Source: Escherichia phage pEC-M719-6WT.2. Taken from it: a stretch of DNA of 64,000 bases. The notes beneath the pieces are model-generated. The model ran no database searches. It was not told the origin of the DNA and was given only the letters and a program-made list of their open reading frames with translations. Position numbers and translations under genes: made by a program. The DNA lies in the sequence record OQ845958.1; one strand, written 5' to 3'. This document shows, one piece after another, positions 1 through 64,000 of the stretch. Within the stretch, counting starts at the first letter, position 1. Each line of letters starts with the position of its first letter.

Positions 1-1
1 T

Positions 2-733
2 AACTCTCTGAATGATTACTGCCGCCGCCCTGCGTTTTTGTTTGGTGCCACAGTTCGTAAGAGCATTAAGGAAATCCTGGCTGCAGGGCTTCGTATTCGC
101 AAGGCTCCGGTTAACATCAAGAACTATAATTTTAACTCCAGTAACTTGATTATCAATATCAAGAATGATGGTATACAGATTAAGTTCAAACCAACCACCA
201 AGGGCGACGTTGCTCTTTGTGATACCTTTAAAGAGGTTATGGGTATCGCACTGTTTTATATGCGCCATGCTGTTGAAGCATACACGTTTGAAGAAGATAC
301 AAATTATATCCACCAAACGGAAAAATTCCTTAAAACTATAGTCATTGATATTAAATTAACTAAAGAATATCTTTTGTCTTATGCACCTTATCAAGAGAAA
401 AAGGAACCAGAAATGGCAGAACATATCCCTACTGCGACATATAACCCAGCAGTTACAGGTCAGTTTAAATCTTACGACCAGGCTAAAATTTCACCACTGG
501 AAGTTAAAAATATGTATCAATGGAAAATCCAGCCAAACAGCTCTCTTGAAATCTTTAACCCACCAATGAAGCCTATTGAGAGCTATCATGCTGATGCTAT
601 CCAGGAATCAGTCAACCGCTTAAACGGTCTGATTGAAGATGAGAAAAAGGGTATCCAGGATGTTCTGAATCGCATCAAGAACATGGAAAAACAACGCAAT
701 AAATTGCAGGCGGCGATTTTAGCATTAAAATAA
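2..733 (+). CDS. hypothetical early protein, 5'-truncated at window edge
   Basis: Frame open from position 2; first in-window start is TTG-38; head of a tightly packed ORF chain upstream of nrdC. Confidence 0.4.
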   Translation, partial: NSLNDYCRRPAFLFGATVRKSIKEILAAGLRIRKAPVNIKNYNFNSSNLIINIKNDGIQIKFKPTTKGDVALCDTFKEVMGIALFYMRHAVEAYTFEEDTNYIHQTEKFLKTIVIDIKLTKEYLLSYAPYQEKKEPEMAEHIPTATYNPAVTGQFKSYDQAKISPLEVKNMYQWKIQPNSSLEIFNPPMKPIESYHADAIQESVNRLNGLIEDEKKGIQDVLNRIKNMEKQRNKLQAAILALK

Positions 734-791
734 TGTTTACTTCCAAGGATGGAGGGGGTATAATGAATTCCTACTTTATGAGGAGAACACT

Positions 792-1781
792 ATGACACGT
801 AATGAATATATCCAGGCCTTTAACACCACTATCGATGCAAAAGTAAAACCATTAATAGGTGAATCGGCTATCCTTTTAATTATCAATTACTGGTTAAATC
901 AGATTGACTCGACGATTGTTGCATCCGGTCGCTTCAAGAAAGACATTGCGACTATTGCGAGTCGTGCCGGTAAAGATGATATCAAGAAAACTTTTAAAGG
1001 TTCCCGAGTCCTGGCATACCTAGTTAATAAAGACCTTCTTAATAAGTTTGGTGTTGAATCCAGACGTGGTAAAGGTACAATTGGATATCATTGGTTTGGT
1101 GATGTTGAAAAATACTACCTTGATAAACAAGGCTATACTGTTTCTGAATTCGCAAATTGTTGGGCTCGTGAATTCAGAGATAACAAAATGTCTATCATAA
1201 AATCAGCGACAAAATTGATGGGCAGCGATTATCGCACTATCTCCCATTTGGCTGAGCACATGATAAATGTTAAAGAGTCTGGTGAAAACCAGGTAATTAT
1301 TACAGTTAAGTATGAATTCTTTACGCCGGTGGCTACTCCAGAAAATGTCAAAAAGTATCTTGATGCCGCGAGCACGCTTACTTCACAGCTGCAGTGTGCC
1401 CTTAATTATATGCGCACTGTTGAAAAAATTAAAGTAGACCCTATCACCAGTACTCATGGTTGGAAAGGTTGGAAAATTGTGGTGACATTACGCGAAGTTA
1501 AATGTGCAAAGCAACCAACTGTTGCAGAAATTTATAAAAAGAAAAGTGAGGAAATTATGAATGCTCCGCAAGAAACCACCCTTGAAGACCTGATTGATAA
1601 TCTGAATAATGAGCCAGTGGAACAAAAAGCGCCTGAAATTGTTGCTCTGGAAATGGCGTATAATAAAGCTCTTGCTGTTAATAAAAAGGCAACTGAAGAC
1701 TATACCAAAGCCAAGCGACTTTGGGAAGAATCAACTAATCGTCTGGATAAACTGGAACAGGCTCTGGAGCTGCTGAAATGA
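792..1781 (+). CDS. hypothetical protein (nrdC-distal early ORF)
   Basis: 329-aa ORF with ATG start; stop overlaps next start; no motif recognised. Confidence 0.55.
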   Translation: MTRNEYIQAFNTTIDAKVKPLIGESAILLIINYWLNQIDSTIVASGRFKKDIATIASRAGKDDIKKTFKGSRVLAYLVNKDLLNKFGVESRRGKGTIGYHWFGDVEKYYLDKQGYTVSEFANCWAREFRDNKMSIIKSATKLMGSDYRTISHLAEHMINVKESGENQVIITVKYEFFTPVATPENVKKYLDAASTLTSQLQCALNYMRTVEKIKVDPITSTHGWKGWKIVVTLREVKCAKQPTVAEIYKKKSEEIMNAPQETTLEDLIDNLNNEPVEQKAPEIVALEMAYNKALAVNKKATEDYTKAKRLWEESTNRLDKLEQALELLK

Positions 1782-2116
1782 AACAACGTTTAGCTGAAGA
1801 TATTGCAGAAACTGCATTTCCAGAATGGACCCCCGCAGCGGGGGTTAATAAAGGTCTTTTAAAATTTATTGAAAACGCTGAGGGTGTTGACCTTGTTCAG
1901 TTAGGAAAGATTCATGGCTGTGATGATTATAGTCAGGTTCCTGATTGGGATATGGTAATGGCTATGGTTCGTCGGCGTGAACGTGCTTCTAAACGTGTTC
2001 CAAACTGTCCAGAATGCGGAACTGAACAGGTCCAGTTAGTCCATTGGCAGACTAGTAATCTTCGTTATAAATGCAGACATTGCAAACACAAATTTGAGCG
2101 AGAAGAAAATGAATAA
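1778..2116 (+). CDS. zinc-ribbon hypothetical protein
   Basis: CPECG...CRHC paired CxxC motifs; start overlaps upstream stop. Confidence 0.5.
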   Translation: MKQRLAEDIAETAFPEWTPAAGVNKGLLKFIENAEGVDLVQLGKIHGCDDYSQVPDWDMVMAMVRRRERASKRVPNCPECGTEQVQLVHWQTSNLRYKCRHCKHKFEREENE

Positions 2117-2420
2117 TTTAAACCCATTTAAAAGTCAAAATATCATTGAGACTGATGAGATGAAAGGCTTGTTTAAAGAACTTCAGGAATTAACGACCCG
2201 AATATGTCTCCAATACGTTGAAGATTGCGGTACAACAGTTAGTATAGATTCCATCCATCGTAATATTCAATCTTCAATTGATTATGCCATTACTGTTTTT
2301 AAAATCCGGGCTAATTCGGCTTTAATAAACCAACCAAATACAAATTTACCGTTAGAAGAGTGTATTGCAATAGCGGCCTATACAGCTTATAATGAGATTG
2401 TAGATAATGACAAAGCGTAA
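2109..2420 (+). CDS. hypothetical protein
   Basis: ORF in gene chain; ATG-2109 chosen over TTG-2094. Confidence 0.4.
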
Positions 2421-2649
2421 AGAATATCTTGAGACTGCTGATAAGGCGGTCCGTGAATTAACTCTGGCCTATTATAAAGAACACGGTAAACTTCCGGATA
2501 GTTATTCAGTATTGAAATCTGCTTTAACTCGTTCATATAATAATATGCGTTCAGAAGTTTATGGTATTATGGTCAAACATAAAGAACAAACCGGTCAATA
2601 CCCCGATTATACTGAGACCTTCAAACAAGTATTAGGAATTAAGGAATAA
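2407..2649 (+). CDS. hypothetical protein
   Basis: 80-aa ORF, ATG start, overlaps neighbours. Confidence 0.45.
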
Positions 2650-2650
2650 T

Positions 2651-2914
2651 ATGTTTAAAGTATATGGTTATGATTCATCTATTCATCGCTGTGTATTCTG
2701 CGATAATGCAAAACGTTTTTTGGATGTTAAAAAACAACCTTACGAGTTCATCAACGTTATGCCAGAAAAAGGTGTGTTTGATGATGAGAAGATTGCCCAA
2801 CTCCTGGCTGCACTTGGTCGCGAATCTCAAATTGGTTTGACCATGCCGCAAGTATTTGCTCCTGACGGAAGTCATATTGGCGGATTCACTGAACTGCGAG
2901 AATATTTTAAATGA
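2651..2914 (+). CDS. nrdC: NrdC thioredoxin (glutaredoxin-like)
   Basis: 87 aa, MFKVYGYDS...CVFCDNAKR...MPQVFAPDGSHIGGF; near-identical to remembered T4 NrdC. Confidence 0.88.
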   Translation: MFKVYGYDSSIHRCVFCDNAKRFLDVKKQPYEFINVMPEKGVFDDEKIAQLLAALGRESQIGLTMPQVFAPDGSHIGGFTELREYFK

Positions 2915-3078
2915 TTGAATTATTGTTGGGTATTTTGTATCTTATCATCGGTATTGGTTATGCTAAGACCCTAGCTAAAATAGATGATTTCGGTGCGGGT
3001 GACTTTTGTTGGTGGCTGACGTCTATGATTTGTTGGCCTTTATTTCTGGTTGGTGCTTCATTCTGGAACTTTAAATGA
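2911..3078 (+). CDS. small hydrophobic membrane protein
   Basis: 55-aa ORF MIELLLGILYLIIGIGY..., ATGA overlap with nrdC stop; below ORF-track size cut-off. Confidence 0.35.
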   Translation: MIELLLGILYLIIGIGYAKTLAKIDDFGAGDFCWWLTSMICWPLFLVGASFWNFK

Positions 3079-3247
3079 CCGAATTTGATATGGCCTATAA
3101 AACCTGCGCAAGAGAGTTTGATACTCCTGCGCCTAGTAAAGAAACCGTATTGGCAAATCTCCCGGATTGGTTAAAAGAAGAAGCCAACGAATGGGGTTGG
3201 ACTGATACTTGTGTACGCGACCAGTTATTTGAATTTATGGTGGAATT

Positions 3248-3556
3248 ATGAGTGAATTAGACGGACAAACAATTTATCTGGGCGATGGCAACGAAGACGA
3301 CCTGGAATATAAACTATACGAATACATGGTCGCCCTGGCAAAGGAAGAAGGTATTGACTTTGCTGTGGCTAACCCGTATGGTGAGAACACTGTTGTAATT
3401 GGTGGCACTGCTTATGAAGTCCAATGGCAATACGTTGGGCTTGAATCTATAGAATATGAAGAAGATAAGCATGGCGATTGGCATCCGGTGGGTCCCTGGT
3501 ACTGGGACGACGGTGAGCCTGATTTTGAAGTATCAAGCTATTGGAGTGACCAATGA
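3248..3556 (+). CDS. hypothetical acidic protein
   Basis: 102-aa ORF, overlapping stop/start with next ORF. Confidence 0.45.
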   Translation: MSELDGQTIYLGDGNEDDLEYKLYEYMVALAKEEGIDFAVANPYGENTVVIGGTAYEVQWQYVGLESIEYEEDKHGDWHPVGPWYWDDGEPDFEVSSYWSDQ

Positions 3557-3873
3557 CTATTGAAAATGAATTAGATGTTGATGCTGTTTTAAGCGAAATC
3601 ATTGAAGACCATGATGCGTTTACTGAATCATACGAGTTTGAATTTTCGGACTACCTGGTTCCGGTTGAATTAGGCGAATGGACACAATCTGGCAAATACC
3701 AATATCGCCAGGCAATTTATTTCAGCAAAAAACATAATGTACATGTGGCTGTAAACGAAACTCGTACCGGCTCTTATCATACCGACTGGGACCATATGGT
3801 CCCGACTGTTGAACTGGTCAAGCTCCAAGAACGTGTCGTAACCCAAACTATCAGAGAATGGATTACGCTATAA
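3553..3873 (+). CDS. hypothetical protein
   Basis: 106-aa ORF in coupled chain. Confidence 0.45.
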   Translation: MTIENELDVDAVLSEIIEDHDAFTESYEFEFSDYLVPVELGEWTQSGKYQYRQAIYFSKKHNVHVAVNETRTGSYHTDWDHMVPTVELVKLQERVVTQTIREWITL

Positions 3874-4163
3874 AACCATGGTACACCGCTCGATGGGAAA
3901 CCGTCGAGCCAGAGGAACCTGTTTACAACGATTCCGAAATAGATTATAATGAACCTTCAAACAATGATTTAATCGATATGGAGTTTGGATATGAGTACCA
4001 AAATTGAAATTGGCCGTCATAAAGGCCGCCTGATTGAAAAATCACTTTATGAACTGTCGGATTCCCGTAAGTTACCCGATGAAGAATCTGCTTTAATTTT
4101 TGCCGCGGCGGATTATATCCATTGGCTTGAAGCTCAACTTCGCTTTGCTGATAAGGCCTTTTA

Positions 4164-4436
4164 ATGTTTTTAGAAATTGTTAATATTCATGCGGCTGCTC
4201 AATCAGGTTTTATGAAAGAGCTTCAAGACGCAGGATTTAAAAATGGTGATGTTATCCATGCGTTAAGACAACGTTTTGACCCTGACGTTGAATGTAATGT
4301 TTGGGACGTTGTTGAAACGGATGAATACCTTTTTGATACCATAGAAATTGAAGGGTCATGGACCTGTATCACTGAGTATATGATAATTGATAATGGTAAC
4401 GTTGAATGCCATTATCCTTGTTTTAGGATTGTTTAA
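4164..4436 (+). CDS. hypothetical protein
   Basis: 90-aa ORF, ATG overlapping upstream stop. Confidence 0.4.
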   Translation: MFLEIVNIHAAAQSGFMKELQDAGFKNGDVIHALRQRFDPDVECNVWDVVETDEYLFDTIEIEGSWTCITEYMIIDNGNVECHYPCFRIV

Positions 4437-4647
4437 TGAAAACTGCATTAGTCTATACCGAAAAGTTAAACGGTGACAAGGTCTGGAAACTTCTTATCAA
4501 AGGAAGCCCTACTGACCAGTTTATGGCCACCTGTGTGGGATTGTATACTCGTCCTACTAAAAAGATGATTCGTCAATTTAAACGGTTACACCGCGCGTTT
4601 TATAAGATTTAATAAATACCCTTATCTAATAATGGTAAGGGTTTATT

Positions 4648-5121
4648 ATGTTGTTGACTGGCAAATTATACAAAGAAGAAAAACAAAAACTTTATGATGC
4701 ACAAGCTGGTAAGTGTCCAATTTGCCACCGTGATTTGGACTCCGATGTTCAGGCCAACCATCTTGACCATGACCACGAATTGAACGGGCCAAAAGCCGGT
4801 AAGGTTCGCGGGTTACTATGCAATCTGTGCAATGGGACAGAAGGACAAATGAAGCATAAGTTCAGCCGTTCGGGTCTGAAAAGTCGCGATGTTGACTACC
4901 TGGAATGGTTAGAGAGTTTGCTTGTCTATCTGAAATCTGATTATACCGAAAACAATATTCACCCCAATTTTGTAACAGACAAAGCCAAAGAGTTCGGTCG
5001 TCTGGGGAAAGAAGAAATGATTCGGGAAATGCTTTTGAATGGTATGACTTATAATGAATCTGACACCAAAACACAATTAATGGCTTCATTTAAGAAGCAG
5101 CTTAGAAAGAGTTTAAAATGA
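4648..5121 (+). CDS. 49: endonuclease VII (Holliday junction resolvase)
   Basis: 157 aa, MLLTGKLYKEEKQK...HLDHDHELNGPKAGKVRGLLCNLCN; near-identical to remembered T4 gp49. Confidence 0.92.
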   Translation: MLLTGKLYKEEKQKLYDAQAGKCPICHRDLDSDVQANHLDHDHELNGPKAGKVRGLLCNLCNGTEGQMKHKFSRSGLKSRDVDYLEWLESLLVYLKSDYTENNIHPNFVTDKAKEFGRLGKEEMIREMLLNGMTYNESDTKTQLMASFKKQLRKSLK

Positions 5122-6935
5122 CAATTGAAAACGAAATTGAAGGATTGATTCATAAAACTAATAAAGACCTTTTAAACGAGAATGCTAATAAAGATTCTCG
5201 TGTTTTTCCAACTCAACGGGACCTTATGGCTGGTATTGTATCTAAACACATTGCCAAAAATATGGTTGCGCCTTTTATTATGAAAGCACATGAAAGTGGA
5301 ATTATTCATTTCCATGATATTGATTATTCCCCTGCTCTTCCATTTACTAATTGCTGTTTAGTAGATTTAAAAGGAATGCTTGAGAACGGATTTAAGCTTG
5401 GTAATGCACAGATTGAAACTCCTAAATCAATCGGTGTTGCTACTGCAATTATGGCACAAATTACTGCACAGGTTGCTTCTCACCAATATGGCGGAACGAC
5501 TTTTGCTAATGTAGACAAAGTATTTTCTCCTTATGTTAAACGTACATACGCAAAACATATTGAAGATGCAGAAAAATGGCAAATCACTGATGCATTGAAT
5601 TATGCCCAATCTAAAACAGAAAAAGACGTATACGATGCATTCCAAGCTTATGAATATGAAGTAAATACTCTCTTTAGTTCAAACGGACAAACGCCTTTTG
5701 TAACCATTACATTTGGTACGGGAACTGACTGGACTGAACGAATGATTCAGAAAGCAATTCTGAAAAATCGTATCAAAGGTCTTGGTCGCGATGGGATAAC
5801 TCCTATTTTCCCTAAACTTGTTATGTTCGTTGAAGAAGGTGTTAATCTTTATAAAGACGACCCGAACTATGATATTAAGCAGCTTGCTCTAGAGTGTGCA
5901 AGCAAAAGGATGTATCCTGATATTATTTCAGCTAAGAATAATAAAGCTATCACTGGTTCATCTATTCCTGTTTCTCCAATGGGTTGCCGTAGTTTCTTGG
6001 GCGTATGGAAAGATTCGACTGGTAATGAAATTCTTGATGGACGTAATAATCTTGGTGTTGTAACACTGAATCTTCCTCGCATTGCGTTAGATTCTTATAT
6101 TGGAACACAGTTCAATGAACAGAAATTTATCGAATTGTTCAATGAGCGAATGGATTTGTGTTTTGAAGCTTTGATGTGTAGAATTAATTCCTTAAAAGGA
6201 GTTAAAGCGACTGTTGCTCCTATTCTTTACCAAGAAGGTGCATTCGGGGTTCGTCTTAAACCTGATGATGATATAATTGAGTTATTTAAAAACGGTAGAA
6301 GTTCAGTGTCTTTGGGATACATTGGTATTCACGAATTGAATATTCTTGCCGGTCGTGATATTGGGCAAGAAATTTTAACTAAAATGAATGCTCGTCTTAA
6401 GCAGTGGACTGAAAGAACCGGTTTTGCTTTTAGTTTGTATTCTACACCTGCTGAAAACCTTTGTTATCGCTTCTGTAAACTTGATACTGAAAAATATGGA
6501 AGTGTAAAGGATGTTACTGATAAAGGCTGGTACACTAATAGTTTCCATGTTTCAGTAGAAGAAAATATCACCCCGTTTGAAAAGATTTCCCGCGAAGCTC
6601 CATATCATTTCATTGCGACAGGTGGTCACATTTCTTATGTTGAACTTCCTGATATGAAAAATAACTTAAAAGGTCTTGAGGCTGTATGGGATTATGCTGC
6701 GCAACATTTAGATTATTTTGGTGTTAACATGCCAGTAGATAAATGTTTTACGTGTGGAAGTACCCATGAAATGACTCCTACTGAAAACGGATTTGTTTGT
6801 TCTATTTGTGGAGAAACTGACCCTAAAAAGATGAACACAATAAGAAGAACTTGTGGTTATTTGGGAAATCCGAACGAACGCGGATTTAATCTCGGCAAAA
6901 ATAAAGAAATCATGCATAGGGTTAAACACCAATGA
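5118..6935 (+). CDS. nrdD: anaerobic ribonucleoside-triphosphate reductase
   Basis: 605 aa, C-terminal glycyl-radical motif RRTCGYLG and Zn-ribbon cysteines; one uninterrupted ORF. Confidence 0.92.
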   Translation: MTIENEIEGLIHKTNKDLLNENANKDSRVFPTQRDLMAGIVSKHIAKNMVAPFIMKAHESGIIHFHDIDYSPALPFTNCCLVDLKGMLENGFKLGNAQIETPKSIGVATAIMAQITAQVASHQYGGTTFANVDKVFSPYVKRTYAKHIEDAEKWQITDALNYAQSKTEKDVYDAFQAYEYEVNTLFSSNGQTPFVTITFGTGTDWTERMIQKAILKNRIKGLGRDGITPIFPKLVMFVEEGVNLYKDDPNYDIKQLALECASKRMYPDIISAKNNKAITGSSIPVSPMGCRSFLGVWKDSTGNEILDGRNNLGVVTLNLPRIALDSYIGTQFNEQKFIELFNERMDLCFEALMCRINSLKGVKATVAPILYQEGAFGVRLKPDDDIIELFKNGRSSVSLGYIGIHELNILAGRDIGQEILTKMNARLKQWTERTGFAFSLYSTPAENLCYRFCKLDTEKYGSVKDVTDKGWYTNSFHVSVEENITPFEKISREAPYHFIATGGHISYVELPDMKNNLKGLEAVWDYAAQHLDYFGVNMPVDKCFTCGSTHEMTPTENGFVCSICGETDPKKMNTIRRTCGYLGNPNERGFNLGKNKEIMHRVKHQ

Positions 6936-7402
6936 ATTATGATAGAATTTATCCTTGTGATTTTATTAATGGCCCTGGATGCAGGGTCGTTCTTTTCGTC
7001 ACAGGTTGTTTGCATAAATGCGAAGGGTGTTATAATAAATCAACATGGAATGCTAGAAATGGTGTTCCATTCACTGGTGAAACACTAGAACAATTAATTG
7101 AATGTTTGGATAATGATTATATAGAAGGATTAACTATAACTGGAGGAGACCCTCTCTATCCTGATAACCGAGATGTTATTCAATCTGTGGTTCAAACTGT
7201 TAAAAATCTTTATCCAAATAAAAGCATTTGGATGTGGACAGGATATAAGTTTGAAGATATTAAACAACTAGAAATGCTTAAATATGTTGATGTTATTATT
7301 GATGGGAAGTATGAGAAAAATCTTCCGACCAAAAAACTGTGGCGAGGGTCAGATAATCAGCGACTTTGGTCAAATACCGATGGGGTGTGGAAACATGATT
7401 AA
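6932..7402 (+). CDS. nrdG: anaerobic RNR activating enzyme (radical SAM)
   Basis: 156 aa, CLHKCEGC radical-SAM cysteine triad; ATGA overlap with nrdD. Confidence 0.9.
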   Translation: MNYDRIYPCDFINGPGCRVVLFVTGCLHKCEGCYNKSTWNARNGVPFTGETLEQLIECLDNDYIEGLTITGGDPLYPDNRDVIQSVVQTVKNLYPNKSIWMWTGYKFEDIKQLEMLKYVDVIIDGKYEKNLPTKKLWRGSDNQRLWSNTDGVWKHD

Positions 7403-7516
7403 ATTTAATTATATTATGGATACTATAAATGATATGATTTTTCATTTTGGTCCAGAATTTTATTCGCAGTATAGTTTAGTGCTTATCAATGCTTGGTTAA
7501 TCAATTAAGGGTAAAT

Positions 7517-7732
7517 ATGAATAAATTTCGTAATGCTGTTTCTGATATCCTGGCCAATATTACATTTGTCCTGTTTATTGTGTGCCTTTTAATCCTGGTT
7601 ATCCCATTTGGATTGCTGTTTGTGATGATTGGTGCCCTGAGTACTGAAAAGGGCCTCGAAGGGTCTGAGTTCGACAAACGAATCCAGGCTGTGCATAGTG
7701 TTATTGCTAAAATGATGAAGGTGAAAGAATGA
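7517..7732 (+). CDS. small membrane protein
   Basis: Hydrophobic core ITFVLFIVCLLILVIPFGLLFVMIGAL; ATG-7517 preceded by AAGGG. Confidence 0.4.
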   Translation: MNKFRNAVSDILANITFVLFIVCLLILVIPFGLLFVMIGALSTEKGLEGSEFDKRIQAVHSVIAKMMKVKE

Positions 7733-8028
7733 AACGTTTTGAAGAATATGTAGCTACTAATTGGACCGCGTGGGACAAGTTCGGTGATGAATGGTACTTC
7801 CACGACTGTGACCTGGACCCGAAATTCTTTGCTGATAAAGAAGAAGACCTTAAAGATATCTATGCTCTATCTGAGATTCATGGAATCAAACCGACGGTTT
7901 ATTTCTCTTTCGATGACACAGGTTTCCTTATTCAGATTTATGTCCCGTATGCAACCGCCAGCGATGAAGAAGTTATTAAAACCTGGAACTACCAAGGAGT
8001 GATTTCCTGTGGGCCAAAACTCGACTAA
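7729..8028 (+). CDS. hypothetical protein
   Basis: 99-aa ORF, coupled. Confidence 0.45.
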   Translation: MKRFEEYVATNWTAWDKFGDEWYFHDCDLDPKFFADKEEDLKDIYALSEIHGIKPTVYFSFDDTGFLIQIYVPYATASDEEVIKTWNYQGVISCGPKLD

Positions 8029-8326
8029 GATTGAAATCTATGGTATCCCCGAAGAAGTCGGTCGATGCCCTGGTTGTATGCACGTCAGGGGCCTTCTGGG
8101 CTCCTTAAACCTTCCTTATACATTCTATTCAGTCCTTAACAAACAAGGCTCTGAAATCGCTTATGACAGGCCTTTAATCGTGTCTTTGGCTAAGCGTGGT
8201 GGATATCCTACTCTTAACATTCGTTACCCGGTGATTTTTGTCAATGATGAAAAAATGACCAATATTCCTGCCTTTAAAACAAAACTGATATCCCTGGGGT
8301 ACGACCAGGACTTAATTGAAGATTAA
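8009..8326 (+). CDS. nrdH: glutaredoxin-like protein (NrdH-like)
   Basis: CPGC redox motif, size and position between nrdG and gp55 as in T4; non-ATG start. Confidence 0.55.
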   Translation: MGQNSTKIEIYGIPEEVGRCPGCMHVRGLLGSLNLPYTFYSVLNKQGSEIAYDRPLIVSLAKRGGYPTLNIRYPVIFVNDEKMTNIPAFKTKLISLGYDQDLIED

Positions 8327-8334
8327 AAAAGGGG

Positions 8335-8363
8335 TGTACAAGCCCCTTTGAACGGTGTATCAT
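8335..8363 (+). promoter_or_regulatory. early sigma70-type promoter (-35 TGTACA in hairpin loop, -10 TATCAT)
   Basis: Hairpin AAGGGG-tgtacaag-CCCCTT after nrdH; 17-nt spacer to TATCAT. Confidence 0.4.
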
Positions 8364-8394
8364 TATCCCATCAACTACTGATGAGGAAAACAAA

Positions 8395-8571
8395 ATGGTT
8401 ATTGAAGATAAAGAAATTAAAGTCAACCAGTATTATTCAATCAACGGCAAAGCTGTTTTAGTAACTGAAATATCTAGCCTGGATGTGTGGTATACCATAA
8501 TTGACCTTGGTATTAAAATGATTTGTGACCGTGGAGTGTTTTGTTCGATAGCTAAGGAAATTAAATTATGA
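8395..8571 (+). CDS. hypothetical small protein
   Basis: 58-aa ORF following promoter and SD-hairpin motif. Confidence 0.35.
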   Translation: MVIEDKEIKVNQYYSINGKAVLVTEISSLDVWYTIIDLGIKMICDRGVFCSIAKEIKL

Positions 8572-8822
8572 GCCTGAAATTACACTCAATGAAAAATATC
8601 ATTACCCTTAATCTGGATGATGAGCGCCTAATTTTTCTCACCGTCACTGATAAGAATATTGAAATTGCAAATGGTCCTAAGACTTATTGCTGCCCAGTGA
8701 AGAATTGGAAGCATGTAACCTTTTTGACCCTGTGCGACCGTCTGAAAGACCTTAAGTTGGATTTGGATGTCAAAGATATCCAGTACATTAAAAATCTTAT
8801 TGGATACAAACTGTTGAGGTAA
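8568..8822 (+). CDS. hypothetical protein
   Basis: 84-aa ORF. Confidence 0.4.
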   Translation: MSLKLHSMKNIITLNLDDERLIFLTVTDKNIEIANGPKTYCCPVKNWKHVTFLTLCDRLKDLKLDLDVKDIQYIKNLIGYKLLR

Positions 8823-8824
8823 CT

Positions 8825-9118
8825 ATGGGTAAAACTATCCGTCGTAAAGAATTGTCTTCTAAAGATTTTAATTGCATAGCTAGACGTAAAGCACCTGACG
8901 GTGTATCAGAAGAAACTTTGAATAAAAATATCTTCCGTTCGGACAAATGGAAACGTTTTTGTGGTGTTGATTCTGAAGTCAAGAATGAGATGAATCGTCA
9001 ACTGCGCAAAGAAGTTCGTCAGTTGAAAAAAGATGTATACGTTGAGGATGATTTGGATTATAATACTTCTCACCGTGTTGCAAAACGTAAATCAAACGAA
9101 TGCTATCGTTACAGCTGA
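8825..9118 (+). CDS. hypothetical basic protein
   Basis: 97-aa Lys/Arg-rich ORF. Confidence 0.4.
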   Translation: MGKTIRRKELSSKDFNCIARRKAPDGVSEETLNKNIFRSDKWKRFCGVDSEVKNEMNRQLRKEVRQLKKDVYVEDDLDYNTSHRVAKRKSNECYRYS

Positions 9119-9257
9119 GGAAAATATGAATATCAAACGTATGCTTTTTAAACAAGGGTTATACACTTTAAATTCTGCTCCAAAAGGCGATACAACCAAG
9201 TGGTCAGTAAATGACTGGATTGAATTTATTGATGAAAACGGTAACTGGAAAATTTAA

Positions 9258-9455
9258 ATGAACCCTGAATCTAAATTATCACAACGAATTGCTGAAGCCC
9301 GTCGCCAGTTCTTTGAAAATATGATAGCTCAAGGCATTGATGACGAAGTTTTTCTGAACTGGTTTTGGAATCACAAATATTCAAGTTGCTCAGGAGCAAT
9401 ATTGATATCAGCCGCAATGATGTATGAAGGCTGGAAAGCGGCTAAAGCGCAATAA
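9258..9455 (+). CDS. hypothetical protein
   Basis: 65-aa ORF. Confidence 0.35.
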   Translation: MNPESKLSQRIAEARRQFFENMIAQGIDDEVFLNWFWNHKYSSCSGAILISAAMMYEGWKAAKAQ

Positions 9456-9527
9456 AAATCAACGGGGTCATGGTATAATGACCCCAGGATAATAAAATTT
9501 TAATTTAATGAGACTGAGGAATATATC

Positions 9528-9854
9528 ATGACTGCATCTATCACTAACATCATCGCTAATTTCGCATTTGCTAAAGTTAACACTCTGATGAAATCTGGTT
9601 TTGTTACCCCTGAGATTCTGGACCAGTGGGAAGGCGATGTACAGAAACTGATTATTGCAGAAGGTCAGACAATGGGTAAAGCGCGTATTCGTGAAAGCCT
9701 TGTCCAGTATATCCTGAATGAATTTGATGTAGCAGCGTTTGGTCTGCCGCTTCTGCGCGAAAACAAAGAAGTTTCTGATAAAGCTATCAAGCGTATGAAG
9801 TCCCAGCGCAAGAAAGGTTTTGTTGACCTGAAAATTGTTAAGGGTGCAAAATGA
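9528..9854 (+). CDS. hypothetical protein
   Basis: 108-aa ORF with SD GAGGA; preceded by hairpin carrying extended -10 TGGTATAAT. Confidence 0.45.
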   Translation: MTASITNIIANFAFAKVNTLMKSGFVTPEILDQWEGDVQKLIIAEGQTMGKARIRESLVQYILNEFDVAAFGLPLLRENKEVSDKAIKRMKSQRKKGFVDLKIVKGAK

Positions 9855-10114
9855 TGTGCCCTGCTATTGAATTACCTGAAGGTGTTGCGGTAATAGTATC
9901 TTACAAACATACGTATGCTAATGGAATTCGCCGAGCTCATAAAATTAGTCACGGTTACTATTTACAAAGGACTTTAAATTATTTCATTTCAATGGGATAT
10001 GAATTCAGAATCTATCCTATGTGTACTAAAACCAAGTACACTAAAATCGATGCTTGGGAAGCTTGGGCGGAAGGCATGACATTAGACGAATTCCTGGACT
10101 ACTTAAATGATTAA
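9851..10114 (+). CDS. hypothetical protein
   Basis: 87-aa ORF, coupled. Confidence 0.4.
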   Translation: MMCPAIELPEGVAVIVSYKHTYANGIRRAHKISHGYYLQRTLNYFISMGYEFRIYPMCTKTKYTKIDAWEAWAEGMTLDEFLDYLND

Positions 10115-10373
10115 AATAAAACTCTCTAATTACGATAAAAACCTGGAAATGATTACTATGAAAGAAGAACTCCTGAATGATGTACGTCTGGCGGGTTATG
10201 CAGTTCAATTTAATGATGTTGGTGTTCTCCAGATTGAAGGTGACCACTTTATTATTGAATATGAATTCCATCAGTATTGGTTGTATGCCAAAGATGAAGT
10301 AGGTGGGATTGATTATGTTGACCAGTTTGATAAGCTTGACGATGTTTTAGAAGCTGCTCAGATGGTGTACTGA
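10107..10373 (+). CDS. hypothetical protein
   Basis: 88-aa ORF, coupled. Confidence 0.4.
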   Translation: MIKIKLSNYDKNLEMITMKEELLNDVRLAGYAVQFNDVGVLQIEGDHFIIEYEFHQYWLYAKDEVGGIDYVDQFDKLDDVLEAAQMVY

Positions 10374-10639
10374 TGCACATCAATCATACAATGATATCCG
10401 TCCAGGACCTGGGAACGTTTTGGGTGGATGAATTTATGAAAATAACATTCTTCCCGCACGCAGAAGGGTATGGCTCTTGGGAGTCCCATATTAGTATGCT
10501 GAATGAAGGGCAATACCGCAACAAACATGACCGCCTGATGGAATTCATTAGCGATGCCGAGGTTATCCCTTATATTGACATTCATGAATTTAAGGCAATT
10601 ATGGAGAAGGTCTTTCAGGCTTACTGTTTACTTCGCTAA
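10373..10639 (+). CDS. hypothetical protein
   Basis: 88-aa ORF, coupled. Confidence 0.4.
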   Translation: MHINHTMISVQDLGTFWVDEFMKITFFPHAEGYGSWESHISMLNEGQYRNKHDRLMEFISDAEVIPYIDIHEFKAIMEKVFQAYCLLR

Positions 10640-10664
10640 TGCTTTGTATTAAGGATGATATAAT
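10638..10664 (+). promoter_or_regulatory. MotA-dependent middle promoter (aaTGCTTTG box, 12 nt, TATAAT)
   Basis: MotA-box-like TGCTTTG about 12 nt upstream of TATAAT, just upstream of gp55. Confidence 0.4.
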
Positions 10665-10687
10665 ATTCATATACTAAGCGAGGCGAT

Positions 10688-11245
10688 ATGAACGAAATTA
10701 AATTAACCAAGAATAACTATGTAAATAATAAAGAGCTTCTGAAAGCTATTTCGGAGTGGAAACAGAAGCTGAATGCGAACACCGACCCGAATAAAATTAT
10801 TCGCCAGAACGATGTTATTGGTCTGGCAATTATGCTTATAGCCGAAGGTCTTAGCAAACGTTTCAACTTCTCCGGATATACCCAATCCTGGAAGCAAGAA
10901 ATGATTGCAGACGGAATTGAGGCCGCAATAAAAGGTCTTCATAACTTCGACGAAACAAAATACGATAATCCACATGCTTACATAACAATGGCTTGCTTCA
11001 ATGCTTTCGTTCAGCGTATCAAAAAAGAACGTAAAGAAATGGCAAAGAAATATAGCTACTTCGTTCATAACGTGTATGATTCACGTGACGACGATATGGT
11101 GGCTCTGGCTGATGAAACATTTATCCAGGACATCTATGACAAAATGACACAGTACGAATCCTCTTTAGTTAAAGCGCCAGGGTCTGATAAGAGCGCCAAA
11201 GATAAAGAAGGTGATTTGGATTTTTTATATGGAACATCAATTTGA
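10688..11245 (+). CDS. 55: late-transcription sigma factor gp55
   Basis: 185 aa; long identical runs to remembered T4 gp55 ([35 protein letters not shown]). Confidence 0.92.
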
Positions 11246-11462
11246 TATTACCGATTTTTTAGATAAAATCGAGGAAGACTTTACTGCGCTCCCATATTTC
11301 ATTAAACTTTATCTGCGAGACATAAAAGGTCTTCCAATTGATATCGACCCTTTAAACGTCCGGAATCTGGAATTTACTTCGCCGGATAATAACGTTGATT
11401 ACCGTTATCATGTGGATAATGCTAATCTATATTTTACAATTGAGTTAACTCCCAAGGATTAA
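11229..11462 (+). CDS. hypothetical protein
   Basis: ORF from internal ATG of track ORF 11211. Confidence 0.4.
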
Positions 11463-11463
11463 T

Positions 11464-11775
11464 ATGCAAGCTCCAGATATTTCTCAACTGACCGATAAGC
11501 AGATTGAAGAAGCACAGGAACGTCTCGAAGAAGCGAACGCGCTCGAAGCACAGAGTCAAGCGGCAAAGATTCTGAAAAAGAATGCTCGTGAAATTGCACG
11601 ACTGAATAAGCATGCTCAAGGGGCAGTGCTGGAAAACAATTTTGAAGCATACAAATATGCTTTAGTTAAACTGCGTGGAATTTACCGCCAACCAGTTACG
11701 GAAGACCTGATTAAGTTGATGTGGGAAACTACTCGCAAACAAATTTGGGAAATCGTAAATGGCATTAGTAAATAA
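11464..11775 (+). CDS. hypothetical protein
   Basis: 103-aa ORF. Confidence 0.45.
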   Translation: MQAPDISQLTDKQIEEAQERLEEANALEAQSQAAKILKKNAREIARLNKHAQGAVLENNFEAYKYALVKLRGIYRQPVTEDLIKLMWETTRKQIWEIVNGISK

Positions 11776-12278
11776 ACCTTTTAAACGGCTTCTTGTTGGA
11801 GCCGCTTTCAGACTTCGCTCATATGGTAATATCTGTATCAAGCAGACTGAAACCGAATATAAAATGGTTGGGCAGTATTCCGATGAAATTTTTCGGATTG
11901 AGCCTGTAGCCAAGGTTTGGGTGGATTCACATCAACTTAAGAAGTGGTGGCAACGATGATAACATGGACTGCTGGTTAATGAATGACGAATACGAAAAAG
12001 TTTAAGAGGTGTATTATGACTATTGATGATGTAGATATTCTTACTTCCGACGAATTAAAACGATTGGGTAATATATTTCAAGACGAACATCCTGATTTTT
12101 AAGAGGTCATATGAATGACGAATTCGACGGATTTTGATAAGATTAAATCTGATAAAAATGAGATGATACTTCAATTTGAAGCCGCTCGTATTAAAGCAGA
12201 AAATGAAGGTACTATTAAATATAAGCCTATCAAGTTCAGGTCTTCTCATGAACCTCTGTATGGTGTATTAATTGGAAA

Positions 12279-12302
12279 GGAAGCCTAGTGCTTCCTTTTT
12301 TG
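12279..12302 (+). terminator. intrinsic terminator hairpin GGAAGC-ctagt-GCTTCC + T-run
   Basis: Perfect 6-bp stem followed by TTTTTTT. Confidence 0.55.
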
Positions 12303-12325
12303 CTTTATATTCGGGATGATAAAAT
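12301..12325 (+). promoter_or_regulatory. MotA-dependent middle promoter (TGCTTTA box, 12 nt, TAAAAT)
   Basis: Canonical MotA box at about -30 with TAAAAT -10, directly after terminator and upstream of gp47. Confidence 0.5.
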
Positions 12326-12345
12326 GAACCAACTGAGGAGAGTAT

Positions 12346-12489
12346 ATGGTATTATTTTTAGGATATGTCGTGTTATTCATGGCATTCTACACATTCACAC
12401 GAGCTTGTTGGATAGGATTCTTTTCTACTCCCGACGGGTTCATTTCAATAATTTTATTTTGCACTGCGATAACGGCGCTTGGCTTATGA
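12346..12489 (+). CDS. small membrane protein overlapping gp47 start
   Basis: 47-aa hydrophobic ORF with SD GAGGAG, ATGA overlap with gp47 start. Confidence 0.3.
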   Translation: MVLFLGYVVLFMAFYTFTRACWIGFFSTPDGFISIILFCTAITALGL

Positions 12490-13505
12490 AAATTTTAAAT
12501 TTAGGCGATTGGCACTTGGGTGTCAAAGCTGACGACCCATGGGCTCAAAACATTCAACGTGATGGTATTTTACAGGCGATTGCATATTCCAAAGCGAATG
12601 GAATTAAAGTCTGGATTCAATATGGTGATATTTTTGACGTCCGTAAGGCCGTAACGCATAAGACAATGGAATTCAGCCGCGAGATTATGGAACTCCTTCG
12701 TGAAGCAGGAATTACTATGCACACGATAGTCGGGAACCATGACATGAATCTGAAGAATAAGATTCATCCTAATGCTATCACTGAACTCCTGAATAAGTAT
12801 GACCATGTTAAAATCTACGACAAGCCAACGACTGTTGATTTTGACGGTTGTCAGATTGATATGATTCCATGGATGTGTGACGAGAACGCGACTGACATTC
12901 ATCAACACATCAAAACTTCTGGTGCCGAATATTGCATCGGTCACTGGGAATTAACCGGGTTTTATTTCTATAAAGGATTGAAATCCCATGGGCTTGAGCC
13001 CGATTTCCTTAAGAAGTACAAGCAAGTTTGGTCTGGGCACTTCCATACCATTTCGGAAGCTGCGAACGTTAAGTACATAGGGACACCATGGACATTAACA
13101 GCAGGTGATGAGAATGACCCGCGCGGATTCTGGGAATTTGATACAGAAACCGAAGAGATGAAATTTATTCCGAATGAAACCACCTGGCATCGGAAGATTT
13201 TTTATCCAAACGAAACTATTAACTACGACGACTTCAAAGACTTATCAGTCCGTGTTATTGTAGAAAAAGTCGATAAAGACCTGACCAAGTTCGAATCTGA
13301 ATTAGAAAAGCGTGTACATGAATTGCGTGTTGTCAATAAGGTTGATAACAGTGTTGATACGACTGACTCCGAAGAAGAGTTAGACATAAAACGCTTAACT
13401 GATATGATGGCAGAATATATTGATGCATTACCTGACACCAATGAGAAAGAATCAAAAGCTCTTAAAGCATTGGCCAACAAATTATATCTTGAGGTGCAAC
13501 CGTGA
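12486..13505 (+). CDS. 47: recombination nuclease subunit gp47 (Mre11-like)
   Basis: 339 aa from MKILNLGDWHLG..., phosphoesterase motifs GDIFD, GNHD; matches remembered T4 gp47 length and N-terminus. Confidence 0.9.
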   Translation: MKILNLGDWHLGVKADDPWAQNIQRDGILQAIAYSKANGIKVWIQYGDIFDVRKAVTHKTMEFSREIMELLREAGITMHTIVGNHDMNLKNKIHPNAITELLNKYDHVKIYDKPTTVDFDGCQIDMIPWMCDENATDIHQHIKTSGAEYCIGHWELTGFYFYKGLKSHGLEPDFLKKYKQVWSGHFHTISEAANVKYIGTPWTLTAGDENDPRGFWEFDTETEEMKFIPNETTWHRKIFYPNETINYDDFKDLSVRVIVEKVDKDLTKFESELEKRVHELRVVNKVDNSVDTTDSEEELDIKRLTDMMAEYIDALPDTNEKESKALKALANKLYLEVQP

Positions 13506-13765
13506 AACTTTATGATTTTAATGAAGCGGGTCTTGAACATATCCGCGAATGTGATGTGGTCGACGACGATAATCAACCGAATACTATTAAGTATTGGTTT
13601 GAAGCTATCACTGACCGGGAAACCGGTCAACTTATCAAAGTCTATGTAGTCACCGATTGGGCCGTGGAATTTAGCTTTAATGTAATGGTAGATGATACTC
13701 CAGAAACATTAATTCATATGGCTGAATCATGCATCAAGGATGCTTATAATGATGAAAATGTATAA
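13502..13765 (+). CDS. hypothetical protein
   Basis: 87-aa ORF between gp47 and gp46. Confidence 0.45.
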   Translation: MKLYDFNEAGLEHIRECDVVDDDNQPNTIKYWFEAITDRETGQLIKVYVVTDWAVEFSFNVMVDDTPETLIHMAESCIKDAYNDENV

Positions 13766-13964
13766 ACATGATTTTCATATTGGCGATGGCTGGTTCGGTA
13801 ATGTAGAATGGGACGTGGATGGTTCTTGGTATACCGGAACTATGTATGTCACTTCTGAATATTCTGAAGGTGTTTCATGGGCCATGGAACTTGACGACGT
13901 GTTTGCTTCTTCCGAAGAAATGCTAGAATATGCTGAACAAACAATTCGTGAGAACAATACATGA
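13740..13964 (+). CDS. hypothetical acidic protein
   Basis: 74-aa ORF. Confidence 0.4.
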   Translation: MLIMMKMYKHDFHIGDGWFGNVEWDVDGSWYTGTMYVTSEYSEGVSWAMELDDVFASSEEMLEYAEQTIRENNT

Positions 13965-15643
13965 AAACGTTTAAGCTAAAGAAAGTCATCTACAAAAATA
14001 TTATGTCGGTTGGTGCTCAACCGATTACTGTTGAACTGGATAAAGTCCAAAAAACTCTGGTCACCGGCAAGAATGGTGCGGGTAAATCTACGTTCCTTGA
14101 AGCGGTTACCTTTGCTATGTTCGGTAAGCCTTTCCGTGATGTAAAGAAAGGCCAGTTGATTAACTCGAGCAACAAAAAAGATATGCTCGTTGAATTGTGG
14201 ATGGAATATGATGGAAAAGAATACTATATCAAACGCGGGCAAAAACCCAATGTTTTTGAAATCTCTTGTGGCGGTAAACGTCTTGATGAATCTGCCAGCA
14301 GTAAAGACTTCCAAGCGGAATTTGAACAGCTTATCGGAATGTCATACGCCAGTTTCAAACAAATTGTCGTACTCGGCACAGCTGGATATACCCCTTTTAT
14401 GGGCCTATCCACTCCTGCCAGAAGAAAGCTTGTCGAAGACCTTTTAGAGGTTTCTGTACTGGCCGATATGGATAAGCTGAACAAATCTCTTATCCGCGAA
14501 GTCAATAGCCAAATCCAGGTAATGGATGTGCAGCATGATGGTATCGTTCAACAGATTAAAATCTATCAGGACAACGAAGACCGTCAAAGAAAATTGTCAG
14601 GTGATAATCTGTTGCGACTGCAAACGATGTATGATGAACTTGCTACAGAAGCACGTGGAATCAAGGCAACTATCGAAGAAGCAACAACAAGACTGACCGA
14701 GATAATTTTGGGAGAAGACCCCGAGCACGAACTCACAAAGTTAAAGCAGGAATCATTCCTGATTAAATCGAAGATTGACGATTACCGAAAGGTTGTTGGT
14801 CTGTACGAGAAGGGCGGTTGTTGTCAGACTTGTGCCAGTCAGTTACATCCAGGAGACCCTATTGTCGCCAGGATTGAGTCAAAGATTGAAGAATGTAATG
14901 CATCAGCTGATAAGCATAAAGCTCGCCAGAATGCTGTTCAAGAGCAATTTGATGCGTATACCAAGGCAAGACAAAACCAGCGTACAATAGCTCAAGACAT
15001 TCAAACTAAGAAACAAACCTTAGTCCAGACTGTCGAAAAAGCTAAAAAGGTTAAAGCATTAATTGAGCAGGCCAAGTCAGAATTCATTGACCACGCAGCA
15101 GACATTAAAATGCTTCAAGACCAGCTTGATAAAATAGTCAAACAGAAATCTGACCTTGTGATGGAAAAATATCAACGTGGTATCCTAACGGATATGTTGA
15201 AAGATTCTGGTATCAAGGGCGCGATTATTAAGAAATATATTCCCATCTTTAATAAGCAGATAAACGCTTATCTTAAAGTTATGGAAGCTGATTATAGCTT
15301 TACGTTAGATGAAGAGTTCAACGAAACGATTAAATCTCGTGGGCGTGAAGACTTTAGCTATGCATCATTTAGCCAGGGTGAAAAAGCTCGTATAGATATT
15401 GCATTGCTGTTTACATGGCGCGATATTGCGGCAAAAGTATCTGGTGTTAATATTAACACATTGATTCTGGATGAAGTTTTTGACTCGGCCACAGATGTAG
15501 AGGGTGTTAAAGCAATTGCTACCATCCTGAACAAATTGGAAGACACCAACATCTTTATCATCAGTCACCGAGACCATGACCCGGAAGCATACGGACAACA
15601 TCTCCAGATGAAAAAAGTTGGTCGATTCACTGTTATGGAATAA
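13961..15643 (+). CDS. 46: recombination ATPase gp46 (Rad50/SbcC-like)
   Basis: 560 aa, Walker A GKNGAGKST, coiled-coil middle, CxxC hook (CCQTC), C-terminal signature. Confidence 0.9.
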   Translation: MKTFKLKKVIYKNIMSVGAQPITVELDKVQKTLVTGKNGAGKSTFLEAVTFAMFGKPFRDVKKGQLINSSNKKDMLVELWMEYDGKEYYIKRGQKPNVFEISCGGKRLDESASSKDFQAEFEQLIGMSYASFKQIVVLGTAGYTPFMGLSTPARRKLVEDLLEVSVLADMDKLNKSLIREVNSQIQVMDVQHDGIVQQIKIYQDNEDRQRKLSGDNLLRLQTMYDELATEARGIKATIEEATTRLTEIILGEDPEHELTKLKQESFLIKSKIDDYRKVVGLYEKGGCCQTCASQLHPGDPIVARIESKIEECNASADKHKARQNAVQEQFDAYTKARQNQRTIAQDIQTKKQTLVQTVEKAKKVKALIEQAKSEFIDHAADIKMLQDQLDKIVKQKSDLVMEKYQRGILTDMLKDSGIKGAIIKKYIPIFNKQINAYLKVMEADYSFTLDEEFNETIKSRGREDFSYASFSQGEKARIDIALLFTWRDIAAKVSGVNINTLILDEVFDSATDVEGVKAIATILNKLEDTNIFIISHRDHDPEAYGQHLQMKKVGRFTVME

Positions 15644-15678
15644 TGTTTTAAAACAAGGATGTTATAATAGAGGCTATT

Positions 15679-15870
15679 ATGGCTGACTTCTTAACCGGGC
15701 AGCATTTATTGGCTGTCCCTGAAATTAAACGGTATGTGTTAGTTAATACCTTTTCGAAAGATGAACACCTTGTCACTGAACGTGACTTGCAAAACGCTTT
15801 CGGTGAAGAATATGTTAAAATAATCGCGAACAGACACAATGCCTGGTTCGCATATGAATACTTTGATTAA
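15679..15870 (+). CDS. hypothetical protein
   Basis: 63-aa ORF. Confidence 0.4.
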   Translation: MADFLTGQHLLAVPEIKRYVLVNTFSKDEHLVTERDLQNAFGEEYVKIIANRHNAWFAYEYFD

Positions 15871-15894
15871 TTGATAATGAATAGAGAGAATATT

Positions 15895-16302
15895 ATGAAC
15901 AACGTAACTGCTAAAGATATCCAAGTTAAAACCATCCGCACCGACGCTAACCCGCATAACCAAAACCGTGTTCGTAAATCCTGGGTTCTGGCCTGTGATG
16001 AAGCATCTGCTACCCGTCTGCAGTCTCTGCCGCAAGAAATTAAATTTATGCTGTATGGTGTGATTGATACTGATGTATCTGATAAGTGGATTGAACTGAT
16101 GCGTAATCACTATAACGATTCACTGGCTGCTGGTGCTAAACTGGTTATCGACCGTGACGGTTCCGAACGTCTTGAAGATGATTATTGCGTTAACTCTGAT
16201 GACCATCTGGTGCAAGCTGGTTCTATTATTGCTGCACAACTTCCAGAGTATATTGAATCTCTTCCGGAAGCTATCCGCAAACAAATGGCAGTTGTTGCTT
16301 AA
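15895..16302 (+). CDS. RpbA-like RNA polymerase-binding protein (by position)
   Basis: 135-aa ORF between gp46 and gp45 where T4 carries rpbA; SD GAGAG before ATG. Confidence 0.4.
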   Translation: MNNVTAKDIQVKTIRTDANPHNQNRVRKSWVLACDEASATRLQSLPQEIKFMLYGVIDTDVSDKWIELMRNHYNDSLAAGAKLVIDRDGSERLEDDYCVNSDDHLVQAGSIIAAQLPEYIESLPEAIRKQMAVVA

Positions 16303-16329
16303 TTTTTGATTTGAATAAAAGGTAATTAA

Positions 16330-17025
16330 ATGAAATTCTCTAAAGACACTATCGCAGTTCTGAAAAACTTCACTTCCATTTACTCTGGCATTATGCTTAA
16401 GCCAGGTAATACCATCCTGACTCGTTCCGTAACTGGAGCGTCATATGGCGAAGCCGAAATCAATGATACAATTGACTTTGAAGCTGCAATTTATGACCTA
16501 AACGGCTTCTTAAGTATCCTGGGCCTGGTAACTGACCAAGCTGAAGTATCTCTGGCTGAAGATGCATCAAACATCATTATCAAAGACCAACGTTCAACGA
16601 TTCACTGGCCTGCTGCAGACCCGAGCACTATCGTGTTCCCTGCTAAGAAGATTCCTTTCCCGGTAGCTAAGGTTATTTTCGACCTGAAAGGTAGTGACCT
16701 GCAACAGCTTCTGCGTGTGGCTGGTGGTTTGTCTCTGGATACTTTTGCAATCACCAACAAAGACGGTAAGATTGTTATCCATGGTTATAATCAGCTCGAA
16801 GATAAAGAGTTAGCGCGTCCATTGTATTCCCTGGTGTGTGGCGATTACGAAGGTGATGCAGCGTTTAAATTTATCATTAACAAACTGAACATGAAAATGA
16901 TTCCGGCTGATTATCGTGTTATGCTTTGGGCAAAAGATGATAAATTTGCTACGAAGTTTGAAGGCACACAAGCAAGCTATGTGATTGCAATGGAACAAGG
17001 CTCTAGCCACGAATTCCAAGATTAA
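16330..17025 (+). CDS. 45: sliding clamp gp45
   Basis: 231 aa; MKFSKDTIAVLKNFTSIYSGIMLK... strongly matches remembered T4 gp45. Confidence 0.95.
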   Translation: MKFSKDTIAVLKNFTSIYSGIMLKPGNTILTRSVTGASYGEAEINDTIDFEAAIYDLNGFLSILGLVTDQAEVSLAEDASNIIIKDQRSTIHWPAADPSTIVFPAKKIPFPVAKVIFDLKGSDLQQLLRVAGGLSLDTFAITNKDGKIVIHGYNQLEDKELARPLYSLVCGDYEGDAAFKFIINKLNMKMIPADYRVMLWAKDDKFATKFEGTQASYVIAMEQGSSHEFQD

Positions 17026-17081
17026 TAAATGGGGCTTCGGCCCCATGGAGTACAAAGTAGAAACTAATATGAGGAAAATAT

Positions 17082-18041
17082 ATGTTAACGGTTAATGACA
17101 AAGAATTCATGTGGGAACAAAAATACCGTCCAGGTACATTATCAGAGTGTATTCTCCCGGCTCATGATAAAGAAACATTAGAGGCGATTGTTAAAAAAGG
17201 TTTAATTCCTAACTTGATTCTGGTCAGTAGTTCCCCTGGTACTGGTAAGACAACAGTTGCAAAAGCTATGTGCGCAGATACGAATTCTGATATGCTGTTT
17301 GTTAACGGCTCCGATTGTCGAATTGACTTTGTGCGTAATGAATTGACTCGCTTTGCATCATCTAAATCAATCGAAGGTCGCCGCAAGGTAATTGTTATCG
17401 ATGAGTTCGACCGCGCGGGTCTGGCTGAATCACAACGACACCTTCGTAGCTTTATGGAAGCTTATTCGAGCAACTGTTCAATCATTATGACCGCGAACAA
17501 TATCGATGGCATCATCACTCCGCTGCAGTCTCGTTGTCGCGTAATTAAGTTTGGTGAAGCAACTCCAGCTGACCAGACCACTATGATGAAAGAAATGATT
17601 CATCGTGCAGTCGCGATATGTAAAAACGAAGGCGTTGAAATCGAAGACCTGAAAGTTGTTGCTGCTCTGGTTAAGCATAACTTCCCGGACCTGCGTAAGA
17701 CAATTAATGAGCTTGACCGTTACTCTGCAAAGGGTGTTATCGATTCCGGTATTCTGAGCATCGTGACAAACAATCGCACGCCAATTGATGATGTGATTGA
17801 TGCCCTTAAGGACCGTAACTTTAAAGTTCTCCGTGGCCTGGCTCCTAAGCATGCAAATGATTATTCAAGCTTCATTGCAAAGCTGGCTGATGAAATGTAT
17901 GGCAAACTGACTGGTGCAAGCATCATCCGTATGTATGAGATTGTGGGTGAGAATAATCAGTACCATGGCATTGCAGCCAATACCGAAGTTCACTTGACTT
18001 ATCTGTTTGCTCAACTGGCTGGGGAAATGAAATGGCTGTAA
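17082..18041 (+). CDS. 44: clamp loader ATPase subunit gp44
   Basis: 319 aa AAA+ with Walker A SSPGTGKTT and DEFD. Confidence 0.93.
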   Translation: MLTVNDKEFMWEQKYRPGTLSECILPAHDKETLEAIVKKGLIPNLILVSSSPGTGKTTVAKAMCADTNSDMLFVNGSDCRIDFVRNELTRFASSKSIEGRRKVIVIDEFDRAGLAESQRHLRSFMEAYSSNCSIIMTANNIDGIITPLQSRCRVIKFGEATPADQTTMMKEMIHRAVAICKNEGVEIEDLKVVAALVKHNFPDLRKTINELDRYSAKGVIDSGILSIVTNNRTPIDDVIDALKDRNFKVLRGLAPKHANDYSSFIAKLADEMYGKLTGASIIRMYEIVGENNQYHGIAANTEVHLTYLFAQLAGEMKWL

Positions 18042-18610
18042 GTCTCTTTGATGATGACGTTCAATTAAACGAACATGAGGTTGCGTGGAAATCACGCGAC
18101 TTTAACAAAATTCAGGAATTGTCCGATTCATACAAAGAGAAAGCAGAAAATGAATTGTTCGCGATTCTTAATGATATAACCGTTAGTAAAAAACCACGAA
18201 ACCTGATTCAATCGGAAAACTACAATAAATTCTGGTTAGAAAACGCATTGAGCCAGCATGTCGATTGCATCATGCAGGTGAACGTGATGAACTTAATCGG
18301 TTCCGGGTTAACAGACCAACAGCATTATAATTATTTGCTGCATGCGGTTCCACAAGGCAAGCGTTATGGCAAATGGGCTAAGGCTGAGCCGGATGTAGTC
18401 AGCGTCCAGCTTGTGTTAAAGCTTTTAATGAAATATTATACAATTAATGCAGATGATGCTTTGATGTATATGGAAACATTGAAAGTCAAAGGTAGTCTTA
18501 AAGATGTTTTGAAAAAGACAAAAGGTCTGGTAACGGATGAATTCTTAAAGACCGTTACCAGTAATGTGAAAGAACAAAAAGAAATTAAAAAACAAATATT
18601 GGAATGGTAA
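18032..18610 (+). CDS. 62: clamp loader subunit gp62
   Basis: 192-aa ORF overlapping gp44 stop, before regA. Confidence 0.8.
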   Translation: MAVSLFDDDVQLNEHEVAWKSRDFNKIQELSDSYKEKAENELFAILNDITVSKKPRNLIQSENYNKFWLENALSQHVDCIMQVNVMNLIGSGLTDQQHYNYLLHAVPQGKRYGKWAKAEPDVVSVQLVLKLLMKYYTINADDALMYMETLKVKGSLKDVLKKTKGLVTDEFLKTVTSNVKEQKEIKKQILEW

Positions 18611-18611
18611 A

Positions 18612-18980
18612 ATGATTGAAATTACATTAAAGCAACCTGAAGACTTCCTGAAAGTTAAAGAAACTCTGACCCGTATGGGCATCGCAAATAATAAAGACCG
18701 TGTACTGTACCAGAGCTGCCACATCCTCCAGAAGCAAGGTCGTTACTATATTGTTCACTTCAAAGAAATGCTGCGCATGGATGGTCGCCAGGTGGATATT
18801 GATGGTGAAGACTATCAGCGCCGTGATTCCATCACTCAACTGCTCGAAGACTGGGGCTTAATCACTATCAAAGAAGAAGAGCGTAATGAATTGTTCGCAG
18901 TAACAAACAACTTCCGTGTTATCTCCTTTAAACAAAAAGACGACTGGAAGCTCGTAGCCAAATATACAATTGGTAATTAA
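18612..18980 (+). CDS. regA: translational repressor RegA
   Basis: 122 aa, MIEITLKQPEDFLKVKETLTRMGIANNKD... near-identical to remembered T4 RegA. Confidence 0.93.
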   Translation: MIEITLKQPEDFLKVKETLTRMGIANNKDRVLYQSCHILQKQGRYYIVHFKEMLRMDGRQVDIDGEDYQRRDSITQLLEDWGLITIKEEERNELFAVTNNFRVISFKQKDDWKLVAKYTIGN

Positions 18981-18990
18981 TTTAAAGCAA

Positions 18991-19009
18991 AGGGACTTCG
19001 GTCCCTTTT
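18991..19009 (+). terminator. hairpin AGGGAC-ttcg-GTCCCT with short T-run
   Basis: UUCG tetraloop hairpin after regA; only 4 T. Confidence 0.4.
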
Positions 19010-19040
19010 GTAGTATAATAGCGTCAAGTCATAAAACAAA

Positions 19041-19064
19041 AGTCAATCACTCGACTATAAAGGA
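19041..19064 (+). promoter_or_regulatory. putative gp43 translational operator (hairpin + SD)
   Basis: AGTC-aatcactc-GACT hairpin then UAUAAAGGA SD region before gp43 ATG; resembles the T4 gene 43 operator. Confidence 0.45.
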
Positions 19065-19070
19065 AACCAA

Positions 19071-21785
19071 ATGCAAGAATTTTATTTAACTATCGAACAA
19101 ATCGGTGACAATCTGCTCGAACGATACATTGACAAGAACGGTCATGAACGTGTTCGTGAAATCCCTTATGCTCCATGCTTGTTTATGCATGCTCGCGAAG
19201 ACCAGGCTGCAAAGTATACAGACATCTATAATAAAGGTTGTGTGAAAAAAGAATTCGATTCCATGCGTGATGCATCCCAGTGGATGAAGCGAATGAATGA
19301 CATGGGTCTCGAAGCTATGGGTATGGATGACTTTAAACTCGCATACTTGTCCGACCGTTACCCGCACGAAATCAAATACGATTCAAGTAAAATCCGTGTG
19401 GCTAACTTCGATATCGAGGTGACATCTCCTGATGGGTTCCCTGAGCCGTCTGAAGCACGTCACCCTATTGATGCCCTGACGCACTATGATTCGGTAGACG
19501 ATAAATTCTATGTCTTTGACCTTTTGAGCTCACCATACGCCACTGTGGAGCAATGGTCTATCGATATTGCTGCTAAGCTGCAAGAAGATGGCGGTGATGA
19601 AGTCCCTGAAGAAATCCTGGAAAAAATTGTTTATATGGCTTTCGATTCAGAAGAAGAAATGCTCCAGCAGTATTTGGTATTCTGGAACGAGAAAACTCCG
19701 GTTATGTTAACTGGTTGGAACATCGAGAAGTTTGATATTCCATATATCTACAACCGCCTTAAAAATGTATTTGGTGAAGCTACAGCAAAACGACTGAGTC
19801 CACATCGTCGTACAAAAGTTAAGGTCATTAACAATGGCTTCGGTGAAGAACAAGAAATCATTCAGATTCTGGGTATCTCTGTTCTGGATTATCTGGACCT
19901 GTACAAAAAGTTCAGCTTCACAAACCAACCGTCTTATTCGTTGGATTATGTTGCGGAATCTGAACTTGGTGTTGGTAAACTCCCGTATGATGGTCCGATT
20001 TCTAAACTGCGTGAATCAAATCACCAACGGTATATTTCTTATAACATCATTGATGTTTATCGTGTTGTGCAGATTGACCGTAAGCGGCAGTTTATTAACC
20101 TGAGTCAGTCAATGGGTTATTACGCAAAAATGCAGATTCAGTCTGTATTCAGCCCAATCAAAACTTGGGATGCGATTATCTTTAACAGCCTGAAGACTCA
20201 AAACAAAGTCATTCCGGAAACCAAATCGCATGTTCGCCAATCGTTCCCTGGTGCATTTGTTAAGGAACCGATTCCGAACGCATACAAATACGTTATGAGC
20301 TGTGACTTAACATCTCTGTATCCGAGCATCATTCGACAGATTAACATCAGTCCAGAAACGATTGCCGGGTCATTTGCACCAGCGCCGATGTACGAATACA
20401 TTGCAGGAACTGCTGACCGTCCATCTGATACATTTAGTTGTGCTCCAAACGGTATGATGTATTTTAAAGATGTTGCGGGTATTATTCCGACAGAAGTCAC
20501 CAAGGTGTTTAATCAGCGTAAAGAGCATAAAGGTTATATGCTTGCGGCTCAACGTAATGGTGAACTGATTAAGGAAGCCCTGCGTAATCCAGGAACTGGT
20601 ACAACCGAGCCTGAAGTTGATTATCGTTATGACTTTGATGACAATATGAAAACAACCTTGCATGGTCTGAATCAAACAGTTCTGAATGGTATGTTGTACA
20701 AAGCGCAAATGGAAGAAGTTGCAGGCATGACCGCACAGATTAACCGTAAACTGCTTATCAACAGTTGTTATGGCGCTCTGGGTAATATCTGGTTCCGTTA
20801 CTTTGACCTGCGAAATGCAACCGCGATTACATCTTTCGGACAACTTGCATTGCAGTGGATTGAGCGTAAAGTTAACGAATATTTTGATAGTGTTTGCGGT
20901 ACAAGTGGTGAAACATATGTATTCTATGGTGATACTGACTCCATTTATATCCAGTGCGATAACCTGATTAAAAAGGTTGGTGGTGAATCTAAATTCCGCG
21001 ATACAAACCACCTGGTTGACTTCATGGACAAGTTTGCGAAAGACCGTCTGGAACCGGCAATCGATAAAGCTTTCCGTGAGCTGGCTGAATACATGAACAA
21101 CAAACAACACCTTATGTTTATGGACCGTGAAGCGATTGCATGTCCTCCGCTGGGTTCTAAAGGTGTTGGTGGATTCTGGACAGCGAAGAAGCGTTATGCT
21201 CTGAACGTGTACGATATGGAAGGCACACGATACGCTGTTCCGAAACTGAAAATCATGGGCCTGGAAACTCAAAAGTCGAGTACACCAAAAGCATGTCAGA
21301 AAGCTCTGAAAGAATGTATCCGCCGTATGCTGCAAGAAGGTGAAGAATCTCTGCAGACATACTTCAAGGAATTCAACAAGGAATTTAATGAGCTTAACTA
21401 CATGACCATCGCAGGTGTATCATCAGTTAACAACATCCAGAAATATAATGAGGGTGGTTTCCCTGGATTTAAGTGCCCAGCTCATATCAAAGGCGTGCTC
21501 GCTTACATGCGTGCAACTAAAGGTATGAAGACTGTTCCACAAATCATGGAAGGGGAAAAGGTGTATGTACTTCCTCTTAAAGTTGGTAACCCGTTTGGCG
21601 AAACCGTGATTGCATGGCCATCAGGGATTGAACTCCCGATTGAAATCCGTGACCAGGTTCTGCAGTGGATGGACTACAACACACTGTTCCAGAAGACTTT
21701 TGTCAAACCGTTAACAGGGTTCTCTGAAGCGGCTAAGGTTGATTACGAGAAAAAAGCATCTCTTTTTGATATGTTTGATTTTTAA
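19071..21785 (+). CDS. 43: DNA polymerase gp43 (family B)
   Basis: 904 aa; exonuclease and polymerase motifs (FDIE, YGDTDS), N-terminus matches remembered T4 gp43. Confidence 0.97.
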   Translation: MQEFYLTIEQIGDNLLERYIDKNGHERVREIPYAPCLFMHAREDQAAKYTDIYNKGCVKKEFDSMRDASQWMKRMNDMGLEAMGMDDFKLAYLSDRYPHEIKYDSSKIRVANFDIEVTSPDGFPEPSEARHPIDALTHYDSVDDKFYVFDLLSSPYATVEQWSIDIAAKLQEDGGDEVPEEILEKIVYMAFDSEEEMLQQYLVFWNEKTPVMLTGWNIEKFDIPYIYNRLKNVFGEATAKRLSPHRRTKVKVINNGFGEEQEIIQILGISVLDYLDLYKKFSFTNQPSYSLDYVAESELGVGKLPYDGPISKLRESNHQRYISYNIIDVYRVVQIDRKRQFINLSQSMGYYAKMQIQSVFSPIKTWDAIIFNSLKTQNKVIPETKSHVRQSFPGAFVKEPIPNAYKYVMSCDLTSLYPSIIRQINISPETIAGSFAPAPMYEYIAGTADRPSDTFSCAPNGMMYFKDVAGIIPTEVTKVFNQRKEHKGYMLAAQRNGELIKEALRNPGTGTTEPEVDYRYDFDDNMKTTLHGLNQTVLNGMLYKAQMEEVAGMTAQINRKLLINSCYGALGNIWFRYFDLRNATAITSFGQLALQWIERKVNEYFDSVCGTSGETYVFYGDTDSIYIQCDNLIKKVGGESKFRDTNHLVDFMDKFAKDRLEPAIDKAFRELAEYMNNKQHLMFMDREAIACPPLGSKGVGGFWTAKKRYALNVYDMEGTRYAVPKLKIMGLETQKSSTPKACQKALKECIRRMLQEGEESLQTYFKEFNKEFNELNYMTIAGVSSVNNIQKYNEGGFPGFKCPAHIKGVLAYMRATKGMKTVPQIMEGEKVYVLPLKVGNPFGETVIAWPSGIELPIEIRDQVLQWMDYNTLFQKTFVKPLTGFSEAAKVDYEKKASLFDMFDF

Positions 21786-21787
21786 GT

Positions 21788-21817
21788 GTTTACAACGGCA
21801 ATGGATTGCCGTATGAT
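21788..21817 (+). promoter_or_regulatory. early promoter (-35 GTTTAC, -10 TATGAT) with embedded hairpin
   Basis: GTTTAC, 18-nt spacer containing CGGCAA-tgga-TTGCCG, then TATGAT. Confidence 0.4.
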
Positions 21818-21857
21818 TACCTCATCAACTACTGATGAATAACTTAAGGATATTAAA

Positions 21858-22100
21858 ATGGAAACATTAATTGCAGGTACTGTTGTTCTTGGTGCTGGTT
21901 CTTTCTTCCTGGCTGCACTGGCATATTTTCTGCCGTGGATTATCGCGCTACTGCGAGGAACCAAAAGTAATTGCGGAATCTTCTTTGTTAACCTCCTGTT
22001 AGGTTGGACAATGGTCGGATGGTTTATTGCATTTATTTGGGCACTCGTTGCTGAGCGTAAATCAAATGCACATGTAATTATCATCAAGGAAACCAAATGA
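21858..22100 (+). CDS. imm: superinfection-immunity-type membrane protein (Imm-like)
   Basis: 80 aa, two TM helices, LLLGWTMVGWFIAFIWAL motif; sits after gp43 as T4 imm does. Confidence 0.5.
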   Translation: METLIAGTVVLGAGSFFLAALAYFLPWIIALLRGTKSNCGIFFVNLLLGWTMVGWFIAFIWALVAERKSNAHVIIIKETK

Positions 22101-22240
22101 AGATAATTACAATTATTGTACTGATTGCATTTTTTAGTATGTCAATCTATTGGGCAATAATGACTCCGCATATGATTCCAACTTTAATTTTGGGTTGGAT
22201 ATTTTTGGGACTCCAAGCTCGCTATGAATGTTTTAATTGA
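22097..22240 (+). CDS. small membrane protein
   Basis: 47-aa hydrophobic ORF, ATGA overlap with imm-like stop. Confidence 0.3.
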   Translation: MKIITIIVLIAFFSMSIYWAIMTPHMIPTLILGWIFLGLQARYECFN

Positions 22241-22250
22241 GGAAAATACA

Positions 22251-22754
22251 ATGAAAAAGTTAGCTATCGCAGCTGTTATGCTGCTATCCGGTTGTGCTTA
22301 CCAGGGTGATGTAGTTAATGCCAGTGAGATTGGTAAAGCAAGAATTGCTGCAGACCGTCAGGTGCATAATGGTTCCTTTGATTTCAAAGGTGGTACTGGA
22401 CTTATCTACAAACGCGACAACAATCAATGTGGAAATAACTGCGCAAAATATGCTCAACAAGAAATTGAGTACAAACGCGAGCAAGCTGCAAAGCATGACG
22501 AAATCATTGCCAAGCTGGAAGCAGAAACTAAGCGACAAAATGACCTGGACACTGTTAACCAGATTTCACAGGTATGCATGTCATATATCAATATGCAGAT
22601 AAACATCATGCGTGCAGAAGCTTATCAGGCAGCGGAGACGGGTTCTCCAAAAGCCAATGAGTATCGCGATATGTATCAGCGTTCTGCTCAAAACCGTCTG
22701 AGCTATATTAATAAATGTATAGCTAAAGAGAAAGCACGCCAAGGTATTAACTGA
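22251..22754 (+). CDS. putative lipoprotein
   Basis: Signal peptide with lipobox LLSGC; SD GAGGA before ATG-22251. Confidence 0.5.
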   Translation: MKKLAIAAVMLLSGCAYQGDVVNASEIGKARIAADRQVHNGSFDFKGGTGLIYKRDNNQCGNNCAKYAQQEIEYKREQAAKHDEIIAKLEAETKRQNDLDTVNQISQVCMSYINMQINIMRAEAYQAAETGSPKANEYRDMYQRSAQNRLSYINKCIAKEKARQGIN

Positions 22755-23096
22755 TGCTATTATTACTTCTGATTGTTGGAACAGTAATTGGTTTGCTGCT
22801 ATTAGAAAAGCGTAATAAGCATTTGGCTGAAGAAAACTGGAAACGTGGAAACGTTTACTAAATTACTCTGAACTGCGAGAAAAATATTATGATTGATATG
22901 CTATTGATTAGTCTGTGGCTGTTGTCTGCATTTGGTATTGGTTTTATGTACTGGTGGGACAAACGTCAGACCCGGAAGATTGTTGAACGTGCAATTAATC
23001 GTGGATTTAATCGTTAATTGCTCTAAAAATACAGTGATATAATTATCCTATCTTAAACCTGTGAGAAAAATATAATGGTGCCTATGGAAAAAATGA

Positions 23097-24275
23097 ATGT
23101 CTATTGCAGATTTGAAATCCCGTTTGATTAAAGCTTCTACATCCAAAATGACTGCGACTCTTACCAAGTCCAAGTTCTTTAATGATAAAGATGTAGTTCG
23201 TACAAAAATCCCAATGCTGAACATTGCAATCAGCGGTGCACTAGATGGTGGTATGCAGTCAGGTTTGACTATTTTTGCTGGTCCGTCAAAACACTTTAAA
23301 TCCAATATGGGTTTAACGATGGTCTCTGCATATATGAACAAATACCCCGATGCAATCTGTTTGTTCTATGATTCAGAATTTGGTATCACAGAAGCATATC
23401 TTCGTGCAATGAAAGTTGACCCGGAACGTGTTATTCACACACCAATCCAGTCGGTTGAACAATTGAAAGTTGATATGGTTAACCAGCTTGAAGCAATTGA
23501 GCGTGGTGAAAAAGTCATTATCTTCATTGACTCAATCGGTAACATGGCGTCTAAAAAAGAAACAGAAGATGCGATGAACGAAAAAGTCGTTGGCGATATG
23601 ACTCGTGCTAAATCCCTGAAATCTCTGTTCCGTATTGTTACCCCATATTTTAGTATCAAGGATATTCCTTGTGTCGCGGTTAACCATACAATCGAGACGA
23701 TTGAGATGTATAGCAAAACCGTTATGACCGGTGGTACAGGTGTTATGTATTCTGCGGACACCGTATTCATTATCGGCAAACGCCAGATTAAAGAAACTGG
23801 TAAAGAACTTGAAGGTTTCCAATTTGTTCTGAACGCCGAAAAATCTCGTATGGTCAAAGAGAAAAGTAAATTCTTCATTGATGTAAAATTCGATGGGGGT
23901 ATTGACCCGTATTCTGGCCTGCTTGATATGGCAATGGAAATCGGATTTGTGGTGAAACCGAAAGTTGGTTGGTATAACCGCGAATATCTTGATGTTGAGA
24001 CCGGTGAAATGGTCCGCGAAGAAAAATCATGGCGTGCAAAAGATACTAACTGCACCGAATTCTGGGGACCGTTGTTCAAGCACGAACCTTTCCGTGATGC
24101 AATCAAACGCCATTACCAACTGGGTGCAATCGATAGCAATGCTGTTGTTGACGCCGAGGTTGATGCGCTTATTGCCTCCAAGGTTGAAAAATACTCTGCT
24201 CCTGAAGGTAAGGTAAAACCATCTGCAGCAGATATCGAAAATGATTTAGATATGATGGAAGACCTTGATGAATGA
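23097..24275 (+). CDS. uvsX: RecA-like recombinase UvsX
   Basis: 392 aa; Walker A GPSKHFKS; long identical runs to remembered T4 UvsX. Confidence 0.95.
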   Translation: MSIADLKSRLIKASTSKMTATLTKSKFFNDKDVVRTKIPMLNIAISGALDGGMQSGLTIFAGPSKHFKSNMGLTMVSAYMNKYPDAICLFYDSEFGITEAYLRAMKVDPERVIHTPIQSVEQLKVDMVNQLEAIERGEKVIIFIDSIGNMASKKETEDAMNEKVVGDMTRAKSLKSLFRIVTPYFSIKDIPCVAVNHTIETIEMYSKTVMTGGTGVMYSADTVFIIGKRQIKETGKELEGFQFVLNAEKSRMVKEKSKFFIDVKFDGGIDPYSGLLDMAMEIGFVVKPKVGWYNREYLDVETGEMVREEKSWRAKDTNCTEFWGPLFKHEPFRDAIKRHYQLGAIDSNAVVDAEVDALIASKVEKYSAPEGKVKPSAADIENDLDMMEDLDE

Positions 24276-24609
24276 TATCGATTTATCTGATTTAGATAAT
24301 TTCGAGAAAGATGCGGAGGGAGCTAAGGCTCCTTCTGTACCTTACTACGAAAAAAGTTTGGAGATTATCCGGCAATCCATGGGAACTGTGCGACAGGAAA
24401 TTCTGTTATCACTCCCCGATGGGTCCAATCACATCGTGTACGTAACCGGAATTAAAATTGAACCATCTGGAAAAGTTTCAGTTGATTTCGGCACCCCTTC
24501 TGAAGACCGCAAAGCGGAGCTTGCAGTGCATGTAGAAAAGTGTGTTACAATGCAAATACAAGATGAAATTGATAAGATTAAAATGAAAAAGAGGTGGTGG
24601 AAGTGGTAG
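24265..24609 (+). CDS. 40: gp40-like protein (by position)
   Basis: 114-aa ORF between uvsX and gp41 as in T4; size-compatible. Confidence 0.55.
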   Translation: MMNDIDLSDLDNFEKDAEGAKAPSVPYYEKSLEIIRQSMGTVRQEILLSLPDGSNHIVYVTGIKIEPSGKVSVDFGTPSEDRKAELAVHVEKCVTMQIQDEIDKIKMKKRWWKW

Positions 24610-26033
24610 AAACTATTTTATCCCAGCTACTCTTTAACAAGGAATATTTTGTTAAAGTCTGGCCATATCTGAATAGCACATATTTTGAAAAGGGTCCAGC
24701 GAAGACCCTTTTTAATACGATTAACGAACACGTAAAAGAATATCAGGCGGTGCCAACTAAGACTGCACTTGATATCGCGCTCGACAGTTCTGACCTTTCT
24801 GAAGTTGAATATGAAGGCACCAAGAAACTCTTAGGAGTCCTTGCTGATACTCCAGAAGACCAGGAATGGTTGGTTAGAGAAACCGAGAAGTATGTACAGA
24901 AGTCTGCGATGTTCAATGCCACATCCCGGATTATCGAAATCCAGAGTAATGCCGAACTTCCGAAAGATAAACGTGATAAACGAATCCCGGATATTGGTGC
25001 TATCCCTGATATCATGCGTGATGCATTATCTATCTGTTTTGACTCTGCACTGGGCCATGACTGGTTAAACGATTACGAAGCTCGATTCCAGACTTATCTG
25101 AACAAATCGAAGAAAGTTCCGTTCCGCATTAATATCCTGAATAAAATCACGAAGGGTGGAGTTGAGTATGGTACAGAAAACGTTTTACTGGCCGGGACCA
25201 ACGTCGGGAAATCTCTAGGACTTTGTTCGTTAGCGGCTGACTATCTTCAGACTGGTCATAACGTTCTTTATATAAGCATGGAAATGGCCGAAGAAGTATG
25301 CGCCAAACGTATTGATGCCAACTTGCTGGATGTGTCTCTGGATGATATTGATGAAGGTCATATATCATGGGCAGAATATAAAGCTAAGATGGAAAAATGG
25401 CGTGCTTCCGGGACTCTTGGGACTCTGAAGATAAAACAATATCCAACTGGTGGTGCTCATGCGGATACCTTCCGCGCGTTGCTGAATGAATACAAACTGA
25501 AGCAAGGGTTTGTGCCGGATGTGATTATTGTCGACTACCTGGCAATCTGTGCAAGCTCAAGACTGAAAACGTTTACCGAAAACAGTTACGGCCTGATTAA
25601 GATGGTTGCAGAAGAACTTCGTGGTCTGGCAGTCGAGAAAAATGTGGTCTTGTGGACTGCAGCGCAGACAACCAGGGGCGCGAACGTTGCAGCCGAGATT
25701 GATATGGCTGACATTGCAGAATCCTTTGGTATTGCTCACACGGCTGACTTTATGTTGGGTGTTGTTGAGACCGAAGAATTCGCTCAAATGGGGCTGCAGT
25801 TAATCAAACAGCTTAAGTCTCGTTATGGTGATAAGAACTACTATAATAAATTCAAGATGGGTGTTAAGAAAGGTAATCAGCGCTGGTATGAGGTTGATGA
25901 TGATTCGGCTCCTAAACAAGGCCCTACGGTTAAAGAAGCCACCGGTGAGATGAATCGCCAGGCTGAAATGAATAGACAAACCAGGGTCAACAGGAGCGAC
26001 CTGGACGACCTTGCTGCTCAAATGAAATTTTAA
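24594..26033 (+). CDS. 41: replicative DNA helicase gp41 (DnaB-like)
   Basis: 479 aa, GTG start, Walker A GTNVGKS, strong match to remembered T4 gp41. Confidence 0.95.
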   Translation: MVEVVETILSQLLFNKEYFVKVWPYLNSTYFEKGPAKTLFNTINEHVKEYQAVPTKTALDIALDSSDLSEVEYEGTKKLLGVLADTPEDQEWLVRETEKYVQKSAMFNATSRIIEIQSNAELPKDKRDKRIPDIGAIPDIMRDALSICFDSALGHDWLNDYEARFQTYLNKSKKVPFRINILNKITKGGVEYGTENVLLAGTNVGKSLGLCSLAADYLQTGHNVLYISMEMAEEVCAKRIDANLLDVSLDDIDEGHISWAEYKAKMEKWRASGTLGTLKIKQYPTGGAHADTFRALLNEYKLKQGFVPDVIIVDYLAICASSRLKTFTENSYGLIKMVAEELRGLAVEKNVVLWTAAQTTRGANVAAEIDMADIAESFGIAHTADFMLGVVETEEFAQMGLQLIKQLKSRYGDKNYYNKFKMGVKKGNQRWYEVDDDSAPKQGPTVKEATGEMNRQAEMNRQTRVNRSDLDDLAAQMKF

Positions 26034-26045
26034 AATATTTAAAAA

Positions 26046-26068
26046 GGGGCTTACAGCCCCTTTTTCTT
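26046..26068 (+). terminator. intrinsic terminator GGGGC-ttaca-GCCCC + TTTTTCTT
   Basis: GC stem plus T-run immediately after gp41 stop. Confidence 0.6.
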
Positions 26069-26078
26069 ATGTTATAAT
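26051..26078 (+). promoter_or_regulatory. early promoter overlapping terminator (-35 TTACAG in loop, extended -10 TGTTATAAT)
   Basis: 17-nt spacing between loop hexamer and TATAAT. Confidence 0.4.
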
Positions 26079-26104
26079 GACTCTATCAACTACTGGAGAA
26101 TAAA

Positions 26105-26422
26105 ATGAAAACCATTGATTGCAAGGCAGAATACAAAGTTTATTATCATGGGTCAAGCTCTAATGCTGGAATCCAAAATATGCTTTGTCCTCCTGATGCA
26201 ACTGGTGTTCTGTCAGAAGTTGGACGTAAGAAAAATTTAGGGCGTGTGTTTTTTACTGAAGATATTGGTTTGGCGCGTATCTATGCAGGAAGAGCAGCTC
26301 GCTCATATGGAGGAGAGCCCCGTCTTTATCGTGTGATTGCACCGGTTGACGTGGTTTGTTTAAATGATACTAAAGGCGCAACAGTTTATCACGCTGCCTG
26401 GGCCTTCTGCGAGGAAATCTAA
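26105..26422 (+). CDS. hypothetical protein with PARP/diphtheria-toxin-like H-G-S motif
   Basis: 105 aa; VYYHGSSSNAGIQNM then GRVFFTED; first ORF of the island after gp41; SD GGAG. Confidence 0.45.
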   Translation: MKTIDCKAEYKVYYHGSSSNAGIQNMLCPPDATGVLSEVGRKKNLGRVFFTEDIGLARIYAGRAARSYGGEPRLYRVIAPVDVVCLNDTKGATVYHAAWAFCEEI

Positions 26423-26626
26423 ATGTATAAATTAGAAAACGTAGTATTTATTGGTTGGTTTGAAAATGGTAATATGTTTACCAAAGAAACCGCGCTGGAT
26501 GTTAGTGACCAAAATATGATTGAATGGGTTACAGTGCAGTATGCAGAAGTGAATAATGCGCTGGTTAAAGCCTTTGTTAATGACAATAAAGTTTTTGAAT
26601 ATGATGCCCGCATTGAGGAAATTTAA
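26423..26626 (+). CDS. Dmd-like small protein (tentative)
   Basis: 67-aa ORF in the gp41-gp61 island where T4 has 61.5/dmd; similarity recalled from memory only. Confidence 0.4.
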   Translation: MYKLENVVFIGWFENGNMFTKETALDVSDQNMIEWVTVQYAEVNNALVKAFVNDNKVFEYDARIEEI

Positions 26627-26866
26627 ATGAATATCACATTAATGAAACCTACCCCTAGTTCTTTTTGGAATAAATCTTTTGGTAAGCATAATATGTTTAT
26701 CCAACGCACCGTAAGCAGCTGGGAACTAGTTCTTTCAGTCGGCCACAATGATTATGAACAAGAATACGTAGAGTTCTTCGAATTTCCTGTGAAACCTACC
26801 AAGCGTCAGATTCGTCAGACAAAACGCAAATTCCGCAAAATTTATCTGGAAGATGCATTAAAATAG
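26627..26866 (+). CDS. hypothetical basic protein
   Basis: 79-aa ORF. Confidence 0.4.
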   Translation: MNITLMKPTPSSFWNKSFGKHNMFIQRTVSSWELVLSVGHNDYEQEYVEFFEFPVKPTKRQIRQTKRKFRKIYLEDALK

Positions 26867-26895
26867 TGTACAACAAAGGGATAATGCTGTATATT
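26867..26895 (+). promoter_or_regulatory. early promoter (-35 TGTACA, -10 TATATT) with hairpin GGGATAAT/ATTATCCC
   Basis: 17-nt spacer; 8-bp stem encloses -10. Confidence 0.4.
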
Positions 26896-26923
26896 ATCCC
26901 TATCAACTACTGAGGAGATTGAA

Positions 26924-27217
26924 ATGAAAAAGTTATTAATCGCGGCAATTCTTACCGTAGCATCATGTGGTACAGCTCCAGTTACTGCTGGACTTGATAA
27001 AGACCTTTGTGAGTGGTCTATGACTGCTGACCAGACTGATGTTGAACATCAGATTTATGCTGATATTATGAACATAACTAAACGTGACCGCCCTGATATG
27101 GTTAAAGAAGTATCTGACAAATTGACTTCTGGTGACGTTATGCAGTATAACTATGTTCTGTATTGCGATGCTTCATTTGACAATAGCAAAATTGTTCAAT
27201 GGGTTACAGGTGAATAA
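26924..27217 (+). CDS. sp: Spackle-like periplasmic protein
   Basis: 97 aa with signal peptide MKKLLIAAILTVASC; size and position (61.3-like) fit T4 spackle. Confidence 0.55.
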   Translation: MKKLLIAAILTVASCGTAPVTAGLDKDLCEWSMTADQTDVEHQIYADIMNITKRDRPDMVKEVSDKLTSGDVMQYNYVLYCDASFDNSKIVQWVTGE

Positions 27218-27218
27218 A

Positions 27219-27656
27219 ATGATTAACAGAAATTTAGTTATCAAAAAACTTCGCTGTAAAAATCCAAATGCACAGGCATACCGGGTGTTTTGGAGCGACG
27301 AAATTCAATACCTGGGTTATTTTCTTGTTGATAGTGATGATAGAATTACGTTTGCTCATAAGCTTCTTAACAAAGAATTAAACCATTGGCAAGAACTTAT
27401 TGCAGTCAAGTCTAAATTATTTTCGCGCAATACAATGCACCAATTGGTTTATTTTTTCGCTGATGGTATTCCTGACAAGGTTGAGTTTGATGGGTTTGAA
27501 TTTAAAGACATCAATCCTAACAATGAATTGAATGACAGTATTGTTAATATGGGTATTCCTGGTAAGTACATCAAAAACAGTCTTTTGAAAATTCTGGAAA
27601 CCCCTGTATATTCAGTTGACGACCAAATTTTTAATGCCTTTATGAAGCGAGATTAA
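27219..27656 (+). CDS. hypothetical protein (paralogous C-terminus)
   Basis: Ends ...DDQIFNAFMKRD, same tail as next ORF. Confidence 0.45.
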   Translation: MINRNLVIKKLRCKNPNAQAYRVFWSDEIQYLGYFLVDSDDRITFAHKLLNKELNHWQELIAVKSKLFSRNTMHQLVYFFADGIPDKVEFDGFEFKDINPNNELNDSIVNMGIPGKYIKNSLLKILETPVYSVDDQIFNAFMKRD

Positions 27657-27657
27657 T

Positions 27658-28026
27658 ATGTATATTCAAAGCGATTTGTCTTATCTGAATTTTGAATTAG
27701 TTAAAAATAATGATGGTAATGCTCATTATGAATTCCGCGAGCCTCGTTATAATCAGGCGATTGGTTATATTATTGTTAAAGATGGCGTTATCATAAAGGC
27801 TCGCTCATTTATGGTAATGAATGGGCCTTATGAAGATACTCGTGGCTATCCATTTGATAAAAAGAATGTACGCGATTGTGCAGCGTGGATAACCGGAAAT
27901 CCTGAAATTGGGGTCATGCTATCTACTGAAGCAAATGACATTCTGGATGCTGGCTGGGTTAAATCTCAAGAACCGCCTACTGATATTGATGACCAGATTT
28001 TTAATGCTTTCATGAAGCGAGGTTAA
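27658..28026 (+). CDS. hypothetical protein (paralogous C-terminus)
   Basis: Ends ...DDQIFNAFMKRG. Confidence 0.45.
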   Translation: MYIQSDLSYLNFELVKNNDGNAHYEFREPRYNQAIGYIIVKDGVIIKARSFMVMNGPYEDTRGYPFDKKNVRDCAAWITGNPEIGVMLSTEANDILDAGWVKSQEPPTDIDDQIFNAFMKRG

Positions 28027-28027
28027 T

Positions 28028-28219
28028 ATGACTGCAATGTGTACGGGCTCTAAGATTTCGGTCTTCCAGATTTTTGAAGAATATGAAATCGTGTCGCAAG
28101 ACCAAGAAGCAATCCATGTTATCGCTGATGATGGTGTTACCTGGATTATTCCGTTGTATCATGAAGACACCTATGAAGTGACTGATGCAAATGGCGATAA
28201 AGCTATCTTCGTTGTATAA
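28028..28219 (+). CDS. hypothetical acidic protein
   Basis: 63-aa ORF. Confidence 0.35.
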   Translation: MTAMCTGSKISVFQIFEEYEIVSQDQEAIHVIADDGVTWIIPLYHEDTYEVTDANGDKAIFVV

Positions 28220-28222
28220 ATA
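28215..28222 (+). promoter_or_regulatory. late promoter TATAAATA
   Basis: Exact T4 late consensus 18 nt upstream of ATG-28240. Confidence 0.45.
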
Positions 28223-28239
28223 GCGGAAAGGGGGGTGTT

Positions 28240-28407
28240 ATGAAAACATTCAAAGATTTTATCAATGAAGATATGGTTGCCGGTGATGCAGGTGGAAACC
28301 CAACTAATATCGCAACAGGTACCACTTCCGGGGCAGTTGTCAATAAAGGTCCTGAACAAATCCCATCAAAAAAGCGTAAGAATAAAGACGATAAACCTAC
28401 AGTATAA
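28240..28407 (+). CDS. small Gly/Thr-rich protein with basic tail, late-promoter driven
   Basis: 55-aa ORF with SD AAGGGGGG; followed by hairpin ATGGTCC-tccg-GGACCAT. Confidence 0.35.
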   Translation: MKTFKDFINEDMVAGDAGGNPTNIATGTTSGAVVNKGPEQIPSKKRKNKDDKPTV

Positions 28408-28439
28408 TGGTCCTCCGGGACCATTGAAATGAGGAAACT

Positions 28440-29468
28440 ATGTCATATATTGATAGAGAATTTGCAGTCAAAGCTTTATCGTATCAACCACGTTACAGAG
28501 AAGTCACCGGGAGCACATTTAAGGCAAACTGTCGTTGTAAGGTTTGTGGTGACTCCCAGAAAGATTCGCACAAGGCTCGATTCTGGGCGTATACCAATCC
28601 ATCTGATGGTGCGGTTTACGTGAAATGTTTTAACTGTGACTACTCCACGCATATAAGCAAATACATAAAAGAGTTTGAGCCGGATTTGCACCGGGAATAT
28701 ATGGTTGAGAAGTACAAGGAAAACGCCTTCGGTCGACAACGTAATGAAGTTGCAGAAGCTCCGAAAGAACCAGAAAAAACTCCGGTTATTGAAGAGCTTG
28801 CTTTTTGTGAAAGAATTGATACTTTACCAGAAGAGCATCCGATAGTTAAGTATGTAAAAAGTCGGTGTATTCCGAGCAATGTTTGGAACCGGTTATGGTT
28901 TACAAACAAATGGCCTGCATTAGTTAACTCCGTTAATCCTGGGACGTATAAGAATGAAACGAATGAACCACGCTTGGTTATTCCTATCTTCAACGGCAAA
29001 AAAGAAATCGAATCTTTCCAAGGACGAGCTCTTCGCAAAGATGCACCACAAAAATATATCACAATCAAAGCTCACCCAGAAGCTTCCAAAGTCTATGGCG
29101 TAGACAAGATTGATGAGCGCAAGCGCGTGTGGGTAATGGAAGGTCCGATTGATAGTTTGTTTATCCCTAACAGCATTGCGATAACTGGTGGAACATTAGC
29201 ATTGGAAGCCGTTCCTTATGCTGAAACCCGAGTATGGGTAATGGACAACGAGCCAAGACATCCGGATACGATTAAACGTATGAAGAAGCTCGTTGAAGCG
29301 GGTGAAGCCGTTATGTTCTGGGACAATGCACCATGGCATACGAAAGACATAAATGAGATGGTTAAATCGGAGGGCGCAACCCCTGAACAAATCGAATCAT
29401 ATATGGCCGATAACATTGCTCAAGGGTTGATGGCGAGAATGCGACTTTCGAAGTACGCAAAAGTTTAG
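28440..29468 (+). CDS. 61: DNA primase gp61
   Basis: 342 aa; N-terminal zinc ribbon (CRCKVCGDS...CFNCDY); same length as T4 gp61. Confidence 0.92.
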   Translation: MSYIDREFAVKALSYQPRYREVTGSTFKANCRCKVCGDSQKDSHKARFWAYTNPSDGAVYVKCFNCDYSTHISKYIKEFEPDLHREYMVEKYKENAFGRQRNEVAEAPKEPEKTPVIEELAFCERIDTLPEEHPIVKYVKSRCIPSNVWNRLWFTNKWPALVNSVNPGTYKNETNEPRLVIPIFNGKKEIESFQGRALRKDAPQKYITIKAHPEASKVYGVDKIDERKRVWVMEGPIDSLFIPNSIAITGGTLALEAVPYAETRVWVMDNEPRHPDTIKRMKKLVEAGEAVMFWDNAPWHTKDINEMVKSEGATPEQIESYMADNIAQGLMARMRLSKYAKV

Positions 29469-29586
29469 GAAGGAATTCCGGTAAGTTCCGCAGAAAAACA
29501 TCAAGAGCTAAAAAGCCCATGATGTTTCTTGTCTTTCTTACTGGTTAATTTCCAAATCCGATGGAATAATATTCACATTATTCCAT

Positions 29587-29784
29587 CTATATAAGGCCGA
29601 TTAATGCCAGTAAAATATCTACAACTGATTCGAGTGCAATGACTGGTAATATAACACCATGTGTCAATGCAACAGGGGCAACAACGAAGTTCCATAGTAG
29701 AACTAAACAGAGTATCGAAAGGACCAGAATCGTTCGCTTACGACTGCCTTTGATGGCTTGAATTAGACTAGATAGTTTGAGCAT
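29587..29784 (-). CDS. small two-TM membrane protein (reverse strand)
   Basis: 65 aa from internal Met with strong SD GGAGGA 5 nt upstream; hairpin downstream of stop. Confidence 0.45.
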   Translation of the reverse strand: MLKLSSLIQAIKGSRKRTILVLSILCLVLLWNFVVAPVALTHGVILPVIALESVVDILLALIGLI

Positions 29785-29869
29785 ATATCCTCCTTCCGTG
29801 TATTTATGCTTCAAACCAATATGATATAATTAACATACAAAATAACATGAATTGATAAGGAAAAATATA

Positions 29870-30388
29870 ATGGCTCATTTTAATGAATGTTCACAACTGA
29901 TTGCCGGTGTTGATAAAGCTGCTCTGGCTTATGACAATGCAATTACAAAAGGTACTGACCCGCTGCAGATTATGCTTGATATGCAGAAATCATTGCAAGT
30001 TCGTCTGGCTACTGAAAAACCAGAATATAACTCACATCCAGATGAATTGGCTACTGCAGGTGATGTTGTTGCATGGCTTCGTAACCAGAAAGATTATATC
30101 GACGACGAATTCCGTGAACTTCTGACTTCTCTCGGTGGTATGTCTAATGGCGAGAAAGCTGCATCTAGTGTATGGAAACCATGGAAAGTCCAACATGCTG
30201 AATTCCGTAATCGTCGTATTGATGAGTTGTCTCCCGAAGACCAGCTCGAAATTAAATTTGAGATGATTGATATCCTGCACTTTGTTCTGAACATGTTCCA
30301 TGGCCTTGGACTGACTGCAGAAGAAATCTTTAAATTGTATTACCTGAAAAACGCTGAGAACTTTGCTCGTCAGGACCGGGGTTATTAA
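29870..30388 (+). CDS. 56: dCTP pyrophosphatase gp56 (MazG-like dCTPase/dUTPase)
   Basis: 172 aa, MAHFNECSQLIAGVDKA...IDDEFRELLTSLG...FARQDRGY; strong match to remembered T4 gp56. Confidence 0.88.
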   Translation: MAHFNECSQLIAGVDKAALAYDNAITKGTDPLQIMLDMQKSLQVRLATEKPEYNSHPDELATAGDVVAWLRNQKDYIDDEFRELLTSLGGMSNGEKAASSVWKPWKVQHAEFRNRRIDELSPEDQLEIKFEMIDILHFVLNMFHGLGLTAEEIFKLYYLKNAENFARQDRGY

Positions 30389-30390
30389 GT

Positions 30391-30398
30391 TATAAATA
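30391..30398 (+). promoter_or_regulatory. late promoter TATAAATA for soc
   Basis: Exact consensus 32 nt upstream of soc ATG. Confidence 0.6.
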
Positions 30399-30429
30399 CA
30401 CCCGTAATTAAACAACAAAGGAGTTAATT

Positions 30430-30663
30430 ATGGGTGGTTTCGTTAATATCAAAACCTTTACGCATCCAGCTGGTGAAGGTAAAGAAGTTAAAGGTGTTGA
30501 AGTATCTGTTCCGTTTGAAATCTATTCAAATGAGCATCGTATTGCGAATGCACACTATCAGACTTTTCCTTCCGAAAAGGCCGCTTATGTCACCGTAGCG
30601 TCTAGTGCAGCTGATTGGCGAACTAAGAACGCGGCGATGTTTACGCCTACCCCAGTAGTTTAA
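30430..30663 (+). CDS. soc: small outer capsid protein Soc
   Basis: 77 aa, FVNIKTF...AHYQTFPSEKAAY matches remembered T4 Soc; late promoter upstream, terminator downstream. Confidence 0.85.
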   Translation: MGGFVNIKTFTHPAGEGKEVKGVEVSVPFEIYSNEHRIANAHYQTFPSEKAAYVTVASSAADWRTKNAAMFTPTPVV

Positions 30664-30668
30664 TTATA

Positions 30669-30691
30669 GGGAACCTTCGGGTTCCCTTTTT
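30669..30691 (+). terminator. intrinsic terminator GGGAACC-ttcg-GGTTCCC + TTTTT
   Basis: 7-bp GC-rich stem, UUCG loop, T-run. Confidence 0.65.
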
Positions 30692-30714
30692 GCTTTTAAT
30701 AGAAGCGGTATAAT
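30691..30714 (+). promoter_or_regulatory. putative middle promoter (TGCTTTT box, TATAAT)
   Basis: MotA-box-like motif 11 nt upstream of TATAAT after soc terminator. Confidence 0.35.
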
Positions 30715-30739
30715 TATTTCAATTACAGAGGAGAATACT

Positions 30740-30937
30740 ATGTTAAACCGTTGGATTAAACCAAACAAAGCTTTAGATGAAATTATTGCTCATGATGTCC
30801 ATTTTAAGTATGGCCTGGGTGTGTTTGATGAAGTCATCGTACATTCATTCATGATGCATGACGATGACTCTTTAGAATTCAATATTGAAATCCGTTATGA
30901 TGATGGTCAAGTTGAATTTAAACGAGGTTTCCTATGA
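30740..30937 (+). CDS. hypothetical protein
   Basis: 65-aa ORF with SD GAGGAG. Confidence 0.4.
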   Translation: MLNRWIKPNKALDEIIAHDVHFKYGLGVFDEVIVHSFMMHDDDSLEFNIEIRYDDGQVEFKRGFL

Positions 30938-31287
30938 TTAGTTGGCTCAAGAATTTGTTCAAGACCAAACCAAACGAGGGTGTGGTTCCGGTTAGCCTGC
31001 CGGATGTTAAGCTAAGAGAATATGTTTACATGGGTGACGGCATGATGGAAGAAGTGGTCAAATCGAAATCAAAAGACCTATATTCTACAATGTCAGAAGA
31101 AGACTTACAAAAACGTTTAACTCGACTGCAAGAACAAAGAGCTCAAGCTCAAGCCCAAGCGCAAAGTAGTATCGATACTACTTCGATTGTGGTCACCGCC
31201 GCCGCAGTTAGTTCGTGGACCGGTGATTCGTCTTATTCCTCCTATGATTCGGGAAGCTGTGATTCGTCTTCCAGCTCGTGTGATTAA
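30934..31287 (+). CDS. hypothetical protein with Ser-rich low-complexity tail
   Basis: 117 aa; QAQAQAQ then Ser/Asp/Cys-rich C-terminus. Confidence 0.4.
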   Translation: MISWLKNLFKTKPNEGVVPVSLPDVKLREYVYMGDGMMEEVVKSKSKDLYSTMSEEDLQKRLTRLQEQRAQAQAQAQSSIDTTSIVVTAAAVSSWTGDSSYSSYDSGSCDSSSSSCD

Positions 31288-31482
31288 ATGAGAATTACAA
31301 GTTGGCTTAAAGATTGGTTGGTTACTCCAGGGATTGATGATTCCTGGGTAGCCAGGGCCGAGGAAGAAATGCAACGTGAAGCCGAAGAATGGGCCGTTAA
31401 CGGGCTTAAAGCCATGCAGGAAAAGAAGACTGAACGAGCAGCGCTTAAACTGATGCGTGATATCTACGGAGATAAATCATGA
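31288..31482 (+). CDS. hypothetical protein
   Basis: 64-aa ORF. Confidence 0.35.
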
Positions 31483-31624
31483 CACAAGAAGATGCTGAAC
31501 GCCGAGCAAAAGAAGCACTGGATTTGCTTTTGAAAATTGGCAGTAAAATGATGGAAGAAAACGAAAAGTACATCAAGGAAAATAAAGTTCCTGATGGTCC
31601 ATTAGTCGGTAAGAGGAAATCATT

Positions 31625-32107
31625 ATGAAAGTATATGAATTAGAATTCTATGTCCGTGATTCCGCTGGACAGACACGTCCTTACGATGCAACAGCCTGTC
31701 TTATCTTGCCATATAATGGCATGGATTCAGTTACTGAGTTGGAAACAAAATTAATGAACCTGACGATGCCAGAAAACGTTATGCTGAAGGTATTTCATAG
31801 AAAAAACGTTGATGTTGCCGAAGGGTGTCCGTTTACTGTTTCTGAAGCTCTGCACATCAAAGGCTATCGCCACCCGGACCTTTATGGCGAAGATACCATT
31901 TTCTATAAAGATAGAGATAAAATGGCCACTGAACGACTTAAAGGTCGCACATATCTGATTTCTGCACCTGAAGACCTTGCTGAAGTTGAACGTCAGATTT
32001 GGAAGCACTTTGATATTGGCCTACGCTTTACTTTAACAGAAGAAGCTATGCACGATACTAAAGTCCGAGCTCGTATGTATGGTTACGGCCCTATCGGTGG
32101 TTACTAA
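31625..32107 (+). CDS. hypothetical protein (Mrh-like by position and size)
   Basis: 160-aa ORF between soc and the mod genes; T4 mrh sits here. Confidence 0.35.
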
Positions 32108-32261
32108 TGGATTTATTTGAACTTTTTGAAGAGCCTAAAGCTCCTACGGAAGCCCGTGTGGACCTAGTTGACGAACTTGATGCGATTATACAGAAGCACG
32201 GTTTTAGCCTCCCAATGGAAGTTCTACGCGACCTGGCCTCATATTACGACGACCCACCTCC

Positions 32262-32531
32262 ATGGGCACCATGGGTGAAACAATGAACTGGTTAACAAAT
32301 ATTCCCACATCGGCGCTGGATATCGACCGTAAACATGCTCATAAGGAAATCGAGCAACAAAAAATTAATCGTTTACAAAGGCTTAAGACTGAATCCGAGA
32401 CAATTAAAGTCGAAACCCCGATAAAATCGAAAAGTTCTTACTCATCATATCAATCTCCATCATATCAATCTCCGATTGGTATGGCCGTAGACATTGCAGT
32501 CTTTGGCGTTCCACTTGGAGTGTTTAAGTAG
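32262..32531 (+). CDS. hypothetical protein
   Basis: 89-aa ORF with SSYSSYQSPSYQSP repeat. Confidence 0.35.
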   Translation: MGTMGETMNWLTNIPTSALDIDRKHAHKEIEQQKINRLQRLKTESETIKVETPIKSKSSYSSYQSPSYQSPIGMAVDIAVFGVPLGVFK

Positions 32532-32587
32532 TTTACTTACTCCCCTCCTAATGACATAATGGTCTTTCTTACAACAGAGAGACCATT

Positions 32588-33148
32588 ATGAACATCATCA
32601 AATCTGATACCGAACCCAACCAGTTAAAATTTAGTGAAATGGAGATAGCTTCATTATTTGAATGCCGTACATCAAAGGTTGATAAGACCTTGCATTCAAA
32701 TGTCAACTCAATCATCAAGTCAAGGTTGTCTATACCCGATACAGTCTTGTGGCGCGGGGTAACCCAGCAAGAGATTGATTTATTAGATGAAGCAAAAGAA
32801 TCAATGCAACCTTTTGAATTTGGACGGGTAACCTCCTTTACAGAAGACTATGGTATTGCCAGGGATTTTGCTGCAATGGAATATGTGACAAGGACTATCG
32901 TCAGATTGAATCAGACCAAAGCTTTTTGTTACCATGATGCGATGCGCAAAATCGCACTTGATGTTCCACTTGAATTCTTCAATACAGCTTCTGGTTCCGC
33001 CCAGGCAGCTACATTAAGGCGTGAAGAATACATGGACATGATTGATTCTGAGCTTGAATGGTTTGTTCCAGTTGACCAGAAATTCGTGGTAGTTGATGCT
33101 GGATTTATTGATGATTATTATGTTCTTGACTGTGTACAAGAGCAATAA
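32588..33148 (+). CDS. mono-ADP-ribosyltransferase, ModA/ModB family
   Basis: R-S-E ART signature: LWRG, VTSFTED, ELEW; tandem with next ORF. Confidence 0.6.
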   Translation: MNIIKSDTEPNQLKFSEMEIASLFECRTSKVDKTLHSNVNSIIKSRLSIPDTVLWRGVTQQEIDLLDEAKESMQPFEFGRVTSFTEDYGIARDFAAMEYVTRTIVRLNQTKAFCYHDAMRKIALDVPLEFFNTASGSAQAATLRREEYMDMIDSELEWFVPVDQKFVVVDAGFIDDYYVLDCVQEQ

Positions 33149-33192
33149 GACACGTTAAGATGTTCCTATCAACTACTGATGAGGATAATAAA

Positions 33193-33807
33193 ATGCTGTA
33201 CACTGATGACGTTTTGAATGGAATTATTAACACTGCCGCTTCTAGTGAGTCTTTTCGTAACCAATGTCAAGCGGAGATTGATGCTCTTTATACAGATAAT
33301 GAGCAATCAGTACTCTGGCAGTGTATGGAAAATAAACCTGACCTGATTCAAGAAGACTTGTCCAGGATTATCCGCAACAATCTGAATACTGCACCGCCGG
33401 CAGCATTGTTCCGTGGTATATCAAAGAAAACCATGGAATACCTGGAAGATTTAAGATATGTTGGTGCAACAATTGAATTCAATCGTGTAATGAGTTTTTC
33501 CAGGGACTGGCAGGTTGCAAGAAATTTCGCATCATACAGTTTCTATGGAACAAGGAACATTTTCTGTATAAACAATGCACCATATGCGTATAACTATCAG
33601 GAAGCAATCTTCAAAATGATTTGTGGTGCTCCTCCTGAAGAGTTCAATGGTGCATATCCAGAAGCAACCAGGAAGTCAAACTTGCACCTGGTTAATGATG
33701 AAGATGAGTTTATGTTTCCCGCTGGGACTACGCTCCGCGTAGACTTGATTGAAACACACCCATTGAATAACCTGTATACTGTTTGGCATTTAACTGTTTT
33801 GAACTAA
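33193..33807 (+). CDS. mono-ADP-ribosyltransferase, ModA/ModB family
   Basis: ALFRG, MSFSRD, EDEFMFP motifs; paralogue of preceding ORF. Confidence 0.6.
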   Translation: MLYTDDVLNGIINTAASSESFRNQCQAEIDALYTDNEQSVLWQCMENKPDLIQEDLSRIIRNNLNTAPPAALFRGISKKTMEYLEDLRYVGATIEFNRVMSFSRDWQVARNFASYSFYGTRNIFCINNAPYAYNYQEAIFKMICGAPPEEFNGAYPEATRKSNLHLVNDEDEFMFPAGTTLRVDLIETHPLNNLYTVWHLTVLN

Positions 33808-33859
33808 CCAAAGACCTTAGAACCATTATACACAATAAAAATAAAAGCGTTAAAGGTGA

Positions 33860-33912
33860 AAAAGTAGTGTACATAAAAGATGAATAGTATATAATGATTC
33901 CGTACTGAGTTA
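33860..33912 (+). promoter_or_regulatory. early promoter cassette (A-tract, -35 TGTACA, -10 TATAAT, conserved downstream GATTCCGTACTGAGTTA)
   Basis: One of three copies of the AAAAAGTAGTGTACA...ATAATGATTCC(A/G)TACTGAGTTA cassette. Confidence 0.5.
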
Positions 33913-33940
33913 TTCACGTCCGTAAGATGAGAAAAATATC

Positions 33941-34684
33941 ATGAATATGTCAAAAGAAGAGTTTGAATTAAAAGTTTACAAACGTCGCGAGCATACCAAA
34001 ACGTCTGCAAAACGTCGTAACAAGGATTTCAATCTGTCTAGTAAGTATATTGCCAATCTTTTGAAACAAGAATTCTGTGCGTATTCTGGTGAACGTTTTG
34101 ATGAAAATTCAACTCAAGATAAAGTTTCCTTTGAACGCTTTAACAATGATATAGGTTATATTGAAGGCAATGTTATCCCTGTCAAAACTAAGTACAACGG
34201 TTTACGTGCTGATTTATCTCTTGATGAACTTAAACGTGCACAGACTCGTTTGGCGGTGCGTATTAATGGCGGTTCTAAGATGCCCAATAGTTTTAAAGTA
34301 ACTCCCGCTGACTATTATAAAATTCGCAAAATTGTTAAAAATATTAAAGATACCGAACGTGGAATCAAGAAGCGTCAAAAACATTTAAAAGAGCTTTATA
34401 AAAGTGGCGCTAAAGATACCACCCCTTCTGTGATTGCAGTCAAGGCTCGTATCCATGGACAAATGGCTTCCATCGGAACTAGTCAACGTGGGCTGAAAAT
34501 GGTTATGGGTGGTCCTGACTGGCGTCTGAAAATGAAATCATCTGACGCTGAAACGCGTTACGATATGTATGATAAAATTATTCAAGGTCTGGAGCGTTTA
34601 GATAAGTTGTCATTCATTGACCGCCTTAAACTGAAACGTGGTCTGCCTTTGAACGCGTCAATTTTTAAACTGATTAGAGGTTAA
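33941..34684 (+). CDS. Srd-like protein (by position); carries HNH-like SFERFNNDIGYIEGNV motif
   Basis: 247-aa basic ORF between mod genes and dda where T4 has srd. Confidence 0.4.
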   Translation: MNMSKEEFELKVYKRREHTKTSAKRRNKDFNLSSKYIANLLKQEFCAYSGERFDENSTQDKVSFERFNNDIGYIEGNVIPVKTKYNGLRADLSLDELKRAQTRLAVRINGGSKMPNSFKVTPADYYKIRKIVKNIKDTERGIKKRQKHLKELYKSGAKDTTPSVIAVKARIHGQMASIGTSQRGLKMVMGGPDWRLKMKSSDAETRYDMYDKIIQGLERLDKLSFIDRLKLKRGLPLNASIFKLIRG

Positions 34685-34685
34685 T

Positions 34686-34985
34686 GTGATGTACTACGCA
34701 TATGTGCTGGTCCACAAAGATAAAGATGGTTTTGAACACCCATTGGAGTATGATGGAAAGGTTACCTTATACACCACAAAAGTGGGCGCAGAATATGAAC
34801 TTGCCAACTATTCATATACTACAAGCCGCTATTTACGCATGGGACGTATTGAAACAGTATGCACACCTAGAAAATGGTGGTTTGATAAGTGGGAAACAAA
34901 AACTGTTTTTCCTACTGAAGAACACGCACGAGAATTGAAATTAATTTTAGATACTTTATATGTTAAGCGAGTAAAATTGGCATGA
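34686..34985 (+). CDS. hypothetical protein (dda.1 position)
   Basis: 99-aa ORF overlapping dda start. Confidence 0.45.
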   Translation: MMYYAYVLVHKDKDGFEHPLEYDGKVTLYTTKVGAEYELANYSYTTSRYLRMGRIETVCTPRKWWFDKWETKTVFPTEEHARELKLILDTLYVKRVKLA

Positions 34986-36310
34986 TTAAATTTGAAGACT
35001 TGAACACAGGACAAAAAGAAGCTTTTGATTATATTACTGAAGCTATTCAGCGACGTTCAGGGGAATGTATCACTCTGAATGGTCCAGCTGGCACAGGTAA
35101 GACCACTCTGACAAAATTTGTCATTGACCACTTAGTGCGTAATGGAGTTATGGGAATTGTGCTTGCTGCACCAACTCACCAGGCGAAAAAAGTTTTATCT
35201 AAATTGTCTGGTCAAACAGCGAATACAATCCATAGTATCTTGAAGATTAACCCAACGACATATGAAGACCAAAACGTTTTTGAACAGCGCGAAATGCCTG
35301 ACATGTCAAAATGCAATGTTCTGGTTTGTGATGAAGCAAGTATGTATGACGGGTCTCTGTTTAAGATTATTCTTAACTCTGTTCCTGAATGGTGCACTAT
35401 TCTTGGAATTGGTGATATGCACCAGCTGCAGCCGGTTGACCCAGGAAGCACACAGCAAAAGATAAGCCCGTTCTTTACGCATCCTAAGTTCAAACAGATT
35501 CATCTGACTGAGGTCATGCGAAGCAATGCTCCTATCATTGAAGTGGCGACAGAAATTCGCAATGGCGGCTGGTTTCGCGACTGTATGTATGAAGGCCATG
35601 GTGTGCAAGGTTTCACCTCACAAACCGCTTTAAAGGATTTCATGGTAAACTATTTCAGTATTGTAAAAGATGCTGATATGTTGATGGAAAACAGGATGTA
35701 TGCATACACGAATAAATCAGTTGAAAAACTGAACAATATTATTCGTCGCAAGCTCTATGAAACGGATAAAGCATTTTTACCGTATGAAGTCCTGGTTATG
35801 CAAGAGCCGCACATGAAAGAGTTGGAATTTGAAGGTAAGAAATTCAGCGAAACCATTTTTAATAATGGTCAGTTGGTTCGCATCAAGGATTGCAAATACA
35901 CTTCCACCATTCTCCGTTGTAAAGGCGAATCGCACCAGTTAGTGATTAATTACTGGGACCTGGAAGTTGAGTCAATTGATGAAGATGAAGAATATCAGGT
36001 TGACCGCATCAAAGTTTTACCAGAAGACCAGCAACCAAAATTCCAGGCATATCTGGCGAAAGTTGCTGACACATACAAACAGATGAAAGCCGCTGGTAAA
36101 CGTCCAGAGTGGAAAGACTTCTGGAAAGCGCGCAGGACCTTCTTGAAAGTCCGTGCTCTTCCGGTCAGTACAATCCACAAGGCCCAAGGCGTTTCAGTGG
36201 ACAAAGCATTCATCTATACTCCATGCATCCATATGGCCGAAGCTTCATTAGCGAGCCAGTTGGCTTATGTAGGAATCACACGAGCGAGGTACGACGCATA
36301 TTATGTATAA
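34982..36310 (+). CDS. dda: DNA helicase Dda (SF1B)
   Basis: 442 aa; Walker A GPAGTGKTT, DEASM; strong match to remembered T4 Dda. Confidence 0.95.
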   Translation: MIKFEDLNTGQKEAFDYITEAIQRRSGECITLNGPAGTGKTTLTKFVIDHLVRNGVMGIVLAAPTHQAKKVLSKLSGQTANTIHSILKINPTTYEDQNVFEQREMPDMSKCNVLVCDEASMYDGSLFKIILNSVPEWCTILGIGDMHQLQPVDPGSTQQKISPFFTHPKFKQIHLTEVMRSNAPIIEVATEIRNGGWFRDCMYEGHGVQGFTSQTALKDFMVNYFSIVKDADMLMENRMYAYTNKSVEKLNNIIRRKLYETDKAFLPYEVLVMQEPHMKELEFEGKKFSETIFNNGQLVRIKDCKYTSTILRCKGESHQLVINYWDLEVESIDEDEEYQVDRIKVLPEDQQPKFQAYLAKVADTYKQMKAAGKRPEWKDFWKARRTFLKVRALPVSTIHKAQGVSVDKAFIYTPCIHMAEASLASQLAYVGITRARYDAYYV

Positions 36311-36542
36311 AGTACATAAAGAAGATTTAGATAATCTTATCTATGGTATTCAGGACGCGGTTGAATTTTTCGAAGATAATCCGACTATCGTCGTGCAGGG
36401 TAATTACGTTTTGCTGGAACTGAATCTTATTCGGAAACGTATGGCCGCGATTGAATATTTTAACAATGAAGAGCCAGGGATTTTTATCTCCGACTATGTT
36501 GCTGGTGAAATTCAAAAATTAAAAGAGATGTGCGATGATTGA
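36303..36542 (+). CDS. hypothetical protein
   Basis: 79-aa ORF coupled to dexA. Confidence 0.45.
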   Translation: MYKVHKEDLDNLIYGIQDAVEFFEDNPTIVVQGNYVLLELNLIRKRMAAIEYFNNEEPGIFISDYVAGEIQKLKEMCDD

Positions 36543-37218
36543 TGCTATTATTGACTTTGAAACTCTGGGAAACGGCTCGAAGGGAGCCGTTATTGACCTG
36601 GCTCTGATTACATTCGAATCTGACCCTGCTATTGTGGAATCATTCGAAACCCTGGTTAATCGCGGCAAACGTATCAAGTTTAGCCTTGAATACCAAAAAG
36701 GTAAGCGTCTGTTCGATACAACAACCATGGGTTGGTGGAAAAAGCAATCAGCAGAAGCCCGTGTTAACTTGGCTCCTTCTGCGCAAGATGTTGATACTCT
36801 GACCGGTATCCAACAGGCAATTGATTATCTGAATGGTAATGGAATTAACAAATACGAAAGCCTTATGTGGTGTCGTGGAATGTCTTTTGACTTCCCGTTG
36901 TTTGTTGACCTTATCCGTGACCTACAGCGCAATGAGGGTATTCCCGAGCGTGAATTGAATACCTATGGCCTGGAGCCAGTTGTATTCTGGAACCAGCGAG
37001 ATATCAGGACAGCAATCGAAGCCCTATCACTCGTCCGTAAGATGTGTGAAACTCCATTACCAAAGGGGACTTTAGATGGATTTGTGGCGCATGATTCGGT
37101 GCATGACTGCGCGAAAGATATTTTGATGCTTAAGTATGCCCAGCGCTATGCTCTTGGTTTGGATGAAGTTCCTTCCGAAGAAGATGCAGACCCGTTATCT
37201 TTACCGAAAAAACGATAA
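36535..37218 (+). CDS. dexA: exonuclease A (DnaQ-like 3'-5' exonuclease)
   Basis: 227 aa, N-terminal DFET exonuclease motif, same length as T4 DexA. Confidence 0.8.
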   Translation: MIDAIIDFETLGNGSKGAVIDLALITFESDPAIVESFETLVNRGKRIKFSLEYQKGKRLFDTTTMGWWKKQSAEARVNLAPSAQDVDTLTGIQQAIDYLNGNGINKYESLMWCRGMSFDFPLFVDLIRDLQRNEGIPERELNTYGLEPVVFWNQRDIRTAIEALSLVRKMCETPLPKGTLDGFVAHDSVHDCAKDILMLKYAQRYALGLDEVPSEEDADPLSLPKKR

Positions 37219-37225
37219 AAAGTAG

Positions 37226-37254
37226 TGTACAAGGCCAATGGAAAGAGACATAAT
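37226..37254 (+). promoter_or_regulatory. early promoter (-35 TGTACA, -10 CATAAT)
   Basis: AAAAGTAGTGTACA, 17-nt spacer, CATAAT, then SD-hairpin motif. Confidence 0.45.
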
Positions 37255-37285
37255 CATCTCATCAACTACTGATGAGGATAACAAA

Positions 37286-37543
37286 ATGATTACTTCTTTT
37301 GAAATTGGCCAACAATATGAAATGTCTGCTCTTCAAGCTGCTGAAGCAGGTCTGACTGAAGCGTTTGAATGTGCATTTACAAATATTCGTGGTAAAATCT
37401 TTACTGTCAATAAAATTGCGGTATATGATAAAGAAACAGACATGAACAAAGGCATCTACTTGAACGTGTCAAACGCAAAAGGCCGTCGTGAAATTATGGT
37501 TGTACAACCTAACCAACTGGCGATGTTCAATAAGGTTACATAA
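37286..37543 (+). CDS. hypothetical protein
   Basis: 85-aa ORF from ATG after SD GAGGA. Confidence 0.45.
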   Translation: MITSFEIGQQYEMSALQAAEAGLTEAFECAFTNIRGKIFTVNKIAVYDKETDMNKGIYLNVSNAKGRREIMVVQPNQLAMFNKVT

Positions 37544-38295
37544 TGAAACCAGAATTTATTGACTTTGATGTTGTAAGCATGTATGTTCGCCCAATTAAAC
37601 CATTAAAACTTGAGAAACAAAATATGACTATTGAAATTAACAAAACTTATCAACTGATTGAACCTATTATTCAAAACGCAGCTATGGTTTCTGGGTATAA
37701 TACTCTGACTGATGCTTTAGGCGAAGGTGAATTTATTGTTGAAACTTTTGTAAAAAGTAACTGGTTTGATAAAGCATATATTTTGCATGCACGTCGCCTT
37801 GATACAAATGAAGTAGAAAAAATTATGGTTTATGAAGCTGAGATTGAACTCTTCAAAGAAGTTGAAGAAACTCCTATCAAAGTTGACAAAACCTATCAAC
37901 TTGTTGGATATGGTGATTTTGATAATACTAATGCATTGAATGCCGGTTGGCGCGTACTGAAAGGTATTTTTGGATTTGCTCCATTTACCGTTAAAACAGT
38001 TAAGTACCACAATCACCAAAGCATCTTTGAATTTACTGCGGTCAATGAATCAGGTGACAATCTTGAAGCCATCCTTTATCCGCGTGAATCTGTACTGCTG
38101 GAAGAAGTTAGCGAACTGGGTGACCCTATTGACTTGTTATGCAAACCAGTTCAAATCAAACGCCCATTTAACAGTTCCATTTGTGGTTGGGTAACAGACC
38201 AGTGGATTGAAGATGGTGTTGAACTCCTGAACGTTGTCCATGCTGGTGAATTTACTGTTGTACCACGTTCTATGGTTGTTGAAATTTTTAATTAA
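37543..38295 (+). CDS. hypothetical protein with internal repeat; C-terminal domain shared with next ORF
   Basis: 250 aa; (N/D)KTYQL repeated twice; C-terminus GWVTDQWIEDGVELLNVVHAGEFTVVP. Confidence 0.5.
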   Translation: MKPEFIDFDVVSMYVRPIKPLKLEKQNMTIEINKTYQLIEPIIQNAAMVSGYNTLTDALGEGEFIVETFVKSNWFDKAYILHARRLDTNEVEKIMVYEAEIELFKEVEETPIKVDKTYQLVGYGDFDNTNALNAGWRVLKGIFGFAPFTVKTVKYHNHQSIFEFTAVNESGDNLEAILYPRESVLLEEVSELGDPIDLLCKPVQIKRPFNSSICGWVTDQWIEDGVELLNVVHAGEFTVVPRSMVVEIFN

Positions 38296-38300
38296 ATTTA

Positions 38301-38345
38301 AAGTGTACAAACTCTTGGGGTCAGAGTATAATGACCCCACTGGAG
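38301..38345 (+). repeat. promoter/stem-loop cassette copy A
   Basis: AGTGTACAAACTCTTGGGGTCAGAGTATAATGACCCCACTGGAG; 44/45 identical to copy at 49511. Confidence 0.7.
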
Positions 38346-38374
38346 AATAAACTTATTAACCAAGAGAGAAAATT

Positions 38375-38929
38375 ATGAAAGTTGAAGCTGGTGATATTGT
38401 ACGTGTTTCTAAAGAATCTCGTTCTAAAGCTGCTGGTCGTTTTGTTGAGGTTGCGGGTCTTCGCACTAATTTAGTAGGTGGAATTAAAGAAGTTAAAGTG
38501 CGTATCATTCCTAAAAATGGTCAGACTGAAACTCAATTGGCTTATGTGCATCCTAAATTCCTGGAATCAACCGAATTTACTGGATATATCGCTCCTGTGT
38601 CTGAGGAAGTTGAATCCCATGATGGATATGTGTGCGAAAGCAATGATATCCGTGGTGTAATTGCTCAAGACGTTGAAACCATTGACCAGTCTCATGTTGG
38701 GGTTGATTTTAAATGGAAATTGGGCAAAGGTGTCTTTTTTGTTTCACCTAAACCGTTTGAATACAATTGCATGTACGGTCCGACTTATGAAACCACTAGC
38801 ATGTCTGGTTACATCACAGACCAGTGGGTTGAAGAAGGTGTCAAACTGTATAATATCGTATTCCTTGGAACCTTTAAGGTTGTTCCTGAGAGCTTTATCG
38901 TTGAGTATGCCGATATTCATTTTGCCTAA
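38375..38929 (+). CDS. hypothetical protein; C-terminal domain paralogous to 37543 ORF
   Basis: 184 aa; C-terminus GYITDQWVEEGVKLYNIVFLGTFKVVP. Confidence 0.5.
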   Translation: MKVEAGDIVRVSKESRSKAAGRFVEVAGLRTNLVGGIKEVKVRIIPKNGQTETQLAYVHPKFLESTEFTGYIAPVSEEVESHDGYVCESNDIRGVIAQDVETIDQSHVGVDFKWKLGKGVFFVSPKPFEYNCMYGPTYETTSMSGYITDQWVEEGVKLYNIVFLGTFKVVPESFIVEYADIHFA

Positions 38930-38977
38930 ATTATAAAAATGATAGGGTAATTTTGCCCTATCAATGAGGAGAATATT

Positions 38978-39202
38978 ATGTTTAATGAAGATTGTGTGAC
39001 CACTTCCCTGACTGCTGAAGAGTTTTGGGACACTGCCGAAAGTGATAAAGTGATTGTGAAGAAAAACATCAATGAATTTCTTTGCACCACTGATATCATT
39101 TATGTGTATGCAGACAAAGACGCAGAACTACCTAGCTATGCGCTGTTCCGCGAAGAATCAGAAGATGGTACAGATTTTTGGAAGGAGATTTATAATGTCT
39201 AA
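38978..39202 (+). CDS. hypothetical acidic protein
   Basis: 74-aa ORF with SD GAGGAG. Confidence 0.4.
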   Translation: MFNEDCVTTSLTAEEFWDTAESDKVIVKKNINEFLCTTDIIYVYADKDAELPSYALFREESEDGTDFWKEIYNV

Positions 39203-39566
39203 ATTTGAAACTGATAAGTGGTATTATTTTAAAGATAATGTTGCTGAAAGCAGATTCCGTTTGTTATGCACAGATAATGATAATATAGCCAATGCTATAA
39301 TCAATGGCGAGGGATTTAGACCAGTCAGAATTGAAGATGGTGATGTGTATAAAATGGAATTATCAACTGGTGAATTTGTGAGCCTATTCATAAAGGAAGA
39401 CGAATTCCGTTTCTTTGAAGAAGAAAAAGATGACGATACTGAAGATGAATGCGAAGACGCAGCTCCATCTGAGCCAAGCGAATTCCCTTTGACTAAAATC
39501 ACCATCTCTAATAACTCCGAAGCCTGGACCGTTTACCAGATGTTGAAAGCACACTTTAAGGAATAA
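39195..39566 (+). CDS. hypothetical acidic protein
   Basis: 123-aa ORF from internal ATG. Confidence 0.4.
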   Translation: MSKFETDKWYYFKDNVAESRFRLLCTDNDNIANAIINGEGFRPVRIEDGDVYKMELSTGEFVSLFIKEDEFRFFEEEKDDDTEDECEDAAPSEPSEFPLTKITISNNSEAWTVYQMLKAHFKE

Positions 39567-39567
39567 C

Positions 39568-39744
39568 ATGCCACTTTATGATTACAAATGTCAATCCAAT
39601 GACTGCGCGAAAGAATACGAAAAAATCAAGAAAATCTCTGAAAGAGATAATGATGTTTGTCCTGATTGCCATCGGCTGGCTGTTCGGTTAGTCTCGGCCC
39701 CTAAACATGTTAATGGCGGTTTTTACGACCTGCTGACTAAGTGA
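39568..39744 (+). CDS. zinc-ribbon protein (FmdB-like)
   Basis: 58 aa, YDYKCQSNDC...CPDCH paired CxxC motifs. Confidence 0.45.
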   Translation: MPLYDYKCQSNDCAKEYEKIKKISERDNDVCPDCHRLAVRLVSAPKHVNGGFYDLLTK

Positions 39745-39750
39745 GAAATT

Positions 39751-40011
39751 ATGAAATACATTAATCGTTCTATTGCAGCGCTGGTGCTGGCGGTTTCATT
39801 AGCTGGTTGTACTGATGCAGATAACGCCATTCGTGTATTAGATGCAAACGGCTATGAGCAAATCCAAATCACCGGATATAATTGGTTCTCTTGTGGTAAA
39901 GATGATTTCCAACACACAGGCTTTACGGCCGTGGGTCCAACTGGTAAGAAAGTTGAAGGAACTGTTTGTTCTGGTTTGTTGTTCAAGAATTCAACCATCC
40001 GATTTGAATGA
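39751..40011 (+). CDS. putative lipoprotein
   Basis: Signal peptide with lipobox LAGC. Confidence 0.45.
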   Translation: MKYINRSIAALVLAVSLAGCTDADNAIRVLDANGYEQIQITGYNWFSCGKDDFQHTGFTAVGPTGKKVEGTVCSGLLFKNSTIRFE

Positions 40012-40018
40012 GGATATT

Positions 40019-40420
40019 ATGTTTAAAATTGGAAAGAGTTATTGCATTAAAGATTTAGATGGCTTCCTTAAACATGTCGGTATGCCCGGTTGCATTTTGA
40101 ACCAGCAAGGAACCTCTATCATTGATTTGATTACTACCAAAGAGTTTTCAGTCACCAAGATGGAAGCAAATGTTGTGACGGAATTTAGTACTATCGATGG
40201 AACTGGATTTTCTTTCCATAGTCGTAATGGAACCGGTCTTATTTTTGGTGATGAATTTAAATATTTTGAAGAAACCCCAAAGGAATGTGATTCTGAAATA
40301 ACCGAACAGGAATCAAAAGAGGATATTGTTGTTACCGGTGGCGATGTTATTATTACGGTTAAAACTGAAGCCGGGCGCCTACAAGCTATTAAAATGTTAG
40401 AGCAGCTTCGATTCAAATAA
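40019..40420 (+). CDS. hypothetical protein
   Basis: 133-aa ORF with SD GAGGA. Confidence 0.45.
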   Translation: MFKIGKSYCIKDLDGFLKHVGMPGCILNQQGTSIIDLITTKEFSVTKMEANVVTEFSTIDGTGFSFHSRNGTGLIFGDEFKYFEETPKECDSEITEQESKEDIVVTGGDVIITVKTEAGRLQAIKMLEQLRFK

Positions 40421-40439
40421 AAGGCCTTCGGGCCTTTTT
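40421..40439 (+). terminator. intrinsic terminator AAGGCC-ttcg-GGCCTT + TTTTT
   Basis: UUCG hairpin plus T-run. Confidence 0.6.
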
Positions 40440-40463
40440 GCTTTAAAATATGTGACTTATAAT
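40439..40463 (+). promoter_or_regulatory. MotA-dependent middle promoter (TGCTTTA box, 12 nt, TATAAT)
   Basis: Canonical MotA box upstream of gp39. Confidence 0.5.
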
Positions 40464-40485
40464 ACCTCCATACACAAGAGGAAAG

Positions 40486-42318
40486 ATGATGATTAATAAT
40501 GAAATTAAAGTACTCTCGGACGTCGAGCATATCAAAAAACGTTCCGGGATGTATATTGGTTCCAGTTCAAATGAAGCGCATGAGCGATTCTTGTTTGGTG
40601 AATATAAGTCCGTAAGCTATGTTCCTGGTATTGTAAAACTGATTGATGAAATTATCGATAACTCTGTTGATGAAGCAATTCGCACCAGTTTTAAATTTGC
40701 CAATAAAATTGATGTCCAAATTAAAGATAATCAGATTTCGGTTTCCGATAATGGCCGTGGTATTCCACAAGCAATGGTTACAGACCAAAACGGTGAACAA
40801 ATCCCTGGCCCGGTTGCAGCATGGACTATTCCAAAAGCAGGTGGTAACTTCGGTGATGATGCTGAACGTAAAACTGGTGGGATGAATGGCGTCGGGTCTT
40901 CTCTGACCAATATTTTCTCTGTATTGTTCACCGGGATTACTGCCGACGGCACAAATGAAATCACCGTTAACTGCTCCAATGGTATGGAAAACAAAGGTTG
41001 GTCTACCAAGAAATCTAAGGGTAAAGGTACAACTGTTATTTTTGTTCCGGACTTCAGTCACTTTGAAGAAAATAGCCTGTCCCAGATTTATCTGGATATT
41101 ACATTGGACCGTCTGCAGACTCTTGCGGTTGTTTATCCGGATATTCAGTTTACCTTTAATGGTAAAAAGGTTGATGGCAATTTCAAGAAGTTCGCCAAGC
41201 AATTCGGAACCGAAGTTGTTATCCAGGAAACTGATACAGTATCGATGGCCTTTACGACTAGCCCGGATGGTTTCCGCCAGTTGACTTATGTCAACAACAT
41301 TCATACAAAGAATGGTGGGCACCACGTTGAATGTGTTATGGATGATATCTGTGAACATCTTCAGCCAGCCATTAAACGCAAATATAAAGGCATTGAGGTG
41401 ACAAAGGCACGAGTTAAAGAATGCCTCACCATGCTTATGTTCATTCGCGATATGAGCAACATGCGATTTGATTCCCAGACTAAGGAGCGATTGACTTCTC
41501 CGGCTGGTGAAATTCGAAATCACATTAAGATTGATGCCAAGAAAATCGCACAAGCTATTCTGAAAAATGAACCACTGATTATGCCGATTGTTGAAGCTGC
41601 ATTAGCCCGTAAATTGGCTGCAGAGAAAGCAGCAGAGACCAAGGCGAATAAGAAAGCTTCAAAGGCCAAGGTGCAAAAGCATATCAAGGCCAACGAATGG
41701 GGCAATGATAAGCTGGAAACGACTCTATTCCTGACCGAAGGTGATTCTGCAACCGGTCCATTTATCAAGGTCCGCGACCGTGAATTACAAGGTGCTTATC
41801 CGTTACGTGGTAAGTTCAAAAACACATGGGGTCTGAAAGCTGTTGACGTTATGAAGAACGCCGAAGCCTTTGATGTGTGTGCGATTACTGGTTTAACGAT
41901 TGGACAACCGGCCGAGAATATGAATTACCGAAACATTGCTATCATGACAGATGCGGATGTGGATGGTGTCGGTAGTATCTATCCATCGTTATTGGCGTTT
42001 TTCAGTAACTGGCCAGAGCTGTTCCATGAAGGACGAATTCGCTTTGTGAAAACTCCTGTTATTATTGCGCAGCTCAAAGATAAACAAGAATGGTTCTATT
42101 CTCTTCCTGACTATGAAGAAGCTAAGGATAAACTTCCGAAGCACACCATCCGATATATCAAGGGGCTTGGTTCTCTGGAAGATGCCGAGTACAAACGCGT
42201 ATTGCTCGAACCAGTATTCGAAGTTGTTCAATTGCCCGACAACTGGAAAGAACTGTTCGAAATGCTCTTCGGTAAAGATTCCCAGCAGCGTAAAGATTGG
42301 ATGAATGCGACACTATAA
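40486..42318 (+). CDS. 39: DNA topoisomerase II large subunit gp39 (GyrB-like), fused 39+60 form
   Basis: 610 aa single ORF with GHKL ATPase and TOPRIM regions; no separate gene 60. Confidence 0.93.
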   Translation: MMINNEIKVLSDVEHIKKRSGMYIGSSSNEAHERFLFGEYKSVSYVPGIVKLIDEIIDNSVDEAIRTSFKFANKIDVQIKDNQISVSDNGRGIPQAMVTDQNGEQIPGPVAAWTIPKAGGNFGDDAERKTGGMNGVGSSLTNIFSVLFTGITADGTNEITVNCSNGMENKGWSTKKSKGKGTTVIFVPDFSHFEENSLSQIYLDITLDRLQTLAVVYPDIQFTFNGKKVDGNFKKFAKQFGTEVVIQETDTVSMAFTTSPDGFRQLTYVNNIHTKNGGHHVECVMDDICEHLQPAIKRKYKGIEVTKARVKECLTMLMFIRDMSNMRFDSQTKERLTSPAGEIRNHIKIDAKKIAQAILKNEPLIMPIVEAALARKLAAEKAAETKANKKASKAKVQKHIKANEWGNDKLETTLFLTEGDSATGPFIKVRDRELQGAYPLRGKFKNTWGLKAVDVMKNAEAFDVCAITGLTIGQPAENMNYRNIAIMTDADVDGVGSIYPSLLAFFSNWPELFHEGRIRFVKTPVIIAQLKDKQEWFYSLPDYEEAKDKLPKHTIRYIKGLGSLEDAEYKRVLLEPVFEVVQLPDNWKELFEMLFGKDSQQRKDWMNATL

Positions 42319-42321
42319 ATA
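42314..42321 (+). promoter_or_regulatory. late promoter TATAAATA overlapping gp39 stop
   Basis: Exact consensus, then palindrome ACGGGAGAAT/ATTCTCCCGT and SD AGGAGAAG. Confidence 0.45.
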
Positions 42322-42360
42322 GATACGGGAGAATATTCTCCCGTCTTATAGGAGAAGTCC

Positions 42361-42513
42361 ATGAAAAAGTGGTGGGTTACGTTGTCAAATGGCGAATACG
42401 GTTATCTGTGGGCCGATACTAAACCTCTGTTTGCATCCTTTGTCACCATTATGTGCGAGACTTGGGATGGCGAATACTATACCGCATATGGGCAAGTCTA
42501 TAAAGTTGAGTAG
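42361..42513 (+). CDS. small Trp/Tyr-rich protein, late-promoter driven
   Basis: 50-aa ORF flanked by TATAAATA and intrinsic terminator. Confidence 0.35.
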   Translation: MKKWWVTLSNGEYGYLWADTKPLFASFVTIMCETWDGEYYTAYGQVYKVE

Positions 42514-42516
42514 CCA

Positions 42517-42539
42517 AAAGGACCTTCGGGTCCTTTTTT
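42517..42539 (+). terminator. intrinsic terminator AAAGGACC-ttcg-GGTCCTTT + T-run
   Basis: 8-bp stem, UUCG loop, TTTTTT. Confidence 0.65.
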
Positions 42540-42589
42540 ATTATGTACAAGCCACAAAAATTGCGTTAAGATATCCTTGAGGTGAACAT

Positions 42590-42874
42590 ATGATTATGTC
42601 TGACGGAAGTTTAGTTAATCTGCAGAATGTTGCACGTTGTATTATGGAAGCAGGTCTGAGGAAGGTACAGGAGCTCCCAGATAGCGACAGGAAGCGAAGT
42701 TACTTGTTGGCTGTAAGAGCATCAGCCATGAGCATTAAGGCTGGCCAGAAGGTTCCTGAGGAGCGAATTGAAGCACTCCTTGCATTGATATACCATGGCC
42801 AAGAACATAAAGCTACCATGCGTAGTATGAGAAAAATATTGCAGGAGATTGGAAATGACAAACTTCAAAGTTAA
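42590..42874 (+). CDS. hypothetical protein
   Basis: 94-aa ORF with SD GAGG. Confidence 0.4.
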   Translation: MIMSDGSLVNLQNVARCIMEAGLRKVQELPDSDRKRSYLLAVRASAMSIKAGQKVPEERIEALLALIYHGQEHKATMRSMRKILQEIGNDKLQS

Positions 42875-43058
42875 TATGGAACTGTTTGATAAAGCTGTCC
42901 ATAAAGAATACCGTGTTATCCAACGATTTTTTGATATAAGAGAAGCTGAAGAGTTTAAAGAACGCTTCAAAGAAATCCGTATTAAAATAGCTTCAGACAC
43001 CGCAACAAAGGATGAACTTCTTGAAGTTGCAGAATTAATCAAACGTAACATAAAGTGA
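42855..43058 (+). CDS. hypothetical protein (rIIA.1 position)
   Basis: 67-aa ORF. Confidence 0.4.
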   Translation: MTNFKVNMELFDKAVHKEYRVIQRFFDIREAEEFKERFKEIRIKIASDTATKDELLEVAELIKRNIK

Positions 43059-43065
43059 GAAAAAC

Positions 43066-45300
43066 ATGATTTTAGAAACTGAAAAGGAAACAATCCTTGG
43101 TAATGGTGCCAAGGCATCAGCATTCACAATCCAGGCATCTCCAAAGGTGTTTAAGATTCTGACCAGCGACCTTTACACAAATAAGGTGCGTGCAGTTGTT
43201 CGTGAGCTGATTACCAATATGATTGATGCTCATATGCTCAATGGTTGTCAGGATAAATTCATTGTTCAAGCTCCTGGTGAACTGGACCCACGCTTTGTGT
43301 GTCGTGACTTTGGTCCAGGTATGAGTGATTTCCAGATTCGTGGTGATGAAAATACCCCAGGTCTGTATAACAGTTTCTTTGCATCATCCAAGGCTGAATC
43401 CAATGATTTTATTGGTGGCTTTGGTCTGGGTTCTAAATCTCCGTTCAGTTATACAGAGACGTTTAGCCTGATTTCGTATCATGATGGTCAAGTTAATGGT
43501 TATGTCGCTTATATGGATGGTGATGGTCCACAGATTAAGCCAACCTTTAGCGAACCAATGAAACCTGGCGACCGCACAGGGATTGAAGTTGTTGTCCCGG
43601 TTGATAGTAATGATTTTGGTAAGTTCCGCCACGAGATTGCATATATCATGCGTCCATTTGCTGGACTGGCTGAAGTACAAGGCGTAGGCGAAATTAATTA
43701 TTTCCCGGAATTTGATGATTATTATGCTCCAGAGCGTATTAATTATAGCAGCCCAGAACGTTATGGTCTTTATGCAATTTACGGTGGAATTGTTTATCCA
43801 ATTGCCGACGGTTATACAAAGAAAACCTGGATGACTGCCAAAAATGATGTTGTCTTTATTAAGTTCCCGATGGGTTCGTTGGATATTGCACCTTCTCGCG
43901 AAGCATTATCACTGGACAAACGTACGGTCGCAAATATCGTTGAACGTATCGAATCCCTTGATAAGAAAGTCATGGAAGATGATTGTAAGAAATGGCAGGA
44001 ATCAGAATGTATCCGCCACACGTATCGCGAATTACAGAGTCTGAGTTATGAAGCTCGTAATTTTCTGAAAGCTCGTAATGCTGAAACGAAATTTACGAAA
44101 TCGCAATTGACCTTTAACCAGATGTATGAAATGTTCGAGCTGGACAAAGACCTTATTAATGCCGGGGTTGTCTATGATATCTATAGCACTACCCGTCTGA
44201 AACGTCTGCGTAACTCAAGCTCGAACACGAATACTGCAAGCCTGACGAGCATGTTTGGTATTCAGAATAATACCTTGAACATTGTTATTGACGATGCTAA
44301 AGGGCGAATTGCGATGATTCGGGGCATCAGTTCAATGCTGTATGACACCAGCGCGAAAGCCAAAAAGCTCAAAGCATCTGGTAAAGTCCCGACTGTACAA
44401 GGTAGTAGTCTATTGTTCGTTGACCCAACCAGCGAAATTCAAACACGTCTGATGGTTCAACTTCAAGAACGATTTAAAGGCGATACAGTTAATATCTATC
44501 GTACGTCTGAACTGACCGCCCTTGTAAAAGACTGGATTCCGGTTGCTGACCCGAAAGCGCGCGTTAAGTCAAAGACTCCATCATTGATTCGTTGGACTAA
44601 AACCAATGGCAAATGGCAGTCTGTTGAAGAATTTACATGTGCAGCTGATGCAGAGGAAATCGATGGTTATGCTGTATTCATTAACCGCAGTAGCATTTCC
44701 CCGTTGAATCAGGATTATGGCGTCACGAACTTCGGGACCCAGACATTGTGTAAACTGGCAAACCTGTTGGAAATCAATGAATTCTGTGTTATTCGTCCAC
44801 AGCTTCAGAAAAAGATTACCAAGCTGGCGCAGTGTGATTGTCTGATTGAAGCTGCAGTCAATCGTTATGTGGAATTGATTGATGCGGTTGATGCGGACCA
44901 GTACATTGCCGCTTCAAGCCGTTCGCGTTATTATATTCCTATCCTGTCTGAATATGCAGAACTGAATTTTATGTTCAAGTATTTTTATGCAAAAGATGTT
45001 CAGAAAGATGTGAATACTGACTATGCCGAATTAATGCAGTTCAATAAGTTCTTTGCTTATAACGCATATAACAGTGGAACAGTTGATAAGACCATGCAGG
45101 AAACTCTGGTCCTTTGTAATAAGATTTATGACGACCTGACCAAAAACGCTTCGGTAACAAGCGATAAAATGGTTTTTGAATTTGAAAAGAATCACCCGAT
45201 TGTTTCACACTTTTTATATAACCGTAACGCCATGTCAACTGAACAAGTACAGAACGTTGCTCAAATCATGAAGGCCGTGGAAGCGGCCAATAAGGAATAA
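43066..45300 (+). CDS. rIIA: rIIA membrane-associated protein
   Basis: 744 aa, N-terminal GHKL-like motifs, adjacent to rIIB as in T-even phages. Confidence 0.88.
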   Translation: MILETEKETILGNGAKASAFTIQASPKVFKILTSDLYTNKVRAVVRELITNMIDAHMLNGCQDKFIVQAPGELDPRFVCRDFGPGMSDFQIRGDENTPGLYNSFFASSKAESNDFIGGFGLGSKSPFSYTETFSLISYHDGQVNGYVAYMDGDGPQIKPTFSEPMKPGDRTGIEVVVPVDSNDFGKFRHEIAYIMRPFAGLAEVQGVGEINYFPEFDDYYAPERINYSSPERYGLYAIYGGIVYPIADGYTKKTWMTAKNDVVFIKFPMGSLDIAPSREALSLDKRTVANIVERIESLDKKVMEDDCKKWQESECIRHTYRELQSLSYEARNFLKARNAETKFTKSQLTFNQMYEMFELDKDLINAGVVYDIYSTTRLKRLRNSSSNTNTASLTSMFGIQNNTLNIVIDDAKGRIAMIRGISSMLYDTSAKAKKLKASGKVPTVQGSSLLFVDPTSEIQTRLMVQLQERFKGDTVNIYRTSELTALVKDWIPVADPKARVKSKTPSLIRWTKTNGKWQSVEEFTCAADAEEIDGYAVFINRSSISPLNQDYGVTNFGTQTLCKLANLLEINEFCVIRPQLQKKITKLAQCDCLIEAAVNRYVELIDAVDADQYIAASSRSRYYIPILSEYAELNFMFKYFYAKDVQKDVNTDYAELMQFNKFFAYNAYNSGTVDKTMQETLVLCNKIYDDLTKNASVTSDKMVFEFEKNHPIVSHFLYNRNAMSTEQVQNVAQIMKAVEAANKE

Positions 45301-45301
45301 T

Positions 45302-46273
45302 ATGTTTAATATCAAATGTATGTCTAAAGCCGAACAAGCTGATGTGGTCCAGATGTATTCAACGGGCAATTATACCCAGCCTGAATTGGCAGAATATTTT
45401 GCTGTGTCCGTTGACACCATTCGCCGCGTTTTGAAAAATGATAAAGAATCAAAATTAGCTAAAACCATTTCTGCATCACTGAAAGCAGCTGTTGGTGTGG
45501 CGATTAATGCTCCGGTGACAGTAACGGTTGAAGTCCCGGTTGCTGATACAATCGGCGGTAGCCGCCCGGAAATCGTATGGAACGCATCAAGCAAATTCGT
45601 TTCCATCACCGAAGGTCGCACGGTCTGGAACGCAACAAAAGACCATAAACACTTTAATGATATTATTCAGGCACTCAAAGAATCTCGTTTTGACGATGCT
45701 ATCGAGTTTATCTCAATCAAAGCTGCGGTGCAAAAATATGTGAAAGGTGATGTGCGTATTGAAGGTGGTAGTCTGTTCTATCAGGGAATTGAACTGCGCT
45801 CTGGTTTGGTTACTCGTATCATTGATTCAATGCAAAATGGTGAAGATTTTGAATTCTATCTGCCGTTCCTTGAGAATCTCCTTGAGAACCCGAGTGAAAA
45901 AGCAGTACAGCGTTTGTTTGACTTCCTGGTTGCTAACGATATCGAAATCACCGAAGATGGTCATTTCATCGCCTGGAAAATGGTTCGTTCAACCTACAAA
46001 GATTGTCACTCAAACACATTCGACAACAGCCCTGGCCAATATGTTAAAATGCCACGCTCTCGTGTGAATGACAATGACGAACAAACCTGTTCAACTGGGC
46101 TGCACGTTTGTTCTAAAGGTTATATCGGAAGTGGCTTTGGTCATGGTGATGGGCGCATCGTATCCTGTAAAGTTCACCCGCGCGATGTTGTAAGTATCCC
46201 GGTGGATTATAATGATTCAAAAATGAGGGTTTGTGGTTACCTGGTTCTTGATGATGTAACTGAACAATTCTAA
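45302..46273 (+). CDS. rIIB: rIIB protein
   Basis: 323-aa ORF immediately after rIIA. Confidence 0.82.
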   Translation: MFNIKCMSKAEQADVVQMYSTGNYTQPELAEYFAVSVDTIRRVLKNDKESKLAKTISASLKAAVGVAINAPVTVTVEVPVADTIGGSRPEIVWNASSKFVSITEGRTVWNATKDHKHFNDIIQALKESRFDDAIEFISIKAAVQKYVKGDVRIEGGSLFYQGIELRSGLVTRIIDSMQNGEDFEFYLPFLENLLENPSEKAVQRLFDFLVANDIEITEDGHFIAWKMVRSTYKDCHSNTFDNSPGQYVKMPRSRVNDNDEQTCSTGLHVCSKGYIGSGFGHGDGRIVSCKVHPRDVVSIPVDYNDSKMRVCGYLVLDDVTEQF

Positions 46274-46306
46274 ATTAATCGGGGCTTCGGCCCCTAATGA
46301 GGCTTT

Positions 46307-46504
46307 ATGTTAGGTTTCCAAGCACGTGTAGTTGAAGAATATGACCAGCTGGTTTTGAAAATCAATGCTCTTGAAGAGTTTATTAAGGGTGGTGTTTTTG
46401 AAACTCTTGATATCCGTCAACAAGGTCTTTTGATTGCCCAACTGGATGCGATGGGCGCATATGCTCATGTACTGGCAATCCGTATCTCTTATTTTGGTGA
46501 ATAA
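46307..46504 (+). CDS. hypothetical protein
   Basis: 65-aa ORF after GGGGC-ttcg-GCCCC hairpin. Confidence 0.4.
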   Translation: MLGFQARVVEEYDQLVLKINALEEFIKGGVFETLDIRQQGLLIAQLDAMGAYAHVLAIRISYFGE

Positions 46505-46507
46505 ATT

Positions 46508-46828
46508 ATGATTAACTATATGAACGTTGGCGATGAATCTATTAACGAAATCCGGTTGCATGGTAATCATGTTGCGGATATTGTTTATTGTGTGGATTGT
46601 CATTATGCTTCTACAAAGTCAACTGGGCGGTTATATGCGAGGGACATCATTCTTGCAACGAAAGAAGAACTTCGTAGTCTGGACCATTCTACACTAGCCG
46701 AAAGTGCCAGAATTTATTATGGCGTCGTTCATGTGGACAAAGTTTATATTGGCAGCGATTATCAAGAGCAAGCTGAGCAAAATTCTTTAGATATTGTCGA
46801 AAAATCCGATATGTATTTTAAAGGATGA
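46508..46828 (+). CDS. hypothetical protein
   Basis: 106-aa ORF. Confidence 0.4.
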   Translation: MINYMNVGDESINEIRLHGNHVADIVYCVDCHYASTKSTGRLYARDIILATKEELRSLDHSTLAESARIYYGVVHVDKVYIGSDYQEQAEQNSLDIVEKSDMYFKG

Positions 46829-46832
46829 CATT

Positions 46833-47426
46833 ATGATTCAGAAGAGTAAAACATGGGAGCATCTGAAAAAGATGCCCTCCTTTCTTTATACAAAAGAAGA
46901 CTTAACCCCCGAATCCCTGCAAAAGATTGTAGACACTGCCAGGTATTCATTGCGTAAAGACCCTGGTCAGGACCGTGAGCAAGTCATGCAAAGATGTATG
47001 GTGGCTACAATGGCTGAACAAGCTATTGCTAAATGGACCTCCGGTTTTTTATGTGGTGGCGATGAAGATTACGATAATCCTTATTCCTTTGCATTTGATG
47101 TAGTTTCGAAGGAAGGGGTAAGAATCGAAGTCAAGACCCATCAGTCTGGTTCCAAATGGATATCCGTGCACACTGGCAGCCATGGCGATTACCCACACGG
47201 TTACGGAGTTAATCTTGGCCCTTTTATGCAGCACAAGCTTGCTGACCTTATGATTATGTTTAATGTAAAAGAGACTATCAAAGGTTATAGATTTAAACCA
47301 AAATTCCTTGCTGGGCCGGGTGCTTTCGTTCCTGAGTCTGGTCTTGTGCAGAAGTCACAAGGGGATGGCTGGTACCTCCGTTCTTGTTCAGAAGAAAAAT
47401 TTCCCTATCACCGGTTTACAAGCTGA
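46833..47426 (+). CDS. putative PD-(D/E)xK-like nuclease (DenB position)
   Basis: 198 aa; AFDVV...RIEVKT resembles D...ExK motif; lies between rIIB and ndd where T4 has denB. Confidence 0.35.
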   Translation: MIQKSKTWEHLKKMPSFLYTKEDLTPESLQKIVDTARYSLRKDPGQDREQVMQRCMVATMAEQAIAKWTSGFLCGGDEDYDNPYSFAFDVVSKEGVRIEVKTHQSGSKWISVHTGSHGDYPHGYGVNLGPFMQHKLADLMIMFNVKETIKGYRFKPKFLAGPGAFVPESGLVQKSQGDGWYLRSCSEEKFPYHRFTS

Positions 47427-47473
47427 ACCAACCATGTAATAATGTCCTCACACCAACAAATGAGGACATTATC

Positions 47474-47749
47474 ATGGAACACGTTACTACTAATAACATC
47501 AAACAAATTCTTATTCAAGCACTCAAAAACAACAACATCAATTTTCCAACCCATGAAATTTTTGATGTAGTATTCAACGAAGTCCAGGGACAAGTTGCCT
47601 ATTATGACGTTATCATTTATCTTTCAGAATTTGAAGTCTACCACCTGACTGAAATCGCTTTCTATCTCTATCGTGGAACAGCAGATTTTACTGGGGTCGT
47701 GAATGCAGTTGGTGCATATAAAGAAGTTAAAGAACAAATGCACAATTAA
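47474..47749 (+). CDS. hypothetical protein
   Basis: 91-aa ORF preceded by 9-bp hairpin ATGTCCTCA/TGAGGACAT. Confidence 0.4.
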   Translation: MEHVTTNNIKQILIQALKNNNINFPTHEIFDVVFNEVQGQVAYYDVIIYLSEFEVYHLTEIAFYLYRGTADFTGVVNAVGAYKEVKEQMHN

Positions 47750-47752
47750 TCA

Positions 47753-47806
47753 AAAAGTAGTGTACATCAGTATGGAGTCTATGTATAATGATTCCATACT
47801 GAGTTA
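47753..47806 (+). promoter_or_regulatory. early promoter cassette (-35 TGTACA, -10 TATAAT, hairpin CAGTATGGA/TCCATACTG)
   Basis: Copy of the AAAAAGTAGTGTACA...ATAATGATTCCATACTGAGTTA cassette; 17-nt spacer. Confidence 0.5.
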
Positions 47807-47991
47807 CCAAATACTGGAGAATAAAATGAAACCTGCTCAATATGCAATGACTTTATACCTTGAAGTTAATGGCGATATTACTGAATTTTTTAAATTAATG
47901 CAACAGCGTGGAAAAAGTTTTGCAGTTACTGAGCGTCAATTTTACGCATGTCGCAAAAATACATACAATCGTTATGCATGAGGAAAATAAA

Positions 47992-48258
47992 ATGGATATT
48001 AAATTATACTACGCCAAACACAAAGTTACAGGTATGGTTGTTGCTGCTATGTATGATGCATCAGGTGATGGTGATGATGTTACCACAGAATTGTCTCTTT
48101 CTGATTGTAAATTTCTTCGTCCATTGATTGCATCAAAGGAAGATTTAAAAAAGCTTATTGATGGAAAACTGGATAATGTTGATGGCATAGATATTCTTTA
48201 TGACCTTCGCACTGCATTGTACAGAGGATTGATTGAAATCAAAGAGGTGATATTTTGA
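47992..48258 (+). CDS. hypothetical acidic protein
   Basis: 89-aa ORF. Confidence 0.4.
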   Translation: MDIKLYYAKHKVTGMVVAAMYDASGDGDDVTTELSLSDCKFLRPLIASKEDLKKLIDGKLDNVDGIDILYDLRTALYRGLIEIKEVIF

Positions 48259-48349
48259 GCAGCAAAACCTGGTGCCTTATCTGGATGCTGTGTATCCCAG
48301 TAATTTGCGTTTGTTTTAGTTTATTATTAATGAAACTTGCATAAAAGAG

Positions 48350-48377
48350 TGTACATCTCCAGTGGTTGTAGTATAAT
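48350..48377 (+). promoter_or_regulatory. early promoter (-35 TGTACA, -10 TATAAT) within hairpin ATCTCCAGT/ACTGGAGAT
   Basis: 9-bp stem pairs the post -35 sequence with the SD region. Confidence 0.45.
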
Positions 48378-48530
48378 GAACCTATCAACTACTGGAGATG
48401 ATTATGAAAAAGTTACTTAAAGCCATTTGGAACATGTTTGTACTGTTTGTTGTCCTGAGCATTTTCCCAATTGTTTTTATGATTGACCATGTGCGTGTTT
48501 ACTTTAACTATTTCTTTTGAGGATAATATT

Positions 48531-48737
48531 ATGAATTACAATTCACAATTTCAGAAATCCAATCGTCGCTTTGACTTTATGTTCAAGTTTATTGTGGCGA
48601 TGATTATCCTGATTTTCATTGGTGCCATTGCAATGATTGGTTTCCAGCTCTGGATTGCTGCTGAAGTGTTCACACAAATCCAGGATAATGGTTTGAAGTC
48701 TGTTGTTGATGTAATTTGGAATGGAGCTAAGCAATGA
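48531..48737 (+). CDS. small membrane protein
   Basis: 68 aa with one TM helix; SD GAGGA. Confidence 0.4.
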   Translation: MNYNSQFQKSNRRFDFMFKFIVAMIILIFIGAIAMIGFQLWIAAEVFTQIQDNGLKSVVDVIWNGAKQ

Positions 48738-48979
48738 AACTTTTTAAAGACATTGCAGTTGGTGAAAAATTTGTCCTTGGTAATGGTCAACAACTGATTC
48801 GCATTTCGCCTTTAATGGATAACAGCGAGCGCCCTGTGCGCACTGAAAACTGTTTGGATTATCCTTTTTATCAGAAGCGTTTTGCAATTGAAAATAATAC
48901 TGAGTGCTTCACGGTTGATGAACTGATGGAATCATCAGAAGAAGTTGACTTGTGGGATGGCGCGGTAGACCCTGAATAA
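48734..48979 (+). CDS. hypothetical protein
   Basis: 81-aa ORF, coupled. Confidence 0.4.
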   Translation: MKLFKDIAVGEKFVLGNGQQLIRISPLMDNSERPVRTENCLDYPFYQKRFAIENNTECFTVDELMESSEEVDLWDGAVDPE

Positions 48980-49168
48980 ACTGAGGAAAATATTATGGAC
49001 AATAGAATTTATAAAGTAAAGCTTCATGGTAAAGTGATTAAAACTCTTAGTTTTAATGCGTATATTAGCGCAAATTGTGCGCGGGATATCCTCATTGAGG
49101 AAGGTTACAGCAAGTACATTCAGATTGAAGAAGTTCTTTAAAAAGGTTTACTTACTGGGGAAAATATT

Positions 49169-49513
49169 ATGTCTAAAGTATTTTTTGGTAATGCTAAAGT
49201 TATGTTCTTTAAACAGATTAGCCTTCAGGAGGCGTCGGAGGCATTCAATCAAAGTATGATTCCTGACGTACATCCAAAAGTTATGACGAGTGCTGATTTC
49301 GTTTTCGTCCAAGACCCGGAAACAGGCTTTTATCGGTTCATTAAATTTCGTATGAGTATGGAGCCAGGTTATCATAGTGCTTACTACGTGAGTTATGAAA
49401 ATGTTATCAAAGAATTGCGTAATACCTATAAGCGCGCTTTGACCCCGCTGAATAAGGTGTATAATGCTTCCTTTTATACGAGCGGATTTATTTTAGAACA
49501 GCTTCAAAAATAG
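49169..49513 (+). CDS. hypothetical protein
   Basis: 114-aa ORF. Confidence 0.4.
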   Translation: MSKVFFGNAKVMFFKQISLQEASEAFNQSMIPDVHPKVMTSADFVFVQDPETGFYRFIKFRMSMEPGYHSAYYVSYENVIKELRNTYKRALTPLNKVYNASFYTSGFILEQLQK

Positions 49514-49555
49514 TGTACAAACTCTTGGGGTCAGAGTATAATGACCCCACTGGAG
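49511..49555 (+). repeat. promoter/stem-loop cassette copy B
   Basis: TAGTGTACAAACTCTTGGGGTCAGAGTATAATGACCCCACTGGAG; drives ndd. Confidence 0.7.
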
Positions 49556-49586
49556 CAAAAAACTTTAACTTACTGAGGAAATTAAT

Positions 49587-50036
49587 ATGACTACTTACAT
49601 GACCCGTCGTGACGTACTGAATGCTGGTGCTACCACTGTTGCTTATATCCATAATGGTAATTATGTTGCCGGTCGCCCAACTAAAGAAGCTATCACTCAA
49701 CCAGGTTTTTATTTCGTGGTTAAAGGTGAAGGTGAATCGCGTATTGTTGCCGCACGTTTTTATGTTGGTAACCAACGTTCACAACAAGGGTTTGACACTG
49801 TATTAAGTCACATCCGCAAACAGCGTTCTCAACTGTCTCGCACAATGGCGAACAATGGGGTTATCTATGAAGTCCTGTTTGTCCCAGTTTCTAAAATGAA
49901 ACCTCTGACAACTGGTTATGGTAAAGGTCAAATTGCAATGGCGTTCACTCGCTCGCATAGTTCTGATTGCCAGACCCTTTCAGAAATGAATCGCATGCTT
50001 GCTGATAACTTTAAATTCATTCTGCAGAGCTATTAA
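49587..50036 (+). CDS. ndd: nucleoid disruption protein Ndd
   Basis: 149 aa; [23 protein letters not shown]...MKPLTTG.GKGQ...[12 protein letters not shown] matches remembered T4 Ndd. Confidence 0.85.
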
Positions 50037-50037
50037 T

Positions 50038-50118
50038 ATGAGTAATTTCCATAATGAACACGTGATGCAATGGCATCGTCATAATCTGAAATTAACTGGC
50101 GTCTTTGGACGCCCTTGA
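50038..50118 (+). CDS. stp: Stp peptide (26 aa)
   Basis: [26 protein letters not shown] closely resembles remembered T4 Stp; between ndd and ac-like ORF as in T4. Confidence 0.65.
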
Positions 50119-50125
50119 GGAAAAT

Positions 50126-50278
50126 ATGAAATTTGTTCATGGCGTAGCTTTTTTCTGTTGGTCATTTTTATTTGTTGGAACATTAATAACTGGAGAAACT
50201 TCAGTATTTCTGCAGTCAACAGCTCAAGGTGTATTAGCGACTTTAACACTATTTAAATTATTGGATAAAAATGATTAA
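50126..50278 (+). CDS. small membrane protein (Ac-like by position)
   Basis: 50-aa hydrophobic ORF with SD GAGGA, between stp and gp52. Confidence 0.4.
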   Translation: MKFVHGVAFFCWSFLFVGTLITGETSVFLQSTAQGVLATLTLFKLLDKND

Positions 50279-50419
50279 GAAAATCTTGGGCTACTCGTTA
50301 GCCCTTGCTACTTTGTTGGTGGCGCTGTATTACGGAGTTGTGTTTGCATTAGTGCAGGTTGTGCTTTTTATTTCTGATGCTATAATGGCAGTACATTCGT
50401 TAATTTGGTAAGGTGATAT

Positions 50420-51799
50420 ATGTCTGACGTTTTAAGTATGATGTCCAAACAGTTCAGTGATTCCATGGGGACCCTTAACCCACGCAGTCTAAAAGACATT
50501 ATTGATGTGGAAGCATTGTCATATGCTATCTACACTGTGGAAGGTCGTGCCATCCCAAACATGATTGATGGTTTTAAACCAGTTCACAGATTTGTTATGG
50601 CGAGAGCATTAGACCTGGCACGTGGTGATAAGAATAAATTCCATAAGGTTGCATCCATTGCAGGTGGCGTAGCTGATTATGGTTATCACCATGGTGAAGC
50701 ATCAGCTGAAGAAGCAACTTCTGGGTTGGTCGCAACATATAAAAATGAATATCCCATGTTTGATGGGCAAGGTAACTTTGGTTCCAGAATGGTGCCAGAA
50801 GCATCATCGGCTCGTTATGTATTCGCAAGGGTTTCAAAGAACTTTTACAACTTGTTTAAGGATACAGAATATGCTCCGGTCCATCCTGATGAAGAACATA
50901 AGCCTCCTGCTTTTTATCTTCCTGTTATTCCTACTGTATTACTTAACGCCACTTCTGGGATTGCTGTTGGCTTTGCTACTGATATCCTTCCTCATTCGTT
51001 CCAGGACGTCAAGGAAGCTGTTAAAGCTATCGTGGAAGGTCGTGAGCCGGTTGCTCCGAAAGTAAAATATCCAGAATTCCGTGGTAAAGTTGTTGAGCTG
51101 GAAGAGCCTGGTAAGTATGAGCTTCACGGCACATACAAAATGACCTCAAGGACTCAAATGGAAATTACTGAAATCCCGGTCCAATGGAACCTGGAAAAAT
51201 ATACAAGTAAAATCCTGGACCCACTGGAAGAGAAAGGTTTTATCACCTGGAAAGATAACTGCGGCGAGCATGGTTTTGGGTTTAAGATTAAATTCCGCAA
51301 AGAATACAAGTTGGATGGCACTGAAGAAGAGAATCATGAGAAAATCATGAAAGACTTTGGTCTGATTGAGAAACTCTCCCAGAACTTAACTGTGCTTAAT
51401 CACAAAGGCAAATTAGCTGAATACACCAACACGCTTGACCTGATTCGCGATTTCGTTGATGTCCGTAAGACTTATGTTCAAGTGCGAATTGACAGTAAGA
51501 TTAAAGAAACTGAAGCGGCATTTAAACTGGCCCGGGCAAAAGTCTTCTTTATTAAAGAAGTGATTGATGGTAAGGTTGTTATCCAGGGGAAACCTCGTAA
51601 GAAGTTGATTGAGGAGCTCCAGGCGAGTGAAATATATGGCGATTATGCAGAGAAGTTAGTGGCGATGAACATCTACCATATGACCTCTGATGAAGCTAAG
51701 AAGCTTGCGGACGAAGCTAAGGCTAAGAAAGCTGAGCATGAGTACTGGAAGACAACTGACGTTAAAACTGAGTACCTTAATGATTTGGAGGCTCTATGA
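50420..51799 (+). CDS. 52: DNA topoisomerase II medium subunit gp52 (GyrA-like)
   Basis: 459 aa with GyrA-type N-terminal region; position after ndd/stp. Confidence 0.92.
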   Translation: MSDVLSMMSKQFSDSMGTLNPRSLKDIIDVEALSYAIYTVEGRAIPNMIDGFKPVHRFVMARALDLARGDKNKFHKVASIAGGVADYGYHHGEASAEEATSGLVATYKNEYPMFDGQGNFGSRMVPEASSARYVFARVSKNFYNLFKDTEYAPVHPDEEHKPPAFYLPVIPTVLLNATSGIAVGFATDILPHSFQDVKEAVKAIVEGREPVAPKVKYPEFRGKVVELEEPGKYELHGTYKMTSRTQMEITEIPVQWNLEKYTSKILDPLEEKGFITWKDNCGEHGFGFKIKFRKEYKLDGTEEENHEKIMKDFGLIEKLSQNLTVLNHKGKLAEYTNTLDLIRDFVDVRKTYVQVRIDSKIKETEAAFKLARAKVFFIKEVIDGKVVIQGKPRKKLIEELQASEIYGDYAEKLVAMNIYHMTSDEAKKLADEAKAKKAEHEYWKTTDVKTEYLNDLEAL

Positions 51800-51893
51800 G
51801 TTTTGGAGTTGAGTTTGCATTGCTTTGTATTTTCGCGGCAATCGCAGGTGTGATTGTTGGTATGTTTATTGGTAATAAGATAGATAAAGACTA

Positions 51894-51916
51894 GGACCCT
51901 TCGGGGTCCTTTTTTA
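51894..51916 (+). terminator. intrinsic terminator GGACCC-ttcg-GGGTCC + TTTTTTT
   Basis: UUCG hairpin plus 7 T after gp52 and a 32-aa overlapping membrane peptide ORF. Confidence 0.65.
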
Positions 51917-51932
51917 TTTTAAAATATTTTAA

Positions 51933-51986
51933 AAAAGTAGTGTACATGACCCTTGACCTGATGCATAATGATTCCATACTGAGTTA
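51933..51986 (+). promoter_or_regulatory. early promoter cassette (-35 TGTACA, -10 CATAAT, conserved GATTCCATACTGAGTTA)
   Basis: Third copy of the AAAAAGTAGTGTACA cassette; 17-nt spacer. Confidence 0.5.
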
Positions 51987-52018
51987 CAAACTGAATCACA
52001 AAAACTTTGGAGAATAAA

Positions 52019-52234
52019 ATGTTTACTGCACAACAGAATGAAGGTCAAGAATACATTAACGCTAAATTCAAATCTAATAAAGAAGCTTGCTATTATTACT
52101 TTGACATGTTCAAACTGGCGAATTCTAAAGAAGAACGTAAACAAGCGATTGATGTTATTGTTTCTACTTCCCATATGAAACGTACTGTGGTACAATCATA
52201 TGCATCAAATTACATGAAATCTATTAAGGGATAA
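52019..52234 (+). CDS. hypothetical protein
   Basis: 71-aa ORF after SD GGAG. Confidence 0.4.
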   Translation: MFTAQQNEGQEYINAKFKSNKEACYYYFDMFKLANSKEERKQAIDVIVSTSHMKRTVVQSYASNYMKSIKG

Positions 52235-52236
52235 TT

Positions 52237-52845
52237 ATGAACAAGCTAAATTATATCGTTAAATGCTCCCAGAACGCTCTACATGAGACTGATGTTAATG
52301 CTCTGGTGTTTGTATACAAAAACAACTTCGTGCGTCCTGAGGTTGTTTTAGGCCAGCAGAACACGTCAATTGATAGCGTGCAGACATTGTTGAATAACAA
52401 CTATGTTGAAGCTTCTGGTGATGGTTTGATGGTTACAGAAAAAGGTGTTGACCTTATTCTGGATGCAGCTGAACTGTGGGCGAATGAAAATAATCCTGAC
52501 CTTCTGGAAGTGAAGAAGACAAGAACAAAACGCGGTGTGACTGATGAAATGGAAGCGACTGCAGAATATATCAAAGAGCAATTATTGTCTATTGGTATTG
52601 ACTTTAAGAGCATTTCAGAAGACCGCAGCAATCTGATTGTGAAGTTCAAGCGTATCAAGACATTAAAACAGATTGATGTACGTCGTGATGGTCAGATTCG
52701 TGTGCATGCGTATAATACTGAACAAAAGATAGTAAAACAGTTTACAGACGTGGGATTTAGCGTTAAAGTAGGTGGATTGAATACCTACATTGACAATCAT
52801 ATGTCAACTGAAAACATTCAACATGTTATTAACATCTTAAAGTGA
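52237..52845 (+). CDS. motA: middle-transcription activator MotA
   Basis: 202 aa; segments (ASGDGLMVTEKG, VKQFTDVGFSVKV) match remembered T4 MotA; position after gp52. Confidence 0.78.
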   Translation: MNKLNYIVKCSQNALHETDVNALVFVYKNNFVRPEVVLGQQNTSIDSVQTLLNNNYVEASGDGLMVTEKGVDLILDAAELWANENNPDLLEVKKTRTKRGVTDEMEATAEYIKEQLLSIGIDFKSISEDRSNLIVKFKRIKTLKQIDVRRDGQIRVHAYNTEQKIVKQFTDVGFSVKVGGLNTYIDNHMSTENIQHVINILK

Positions 52846-52852
52846 GGAAATT

Positions 52853-53182
52853 ATGAATAAGCTGAATATTGTTAATGAATTGCGTGCTTGTGTAGAACCC
52901 ACTCAAGAGGGTTGGGATGTTTGGTATCATGGCGCTTACCTTGGAACTATTGTCAAGGTCAAAGCTGGTCAGTATCTTATCCATCGCCAAGATGATACAG
53001 CACCATTTGGTGCTCGCAAGAACTTCATGGCAGCGATTGGCGCCTTTGTTCCAGCAGCATATGAAGTCTATAAAGCTGACTATAAAGAATACCTGGAATC
53101 ACAACCAGTTATTCGCTCAATTGGTGTTAATAAAGCTCAACAGAAAAGTCTGTGGCAACGTGTTAAAGGTTGGTTCAAATGA
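52853..53182 (+). CDS. hypothetical protein
   Basis: 109-aa ORF. Confidence 0.4.
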   Translation: MNKLNIVNELRACVEPTQEGWDVWYHGAYLGTIVKVKAGQYLIHRQDDTAPFGARKNFMAAIGAFVPAAYEVYKADYKEYLESQPVIRSIGVNKAQQKSLWQRVKGWFK

Positions 53183-53517
53183 TTCCTATGGAACTAAACT
53201 GGGATGGCGAAGGTCATTCCCTTAAATTGATTGAAGAACAACGTAACGCTTGGGATGAGCGCTGTGCCCTGGTGAATGGTATTAAGAAAACTTATCAACT
53301 TAACCTCCAGATTGATAATGTTACTCTTGAATTTGGTATGCAGCTATTGCGATTTCTTGAGCTTATTTTTACGGAAAAAGTGAATATAACTTCGTATGGC
53401 GAAGGCAAAACAGTTGATATTAAATTATCATCCTATTATAAAGGTGATTTAATTGAAACCGCCGCTAAAATTCAAGAATTCGCTAAAGATAACGGTTATA
53501 AGGTGATTTTCAAATGA
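53170..53517 (+). CDS. hypothetical protein
   Basis: 115-aa ORF. Confidence 0.4.
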
Positions 53518-54125
53518 ATCCATTAAAAGGTAAAGCGTTATCCTTTAAAGACCGTATGGCCTTGTTAGATAAAGCTCTTTCTCGGGAGACTCCTGAAAGT
53601 CTCGCTGCTAAATTACATGCATACGGTGATTACACCGAATATAATGAAGAAGGTAATTGTGAAATGAATCCGTTTATCACTCGTTTAGAAATGTTACCAG
53701 CACCAGAATCGCGTGAAACCCCCAAAAGCCTCGCTGAAAAATTTAAAGCACATGGATACACATGCGATGAAAAAGATATTCTGGAAGAAGTCCCGGAAAT
53801 CTGTTGGCAGATTGCGCATTGGAATAACAATGAAAAATATCAGCGACGGATTGTATGTGCCGCCAACCGATTTAAGTTAAAAGATGGTGGGACTCTGGTT
53901 ATTCCTGGTGCCAGACATTATTCCAAGGATATGGCAGAAGTGCTTGACCAAGTAAGTGATAAACTTGTGTCAGACCATGTTTGTGGTGATAATCAAGGAT
54001 TCATTGACCAGTACAGCAATTACTGGACCCGCGAAGAAGCAATGATTATTGCGACTTATGCAAATCAAGTGCGTATTGAACGTGGCGGTAGTGAAAAAGA
54101 ACTTTATTCAGAGGACCTTTATTAA
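53514..54125 (+). CDS. hypothetical protein with internal tandem repeat
   Basis: 203 aa; [16 protein letters not shown] and [16 protein letters not shown] repeats; C-terminal CAAN...GARH motif. Confidence 0.45.
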
Positions 54126-54403
54126 TGAACCTTAAACAACTCCAGATTGATGCAATCGAAACCCATATCAATCATATCAAACGTCTGAACACTATGATGG
54201 AAGACAACTGGGGAACTTATGTTAACCAGCCGGCTTGGGATGCTTTAGACCATGAATATATAAAGGATATTAGTGATAACACGTATAGAGTTAGAGAAGG
54301 TCTGAAACCCTTCCTACGTGATATGTATATTGCAACTAATAAAGAAATTATCAGTTCTCTTGAATATCAATTAAGGAAATTGCATGAACAATCTGGTAGC
54401 TAA
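54125..54403 (+). CDS. hypothetical protein (T4 arn position)
   Basis: 92-aa ORF upstream of asiA; size equals T4 Arn but no sequence recognised. Confidence 0.4.
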   Translation: MNLKQLQIDAIETHINHIKRLNTMMEDNWGTYVNQPAWDALDHEYIKDISDNTYRVREGLKPFLRDMYIATNKEIISSLEYQLRKLHEQSGS

Positions 54404-54715
54404 GCACGATTTCAATAAGGCGTCTGTCCATAAGGACAAGAAGAAAACCAAAATGCAGTCCAAACGTAAGCAGAAGCACAAAGGGAATCATTATGAGTCA
54501 TAACTTAGAGAACACCATCACCGGTCAACGTACGCACGAGCAGGCTTGCTTTGAGGAATTCCTTGGAGCTGATTTTAAGTTCCAGGAACCAGTTGAACAG
54601 ATGTATCAGGAATATGTTGTACAGATGGAAAATCATGTGTACAACCCAGAGGAATAATAGTATAATACCCTTACTGAATAATTGAATGTCTTATTGAATA
54701 CTTGAGTAAATTAAA

Positions 54716-54991
54716 ATGACTAAATTTGAAATCGTTTCTGAAATTGTTACTATAACTTCAATTTTGATTAAAACCGACCGGGAAGATATTACGATGAAGC
54801 GCGATGTGTTTATCGCGTTTTTGAATGAGTTGGGATTGAGAAATGAGAATGGGAATGAGTTAAACAATGTATCGTTTAACAAATTGTTTAAAAGTTTATC
54901 TGAAGATGAAATTGAACAAATCATTGAACAATTTAACGAAGGATTCGAAGATATACACCGTTATCTTATGATGTATACCTCCGGATTCTAA
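54716..54991 (+). CDS. asiA: anti-sigma70 factor AsiA
   Basis: 91 aa; EIVTITSILIK...FIAFLNE...EQFNEGFE..HRYL.MYT matches remembered T4 AsiA. Confidence 0.85.
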   Translation: MTKFEIVSEIVTITSILIKTDREDITMKRDVFIAFLNELGLRNENGNELNNVSFNKLFKSLSEDEIEQIIEQFNEGFEDIHRYLMMYTSGF

Positions 54992-55641
54992 CGTGTACGC
55001 CCGAGCGTACGACCTGCTTGTCCACACATAGAAGAAAGCCTATCAAAACCAAGGTCGGGTTTTTGCTTATACCAGTACAGTGAGACTGTGCCTGCATAAA
55101 CGTTTTCCAAATTAAAGAATGGGCAGCTGAACATATATGTGAAGCTGCTTTTTTTCTTTGTTGGTAAGAATACAGATTCCACACTGGATTCAAAATAATT
55201 ACCATTAACCCCCGCCAAATATTCCGCTGAAGTCTTATCTATTGGAAACCCACCTAAATTTTTTTCGTCGACTGTATCAGGCAATATCCCCTCGTAACCC
55301 ACCATATCCACAAAGTAGTTAAGGTTAGTTGGTCTAAAAGAATATATTGCTGTAAAGTCTGCCCCACTTGACGAGTGGACTATCTGGATTTGCTCGATAG
55401 CTGCAATTTTAAATCTGTTATCCTGGTCTTGCCTTATCATTTCAGTGTATGAGGCATATGAAGCATCCCTGTACGCATCTAAAAGTGCATCACCTTTATA
55501 CCAGATTACCGCCATTAAAAATAATAGAACAATAACTAGTACCCGGGAAAAAACAACTTTCCCGGTCGCATTATCTTTAAAAATTCTATCAAGAAGTCCA
55601 AAAAGTAGGTCAGGTATTGATATTCCTACTTTTGGTTCCAT
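54988..55641 (-). CDS. t: holin T
   Basis: 217 aa; LDR.FKDNATGKV..SRV, HSSSGADFTAIYSFRP.NLNYFVD matches remembered T4 holin; late promoter and SD upstream. Confidence 0.92.
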   Translation of the reverse strand: MEPKVGISIPDLLFGLLDRIFKDNATGKVVFSRVLVIVLLFLMAVIWYKGDALLDAYRDASYASYTEMIRQDQDNRFKIAAIEQIQIVHSSSGADFTAIYSFRPTNLNYFVDMVGYEGILPDTVDEKNLGGFPIDKTSAEYLAGVNGNYFESSVESVFLPTKKKSSFTYMFSCPFFNLENVYAGTVSLYWYKQKPDLGFDRLSSMCGQAGRTLGRTR

Positions 55642-55659
55642 ACTTTTCTCCTTTAAAGA

Positions 55660-55667
55660 TATTTATA
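55660..55667 (-). promoter_or_regulatory. late promoter TATAAATA for t
   Basis: Reverse complement of TATTTATA on + strand; SD AAGGAG follows. Confidence 0.6.
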
Positions 55668-55678
55668 GCGCTTATGTA

Positions 55679-56458
55679 CTATAACCATGAGCCGTAAATT
55701 GTGCCTGTAGCACCCCATGATGGAGAGGAACCGAATACTGCTCTACCAGGAGCACCACCACCCGACCTGGATAAGTTATTACCCCATCCAGCGCCACCAG
55801 CGCCACCAGCATCACCGCCATTGCCACCGCCAAATTGGTTTGCATTACCACCGCCACCTGGACCATCATAACTAGCATTGCCGCCTGGCCAATTAACACC
55901 ACCGCCGCCGAGACCAAATGGTCTGCCGCCGCCGCCACCTGCTGTAGCATTTGCAGGCCAACTATTCTGTAATGATGCGGCACCGCCGCCACCACCACCG
56001 GAGGCTATCACACCATAATTCCAAATGCGAAGTCGTCCACCAATATCATTTTGGATTACGTCACCACCATTAGTGCCTGGGCTTCCATTTACTGTACCGT
56101 TGCCACCTCGGCCCCACATATGAACACCACCATGAATATTCAAAGTAACATATTCGTTAGGGGTATCACCGTACATAAAGAACAACGGAACATCTTTAGT
56201 ATATGATACTAAGTTGCCTGTGATATTAAACACTATAGGAGCACCGCCGGCTTCAAAGCAACGGTCTCTAAACCATTGTCCGTTAAAGTTGTGGTCTGCT
56301 CCAAGTGTGTGAATAATTTCTCTTGAGCGGCCCGCGAATTGGGACATCCAAGATGGGTTCCCTAGACGTAATTCTCTAGAGGCCGCTGTCATCCAACGTT
56401 GACCTGTTTCAGCCACCGCTGATGTTCCAATCCAACCAGGAATTCCTACTACTGCCAT
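55679..56458 (-). CDS. 38: long tail fibre adhesin gp38 (T2-type, glycine-rich motifs)
   Basis: 259 aa; N-terminus [11 protein letters not shown]...[31 protein letters not shown] matches remembered T2 gp38; poly-Gly motifs. Confidence 0.9.
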
Positions 56459-56487
56459 AAAAACCTCCAGGGCCCGAAGGCCCTTTC

Positions 56488-59400
56488 TTATAATAATGAT
56501 TTAATTAATGCCTTCAACTCAGCAATTTCAGATTTCAATTCCTTGATTTCGTCAGTATGCTCGTTGATAGTAGCAGTATTTAAACCGATAATACCGTTAT
56601 AGTTCAAACGAAGTAAGCCAGTCTCTTTATCTTCAGTCACAAGTTCAGGCAATACCTCTTGAACTTCCTGGGCAATTAAACCGGCAGACGGTTTAACTTC
56701 ATCTGTGACAGAGTTTTTAAGCAGATAAGTATAACCACCTAAGAGTTTAGATTTCTCTTGGGCATTCTCGATAAGCTTAATTTCCGACTTACAACGAATA
56801 TCGGAACGAATATAAACGTCGTTAACATCAATGTTATCACGAACATACATACCTGCATTACAGTGTAAGTTAACACCACCGAATGTCTGAGCAAGTCCGG
56901 CTCGAATACTGAATACACCTTGCCCGTTAGCATACATGTTGTATATGCCATCGCTTTCCCAGACCAATCCGGTGTCATTGTCACCAATAGCAATACACGG
57001 CGTAGTCCAGGCGGGTTCAACACCTACACCCATACCTGCCCATCCTGAAACAATTCTTCCCGGGGAAGTAAACTGCCCGTTGGCCAAAAATTGATAAACC
57101 GCTGCAGGATGTCCTTGTTCTGGTGTATTTTCAGCTGAACGAACAATTATACAACCGGTGGCCCAGGCTGCGGTACCTGAACGTAAAGTACCTAGCTCTA
57201 CGGAGGACGTGTATCCAAACCCTGTAGAAGAACTTCGGCCTTTAACAATCGGGTAATAAACGTTACCATTCAGGTCGCCGTGTTCTACAAATAAAGGAGC
57301 CTCAAGTGCGAATTGTCCGCTAATAGCGCCTGGATTTGTAGCAACCCATCTTGTTCCATTAATCCACAGGCGGTTTTCACTCATTTGAGCTAAATTAAAT
57401 GATTTAGGACTAAATGAAATTACTCCATTATCACTCAAATCTAGACCGGTTGTTGTTTTGTAGTTATAAAAAGATACCGTATCACTTTCACCGCCTTTAC
57501 CAACAAACCAGCTATTAGCACCAGCGACTTCTGAACGGATATGAGAACTATTATTGGCATTTGGGGCTTTAATCAATAAAGCATCATCCGCAGCGGCAAT
57601 AGTCAATTTTCCAGTCATCGTGTCGCCTTCTTTAGCCACACGGGAGGCAATAGCATCATGGATGTTGGTTATATCACCGGCAGAGGTAAATACTTTCCAA
57701 ATATCAGAGAAGATGTTACCATTGCGGGCAATAGTAGCTTCACCGCCACCAACCTGCACGTTATCCGGGAAGTTAACTGTACCGTCAGCATTAAATCTTG
57801 AGGTATGGCCCTGGGTCCCGTCTTCTTTTAAATGGTGTAAAACAAAAGTACCTGAATTAATTTCAGTACCTAAAGACCAAACAGCTTTTCCTTGTAAGAA
57901 TTTCTGCTTAACAATAGGATAATATTTGCTTACAGCGTCATCATCAATTTCCTGAAAAATAGGAGCGGCTTGTGAATATTGAATATCATAACCGCCTGCA
58001 CCAGCACCATGACCACCAAATTTAATAAAACCATTTGCTGCAAAAGTGGTATGGGATAAATCTAAGTCAGGAATAACCACCTTACCTGTATCTAAAGCTA
58101 AACTAAATGGACGAAGGGGTCCGATATCACCGTTCTGTCCTTCGCCAAAAGCAGTAGGAATAATATGAAGACTTCCTTCTGAACGGCGGAAAATAGCACC
58201 GTAATCGTTATTCCAGATGCGGAGCCCATTAACGGCATTTGTAGTAATTTCACCTAATGTATGGACCGCTCTATCAACCCGAATATCTTTTTTAACAATA
58301 AGATTTTCATTAATAGTTTGCTGGCCATTTAATACGGCCTCAATGGTATTATCTGAATTACGCTGAATATATTGCATCCAGCTAATGGCATCAGAAATTT
58401 CCATAATGTTTTTACGGATACCTCCGCTTGGATCAACAAACGTATTACCCCAAACTTTAATATCCATATTATCAACCGAGCTGTATCCTGTTGTGTTGCC
58501 TCTAAACAAAAGAGTCGAAGCGTTGTTGCGGCCATCAATATTAACTGAACCACCAACAACATCAATATTACCAGGAGTAACTAACAAACCGCCAGCGGTG
58601 TTAACGTTTGTAGTGCCCTTACCACGGAAATAGTGGTGATAATTACCGCCTTGATAATACCCTAAAAGAGTTTGACCGTCACCGTACGCGTTATTATCAT
58701 GGTAAGTAACAACAGTGGCTAATGCGTAGTTTTCTGCCGGTGGCGTTGTCATAAGAACTCCGTCCGGAGAATAGCCCATAACCATTTTTCTAAGGCTTTG
58801 CGTTTCTTCTGGTCCGTAGATGAAAGTTCTCGTGCCGTTGTTTACTGTATGGAAATATCCATCCTGATGCCATTTTAACCCGGTGTCATTATCTCCAAGA
58901 GCAATTGAAGCTGTTCCTAATTCAGAATATCCTTTAGAGCCACCTGGAAGACCTACAGAAATAGAATGACCGGCTTTCAATCCACCTGACCATGTAAATG
59001 ACCAAAGATAAGCGTCCAATCCATCTCCAGCATACCAGGTTAACCCGTCATTATCTTTAACTTCATGGAATACACCAGCACCTACGGCATTTCGCATAAC
59101 ACGAAGGTGGTTAATAGCTGTTTCGCTTTCAGACAATGGGCTATTATCAGCCATTGAATAGATATCATAATCGCCGGCCTTCTTCCCGTTTGTAATAACT
59201 TTATCGGTCAAAATTTGTGGGGACGAAATAGATTTCCATGCTGATACTTCAGGTGAAGTGAACAAACCATTGCCTGAAAATGCATAAGTGCTTTCGCTTG
59301 CAGTAGAATAATCTTGTACGCGAATATTAACTACTTGGTTGGTTGCTCCTGCGTTATTAGGAGAAAAGATAATACCACGTTCACGGTCATTGCCATCAAA

Positions 59401-59769
59401 GAAACGAAGGTGAGAAGTTGAGGCACTCTTAGAAATAAGTTCGCCACCGTGGGTCATTATCTGCCCGGCTGCAATGATGTCACGAGTTACACGAGCAATG
59501 CCATTGAGATTGAAATCACCAATTTGAGTAAATACACCGTTAAGAGTATAATCACCAGTTTGATTGTAATTACCGTTATGAATAACATTACCATCAATAT
59601 TACCGCCTTTGGCAAAACCAAGGTCGATAATGGCGCCGGTGTCATCTTTAGTAAAAAGTAAGCGGTCTTTCAGGTTGATAGCCAGTTCACCTTCAGCAAG
59701 AACTGTTGGCGCCGGACGAACGCCGGCAACCTTACTTCTTTTAAATTGTATTTGTTTTAAAGTAGCCAT
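56488..59769 (-). CDS. 37: long tail fibre distal subunit gp37
   Basis: 1093 aa, Gly/Thr/Asn-rich fibre repeats; C-terminal SDIRCK...GGYTY...[15 protein letters not shown] chaperone-like domain. Confidence 0.88.
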
Positions 59770-59777
59770 AATGCCTC

Positions 59778-60425
59778 TTAATAATATCCAAAATCTTGTA
59801 CGGAGTCTTTAAGAACGATTTGGTCAAAACGAGGCACATGGGCCGGGTCTGATGCTGGGTTCCTAGAGAAGAAATTAGGTGCTGACAAGTTACCTGTCAT
59901 TGTTTGCAATGTACTATTATTTAGTTCTACCTGTTGCTGGTTAGTTACATTACCAAGACCAACTTGAGCTTTTGACGGAGTATTCCCTGGAGAAAATACA
60001 CGACCTGTTTCATCATAAATTTGTCGAGCTAACGTATCACCCATAACAGTAAGACGTTTTGCTCCCGTCGTAGTGTCAGGGTCAAAAATAACGAATGGTG
60101 TTCCTGTTTCAGTCTCAAATCCGAATGGTCCTTTAATACGGAAAGATGCGGTAAATGGTGCACCGCCTGTTCTCGCTCCTAACTTAATCCCGTAACCATT
60201 TGAATCGTTAAATGTCAGGCCTTGTTCGAAATATACATTTGCTTTATAATTACCACCAAGAGCTTTAGAAACAAAATCGTTATCGACTGCTTGTGGCTTG
60301 TTATATTCGGAATAAATTTTATAAGTTTTGAAATATAAGTCATTACTGACTGGTGTTAATGGGAAATTACCCTGGTGCCAGAGGACCGAACCTCCGGCTG
60401 TTGAGCCTAGTTTTAAATCTGCCAT
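59778..60425 (-). CDS. 36: long tail fibre subunit gp36
   Basis: 215-aa ORF between gp35 and gp37 with own late promoter. Confidence 0.8.
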   Translation of the reverse strand: MADLKLGSTAGGSVLWHQGNFPLTPVSNDLYFKTYKIYSEYNKPQAVDNDFVSKALGGNYKANVYFEQGLTFNDSNGYGIKLGARTGGAPFTASFRIKGPFGFETETGTPFVIFDPDTTTGAKRLTVMGDTLARQIYDETGRVFSPGNTPSKAQVGLGNVTNQQQVELNNSTLQTMTGNLSAPNFFSRNPASDPAHVPRFDQIVLKDSVQDFGYY

Positions 60426-60462
60426 TTCTTCAAGTCCTCTTCAACCGGCATATGATATTTTG

Positions 60463-60470
60463 TATTTATA
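60463..60470 (-). promoter_or_regulatory. late promoter TATAAATA for gene 36
   Basis: TATTTATA on + strand 38 nt upstream (minus sense) of gp36 ATG; SD AGAGGA. Confidence 0.55.
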
Positions 60471-60473
60471 ACG

Positions 60474-60495
60474 AAAAAAGGACTCCGAAGAGTCC
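60474..60495 (-). terminator. intrinsic terminator (minus sense AGGACTC-ttcg-GAGTCCT + TTTTTT)
   Basis: Hairpin abuts gp35 stop, followed on minus strand by T-run and the gene 36 late promoter. Confidence 0.55.
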
Positions 60496-61625
60496 TATTG
60501 TTTTTCTCGTAGTTCGGCTGCATATATCTTGCCGGCTCTCGGAGCTTGCGCATCCGGGAATGTTACAATTGTATTGCCTGTATTTGTTGTATCGTTTGCA
60601 TATGACATCCTTATGCCGTTGACACCAAATTCAGCTGGTTTGAATGCCGAGTCACCTCTGGTTATCTCACCAATAACAATATTACGTATTGACCCAGTTC
60701 CCACAGCTACAGTCCTTGATGTTACTACTGTAAAGCCATCGGCTCCCGCCGGAATCTCAACATATCTTTCGAAACTCGCCCATGCACCAGCTGGAACGTT
60801 TGCTGCAATATCGATGTTCGTATTTGATATTGGAGCAGTGCTAGGACTTTTAAAGAATCGAATCGAAGTCCTTACGGTCCCCGCGGCTTTCAGTGCAGCG
60901 TCAAATGACATCTGAAACTTCAAGTAAAGCACATCCAAAGGTAAAAGGTTATAGGTGTCCATAGGAGTCACCAGGTCCTCTGTGGGGAACCTTTTAATTG
61001 TGGTTGGTGTTCCATCACCTGTTGATGAATACGTGCTCTCGTCTTCCGTTATGCGCACAGGATAGCCTGTTGCTCCTATATCACTAAAGGTATCATAAAC
61101 GACTTCAAGCGGAGTCGAAACATCCTCAACTAACTTCCCGTCATTATACTTAACATGCTCCGAAACAATTACATTCCGGCCGGTTATGTAAAAAGCCGAG
61201 TACGATGTATCAACTTTATCAATCAGCCATTTCTCTGGGAATGCTCTTGAACCACATTTACGGAACCAATCAATTAATGTCTGTGATGCGTTTAGTTTCC
61301 CTGAAGAAATAAAAGCAATCAATCTTCCGGCTGGAACAGATTCCACAAAGGTGATTAATGCCTGACTGATTGCATCATGTGTGCTAGTTAATGAATAGTT
61401 TTTCGTGTTAACAATTTTATTCGTAGTTGTATCAATTTCCAATAGAGTCAGACCATTACCAAAAGTAGTTGGTCCAATTCGTTCATCCTGAAATTTGATA
61501 TACGATTTCACCGTGGAAAGAGTACAGCTCCCTGCTATACTCATTTTAAATTTAACGGCATTATTTTCTGATATAACTGGCGTTTGGACGTATCCTTGTC
61601 CAAACTCTGCCATAAATTTTTCCAT
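60495..61625 (-). CDS. 35: long tail fibre hinge subunit gp35
   Basis: 376-aa ORF in 34-35-36-37-38 order. Confidence 0.8.
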   Translation of the reverse strand: MEKFMAEFGQGYVQTPVISENNAVKFKMSIAGSCTLSTVKSYIKFQDERIGPTTFGNGLTLLEIDTTTNKIVNTKNYSLTSTHDAISQALITFVESVPAGRLIAFISSGKLNASQTLIDWFRKCGSRAFPEKWLIDKVDTSYSAFYITGRNVIVSEHVKYNDGKLVEDVSTPLEVVYDTFSDIGATGYPVRITEDESTYSSTGDGTPTTIKRFPTEDLVTPMDTYNLLPLDVLYLKFQMSFDAALKAAGTVRTSIRFFKSPSTAPISNTNIDIAANVPAGAWASFERYVEIPAGADGFTVVTSRTVAVGTGSIRNIVIGEITRGDSAFKPAEFGVNGIRMSYANDTTNTGNTIVTFPDAQAPRAGKIYAAELREKQ

Positions 61626-61633
61626 ATTACCTC

Positions 61634-64000
61634 TTATTCAATCCATTCAAACTTAACGGATTTAGTGGTCGGGTCTGGGATGATACGTACGTTACCGATA
61701 CGTAACCAATCAAGAATGGTTAAGTTCCCCATCGTTGTGTTGTCAGCCGGTAATGCGCCAACATCCTCTGCAGACGGAGGGTTATCCGCGGTGTAAACCA
61801 TTGCGAAAGTCGTCCATGCAGATTTATTTTTCTGCCACGTACGAGTATAACGAATAGTACCACCGTTCAATCCAGTTGGATAGCAAACCCAATCTTGATA
61901 GCACGAATCCAGCGTATTACCAAACTGAGTCAATGTACCAGGATATTTAATTTGTTTATCACGAACTGAATAGTCAAACCAGGTTCCACGCAGTTTCTGC
62001 CCAGAGCTACCTAATACTTCATCACCAAGTGTACCATCATCATTACGATAACGAATAGCGGGCGAGGCAAAAGTTCCGTTTTCAGTTAACCAACCAGAAG
62101 CATTCCAAACTTCATCAGTTACACCAGCAGGTTTAGTTTGAACCGTATCAATGTTTACTTGACGTTTTAACTTCATTGTCCAATAACCAGGGAACTGGCT
62201 ATAAGTCGGTTCATCATTGATATCGACAGACCAGAAGCCAACAGTATCTGCAGTCGGAGCTTGCGCGATAAGACTTGGTTTCGTACCAAATACACGGACC
62301 GGAGCATTCACACGGAGCACACCAGACATTGTATCACCGGCTTGGTTAACAAAGTTTCTATCAACAATTTCTATTGCGTTTTTCTCGGTCAGAACTTTAA
62401 ATGCACCGCCACCATTTGCTATGATATTGCCAGCATCAAGAGTTTTGAGCACTAAATTCTGTGAGTTATCACCCAGAGACAAAGTTGCACCAGAAACTTC
62501 ACCCGTCGTGGTTGCGATAGTACGACCATTTAGAACATAATTATTTTTGGCTTGAACATCGTTTCCGGCGCTGAGGTTGTTCAATACAGCAGCATTACCC
62601 GAGGCGGTGTTTAATGTCAATACGTTAGTCGTATCACCAATAGTCATTGTCGTTCCGGTGGAAGGAGCAGTGATTTTCCACTTGTTAGTTCCGTTAACAA
62701 CATTCACAGTTCCGAACGTCGAAGTACCAGCCGTTACATCAGTAAACACCGCAGTGCTCGTCGATACAACCGGAGCAGAGATATTTGTCTGCTTAGTAAG
62801 GGATAATACACCTTCAACAGTCTGAGCAATATCACGACGAATAAACTGGGTCGAATCGAGGTTATCCAGTTTTTCAGCATTAACAGCCATCGCATTTATC
62901 GGTAAGAAGTTTTGCAATACGCGGTTTAATTCGTAAGGCGAAACTGCATATCCAGATTTCGCATAGCTAACCAGTTTACTTGGGTCCGGGGTATACACAC
63001 CATTTTCATATGTAAATCCCGCGCCCGTCGTTGTAGTTGCGGCCGAAGTAGCTGCACCGGAAGATAAACGAACAAATCCACGCAGTGTTTCAGATGCTTC
63101 CCAAGTTGTTTCCGTTTGGGCAATATATTTCAGCGCAGACGGACTAATGGCCAAGACTTTTGATGTGCCTGCTGTTGCTTCTGTGTTTGTCGCGATGCGA
63201 ACAATACCTTCGGCGTTTTCAGTGGCTTTTTTCGACATCAATTTAAGCGGGGTAACGATTGTTTTATCGTCAGTGCCGGTATTGACTTCACCCTGAGTCG
63301 CTAATCTTGCTGTACCACGTTGAGTCTCATTTGCTTCAAGAATATTCAGGCTATAATGGTCCCAGAGCGTCCCTGTTTCTACTAAACCACTTAATGCATT
63401 AACAGAAGTACGAGCAGTATTATTAAATCTATTTTTAATTTTTAATGGAGTTGAGATACGAGTATCATCAGTTCCAGTATCAAATTCTGATTGCGTAGCA
63501 ATCTCGGCTATGCCGGTCAACGTTTCTGATGCTTTACGGTCATTTAACGTTTTAGGAGTCACAGCTCTGGTATAATCGGTTCCTGCATCTGTTTCAACCT
63601 GAGTCGCAATCTCGATTAAACCGATACGAGAATCAAGAGCAGTTTTGCGATGCAACATTTCTGGGGTAACGACTGCGTTTGCCCAGCCAGATTGAGAAGT
63701 ACCAGCGATTACTTCACTTTCAACCGCAAGAATAACCGCGCCTTGCTGGGTGTAAGTAGCTTTGTACTGGTCAAGAGCTTTCGGAGAAACAACCAGATTA
63801 ACCGTATTTTTATTATAAACGTTTGTACCATTTAATTCACGCGAAGCAGCAGGAGTTGCACCAGTCGTTGAAACGTAAGTTACAATACCGGATAGCGATT
63901 CTGAGCCCTGGCGAGCTTGCAGTTTCTTTGGAGTTATAATTGTGGTATCATCTACACCCGCATTGGTTTCTTGCTGTGTGGCGAGTTCTGCGAGCCCACG
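61634..64000 (-). CDS. 34: long tail fibre proximal subunit gp34, C-terminal part (N-terminus beyond window)
   Basis: Frame hand-checked open from 61634 to the window edge; repeated ATQ/GTDD fibre motifs. Confidence 0.85.
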   Translation of the reverse strand, partial: RGLAELATQQETNAGVDDTTIITPKKLQARQGSESLSGIVTYVSTTGATPAASRELNGTNVYNKNTVNLVVSPKALDQYKATYTQQGAVILAVESEVIAGTSQSGWANAVVTPEMLHRKTALDSRIGLIEIATQVETDAGTDYTRAVTPKTLNDRKASETLTGIAEIATQSEFDTGTDDTRISTPLKIKNRFNNTARTSVNALSGLVETGTLWDHYSLNILEANETQRGTARLATQGEVNTGTDDKTIVTPLKLMSKKATENAEGIVRIATNTEATAGTSKVLAISPSALKYIAQTETTWEASETLRGFVRLSSGAATSAATTTTGAGFTYENGVYTPDPSKLVSYAKSGYAVSPYELNRVLQNFLPINAMAVNAEKLDNLDSTQFIRRDIAQTVEGVLSLTKQTNISAPVVSTSTAVFTDVTAGTSTFGTVNVVNGTNKWKITAPSTGTTMTIGDTTNVLTLNTASGNAAVLNNLSAGNDVQAKNNYVLNGRTIATTTGEVSGATLSLGDNSQNLVLKTLDAGNIIANGGGAFKVLTEKNAIEIVDRNFVNQAGDTMSGVLRVNAPVRVFGTKPSLIAQAPTADTVGFWSVDINDEPTYSQFPGYWTMKLKRQVNIDTVQTKPAGVTDEVWNASGWLTENGTFASPAIRYRNDDGTLGDEVLGSSGQKLRGTWFDYSVRDKQIKYPGTLTQFGNTLDSCYQDWVCYPTGLNGGTIRYTRTWQKNKSAWTTFAMVYTADNPPSAEDVGALPADNTTMGNLTILDWLRIGNVRIIPDPTTKSVKFEWIE

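Follow-up and report, generated by a model that had tools for sequence, protein, structure and literature searches.

The two adjacent reading frames downstream of dexA very probably constitute the motB.1-motB gene pair of an SP18-group T4-like phage, with both products built as strings of small, SH3-like beta-barrels with flexible linkers between them. Within the window, the 64,000-nucleotide stretch of Escherichia phage pEC-M719-6WT.2 (OQ845958.1) analysed here, positions 37200-39000 shared 99.1% identity with Yersinia phage vB_YenM_P8 and 95-97% identity with SP18-type phages, and the window belongs to Gaprivervirus, the SP18 group of T4-like phages. Both frames, hereafter ORF1 and ORF2, were recovered on the plus strand with the same boundaries as in the original prediction (Table 1) and are annotated as motB.1 and motB, respectively, in SP18 and VR26. 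The gene order was dexA-ORF0-motB.1-motB-cef-goF-39.2-39.1-39. The two frames had been placed in an interval where T4 carries motB, cef, and goF, as if replacing them; instead, ORF2 is motB itself, ORF1 is motB.1, and cef and goF are present downstream. The gene pair, the common C-terminal domain, and the LSm-like N-terminal domain are already annotated or published, the C-terminal domain and protein categories in 2021 (PMC7827196) and the LSm-like N-domains of MotB.1, GoF, and Frd.2 in 2025 (PMC12152347), and carry little weight as discovery. The sole unusual point is that MotB.1 of this lineage has two different LSm-like N-domains where one is usual. Both are early genes that had been described before, and they are probably accessory host-takeover genes, one derived from the other through duplication and domain exchange.

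Table 1 Features of the motB.1-motB locus and associated elements in the window.
Feature	Coordinates	Strand	Details
Promoter-like TGTACA-17-CATAAT	37226..37254	+	Just after dexA; consensus match only, 9/12
ORF0	37286..37543	+	85 aa from second ATG; 101 aa from 37238
motB.1 homologue (ORF1)	37543..38295	+	250 aa; phrog_2333, 1.3e-78
Conserved 16-aa motif IDFDVVSMYVRPIKPL (ORF1 aa 6-21)	37558..37605	+	Predicted disordered, pLDDT 31-55
LSm-like small beta-barrel 1, subtype A (ORF1 aa 29-110)	37627..37872	+	Predicted (AF2), pLDDT ~70-81
LSm-like small beta-barrel 2, subtype B, the T4 MotB.1 type (ORF1 aa 111-192)	37873..38118	+	Predicted (AF2)
MotB-type C-terminal small beta-barrel (ORF1 aa 193-250)	38119..38292	+	aa 198-250 common with MotB
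44-nt cassette	38302..38345	+	TGTACA-17-TATAAT (38304-38332), overlapping 8-bp hairpin (38316-38339), then GGAG
motB (ORF2)	38375..38929	+	184 aa; phrog_1671, 1.8e-67
10-bp hairpin between motB and cef	38940..38963	+	-14.3 kcal/mol, z=-3.25
cef	38978-39202		Downstream of motB
goF homologue	39195-39566		Downstream of motB; phrog_622
goF-related ORF	40022-40420		phrog_622; same interval
Second identical 44-nt cassette	49512..49555	+	Upstream of presumed ndd homologue (49587-50036)

In the scheme of Patterson-West 2021 (PMC7827196), ORF2 falls into Category 1, MotB proper. It matched Pfam PF17613 with 166.6 bits (E=5.5e-49), best over aa 87-183 (profile positions 65-161), aligned from aa 1-184 with positions 1-166 of the 166 in phrog_1671, and shared 47% identity with T4 MotB over aa 1-184 (E=5e-55). 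The protein comprises a KOW-like barrel (aa 1-64, pI ~10), a disordered acidic linker (aa 65-105), and a C-terminal barrel (aa 106-184), and its AF2 model showed the two barrels and the disordered linker. The profile of the KOW motif of NusG, Spt5, and ribosomal proteins gave no match. ORF2 is the orthologue of T4 MotB, with the same KOW-like N-domain and C-terminal barrel and the same place upstream of cef, but its linker contains a 21-residue acidic segment that is absent from T4 and SP18 MotB and present in JS98-type MotB. This segment makes the window MotB acidic as a whole (pI 5.2 vs 9.2). In T4, MotB binds DNA tightly and without sequence specificity, copurifies with H-NS and StpA, and alters H-NS footprints; its overexpression is toxic and MotB doubles the burst size (PMC6070864). 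The DNA binding, H-NS/StpA co-purification, and toxicity to E. coli are properties known for T4 MotB only (PMC6070864, PMC7827196).

ORF1 shows the features of the MotB.1 subfamily, which corresponds to Categories 2-4 of Patterson-West 2021 (PMC7827196): its C-terminal core is of the MotB.1 type, its N-terminal region is not KOW, and its gene lies directly upstream of motB. Its match to PF17613 (35.2 bits, E=1.4e-8, cut-off 25 bits) was limited to aa 210-246, or profile positions 118-154. Residues 108-249 shared 45% identity with intact T4 MotB.1 (E=3e-35), and a BFVD search recovered T4 MotB.1 (P39415, E=1.9e-7). The C-terminal core GWVTDQWIEDGVELLNVVH was invariant across alignment A2 and also occurs in T4 MotB.1. 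ORF1 is acidic (pI 4.68, net charge -16). The AF2 model predicted a disordered leader and three small barrels, giving the order short conserved motif, two diverged LSm-like barrels, and MotB-type barrel. Both N-terminal barrels were modelled as strand-helix-3 strands-helix-strand (pLDDT ~70-84). A gene directly upstream of motB is also found in T4, but the window protein differs from T4 MotB.1 by an additional N-terminal motif and by a further LSm-like barrel of a different subtype, one that occurs singly in the 141-183-aa MotB.1 of many Tequatroviruses. Searches with PADLOC and NCBIfam profiles matched none of ORF0, ORF1, and ORF2 at E up to 1, and a PDB sequence search likewise gave no match.

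As originally proposed, the two neighbouring genes are paralogues whose products have a C-terminal domain in common. In BLASTP, the sole significant alignment between the two proteins joined aa 210-247 of ORF1 to aa 140-177 of ORF2 (20/38 identical, E=3e-12), and profile-profile comparison extended it to ORF1 198-250 and ORF2 115-180 (53 columns, probability 98.8%, E=5.3e-17), where ORF2 carries 11 inserted residues. The likeness was visible in the DNA as well, 38178-38225 being 79% identical to 38800-38847. The ORF1 C-terminal barrel was modelled with five predicted strands (pLDDT 72-84) and has a net charge of -4, as does that of ORF2. This barrel of ~55 residues that ends both proteins is the core of PF17613. 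The original prediction was to be given up if the shared segment matched a known, ubiquitous domain with an assigned function, and much of this applies, since the segment lies in a curated Pfam family and is published; the domain is nonetheless phage-restricted and without an assigned biochemical role.

The internal repeat of ORF1 was confirmed, but not as a simple duplication. The repeats begin with INKTYQL (aa 32-38) and VDKTYQL (aa 114-120), and the two ~82-aa segments aligned over their whole length (29% identity, E=7e-5); as profiles they matched over 78 columns (hhalign, probability 97.4%, E=1.2e-11). They represent two long-diverged subtypes, each found singly elsewhere among T-even phages, and each barrel is nearer to the single-domain MotB.1 of other phages than to the other barrel of ORF1. 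Barrel 1 had 54-71% identity to the N-domain that occurs alone in the 141-183-aa and ~250-aa MotB.1 of other phages, while barrel 2 had 51% identity to the relative P0109 and, together with the C-terminal domain, 45% to T4 MotB.1. The tandem barrels are therefore an old domain accretion and not a recent duplication. We found no direct DNA repeat joining the halves, and rejected a recent DNA-level duplication within ORF1. A fusion of two neighbouring motB.1 genes was also rejected as the origin: phage AR1 has one motB.1 beside an unrelated motB.2, and the order in its MotB.1 is LSm-motif-C-terminal domain. The N-terminal extension of the P0008-type MotB.1 (~247 aa) had no BLASTP similarity to ORF0 and is not a fused ORF0.

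On the predicted models, the ORF1 N-barrels belong to the Tevenvirinae LSm-like fold family (GoF/MotB.1/Frd.2). Repeat 2 aligned to the N-domain of T4 MotB.1, the reference for the bent, antiparallel five-stranded beta-sheet by which the family is recognized. This family, which includes MotB.1, has the same predicted fold class as the ORF1 N-domains (PMC12152347), but the C-terminal domains of GoF and Frd.2 are unrelated to that of ORF1. Residues 28-115 of ORF1 had marginal matches to phrog_622 (E=0.0094) and phrog_3710 (E=0.002), and the ORF1 repeats aligned with the window goF product, T4 GoF, and the goF-related ORF at 40022 with E values of 0.004-0.04 and probabilities <10% (hhalign). Pfam LSM or Hfq gave no match to ORF1 at E up to 1. 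Eukaryotic tandem Tudor/Royal-family and KOW small barrels, as in 53BP1 and Spt5, showed 8-19% identity and no family-model match, making them a fold analogy and not a case of membership. An RNA-type role has been proposed for the GoF/MotB.1/Frd.2 family (PMC12152347), under which MotB.1 would be an RNA chaperone or RNA-stability factor acting through its LSm-like barrels, the tandem form offering two RNA-binding surfaces. We consider this unlikely. Since SH3-like barrels accommodate many kinds of ligand, RNA binding does not follow from the fold by itself; the LSm-like barrels of ORF1 are both acidic (net charges -9 and -4), and the sequence links of the ORF1 repeats to GoF are marginal (phrog_622 as above; hhalign E 0.004-0.03). 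In addition, wild-type GoF and MotB.1 gave no clear post-transcriptional effect, and AlphaFold3 yielded no confident homomultimers (PMC12152347).

The MotB/MotB.1 family was confined to T4-like phages, with 18 clusters among 1.84 billion representatives. A 3446-aa protein from the same set (P0244, phmmer E=4.6e-22) was discarded as a summed chance match; local phmmer resolved it into 12 repeats of -2 to 11 bits each with one FN3-like strand pattern, SGYxxLxxAxGxGxF. We surveyed modular architectures across 260 relatives. The motif IDFDVVSMYVRPIKPL was present at 48-65% identity in >100 relatives, and in others it sits between the KOW and C-terminal domains or between the LSm-like and C-terminal domains. 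The motif, the C-terminal barrel, and one or two LSm-like barrels, which come in two subtypes, occur in several orders, which makes the C-terminal barrel and the motif the constant functional core. These widely varying architectures, with deletion remnants among them (for example the 43-aa P0255), would also fit a functionless tandem MotB.1 left by neutral recombination in a dispensable, fast-changing region. T4 does not require this region, and deletion of motB.1 had no laboratory phenotype (PMC7827196, PMC12152347). However, purifying selection acts on all domains. Overall dN/dS was 0.18-0.24, with values of 0-0.15 in ORF1 barrel 1, 0.2-0.4 in barrel 2 (including a two-allele patch at aa 121-133), and 0-0.09 in the C-terminal barrel. 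The tandem-barrel 250-aa form is also kept intact in ~33 phage records, and a neutral origin appears highly improbable.

Upstream of motB.1, T4 carries motB.2 between dexA and motB.1, whereas the window phage has an unrelated small ORF there, ORF0. It matched phrog_17795 (3.4e-58, aligned to aa 17-100), and the VR26 annotation uses its 85-aa form. ORF0 is lineage-specific, with only 6 near-identical clusters among 5.8 billion proteins, too few for a profile to be built; compared by hhalign with the LSm-like repeats, as a candidate third domain of this kind, it gave a weak full-length alignment (E=0.007, 5% probability). The ORF0 stop and the motB.1 start overlap by one base (TAATG), and motB.1 translation is probably coupled to ORF0. 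The promoter-like site after dexA has AGTGTACAA in common with the motB cassette and, from its sequence, probably serves as the early promoter of ORF0 and motB.1.

ORF2 lies behind a promoter-like cassette that recurs in the window as a second identical 44-nt copy, in agreement with the original prediction. The top-scoring sigma-70-like site of the region (10/12) lies within the cassette, and a 36-nt pattern was present twice (38303-38338 and 49513-49548) and absent from 100 shuffles. The gene behind the second copy is a putative ndd, by its apparent resemblance to T4 Ndd and by its place upstream of gene 52, a position for which the T4 gene order was compared. At T4 ndd the same cassette is absent, and a different hairpin and GGAG stand upstream. 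T4 motB, like ORF2, is preceded by a homologous promoter-hairpin cassette, with compensatory stem changes (GGGACCA/TGGTCCC). We propose that motB would be transcribed from its own early promoter within this cassette, in which case co-regulation with motB.1 would not be obligatory. The cassette hairpin has no T-run and was not listed by the terminator scan, and was rejected as an intrinsic terminator after ORF1. A second hairpin lies between motB and cef, with the ribosome-binding region of cef (GAGGAG) after it; the terminator scan reported this hairpin only for the minus strand.

We also observed that the T4 reference motB.1 contains one extra G that shortens its product, and it was probably mis-sequenced by one base. 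Intact T4 MotB.1 is 146 aa (LSm-like and C-terminal domains) vs 119 aa for the reference product, which, judging from resequenced T4 records, would be without the end of the C-terminal barrel. In T4, deletion of motB.1 left burst and latent period normal, a gene 41 reporter assay showed no effect of MotB.1, and the published T4 MotB.1 tests used the 13.8-kDa reference form (PMC12152347). Functional tests may thus have used a MotB.1 with a broken C-terminal domain.

For the function of the pair, we tentatively favor a mechanism in which the common C-terminal barrel, acidic and the most constrained, would serve as a docking or oligomerization module, a role suggested by its charge and conservation. 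The barrel would bring differing N-terminal effector barrels to one target, which for MotB would be the H-NS/StpA-coated nucleoid. The strong acidity of MotB.1 suggests a protein-binding adaptor and not a nucleic-acid binder. MotB.1 could instead be a second DNA-binding, H-NS-modulating protein with the C-terminal barrel as its DNA-binding element: it shares that domain with MotB, a proven DNA binder (PMC6070864), HHpred predicted a cold-shock-type OB fold for the MotB C-terminal domain, and both genes are retained in many genomes (PMC7827196). This reading also seems improbable, as the C-terminal barrel is acidic in both proteins, the pI of ORF1 as a whole is low, and MotB.1 lacks the KOW-like N-domain that makes up the basic part of MotB. 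The acidity of the barrel argues that MotB DNA binding sits in the KOW-like domain.

MotB.1 might be a partner or antagonist of MotB through the homologous C-terminal barrels, the acidic MotB.1 tempering the toxic, DNA-coating MotB. The genes are adjacent, with a domain in common and sharply differing charge, and occur together in 40 other phage genomes (PMC7827196); MotB is toxic (PMC6070864), and T4 MotB.1 was partly dimeric on non-reducing gels (PMC12152347). Some distant T4-like phages, however, have a lone motB-family gene (KOW, motif, and MotB.1-type C-terminal domain) with no partner, and we regard this relationship as quite doubtful. A fuller version would have MotB.1 act on MotB at the H-NS/StpA nucleoid, as partner or antagonist, through the C-terminal barrel as a docking or hetero-oligomerization module, with the motif and the variable LSm-like barrels recruiting further host partners; it is very unlikely to hold in full. 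If it were true, the negative results for T4 MotB.1 would be uninformative, because the 119-aa form, apparently without the end of the barrel, was used. For work on T4 host takeover, the modularity of MotB.1, the acidic common barrel, and the probable error in the reference sequence are useful.

Across window positions 37200-39000 the sequence matched Yersinia phage vB_YenM_P8 at 99.1% identity and the SP18-type coliphages (genus Gaprivervirus) at 95-97%. By homology we assign ORF2 to MotB: it matched Pfam PF17613 (166.6 bits, E=5.5e-49) and T4 MotB (47% identity, E=5e-55), and phrog_1671 covered its full length. ORF1 is likewise assigned to MotB.1, the label of its counterpart in the SP18 and VR26 annotation. 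It matched phrog_2333 (1.3e-78) and, over aa 108-249, intact T4 MotB.1 (45% identity, E=3e-35); the Pfam motB model reached only aa 210-246 (35.2 bits, cut-off 25). The window order was dda, a small ORF, dexA, ORF0, motB.1, motB, cef, goF, 39.2, 39.1, an RB69ORF005c-like ORF, and gene 39, whereas T4 has dexA, motB.2, motB.1, motB, cef, and goF, with motB.2 in the position of ORF0. Both ORFs had been called correctly, but the original prediction set them where T4 has motB, cef, and goF. They replace none of these: ORF2 is itself motB, with cef and goF downstream. The locus is ordinary, and the gene pair was already known, annotated, and published.

Features of the motB.1-motB region and the second cassette copy
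Feature	Window position	Strand	Description
Small ORF	36303-36542		between dda and dexA
ORF0	37238-37543	+	101 aa, or 85 aa from 37286
ORF1 (motB.1)	37543-38295	+	250 aa
16-residue motif	37558-37605		ORF1 aa 6-21
Two-allele patch	37903-37941		ORF1 aa 121-133
Cassette	38302-38345		44 nt
ORF2 (motB)	38375-38929	+	184 aa
Acidic linker insertion	38612-38674		MotB aa 80-100
GoF-like ORF	39195-39566		phrog_622
GoF-like ORF	40022-40420		phrog_622
Cassette, second copy	49512-49555		exact copy

A conserved C-terminal domain common to MotB and MotB.1, with different N-terminal regions, was described among 102 phage homologues split into four categories; both genes occurred in 40 genomes besides T4, and one was proposed as a duplicate of the other (Patterson-West et al. 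2021, PMC7827196). MotB.1, GoF, and Frd.2 have N-domains that belong to a single family, predicted to adopt an LSm-like fold (Kim et al. 2025, PMC12152347). A full-text literature search for 'motB.1' returned these two papers only. We found no description of two N-domain subtypes in tandem in the main text of the searchable literature, and the tandem in MotB.1 is a minor architectural variant.

The C-termini were related as predicted. BLASTP aligned ORF1 aa 210-247 with ORF2 aa 140-177 (20/38 identical, E=3e-12) and gave no further significant alignment between the ORFs. Comparison of one profile built per family lengthened the match to ORF1 198-250 and ORF2 115-180 (53 columns, probability 98.8%, E=5.3e-17); 11 residues were inserted on the ORF2 side. 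The (N/D)KTYQL-led repeat of ORF1 was also recovered, with aa 29-110 aligned end to end to aa 111-192 (29% identity, E=7e-5; as profiles, 78 columns, probability 97.4%, E=1.2e-11). This 'internal duplication' is domain accretion. The two LSm-like barrels, barrel 1 and barrel 2, shared only 29% identity, and no DNA repeat joined the two halves of ORF1. Barrel 1 resembled the lone N-domain found in the common MotB.1 proteins of 141-183 aa (and ~250 aa), at 54-71% identity; barrel 2 was 51% identical to the homologue P0109, and barrel 2 plus the C-terminal domain was 45% identical to T4 MotB.1. Among the matches listed (the best 120 of 190 ORF1 homologues), only 7 clusters had both barrels, which at an identity of ≥80% cover about 33 phage records. 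The two phrog_622 ORFs and the two ORF1 barrels together give at least four LSm-like-class domain copies in the dexA-39 interval.

In the AF2 model of ORF1 (mean pLDDT 70.8) the leader (aa 1-27) was disordered. Two barrels followed (aa 35-107 and 117-188), each running strand-helix-three strands-helix-strand, and a barrel of five strands lay at the C-terminus (aa 202-247). In the AF2 model of window MotB (mean pLDDT 71.0), a barrel of four strands at the N-terminus (aa 8-58) was joined through a disordered linker (aa 67-105) to a C-terminal barrel predicted with good confidence (aa 119-178, pLDDT mostly 78-94), whose longer first hairpin agrees with the insertion in the profile alignment.

A 16-residue motif, IDFDVVSMYVRPIKPL, predicted to be disordered, was kept across the family as [IV]D.D[VI].SMY..P[IL].P[LI] in varying positions. 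It was N-terminal in ORF1 and in the ~180-aa forms. In AR1 and the homologue P0245 it separated the LSm-like barrel from the C-terminal domain, and in distant T4-like phages it stood between a KOW-like domain and a C-terminal domain of the MotB.1 type. At least one protein of the latter type, P0248, was encoded on a contig whose only motB-family gene adjoined cef. Since the motif keeps company with the C-terminal barrel in varying orders, the two appear to be a constant core around which N-barrels are swapped. The motif is a possible short linear interaction motif. A 21-aa linker segment of window MotB (DGYVCESNDIRG) resembles a degenerate copy of it. A phmmer search of 1.84 billion cluster representatives found only 18 related clusters, one spurious; the family is confined to T4-like phages. 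The metagenomic protein P0255 (43 aa) is a deletion remnant that fuses the first ~15 MotB.2 residues to the last 29 of the MotB.1 barrel; a comparable 29-aa RB69 peptide was noted previously (PMC7827196).

Nei-Gojobori dN/dS among motB.1 of the window, SP18, and VR26 was 0.18-0.24 for the whole gene, 0-0.09 for the C-terminal barrel, 0-0.15 for barrel 1, and 0.2-0.4 for barrel 2. Every part of MotB.1 is maintained by selection, and it is very improbable that the tandem is a neutral remnant. Most non-synonymous change came from a patch in the first loop and helix of barrel 2, with VGYGDFDNTNALN in the window and VR26 and IEDDSQFGKTVAMH in SP18 and UPEC01, which suggests recombination or diversifying pressure.

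The T4 reference (NC_000866.4/AF158101.6) had one extra G in motB.1, ATTGGAAGAT vs ATTGAAGAT (NC_000866.4 7291-7650, positions 3792-4151 of our extracted locus L001, compared with OZ035787.1, L003), so that its product, of 119 aa, would lack the final ~29 residues of the MotB-type barrel. RB55, RB59, and ten further T4 records matched the intact 146-aa motB.1 at 100%, and T4T matched at 99.8% and the same length. UniProt P39415 is the 13.8-kDa (119-aa) form, as used in the functional study (PMC12152347), so MotB.1 was probably assayed as a truncated protein.

The duplicated cassette noted ahead of ORF2 was found again, its second copy upstream of a putative ndd homologue, assigned from the T4 Ndd sequence and from its position upstream of gene 52. 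The cassette holds the region's best sigma-70-like, early-promoter-like site, with an 8-bp hairpin across the -10 hexamer and then GGAG. T4 motB has a homologous cassette with compensatory stem changes, whereas T4 ndd lacks the cassette and has a different hairpin, then GGAG. GGAG is the RegB cleavage motif, so these may be processing sites. The cassette is common to motB and the ndd homologue, and the host nucleoid is the target of both T4 MotB and Ndd. A weaker promoter-like site with the same AGTGTACAA box precedes ORF0-motB.1, which overlap by one base (TAATG) and are predicted to be translationally coupled. ORF0 is a Gaprivervirus-specific orphan because only six near-identical clusters were found among 5.8 billion proteins; in a profile comparison it aligned weakly, over its full length, to the LSm-like barrels (E=0.007).

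ORF1 was acidic (pI 4.68, net -16). Its LSm-like barrels carried -9 and -4, and an RNA-chaperone role for them is unlikely. The shared barrel carried -4 in MotB and MotB.1 alike and was the most constrained part; the only clearly basic module was the KOW-like domain of MotB (pI about 10). From this we tentatively suggest that the shared barrel serves in docking or oligomerisation and is not the DNA-binding element, and we doubt that MotB.1 binds DNA through its C-terminal domain. In window and JS98-type MotB the disordered linker contained an acidic insertion of 21 residues, which SP18, VR26, and T4 MotB lacked, and overall pI was 5.2 in window MotB vs 9.2 in T4 MotB. [quoted passage not shown] 2018, PMC6070864). 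Deletion of motB.1 gave no laboratory phenotype, and MotB.1 left a gene 41 reporter unaffected (PMC12152347). That MotB.1 is a partner or antagonist of MotB, with which it shares the barrel, is distinctly unlikely. Our tentative reading is that the shared barrel docks or oligomerises and that MotB.1 would be an acidic protein-binding adaptor, possibly acting at the target of MotB, the H-NS/StpA-coated nucleoid.

Follow-up and report, generated by a model that had tools for sequence, protein, structure and literature searches.

The window analyzed here, the whole 64,000-nucleotide stretch of DNA, belongs to a T4-like Gaprivervirus phage of the SP18 group and carries two identical copies of a 44-bp sequence, AGTGTACAAACTCTTGGGGTCAGAGTATAATGACCCCACTGGAG, on the + strand at positions 38302-38345 (copy 1) and 49512-49555 (copy 2). 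A preliminary description had reported a 45-bp element with one mismatch; the pair is real, and the mismatch is confined to the 45th base, just upstream of the repeat (A38301 versus T49511), the remaining 44 of 44 positions being identical. Copy 1 occupies the intergenic region between a motB.1-like gene (250 aa, 37543-38295), which ends 6 nt upstream with its stop codon at 38293-38295, and motB (184 aa, 38375-38929), identified by a match to Pfam PF17613 motB (E = 5.5e-49) and by its annotation in relatives. Copy 2 lies upstream of ndd (149 aa, 49587-50036; Pfam PF06591 Phage_T4_Ndd, E = 9.6e-69) and overlaps the TAG stop codon (49511-49513) of a 114-aa ORF at 49169-49513. All of these genes are on the + strand, and the order motB.1 / cassette / motB ... 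gene 39, rIIA, rIIB, denB ... / cassette / ndd is common to the window and its relatives. Of the two genes said to be driven by the repeats, ndd was correctly named, but the supposedly unknown, paralogous ORF is motB; the partial paralogue is the upstream motB.1-like gene, whose protein is 53% identical to MotB over its C-terminal 38 aa.

In 100 dinucleotide-preserving shuffles, no match to the 44-bp repeat was found, even at up to 3 mismatches, and the chance expectation for such a pair is none. The pair, each copy with its own locus flanks, is also present in the independently sequenced phages P8, EAWsc9, SP18 and VR20, which rules out misassembly as the source of the repeat identity. An assembly or sequencing artefact, in which a repeat was collapsed or duplicated during assembly, has in its favour only that short exact repeats can mislead assembly software; against the locus-specific flanks in these four relatives and the orthologous cassettes in T4, Dhakavirus and Mosigvirus, we regard it as exceedingly improbable.

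Each copy contains the promoter layout originally proposed for it. Copy 1 has a -35-like TGTACA (38304-38309), a 17-nt spacer and TATAAT (38327-38332), with transcription predicted to start at about A38339; the anatomy of copy 2 is the same at an offset of +11210 (-35 at 49514-49519, -10 at 49537-49542, predicted start at about A49549). Upstream of the -35 box lies an A/T-rich tract, which in copy 1 (TTTTTAATTAAATTTAA) follows the motB.1-like stop codon and in copy 2 (CTTCAAAAATAG) includes the TAG of the 114-aa ORF. Both promoters score 10/12 in a consensus scan, among the top-ranked matches, and they are among the strict early-type promoters of the window, of which 12 lie on the + strand, several of them with hairpins, and 1 on the - strand. 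In T4, copy 1 has an orthologue in the motB early promoter, AGTTTACAAACTCTTGGGACCAGAGTATAATGGTCCCGTGGAG, which a figure legend documents as used (PMC1702504). By analogy with this promoter, both cassettes would be strong sigma-70-type early promoters that are active in vivo.

As the preliminary description also recognized, the -10 box of each copy sits in the loop of a hairpin with a 7-bp stem, GGGGTCA/TGACCCC (arms at 38317-38323 and 38332-38338 in copy 1, and at 49527-49533 and 49542-49548 in copy 2). In RNA folding predictions this hairpin is the dominant structure of each intergenic region (-19.3 and -19.5 kcal/mol; z = -2.8 and -2.6). We assembled 12 distinct cassettes by hand from BLAST hits, covering five genera plus phage fDHCT2 (genus unrecorded). 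Across this set, 98.8% of cells were paired, double (compensatory) changes occurred in 5 of the 7 stem pairs, and the covariation score was 0.665, compared to 0.265 for shuffles (0 of 500 reaching 0.665) and 0.08-0.22 for slid controls. The stem wobbles on the + (sense) strand comprised three G.U or U.G pairs and zero A.C pairs, and in 12 of 12 variants the -10 box fell exactly in the loop, with arm positions constant relative to it. Judged by this pattern of substitution, the hairpin is maintained by selection for sense-strand base-pairing.

The cassette hairpin resembles intrinsic terminators in being a G+C-rich stem-loop at a gene end, but it differs from them in lacking a T-run. No family member has a T-run 3' of the stem, the next bases in the window copies being ACTGGAG, and a terminator scan called the true terminators at 42516 and 51893 but not the cassette hairpin. 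A classical intrinsic terminator was consequently excluded. In a separate observation on the stem, the sense-strand wobbles fit a hairpin in the non-template DNA strand and one in RNA equally well.

Downstream of the hairpin, the GGAG at 38342-38345 and 49552-49555 had been taken for a Shine-Dalgarno (SD) sequence. This was wrong, since the motif lies 30 and 32 nt, respectively, upstream of the start codons, and SD-like motifs lie nearer to them (GAGAG at 38364-38368 for the motB ATG at 38375, and GAGG at 49575-49578 for the ndd ATG at 49587). The motif instead resembles the target of the phage endoribonuclease RegB acting with ribosomal protein S1, for which the consensus is GGAGRAYARAA (Durand et al. 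2006, PMC1702504). In the motB leader, GGAGAATAAAC (38342-38352, + strand), a candidate RegB/S1 cleavage site beginning at +4 of the predicted transcript, matches this consensus at 10 of 11 positions, its AATAAAC after GGAG agreeing with RAYARAA at 6 of 7. The ndd-side counterpart, GGAGCAAAAAA (49552-49562, + strand), is a weaker RegB/S1-like site that matches at 9 of 11 positions; its CAAAAAA agrees at 5 of 7 and departs from the consensus with a C at position 5, which is disfavoured, the consensus rules having no C at positions 5, 6 and 9 (PMC1702504). Both share with T4 RegB/S1 sites the invariant GGA, G or U at position 4, an A-rich 7-mer and a location in an early-gene intergenic leader. 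Most known RegB sites are SD sequences, whereas those in the window are of the 5'-leader class.

GGAG or GGAU was found in all 17 sequences compared, 16 of them family members and the other the T4 ndd hairpin. Every family member had GGA(G/U) and an A-rich tract 1-3 nt after the 3' arm (8 nt in one), and matches to the RegB consensus ranged from 8 to 10 of 11. The predicted unpaired probability of the GGAG site was 0.52-0.58 in the promoter-proximal transcript versus 0.03-0.06 in read-through RNA. The regB gene is not within the 64-kb window, but the type species, SP18, has an annotated copy. In T4, the motB leader site GGAGUAUAAAA is a model RegB substrate that is efficiently cut by RegB/S1 both in vivo and in vitro (PMC1702504), and by analogy with this orthologue the GGAG of the cassettes is most likely a RegB/S1 cleavage site and not a ribosome-binding site.

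The likeness of copy 1 to the T4 motB promoter extends to its motB.1-motB intergenic location, the spacer ACAAACTCTT, the loop GAGTATAA, a hairpin in the same place, and a leader with GGAG and an A-rich tract from 2-3 nt past the stem. The T4 stem, GGGACCA/TGGTCCC, differs from that of the window by two compensated pairs, and its -35 box reads GTTTAC instead of GTGTAC. Moreover, the T4 cassette is single-copy, and upstream of T4 ndd there is a different hairpin with GGAG but without a promoter.

A third, partial copy, overlooked previously, is present in the window as GGGGTCAtgGTATAATGACCCC at 9464-9485. This family member (9464-9497, + strand) has the arms GGGGTCAT/ATGACCCC, an extended -10 box, TGgTATAAT (9472-9479), and then GGATAATAAAA (9487-9497), and it lacks the family's -35 and spacer; phage fDHCT2 has a complete family cassette at the orthologous site. 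The hairpin arms are identical at the three window loci (9464, 38317 and 49527). More widely, conservation of the spacer ACAAACTC(T/G)T and of the loop GAG extends across Tequatrovirus, Mosigvirus, Kanagawavirus and Gaprivervirus. Outside Gaprivervirus, Dhakavirus has hairpin promoters at both the motB and ndd sites, T4 has one at motB, and Mosigvirus and Kanagawavirus have one at ndd. In other genera the arms are specific to the lineage, different loci sharing them within Tequatrovirus and within Mosigvirus. Inside the single genomes of VR25, VR26, P8 and SP18, family members differ in their arms (GGGGTCA, GGGGCCA and GGGAGCA).

Comparison among genomes showed that the promoter-hairpin cores group by genome, whereas the leaders group by locus. 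The window motB core is 100% identical to the window ndd core but only 60% identical to the AnYang motB core, while the motB leaders of these two phages are 97% identical; the two AnYang cores are 75% alike, and either is 60-66% identical to the other cores compared. Grouping of cores by genome rather than by locus was also seen in Dhakavirus. A second motB-site allele, GGGGCCA/TGGTCCC, occurs in VR7, VR25, VR26, TH15 and PSD2001, so that Gaprivervirus has two alleles at this site, three linked stem changes apart. This second allele is 90-92% identical to the Tequatrovirus motB cassette, compared to 84-86% for the window allele, and window-type arms were present in every Gaprivervirus ndd copy read (the window plus six relatives). 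These patterns indicate that the core identity arose by homologous exchange, either gene conversion or cassette swapping. The direction was probably from ndd to motB, a polarity that we infer from few outgroup states. The preliminary description had suggested recent duplication or recombination: the grouping of cores and leaders, the motB-site alleles and the mosaic breakpoints described below uphold recombination, but since hairpin promoters exist at both sites in other genera, the event homogenized or exchanged a promoter core that was already in place and was not a fresh insertion. The 44/44 identity could nevertheless be old and preserved by constraint, the core being highly conserved across genera and, at ndd, within the genus.

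The cassettes are of an already known kind. As had been suggested from their likeness to mobile elements of T4-type phages, their architecture fits the definition of the PeSL (promoter-early stem-loop), which admits GGGG...CCCC stems as well as stem-loops that overlap the -10 box, the latter forming one of the two most frequent subclasses (PMC2839356). Like PeSLs, they are intergenic and combine an A/T-rich tract, a near-consensus sigma-70 promoter with 17-nt spacing, a G-run/C-run stem-loop over the -10 box and a downstream SD and ATG; there are many copies on the early strand, and it is at these that close relatives differ by insertions, deletions and replacements. The region upstream of ndd is itself a published PeSL exchange site between T4 and PST (Arbiol et al. 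2010, PMC2839356; Comeau et al. 2014, PMC4122927). In contrast with PeSLs, no T-run follows the window stem and the scan does not list it as terminator-like, leaving the terminator half of the definition without sequence support and such a function doubtful. The identical copies are also 11 kb apart around core genes instead of flanking a small ORFan, making mini-circle excision between them implausible, and the published description of PeSLs includes neither a linked RegB site nor covariation of the hairpin. In the literature searched, we found no description of PeSLs in the SP18 group. The hairpin covariation, the genome-wise clustering of cores versus locus-wise clustering of leaders, and the position of both copies at mosaic breakpoints are new here.

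Several alternatives were weighed. The two cores might owe their identity to a single event no later than the Gaprivervirus ancestor and have been frozen by purifying selection with no recent exchange. The window and the six Gaprivervirus relatives read share an identical core at the ndd site while adjacent sequence falls to 50-89% identity, and the spacer and loop are conserved across four genera, both as expected from such an old duplication. However, two motB-site alleles separated by three linked stem changes coexist within the genus, and the grouping of cores by genome (in Dhakavirus as well), together with the arms common across loci in Tequatrovirus and Mosigvirus, would need repeated exchange, and we therefore consider a single ancient event unlikely.

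Two further alternatives concern the inverted repeat itself. It might act as DNA, a hairpin or cruciform at the -10 box aiding promoter opening or forming a nuclease or recombination hotspot, with the RNA hairpin incidental. The invariant placement of the -10 box in the loop and the fixed arm positions would suit this, as would the coincidence of the cassettes with recombination joints; covariation demonstrates pairing but not which molecule pairs, and Arbiol et al. speculated that the GGGG/CCCC stem is a possible recombination target (PMC2839356). The three wobbles, though, occur as G.T or T.G solely in the sense strand and equate to A.C mismatches on the other cruciform strand, a 7-bp stem with an 8-nt loop makes a poor cruciform, and T4 homologous recombination needs short homology only and no special structure, all of which render a DNA-level role improbable. 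Less probable still is that the palindrome GGGGTCA...TGACCCC is an operator, bound by a dimeric phage or host regulator that shuts off early promoters and co-evolves with the arms. Identical arms at three window loci, their lineage specificity in other genera and the overlap with the -10 box, a classic repressor position, are compatible with an operator, but single genomes carry three different arms, wobbles break the palindrome on one strand yet keep pairing, and compensated variation at 5 of 7 positions is typical of structure and not of sequence-specific recognition.

We therefore consider it likely that these are PeSL-type cassettes uniting promoter, hairpin and RegB site, with a core homogenized by exchange, probably from ndd to motB. 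Under this model, the sigma-70 early promoter would start motB or ndd transcription at about the A just past the hairpin; the hairpin, lying upstream of the cassette's own start site, would exist as RNA only in read-through transcripts from the upstream gene, such as those of the motB.1-like gene. There, a G+C-rich hairpin of 7-8 bp would likely act as a barrier or attenuator and shield the 3' end of the upstream gene's mRNA. In the promoter-proximal transcript, the GGAG and A-rich 11-mer starting 3 nt past the hairpin would be the target of phage RegB with S1, marking that early mRNA to be cleaved and degraded. The 44/44 identity would have come from gene conversion or cassette swapping among scattered cores, most likely from the ndd site to the motB site, and constraint on nearly all positions may then have kept it.

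The short homologies of the cassettes may also serve as joints for swapping neighbouring genes between related phages. Direct recombination between the two copies (deletion or mini-circle formation) was not observed and would be inviable, because the 11 kb between them includes core genes such as topoisomerase gene 39. Both copies do coincide with mosaic breakpoints between close relatives. The 114-aa ORF at 49169-49513 is a divergent allele, with 50-80% identity to P8 inside a background that is 96-100% identical. In P8, SP18 and VR26, this ORF has a cassette copy on either side, and where these phages have their third cassette copy, the window has an ORF in its place.

The near-identical promoter and stem-loop cassettes proposed in the preliminary description, some 11 kb apart, proved to share an exact repeat. 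The 44-mer AGTGTACAAACTCTTGGGGTCAGAGTATAATGACCCCACTGGAG occurs on the + strand at 38302-38345 (copy 1, before motB) and 49512-49555 (copy 2, before ndd) with 0 mismatches, the base immediately 5' being A in copy 1 and T in copy 2, and it was absent from 100 dinucleotide-preserving shuffles with up to 3 mismatches allowed. On the + strand of copy 1, a -35-like TGTACA (38304-38309) is followed by a 17-nt spacer and the -10 box TATAAT (38327-38332), which is enclosed in the 8-nt loop of a hairpin with arms GGGGTCA (38317-38323) and TGACCCC (38332-38338), the box and the 3' arm sharing one base, the final T of the former. The anatomy of copy 2 is the same, displaced by 11210 nt. Transcription starts are predicted on the + strand at A38339 and A49549, ~7 nt past the -10 box and just beyond the 3' arm. 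An assembly artefact can be excluded because the identical pair, with locus-specific flanks, recurs in the independent genomes of P8, EAWsc9, SP18 and VR20. No deletion or rearrangement between the copies was found in the relatives examined (the short DCP80 record, 141 kb, is probably incomplete), and the whole window matched 0 Rfam families at the gathering threshold.

Over the stretches compared, the window is 98-99% identical to Yersinia phage vB_YenM_P8 (P8) and Escherichia phage EAWsc9, and over the dexA-motB stretch it is 90-96% identical to SP18, VR20, VR25 and VR26, all of them T4-type phages of the genus Gaprivervirus. Upstream of copy 1 is a motB.1-like gene (37543-38295), and the downstream ORF (38375-38929), previously described as unknown, is motB (Pfam motB, E = 5.5e-49). 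Copy 2 is preceded by a 114-aa ORF without a Pfam family (49169-49513) and followed by ndd (49587-50036; Pfam Ndd, E = 9.6e-69). The intervening 11 kb contains cef, goF, gene 39, rIIA, rIIB and denB, as well as a ~400-bp segment (40014-40408, a small ORF before gene 39) that is present in the window, EAWsc9 and SP18 and missing in P8, VR20 and VR25. The motB.1-like gene and motB are partial paralogues in tandem: over its last 38 aa the motB.1-like protein is 53% identical to the C-terminus of MotB, and DNA identity is 79% over 48 nt (38178-38225 vs 38800-38847). Within motB, ~50 nt (38617-38667) do not align with SP18, VR20, VR25 or VR26, a small internal replacement or indel.

Promoter-early stem-loop (PeSL) cassettes of T4-type phages, as described, begin with an A/T-rich tract and continue with a sigma-70-like promoter, a stem-loop in which runs of G and C are frequent, a Shine-Dalgarno sequence (SD) and an ATG, with the stem-loop usually placed in the -35/-10 interval or overlapping the -10 box (PMC2839356; PMC4122927). 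Both copies fit this description. A strict scan of the window for early-type promoters ((T[GT]TAC. or TTGAC.), 16-18 nt, near-TATAAT box) returned 12 on the + strand and 1 on the - strand, several with hairpins over the -35 box, spacer or -10 box; copies 1 and 2 each scored 10/12 in a consensus scan, among the best promoter-like sites. Since no usable genome-wide T4 start-site or terminator map was found in the literature, promoter activity rests on the T4 motB literature, and by analogy the two copies probably act as early promoters of motB and ndd. Neither the element class nor the T4 orthologue of copy 1 is new; what is added here is that the hairpin covaries, that the core shows concerted evolution by genome and that a RegB-type site constantly accompanies it.

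In RNA fold predictions, the hairpin is the dominant structure of each intergenic region (-19.3 and -19.5 kcal/mol, with z = -2.8 and -2.6). The six loci that a degenerate-pattern scan of IMG/VR returned belong to VR20, VR25 and VR26, and because these added no diversity, variants of the family, that is, related promoters with a hairpin around the -10 box, were taken individually from GenBank phage records. The resulting 12 distinct members came from five genera, Gaprivervirus (motB, ndd, ndd-upstream and 55.x sites), Tequatrovirus (motB site), Mosigvirus (ndd and one further locus), Kanagawavirus (ndd site) and Dhakavirus (motB and ndd sites), and from the 55.x site of fDHCT2 (genus not recorded). 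Their arms comprise GGGGTCA/TGACCCC, GGGGCCA/TGGTCCC, GGGACCA/TGGTCCC, GGGAGCA/TGTTCCC, GAGAGCA/TGCTCTC, GAGGACA/TGTCCTC, AGAGCCA/TGGCTCT and AGAATCA/TGGTTCT. Across this set the 7-pair helix is paired in 98.8% of cells, with two-sided changes at 5/7 pairs and 19 compensatory cells, and its covariation score of 0.665 compares with 0.265 for shuffled alignments (0/500 reaching 0.665) and 0.08-0.22 for slid controls. Read on the + strand, the three non-Watson-Crick pairs are G.U or U.G wobbles and never A.C, indicating that pairing is selected on the sense strand. Of the evidence seen here, this covariation is the first of a comparative and non-experimental kind to support such selection on PeSL stem structure. 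The selected pairing fits an RNA hairpin in read-through transcripts; the non-template DNA strand is less likely to be the pairing molecule. Because the predicted start lies past the 3' arm, transcripts initiated at the cassette itself would lack the hairpin. An intrinsic terminator was rejected on sequence, as no family member examined has a T-run 3' of the stem, and a terminator scan that called true terminators at 42516 and 51893 called neither copy.

The GGAG after the hairpin had been taken for the SD, a reading that its distance from the start codon (30 nt in copy 1, 32 nt in copy 2) rules out; the SD-like motifs GAGAG (motB) and GAGG (ndd) lie 6-8 nt 5' of the ATGs, and visual inspection showed no small ORF starting 3' of either GGAG. 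The target of the phage endoribonuclease RegB with ribosomal protein S1 (RegB/S1) is the 11-mer GGAGRAYARAA, with optimum GGAGAAUAAAA, as defined with the T4 motB leader as model substrate, the minimal form of which ends in GGAGUAUAAAA (Durand et al., PMC1702504). The GGAG of that minimal substrate is the one 2 nt past the T4 hairpin. Copy 1 (GGAGAAUAAAC) matches the consensus at 10/11 positions and copy 2 (GGAGCAAAAAA) at 9/11, with a disfavoured C at position 5. All family members examined carry GGA(G/U) and an A-rich tract after the 3' arm (8-10/11), beginning 1-3 nt past it (8 nt in one member). We therefore predict the GGAG of both copies to be a RegB-type site rather than an SD. Other strong RegB-type sites on the + strand of the window lie mostly in leaders or SDs of other early-promoter cassettes, and regB, which lies outside the window, is annotated in SP18. 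The constant presence of this putative site would connect PeSLs with programmed early-mRNA decay, and a GGAG close 3' of a T4-type early promoter is not necessarily a ribosome-binding site, a point of relevance to annotation.

In T4, the motB.1-motB intergenic sequence (AGTTTACAAACTCTTGGGACCAGAGTATAATGGTCCCGTGGAGTATAAAATC) has the spacer, loop and hairpin position of copy 1 but differs at two stem pairs, each altered on both sides (G-C to A-T, T-A to C-G). Upstream of T4 ndd there is no family promoter, just a different hairpin followed by TTGGAGTAGAAAA. At this site (L003 3560-3600) the hairpin is GGCCG...CGGCC, with GGAGTAGAAAA 2 nt on; from its sequence it looks like a decayed 'half' cassette that kept the hairpin and RegB-type site and lost the promoter.

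To trace the origin of the identity between the two copies, core (-38 to GGAG) and leader (GGAG to ATG) were compared separately for the intergenic units. The motB and ndd units of the window are 100% identical in the core and 67% in the leader, whereas identity to the orthologous unit of the outgroup phage AnYang is 60% (core) and 97% (leader) for motB and 61% and 82% for ndd; within AnYang, motB and ndd share 75% and 65%, and its cores resemble each other more than any other core compared (60-66%). Cores thus cluster by genome and leaders by locus. The same arms also recur at several loci per lineage (GGGGTCA at three loci in the window, GAGAGCA at two Mosigvirus loci), and a GGGACC arm is common to T4 motB and the fDHCT2 55.x site. 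We interpret this pattern as concerted evolution limited to the promoter-hairpin core and brought about by gene conversion or cassette swapping, with the genes and leaders served evolving by descent. Of the duplication or recombination originally suggested, recombination is favoured, acting as homogenisation of pre-existing promoter sites. As to direction, the window's arms are found at the ndd site in every copy read (window and six relatives), and VR7, VR25, VR26, TH15 and PSD2001 carry another motB-site allele, GGGGCCA/TGGTCCC, to which the Tequatrovirus motB cassette is 90-92% identical vs 84-86% to the window allele. Stem position 5 is C-G at outgroup motB sites (T4, AnYang) and T at ndd sites of Gaprivervirus and AnYang. 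These sequences are most economically explained by conversion of the motB-site core to that of ndd in some Gaprivervirus phages. The ndd-site core is, however, invariant across the genus while its flanks drop to 50-89% identity, so that constraint alone could preserve an older identity, and the age of the event is uncertain. With corrections as to GGAG, motB and homogenisation, the PeSL-like reading of a cassette shaped by recombination is supported, and the pair provides a clean natural example of T4-type phages keeping and moving small regulatory cassettes.

The cassettes also lie at joints where neighbouring genes are exchanged. The window is 96-100% identical to P8 up to 48950 and again from the ndd cassette on. 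Beyond 48950, the place of a third family cassette (GGGAGCA/TGTTCCC) in P8, SP18 and VR26 is taken in the window and EAWsc9 by a 48-aa ORF (48995-49141, region 48979-49171), which is missing in the former three and flanked by near-identical 18-nt repeats, ACTGAGGAAAATATTATG and ACTGGGGAAAATATTATG (SD and ATG contexts); a homologue of this piece sits elsewhere in VR20. The stretch of the 114-aa ORF (49156-49511) is 50-80% identical to P8 in 50-nt blocks between flanks of 96-100%, an allele replacement bounded by cassette positions. In P8 a family cassette stands on either side of the divergent ORF, the two being 412 bp apart, an arrangement classical for PeSL modules. The ndd-upstream region of T4 vs PST was earlier singled out as a PeSL exchange site (Comeau et al., PMC4122927). 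Identity to VR25 is 90-96% as far as copy 1 and 55-78% over the 5' portion of motB, in which VR25 resembles Dhakavirus. A partial third copy, sharing the arms of copies 1 and 2, lies at 9464-9485 (region 9449-9498); its arms are GGGGTCAT/ATGACCCC, its -10 is of the extended type (TGgTATAAT) and GGATAATAAAA follows, but neither the -35 nor the spacer of the family is present. Tequatrovirus phages are 93-95% identical in nucleotide sequence to the ORF upstream of it until ~9436, and in fDHCT2 (one ortholog aligned) similarity declines from this cassette onward. The orthologous site holds a complete cassette in fDHCT2 and none in T4.

A broader reading, which we consider unlikely, is that the cassette is a tripartite mobile module (early promoter, -10-straddling hairpin and RegB/S1 site), homogenised per genome, in which one DNA sequence has two RNA fates. 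Cassette-started RNA would present the RegB site as a free 5' end that is cut, timing message decay, and in read-through RNA the hairpin and CUCU/GGAG pairing would hide the site and cap the upstream message. Masking of the RegB site by the hairpin in read-through RNA is speculative; folding predicts it for the Gaprivervirus and T4 members and not for Dhakavirus or Mosigvirus members. If this reading were true, PeSLs would be post-transcriptional insulators beyond their role as promoter/terminator linkers.

Other repeated promoter families were also observed. A second early-promoter family with the common leader CATCAACTACTGATGAGG/GGAG occurs at 8326-8401, 21780-21855, 26041-26116, 33124-33199, 37217-37292 and 48371-48420, with a CATCA...TGATG inverted repeat just 5' of, or overlapping, the SD, and in some copies a terminator-like AAAAAGGGG..CCCCTTT hairpin over the -35 box. 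Two 59-nt promoter cassettes (47752-47810 and 51932-51990) are 81% identical and are each followed by a perfect RegB-type SD, GGAGAATAAAATG; in the former, a long hairpin (CAGTATGGAGTC/GATTCCATACTG, -19.3 kcal/mol) straddles the -10 box. In LF82-1 (L013 3010-3085) and AnYang (L014 2330-2400), an early-promoter spacer contains an anti-SD CTCCTC that pairs with the downstream SD GAGGAG (-24.6 and -19.5 kcal/mol, respectively), and on these predicted folds the SD would be sequestered in read-through RNA and free in locally started RNA, comparable to the classic T4 cases of e, soc and gene 49.

Follow-up and report, generated by a model that had tools for sequence, protein, structure and literature searches.

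Downstream of rIIB in Escherichia phage pEC-M719-6WT.2 (OQ845958.1) lies an open reading frame that an initial annotation, made from the letters alone, had read as a possible PD-(D/E)xK nuclease at the place where T4 has denB. The locus raises a question in two parts: which nuclease is encoded here, and which base in the phage's own DNA such an enzyme would have to spare. The window analysed comprises 64,000 nucleotides with a G+C content of 40 %; genomes of related phages and protein family collections were searched in addition.

Reading frame and local gene order

The coding sequence extends on the plus strand from the ATG at 46833 to a TGA ending at 47426 (46833..47426) and translates into 197 amino acids plus the stop codon, not into the 198 residues first given. 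Homologs begin at the same methionine (MIQKS/MIRNS), therefore ATG 46833 is the right start and TTG 46794 is not. A Shine-Dalgarno sequence AAGGA, read from the sequence at 46821..46825 (+), precedes the start codon by 7 nt. The TGA of the preceding reading frame (46826-46828) ends only 4 nt before the ATG, thus denB and its neighbour are tightly packed. The placement between rIIB (45302-46273) and ndd (49587-50036) held, with gene 52 (50420-51799) located downstream of ndd. This is the position, 3' of rIIB and 5' of ndd, of the denB family in T4-like genomes. The order rIIB - denB.1-like - DUF7418 - denB ... ndd - gene 52 is identical in phage vB_EcoM_VR20 and corresponds to that of T4.

Two small reading frames sit between rIIB and denB. 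The frame at 46307-46504 (+) encodes 65 amino acids, is T4 DenB.1-like according to the VR20 record and matches the Pfam family PF21825 'crAss001_48 related protein' (E 6e-19). Its neighbour at 46508-46828 (+) encodes 106 amino acids with a CxxC...-type stretch, matches DUF7418 (E 7e-26) and is labelled 'YopX' in one record. Downstream, between denB and the next reading frame, a perfect 10-bp inverted repeat was found at 47441-47470 (+), AATGTCCTCA ... TGAGGACATT, with a 10-nt loop; its 3' arm overlaps the ribosome-binding region of the frame starting at ATG 47474. The repeat could be a translational or RNA-processing element. Scanning for promoters and terminators around denB yielded counts not above shuffled expectation, thus no regulatory claim is made for the gene.

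Orthology with denB and distribution of the allele

The correspondence with T4 goes beyond position: the reading frame is the ortholog of denB itself, encoding endonuclease IV. Homology to DenB is full-length: residues 1-196 matched positions 1-203 of the profile PHROG 1360 'DenB-like DNA endonuclease IV' (E 6.9e-80), and BLASTP aligned 178 residues with T4 DenB at 46 % identity (E 9e-59). The protein sequence equals that of the annotated denB product of Escherichia phage ECML-359 (100 % identity), with 97.5 % identity of the genes on the nucleotide level. The region of about 3 kb around the frame has 98.4 % identity to ECML-359 and 94-95 % to vB_EcoM_VR20 and VR26, all three being members of the genus Gaprivervirus in the Tevenvirinae. 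A precomputed match to PF26887.1 was carried by all 17 of the 17 database homologs. The frame is thus the ordinary denB of a T4-like coliphage of the genus Gaprivervirus (VR7/VR20/SP18 group), a gene already annotated and already known.

Homologs were detected with tblastn in 1,090 phage records, nearly all of them T4-like and mostly annotated as denB or endonuclease IV. The protein identities are bimodal: 34 records reached at least 90 %, while the other 1,056 were all below 60 %. These 34, among them VR7, VR20, VR25, VR26 and SP18, hold the same denB allele at 93-97.5 % nucleotide identity. Outside the group, identities of the subclade formed by this allele do not exceed about 51 % for named phages and reach 65 % for metagenome sequences. 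A profile search against 1.84 billion cluster representatives retrieved 33 at E <=1e-3 and 14 at E <=1e-30; judged by its sequences, the DenB family is small. Within the group the gene is under purifying selection: 25 nucleotide differences to VR20 result in 2 amino acid differences, and 16 nucleotide differences to the phage EAWsc9 in a single one.

Catalytic residues and predicted fold

The string on which the nuclease reading was originally based, a D and an E-V-K spaced by nine residues, was confirmed as SFAFDVVSKEGVRIEVKTHQ, which comprises D89, nine residues and E99-V100-K101. By itself, D-x9-E-x-K is weak evidence, with a chance occurrence of a few percent in a 197-aa protein by rough estimate. 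The string gains significance from its conservation across the family. E62, D89, E99 and K101 are invariant in an alignment of 18 close homologs, and among 25 aligned members, with identities as low as about 20 %, no column except these four and M1 is without variation; V100 is conserved in at least 90 % of the 25. The codon of D89 (47097..47099, +), the 'D' of PD-(D/E)xK, and the codons of E99-V100-K101 (47127..47135, +), the (D/E)xK element, are accompanied upstream by that of the conserved glutamate E62 (47016..47018, +), predicted to reside in the first core helix.

Residues defined by mutations in T4 and T2 DenB are kept as well. G71, G180 and W181 of T2 align with G71, G179 and W180, while Ser176 of T4 corresponds to S175 (codon 47355..47357, +), invariant in the 18-homolog alignment. 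T4 W88 aligns with F88, which adjoins D89; the family has W, Y or F at this position, hence the aromatic character is retained. In T4 DenB, W88R abolishes activity and S176N loses the polarized cleavage of dC tracts (PMC2175332). An AF3 model with catalytic Mg2+ has been presented, and the T2 escape mutation G71R was placed near the active site (PMC12916289).

A conserved PD-(D/E)xK motif in DenB was reported in 2025 from AF2 models (PMC12405507). The PD-(D/E)xK nature of DenB is thus already published, and the gene call made here changes nothing in it; the family-wide invariance of E62, D89, E99 and K101 and the predicted fold fit this published reading. Our best AF2 model had a mean pLDDT of 82.3 and a pTM of 0.82, although only one of five models reached a pLDDT of 82, the remaining ones staying at 62-66, and residues 79-86, immediately before D89, had a pLDDT below 50. 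The predicted order of helix 48-68, strand, strand 97-103, helix and strand fits the core alpha-beta-beta-beta-alpha-beta fold of the superfamily. The active-site residues are placed accordingly in the model: E62 in helix 48-68, D89 before a short strand (90-91) and E99-x-K101 in strand 97-103. Foldseek support was weak, with a best match at E 0.0099; the fold resemblances listed were Eco15I_Ntd (7.2), SwaI (7.0), NhoI (6.5), DpnI (6.1) and DXO/Rai1 (6.0). In sum, the predicted fold presents moderate evidence. Neither the protein alone nor a profile built from 18 sequences produced anything but sub-threshold noise in the local Pfam copy, NCBIfam or the PDB sequences. The matches in this noise, to a NOMO1 domain, adenosine deaminase, PsaI, GNAT and Lsp1/Pil1, are not meaningful for DenB. 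The local copy of Pfam-A does not contain PF26887, thus the missing match reflects the date of the library, not the absence of a family.

Cytosine modification in the lineage

The initial annotation had made the interest of the gene conditional on a cytosine modification that differs from that of T4. For the lineage this condition was borne out: gene 42 is absent, the relatives encode a variant thymidylate synthase (Td) with N177D, and the modification very probably differs. In T4, the slot between imm and uvsX holds gene 42 and beta-gt. The corresponding slot (21858-24275), bounded by imm (21858-22100) and uvsX (23097-24275), contains as sole reading frame one of 176 amino acids (22224..22754, +) with a lipoprotein-like signal, MKKLAIAAVMLLSGC, which is not a modification enzyme. 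With T4 gp42 and the gp42-like protein of phage VR5 as queries, tblastn against the window gave nothing better than E 0.9, and T4 gp42 did not detect gene 42 in the complete VR20 genome. The VR20 annotation includes neither alpha-gt nor beta-gt, and glucosyltransferase genes are lacking in the window too. A concealed modification enzyme was sought by Pfam scan among ten larger hypothetical, non-T4 proteins of VR20; the scan revealed DUF7275/DUF7277, DUF7338 and otherwise only noise.

The partner functions of DenB, in contrast to gene 42, are retained. A homolog of gene 56 (dCTPase/dUTPase) is located in the window at 29870..30385 (+), identified by tblastn with VR20 gp56 (87 % over 172 aa, E 4e-104), which the VR20 record annotates as 'similar to T4 gp56'. 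As a partner of DenB, the gene 56 function excludes dCTP from the DNA of the phage. Two further members of the set, denA and alc, occur in relatives. For Gaprivervirus, the retention of denA, denB, alc and gene 56 without gene 42 has been described, and its base was suggested to be an unknown one (PMC8056088, PMC12115623). Restriction digests indicated that VR7 'has modified cytosines' and that its DNA is not glycosylated (PMC6326788 and its supplement). As gene 42 and glucosyltransferases are missing in the lineage, the modified base to be spared would not be hydroxymethylcytosine (hmC) or its glucosylated form.

In VR20, two adjacent Alc-like reading frames of 167 and 77 amino acids were observed on the minus strand (38905-39408 and 39422-39655 of the segment). 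The 77-aa product is similar to the N-terminal part of the 167-aa one, which may reflect a partial duplication.

A thymidylate synthase variant in the relatives

The only gene of the thymidylate synthase family in VR20 is td, located outside the window (NC_028894.1 142394-143254, segment 45394-46254, minus strand). Its product, about 65 % identical to T4 Td, contains LGLPF-D-IGSY; the corresponding stretch is LPF-N-IASY in E. coli ThyA as well as in the Td of T4 and VR5. The same aspartate variant is found in the Td of ECML-359, VR7 and YenP8 (each at 48-908 of its segment). Numbered as in E. coli ThyA (verified with MG1655 thyA), this corresponds to N177D, L143, C146 and D169 being kept; in the Td of T4 and of VR5, position 177 is occupied by Asn. 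The substitution N177D makes thymidylate synthase use dCMP in place of dUMP, yielding 5-methyl-dCMP (PMC8670742). Leu143 goes with methyl and not with hydroxymethyl products, while D169N marks 5-hydroxy-dCMP synthases (PMC13326640). By these published criteria, the combination L143/D169/D177 predicts a dCMP methylase and DNA with 5-methylcytosine (5mC). With identities of at least 86 %, 32 phage records carry the variant, the next best match being at 70 % or less, and the phages carrying it are essentially the same set as the carriers of this denB allele. We found no paper mentioning the N177D variant of Td.

The protecting base of the lineage is therefore probably 5mC, as read from the sequences of the relatives, formed via a dCMP methylase derived from Td, and this DenB would then probably have to be blocked by 5mC rather than by hmC. 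Among the searchable papers, no report was found on whether 5mC blocks T4 endonuclease IV or any DenB. Extended to the whole system, the reading would be as follows: Gaprivervirus gave up gene 42 and hmC, the N177D Td acts as dCMP methylase, virion DNA contains 5mC in place of cytosine, DenB, DenA, Alc and gp56 discriminate between C and 5mC, and DenB is an ssDNA endonuclease blocked by a single methyl group at C5. This full chain is tentative, and we would give it slightly less than an even chance. It would also call for a source of dTMP, for which residual activity on dUMP, a phage Cd that deaminates 5-methyl-dCMP, or the host ThyA may be considered.

A different signature was seen in VR5, a Dhakavirus with glycosylated DNA. 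Its gene-42-like gp043 (NC_028881.1 23379-24077, segment 4380-5078, minus strand) has E143, N169 and D177 and thus carries the D169N signature tied to 5-hydroxy-dCMP synthases. The gene adjoins others annotated as thymidylate kinase and phosphoheptose isomerase.

Proposed activity and alternative explanations

We consider it very likely that the reading frame encodes the DenB of Gaprivervirus, a PD-(D/E)xK nuclease cutting dC-containing ssDNA, with the phage's own DNA spared by a modified base. Following the model, the protein would be a small single-domain nuclease dependent on divalent metal; E62, D89 and E99 would bind the metal ion or ions, with K101 as the remaining active-site residue. 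Its homology to the DenB of T4 and T2 suggests that single-stranded DNA with cytosine is cut 5' of dC. T4 endonuclease IV requires Mg2+, Mn2+, Co2+ or Ca2+, acts on ssDNA and leaves 5'-dC ends, and it does not cut DNA with glucosylated hmC (PMC1635256). It prefers T|CA and dC tracts, with Ser176 governing the polarity (PMC1635256, PMC2175332). Purified DenB, obtained from constructs of T2 denB, cleaves the msDNA of retron Eco2 upstream of dC (PMC12916289). During infection the enzyme may, by analogy, help to destroy the DNA of host and plasmids and prevent DNA with unmodified cytosine from being replicated; the phage DNA would be spared since its cytosines are, in this proposal, replaced by the modified base. 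Together with gp56, and with DenA and Alc in the relatives, DenB would exclude cytosine DNA from the infected cell. The analysis itself establishes orthology, synteny, conservation of the catalytic residues, a predicted fold and purifying selection, while the dC specificity, the ssDNA preference and the part played in infection are taken over from the work on T4 and T2. With only 46 % identity to T4 DenB, the sequence preference and the sensitivity to particular modifications may differ.

Such a difference could go further. The protein may be a DenB homolog with shifted specificity or role, active in another sequence or base context, or directed mainly at targets such as plasmids or retron msDNA rather than at ssDNA gaps in the host genome. 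The gap between the 34 close records and the 1,056 distant ones would fit a separate course of this allele, as would the C-terminal extension relative to T4 (197 versus 185 aa) and a lineage without gene 42; moreover, msDNA of retron Eco2 is a known DenB substrate (PMC12916289). The extension is, however, common to the DenBs of Karamvirus, Pectobacterium and Klebsiella phages, and Karamvirus is recorded with an hmC gene (PMC12115623). Synteny around denB is unchanged, and all residues known to matter in T4 and T2 are conserved, including the specificity-linked S175. A shift is thus conceivable but unsupported, since the known functional residues are maintained, and we regard it as improbable. 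Still more doubtful is that the nuclease reading as such is wrong, the D...ExK string being a chance match in a protein that is an inactive relic or not a nuclease with the PD-(D/E)xK fold. Strings this short do arise by chance, and the searches of the local Pfam copy, NCBIfam and PDB sequences remained without match beside a weak Foldseek result. Family-wide conservation and fold exclude a chance motif; this explanation is already largely refuted and hardly deserves credence.

A further alternative concerns the protection of the phage. An inhibitor or immunity protein encoded next to denB, instead of a modified base, could restrain the enzyme, the candidate being the 91-aa reading frame at 47474-47749 (+; PHROG 17571 'unknown function'). 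The frame is lineage-specific ('similar to VR7 gp288'), follows denB after a 47-nt spacer with the 10-bp hairpin, and is labelled 'MafI family immunity protein' in the EAWsc9 record. This label was not reproduced: NCBIfam gave no match at E up to 10 and Pfam none at E up to 1. A MafI-type immunity protein was therefore rejected for 47474-47749, the label being confined to the EAWsc9 record. An inhibitor would also abolish the action of DenB on host DNA, and the modified cytosines of the relatives, the dCTPase and the predicted dCMP methylase already explain the protection. We consider an inhibitor in place of a base modification very improbable and retain the reading of a DenB that spares DNA with a modified base.

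Implications of the lineage setting

The gene is annotated as denB in dozens of near-identical genomes, and the interest lies only in its lineage setting. The set of DenB, Alc, DenA and gp56 is understandable only for a phage in which cytosine is replaced, but the genus is without gene 42. The N177D substitution in Td provides a concrete hypothesis for this situation, the synthesis of 5-methyl-dC at the nucleotide level as in the Xanthomonas phage Xp12. 5-Methylcytosine is thus a concrete candidate for the base of Gaprivervirus, with a DenB that probably distinguishes C from 5-methyl-C. If this is true, a comparison of this DenB allele with T4 DenB would be useful for understanding the way in which the C5 position is recognized by a small nuclease acting on ssDNA, and the enzyme would be a potential 5mC-blocked, cytosine-specific ssDNA nuclease for methylation work. 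Retron Eco2 senses DenB, and its triggering by such phages is a further question on which this would bear.

Comparison with known systems

With DenB of T4 and T2 the protein shares 46 % identity over nearly the full length, the position between rIIB and ndd, the invariant E/D/ExK residues and the mutation-defined residues G71, S176, G180 and W181. The partner set is shared as well: the window contains gene 56, and relatives have denA and alc. In contrast to T4 DenB (185 aa), the protein of 197 aa has a 14-residue C-terminal tail, RSCSEEKFPYHRFTS, lacks a 3-residue insert between D89 and ExK, and has F88 for W88. The lineage differs from T4 and T2 in having neither gene 42 nor glucosyltransferases.

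T4 DenA (endonuclease II), a GIY-YIG-type nuclease, is a functional partner that attacks only cytosine-containing DNA and is present in relatives of this phage. Unlike DenB, it is an unrelated protein of 136 aa with dsDNA as substrate (PMC1635256), and it is not encoded in the window. The BisI family (N-terminal domain of Eco15I, 8q5m; NhoI, 8q5n) as well as SwaI, DpnI, BcnI and PvuII have 7-13 % identity to the protein, without a sequence-level relationship being detectable; the likeness to these BisI-family and small type II PD-(D/E)xK enzymes is a resemblance of fold, not of family. Their substrate is dsDNA, which they cleave at defined sites, and that of DenB is ssDNA. The response to the base is also reversed: BisI enzymes require 5mC or 5hmC, while DenB needs unmodified dC and is blocked by modification.

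Follow-up and report, generated by a model that had tools for sequence, protein, structure and literature searches.

Homology of an N-terminal module of T-even phage Arn.3 to the antitoxin CmdA, and a rare arn.3 allele with two N-terminal modules

We analysed a window of 64,000 nucleotides from Escherichia phage pEC-M719-6WT.2 (OQ845958.1). By homology and gene order, the open reading frame at 53514..54125 of this window is the arn.3 of a T-even phage of the Gaprivervirus type. Its product begins with two modules, and the first is clearly homologous in protein sequence to the pair of helices at the N-terminus of CmdA, which is the antitoxin in the CmdTAC defence system. As a candidate role we tentatively favour that of a stable antitoxin surrogate for toxins of the CmdT type, which is the single most likely mechanism among those considered. 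The gene family itself is known and uncharacterised, and the double-module allele is rare.

Background

CmdTAC, the system also designated PD-T4-9 (PMC9519451; PMC11618068), is a toxin-antitoxin-chaperone defence system that restricts T-even phages specifically (PMC11618068), and it is carried by P2-like prophages. The toxin CmdT ADP-ribosylates the N6 position of adenine in GA dinucleotides of mRNA, the antitoxin CmdA consists of two N-terminal helices followed by a long disordered tail and an AA degron, and CmdC is a SecB-like chaperone (PMC11618068). In infected cells CmdC is titrated by the capsid protein of T4, and CmdT is freed once ClpP has degraded CmdA (PMC11618068). A CmdA stabilised by a change of AA to DD can neutralise CmdT with no need of the chaperone (preprint 10.1101/2024.02.24.581848), and a stable protein that bears the same module could in principle do likewise. 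Mutants of T4 with an extension of Alt.-3 escape CmdTAC by blocking the degradation of CmdA (PMC11618068).

The functions of arn.1 to arn.4 are given as unknown in a preprint of June 2026, and data for T2 in the same preprint place the expression of arn.3 on the middle arn transcript (10.64898/2026.06.19.733364).

Locus and gene identity

A preliminary description of this DNA, made from the letters alone, had reported a 203-aa open reading frame between motA and asiA. The frame is present on the + strand and both flanking genes are confirmed by Pfam. The locus is laid out as follows.

52237..52845: motA (Pfam MotA_activ/MotCF; PHROG agrees)
53500..53506, + strand: Shine-Dalgarno-like AAGGTGA of the main arn.3 start, 7 nt upstream of the ATG (sequence inspection)
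53514..54125 (stop included), + strand: arn.3 homologue, 203 aa (ORF list; Pfam PF26092 T4_Y16D; phrog_839)
54716..54991: asiA (Pfam AsiA; PHROG agrees)

The gene order is gp52, small ORFs, motA, an arn.4 homologue, a 115-aa ORF, arn.3, an arn.2 homologue directly downstream of it, two small ORFs and asiA, with two ORFs between motA and arn.3 and three between arn.3 and asiA in the ORF list. The synteny of T-even phages, that is, motA/arn.4 on one side and arn.2/asiA on the other, is present here. The ATG of arn.3 at 53514 and the stop codon of the ORF before it overlap within the sequence ATGA. The opposite strand from the arn.3 locus carries holin t, gp38 and gp37. The region is 99.1-99.4% identical to Escherichia phages ECML-359, TH40, EAWsc9 and TH41 and ~94% identical to Shigella phage SP18; EAWsc9 and SP18 are classed as Gaprivervirus, Tevenvirinae, and the homologue is named arn.3 in the annotations of SP18 and JS98.

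The frame had also been placed in the interval where T4 has arn-family ORFs. This is correct insofar as it lies in the arn.x interval and is an arn.3 homologue, but the name is positional only and the protein has no similarity to Arn. A tblastn search of the 64-kb window with the Arn of Bas35 found no homologue (best E = 0.86, away from arn.3), and on such comparisons Arn.3 is unrelated to Arn. The label 'anti-restriction nuclease' that appears in UniRef and GenBank is carried over from the positional gene name.

Similarity of module 1 to CmdA

The part of the protein that resembles CmdA is a short N-terminal module.

53538..53633, + strand: N-module 1, residues 9-40 (PADLOC PD-T4-9_B, BLASTP, CmdA HMM, tblastn, AF2 helices)

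The PADLOC profile PD-T4-9_B matches residues 9-38 with E = 2.5e-10, over profile positions 2-31 of 77. A cmdTAC operon was located in a P2-like prophage of E. coli N2250 via a cloning primer listed in the supplement of PMC11618068; its genes match PD-T4-9_A, _B and _C at full length, the middle gene covering 77/77 positions of PD-T4-9_B. Residues 9-40 of Arn.3 are identical to residues 2-33 of this CmdA at 19 of 32 positions (BLASTP, E = 2e-9), and the identity rises to 21/32 with other CmdA variants (range 59-66%). When the window was searched with CmdA by tblastn, module 1 was matched with E = 2e-7, and an HMM of nine CmdA N-termini had arn.3 as its sole match in the six-frame window (E = 5e-12; next best 1.4). 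The CmdA N-terminal HMM matches 37 of the 277 proteins of the Arn.3 family at E < 1e-5, at the N-terminus in every case, a homologous module being present in many T-even phages of enterobacteria, and the residues that are conserved among CmdA proteins are those retained in the phage module.

Of the 13 occurrences of the back-translated word RMALL[DN]KAL in 2.9 million IMG/VR viral contigs, seven are in cmdA genes, four are in arn.3 genes and two are due to chance; the seven cmdA genes all have cmdT and cmdC on their flanks and span two CmdT clades. At the DNA level the module is identical to cmdA at 51-58 of 96 positions, and only 7-9 codons are common among the ~20 identical residues (19-21/32). 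The low DNA identity and the few common codons argue that the similarity is old and maintained by constraint on the protein, and that it does not stem from recent transfer. A blastn search of E. coli genomes with the module DNA gave no match, a tblastn search of phage records with the module returned arn.3 genes only, and a protein-database search with the 50-aa N-terminus returned only one 30-aa fragment.

Beyond the module the two proteins part. Arn.3 has no chaperone-addiction tail, the long unstructured region by which CmdA binds CmdC, and carries module 2 and a folded domain (pLDDT above 90) instead; it has no C-terminal AA degron for ClpXP, ending in ...LYSEDLY where CmdA proteins end in ...LDLAA or ...LDQAA; and tblastn with CmdT and CmdC found no cmdT or cmdC neighbours in the 64-kb window, while the genuine cmdA loci that were found all have both. 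Arn.3 is therefore not a member of the CmdA family in the functional sense, and the N-terminal module alone is common to both. By analogy with TAC antitoxins and from a published AF2 model we infer that this N-terminal region is the toxin-neutralising part of CmdA. No mention of the homology between CmdA and Arn.3 was found in the CmdTAC papers that were consulted.

The proposal of the preliminary description that the gene serves in host interference gains unexpected support, together with a link to ADP-ribosylation, from the N-terminal module, since its homologue is the antitoxin of a toxin with ADP-ribosyltransferase activity; this support does not come from the C-terminal motif. The homologies found with confidence include no characterised family outside host interference.

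Tandem N-terminal modules

The two 16-aa repeats noted earlier are real. They lie at residues 23-38 and 66-81, are identical at 11/16 amino acids and 33/48 nucleotides, and give a local score of 64 against 23.9 +/- 4.1 (max 45) in 2000 shuffles (z = 9.9); the similarity is wider than had been described, reaching ~40 aa and starting from MNP... on the side of module 1. The features behind the repeat are the following.

53650..53655, + strand: internal Shine-Dalgarno-like AAGGTA, 8 nt before the ATG at 53664 (start-context comparison)
53653..53783 (approximate), + strand: extra segment relative to single-module relatives, net +123 nt (SP18 DNA alignment)
53664..53789, + strand: N-module 2, residues 51-92, of the diverged, proline-containing T4/P0009 type (protein alignment)

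In a global DNA alignment with SP18 the gene is longer by a net 123 nt, in frame, between flanks that are ~95% identical. The extra segment holds the 3' end of an arn.4-like gene, an RBS, an ATG and a T4-type N-module; its context, AAGGTA...AAATGAATCC, mirrors the start of arn.3 itself, AAGGTGA...AAATGAATCC, and alignments with the T4-type arn.3 genes of BASEL phages begin at the start codon AAATGAATCC (~78% nt identity to Bas43). A donor arn.4/arn.3 junction of the T4 type, complete with RBS, ATG and N-module, has thus been inserted in frame after the module already in place. The resulting allele is made up of a module 1 of the Gaprivervirus/Mosigvirus type, a module 2 of the T4/P0009 type and the C-domain, and the two N-terminal modules explain why the protein has 203 aa instead of the 153-162 aa of single-module relatives. 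The internal ATG at 53664 is a possible start, which would give a 153-aa product of the T4 type.

Structure prediction, which had been suggested as a check, gave with AF2 a confident C-domain and two helices in module 1 (residues 11-23 and 27-36); one helix is predicted in module 2 (residues 70-79), and residues 42-65 are disordered. Module 2 has no score with PADLOC or with the CmdA HMM. The module of the T4-type protein P0008 scores weakly against the CmdA models (E about 1e-2 to 1e-3), and both module 2 and the module of T4 itself have diverged, with prolines (NVPLS, PAPES) in their sequences and a weak score against CmdA or none.

The N-module and the C-domain recombine independently, as in Bas38, which differs from Bas43 almost only in the module. 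Mean identity is 0.59 for the N-module and 0.63 for the C-domain, and with divergence so similar there is no clear signal of diversifying selection. Other phages have arn.3 fused to the N-terminal part of the 115-aa ORF that here lies upstream, and one IMG/VR contig (L038) carries two complete arn.3 genes in tandem.

There is close to an even chance that the duplication is a neutral recombination scar, in which illegitimate or homeologous recombination between two arn.3 alleles left a second 5' cassette in frame, and that module 2 adds no function or that the 153-aa product of the internal start is the working protein. The allele is limited to four closely related phages among 50,697 phage records, ECML-359, TH40 and EAWsc9 being among its carriers, the insertion brings its own RBS and ATG, and cassettes have been shuffled at this locus in other phages too, by fusion to the upstream ORF and in the tandem genes of L038; the divergence, the prolines and the lack of a CmdA score in module 2, together with the disorder predicted for residues 42-65, fit the same explanation. 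Against it, the frame is intact and 99.3-100% conserved in the four independent isolates. A scar is moreover compatible with either of the functional hypotheses weighed below and does not exclude them.

Conserved C-terminal domain

The arn.3 product is matched by phrog_839 (PHROG 839, function unknown) with E = 4.4e-77. The Pfam family PF26092, which bears the name T4_Y16D and has no assigned function, is carried by all 144 of 144 database homologues, and the identical protein P0001 has a precomputed PF26092 match.

53793..54122, + strand: T4_Y16D domain, residues 94-203, ending in LYSEDLY (AF2, invariant residues)
53844..53918, + strand: motif CAAN...GARH, residues 111-135, in the first beta-hairpin of the conserved domain

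In the AF2 model, made with the family alignment, the C-domain of ~110 aa consists of two beta-beta-alpha units with a pLDDT of 93-98 over residues 94-190. The CAAN...GARH motif picked out in the preliminary description is present and is indeed the best-conserved part of the family: R111, A116, A117, R134 and H135 are invariant in 113 homologues, and H135 is the sole invariant residue across 148 diverse family members. The family core of ~95 aa can be written RIVCAA..R...G.RH...QGF.DQ.G.F..R.EA..IA..agQ...LFSEDLY, the last element at the C-terminus, and its motifs (RIVCAA..R, G.RH, QGF.DQ, ..R.EA..IA and the LFSEDLY C-terminus) are all present in the arn.3 product. The invariant polar residues R111, R134, H135, Q161, D165, Y170, R173, Q185, S199 and E200 suggest a pocket or an interface.

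A profile of the 113 homologues retrieved 2923 cluster representatives from 1.84 billion proteins. The T4_Y16D core is often a stand-alone protein and sometimes stands behind unrelated N-terminal regions; many family members are without the N-module or have different N-termini, and one distant member has an RMF-like N-terminus. Pfam and PADLOC scans of the 148 diverse members found no recurrent partner domain. The two genomic contexts of the family that were examined are ORF arrays in which most frames are unannotated and no bacterial genes can be recognised. In 185,579 species genomes of bacteria and archaea, a scan limited to a pattern turned up the C-domain on one MAG contig only.

The C-terminal segment had been said to recall loosely nucleotide or ADP-ribose binding folds, and this found no backing among solved structures by Foldseek, by sequence or by profile. 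The best Foldseek match of the model in the PDB had E = 0.13, and the family profile returned from the PDB only COP9 and eL18 (E >= 0.2). Matches to DNA_gyraseB, AcrIC5, Prok-E2_B, HisH and an oxygenase, obtained with a Pfam set that did not contain the PF26092 model, with NCBIfam and with PDB sequences, were dismissed as sub-threshold noise. Fold matches in BFVD were uncharacterised phage proteins only, plus weak matches to 'large polyvalent protein associated' domains. On the predicted model the T4_Y16D fold is apparently new. A fused toxin-antitoxin, with a C-domain related to CmdT, is ruled out by an hhalign probability of 0.15%.

Host range and module type

Efficiencies of plating on cmdTAC were taken from the source data of PMC11618068, which cover one CmdTAC variant (ECOR22) in K-12, and arn.3 was compared in 11 of the 12 BASEL T-even phages (all except Bas37).

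Bas35: resistant, EOP 0.85; CmdA-like, non-proline module (MKTFKERLELLDLAL...)
Bas38: resistant, EOP 0.32; CmdA-like, non-proline module (MKTFEERLEMLNVAL...)
Bas39 to Bas45: sensitive; T4-type, proline-containing module
T2, T4, T6: sensitive; T4-type module, typed by tblastn identity only
Bas36: sensitive, EOP 5e-6; strongly CmdA-like module (MKTFKERLALLDKAL...)
Bas46: sensitive, EOP 3e-5; CmdA-like module

CmdA-like modules are thus found in both resistant BASEL phages and in two of the nine sensitive ones; with T2, T4 and T6 added, the latter figure becomes 2/12, and Fisher's test, which ignores phylogeny, gives p about 0.07. Bas36 and Bas46 are CmdA-like and nevertheless fully restricted, which rules out that the module is sufficient for escape from the CmdTAC of ECOR22 in K-12. 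Alt.-3 is identical in the resistant phages (Bas35, Bas38) and in sensitive BASEL phages, and the Alt.-3 extension is for this reason ruled out as the cause of the natural resistance.

Discussion

If Arn.3 is an antitoxin surrogate, it would act as follows. The protein would be made from the middle arn transcript. As infection proceeds, the capsid protein would titrate CmdC and ClpXP would destroy CmdA, whereupon the CmdA-like helices of Arn.3 would bind the freed mRNA ADP-ribosyltransferase CmdT, or a variant of it, and translation would continue. The folded C-domain would take the place of the unstable tail and would provide stability or a second activity, and the tandem non-identical modules might, more speculatively, widen the range of toxin variants that can be bound.

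The surrogate role draws on the homology to CmdA, on the two helices predicted as in CmdA, on the fact that CmdTAC is aimed at T-even phages and on the result with stabilised CmdA. It draws further on the independent recombination of module and C-domain, the module being absent or replaced in many family members, and on the naturally CmdTAC-resistant Bas35 and Bas38, which have non-proline CmdA-like modules and the same Alt.-3 as sensitive phages. The main evidence against it is the restriction of Bas36 and Bas46 despite their CmdA-like modules; in addition, module 2 has no CmdA score, and the C-domain, which makes up most of the protein and is better conserved than the rest, is unrelated to CmdT.

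Several phage proteins and RNAs are known that substitute for antitoxins or inhibit toxin-antitoxin systems, among them T4 Dmd against RnlA/LsoA, the pseudo-ToxI of phiTE, T4 TifA against ToxN and T7 Gp4.5 against Lon. Arn.3 would share with them the proposed logic, in which a stable neutraliser from the phage takes over once loss of the host antitoxin has set the toxin free, but it differs from them as a candidate whose recognisable sequence homology is to the toxin-binding part of a protein antitoxin only, and here that part is grafted on an unrelated conserved phage domain. T4 Alt.-3 is likewise a small T4 protein able to blunt CmdTAC and has no sequence relation to Arn.3. With CmdA (Vassallo et al. 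2022, 2024; Mets et al. 2024) the likeness is confined to the N-terminal helix pair of ~32 residues, whereas Arn.3 resides in a lytic phage, is fused to a folded domain and lacks the attributes of the prophage operon (tail, AA degron, cmdT and cmdC); an antitoxin role for Arn.3 is a candidate only. T4 Arn.3 is the same gene by synteny and sequence, the C-domain being ~80% identical to that of the T4-type P0008 and all conserved motifs being common; it has, however, a single diverged, proline-containing module, where the protein described here has two, the first strongly CmdA-like and of the Gaprivervirus/Mosigvirus type.

The main rival, which is possible and carries nearly equal weight to the surrogate role, is shared ancestry without any role against CmdTAC. 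It holds that an old, portable two-helix module, inherited or exchanged by CmdA and Arn.3, serves the C-domain in oligomerisation, regulation or targeting to some other partner, and that T4_Y16D acts on another target, possibly in translation or RNA metabolism. In favour of shared ancestry are the restriction of Bas36 and Bas46 by CmdTAC and the age of the DNA divergence from cmdA. It also suits a C-domain that is the conserved and widespread part of the protein (2923 cluster representatives, many of them stand-alone) and is rich in invariant polar residues, as is typical of an enzyme or ligand binder, and the RMF-like N-terminus of one distant member counts in its favour as well. On the other hand, the module is absent in many members and so is dispensable for the C-domain, it recombines independently of that domain, the residues kept in the phage module are those conserved in CmdA, and outside Arn.3 the module occurs in one protein family only, an antitoxin whose system is specialised against this very group of phages.

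An elaboration of the surrogate role, which we regard as improbable, is a two-part counter-defence against TAC systems that ADP-ribosylate RNA. Here the CmdA-like module would dock on toxins of the CmdT type, tandem modules would give coverage of several variants, and T4_Y16D would supply a new activity, for example erasing ADP-ribose from N6 of adenine on mRNA or blocking the RNA cleft of the toxin. In general terms, phages would then use T4_Y16D as a common effector and exchange the modules that target it (CmdA-like, RMF-like and others).

There is equally little chance that the CAAN...GARH region is a nucleotide or ADP-ribose binding or processing domain, which might remove ADP-ribose from RNA, or else a factor that counters restriction by systems of the McrBC type: a pocket is suggested by the invariant residues (R, H, Q, D, Y, S and E), fusion to the module of an ART antitoxin makes an ADP-ribose-related activity conceivable, PMC11833690 reports no eraser of N6-adenine ADP-ribosyl RNA and the weak 'large polyvalent protein associated' matches in BFVD point the same way, but the domain resembles macro, ARH, NADAR, Nudix, Rossmann or ART proteins neither in fold nor in sequence and has no similarity to Arn, the 'anti-restriction nuclease' labels being inherited from gene position.

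Conclusions

The homology gives arn.3, a gene conserved across T-even phages, a concrete molecular hypothesis that is open to direct test and tied to CmdTAC, a defence system whose mechanism has been studied well. T4_Y16D, a large family specific to phages (about 2,900 clusters at 50% identity), apparently has a new fold and is a worthwhile target for structural and biochemical work. If the module neutralises some CmdT variants, the phage would have copied only the toxin-binding part of an antitoxin, minus its degradation signals, and there would be a reason for the recombination hot spot, with its several allelic cassettes, at the 5' end of arn.3. Should it not neutralise CmdT, the common module would still bear on the origin of the CmdA antitoxin.

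Alt.-3 and natural CmdTAC resistance

Extension mutants of Alt.-3 are a known route of escape from CmdTAC, and the alt.-3 loci of four phages, Bas35 (L040), Bas38 (L041), Bas36 (L042) and T4 (L039), were compared. Alt.-3 is 96 aa long in all four, and its sequence is the same in Bas35, which is resistant, as in T4, which is sensitive, and likewise the same in resistant Bas38 and sensitive Bas36. Because Alt.-3 is identical within each resistant/sensitive pair, the known escape route does not explain why Bas35 and Bas38 naturally resist CmdTAC.

CmdTAC loci

A complete operon was found in a P2-like prophage of the E. coli N2250 chromosome:

L003, 2447-3660: complete cmdT-cmdA-cmdC operon

Its genes are annotated merely as "hypothetical protein" (twice) and "SecB", and they are flanked by DinI-like/replication-endonuclease genes on one side and a portal gene on the other. 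A second CmdTAC clade is represented by two IMG/VR loci (L034 and L037), in which CmdT is approximately 61% identical and CmdA is 81 aa long with the C-terminus LDQAA.

Neighbourhood and annotation of arn.3

The following features of the window lie within or near arn.3:

51893-51910, both strands: strong GC-rich hairpin (AGGACCC-TTCG-GGGTCCT) with a T-run behind it
53170-53517, + strand: 115-aa ORF upstream of arn.3 (phrog_14178)
53941-53965, + strand: putative MotA-box middle promoter (pattern match TGCTTGA, spacer, TAAACT), inside arn.3 and upstream of arn.2
54125-54403, + strand: arn.2 homologue, directly downstream of arn.3 (E = 1e-19 against Bas35 Arn.2)

Arn itself, which inhibits McrBC, had no detected homologue across the whole 64-kb window. 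The middle-promoter pattern is enriched as a class: nine sites in the window match it where 2.9 would be expected. The hairpin comes just past the small ORF that lies downstream of gp52 and has the look of a terminator acting in both directions. ECML-359, the closest relative, has a GenBank entry (OL631482.1) in which no CDS is annotated at 160890-161160, which corresponds to window 53560-53830 and covers the double-module part of arn.3; the TH40 and TH41 records carry no annotation. The label "YqfC" given to the 115-aa ORF in EAWsc9 is a wrong name.

Possible rearrangement of arn.3 and its modules

One IMG/VR contig (IMGVR_UViG_2974741249_000001) carries a tandem pair:

L038, 1796-2284: first arn.3 paralogue, complete
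L038, 2370-2867: second arn.3 paralogue, complete

The two differ in allelic type, each has a CmdA-like module, and arn.2 and holin fragments are likewise duplicated on the contig. The arrangement is either real allele stacking or an artefact of mixed-population assembly.

In a single distant member of the T4_Y16D family (P0232), an N-terminal segment (residues 57-91) fused to the T4_Y16D domain resembles Pfam RMF, the ribosome modulation factor (score 26.0 bits, slightly below the 27.9 cut-off; E = 9e-6), and this one case hints at a translation-related theme.

The 115-aa ORF upstream of arn.3 shares its N-terminus with Arn.3 homologues that other phages encode (P0021, P0040, P0023 and P0050), where this stretch forms an N-terminal extension joined to the CmdA-like module. 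This sharing suggests that fusion and fission of 5' cassettes have occurred more than once at the arn.3 locus.
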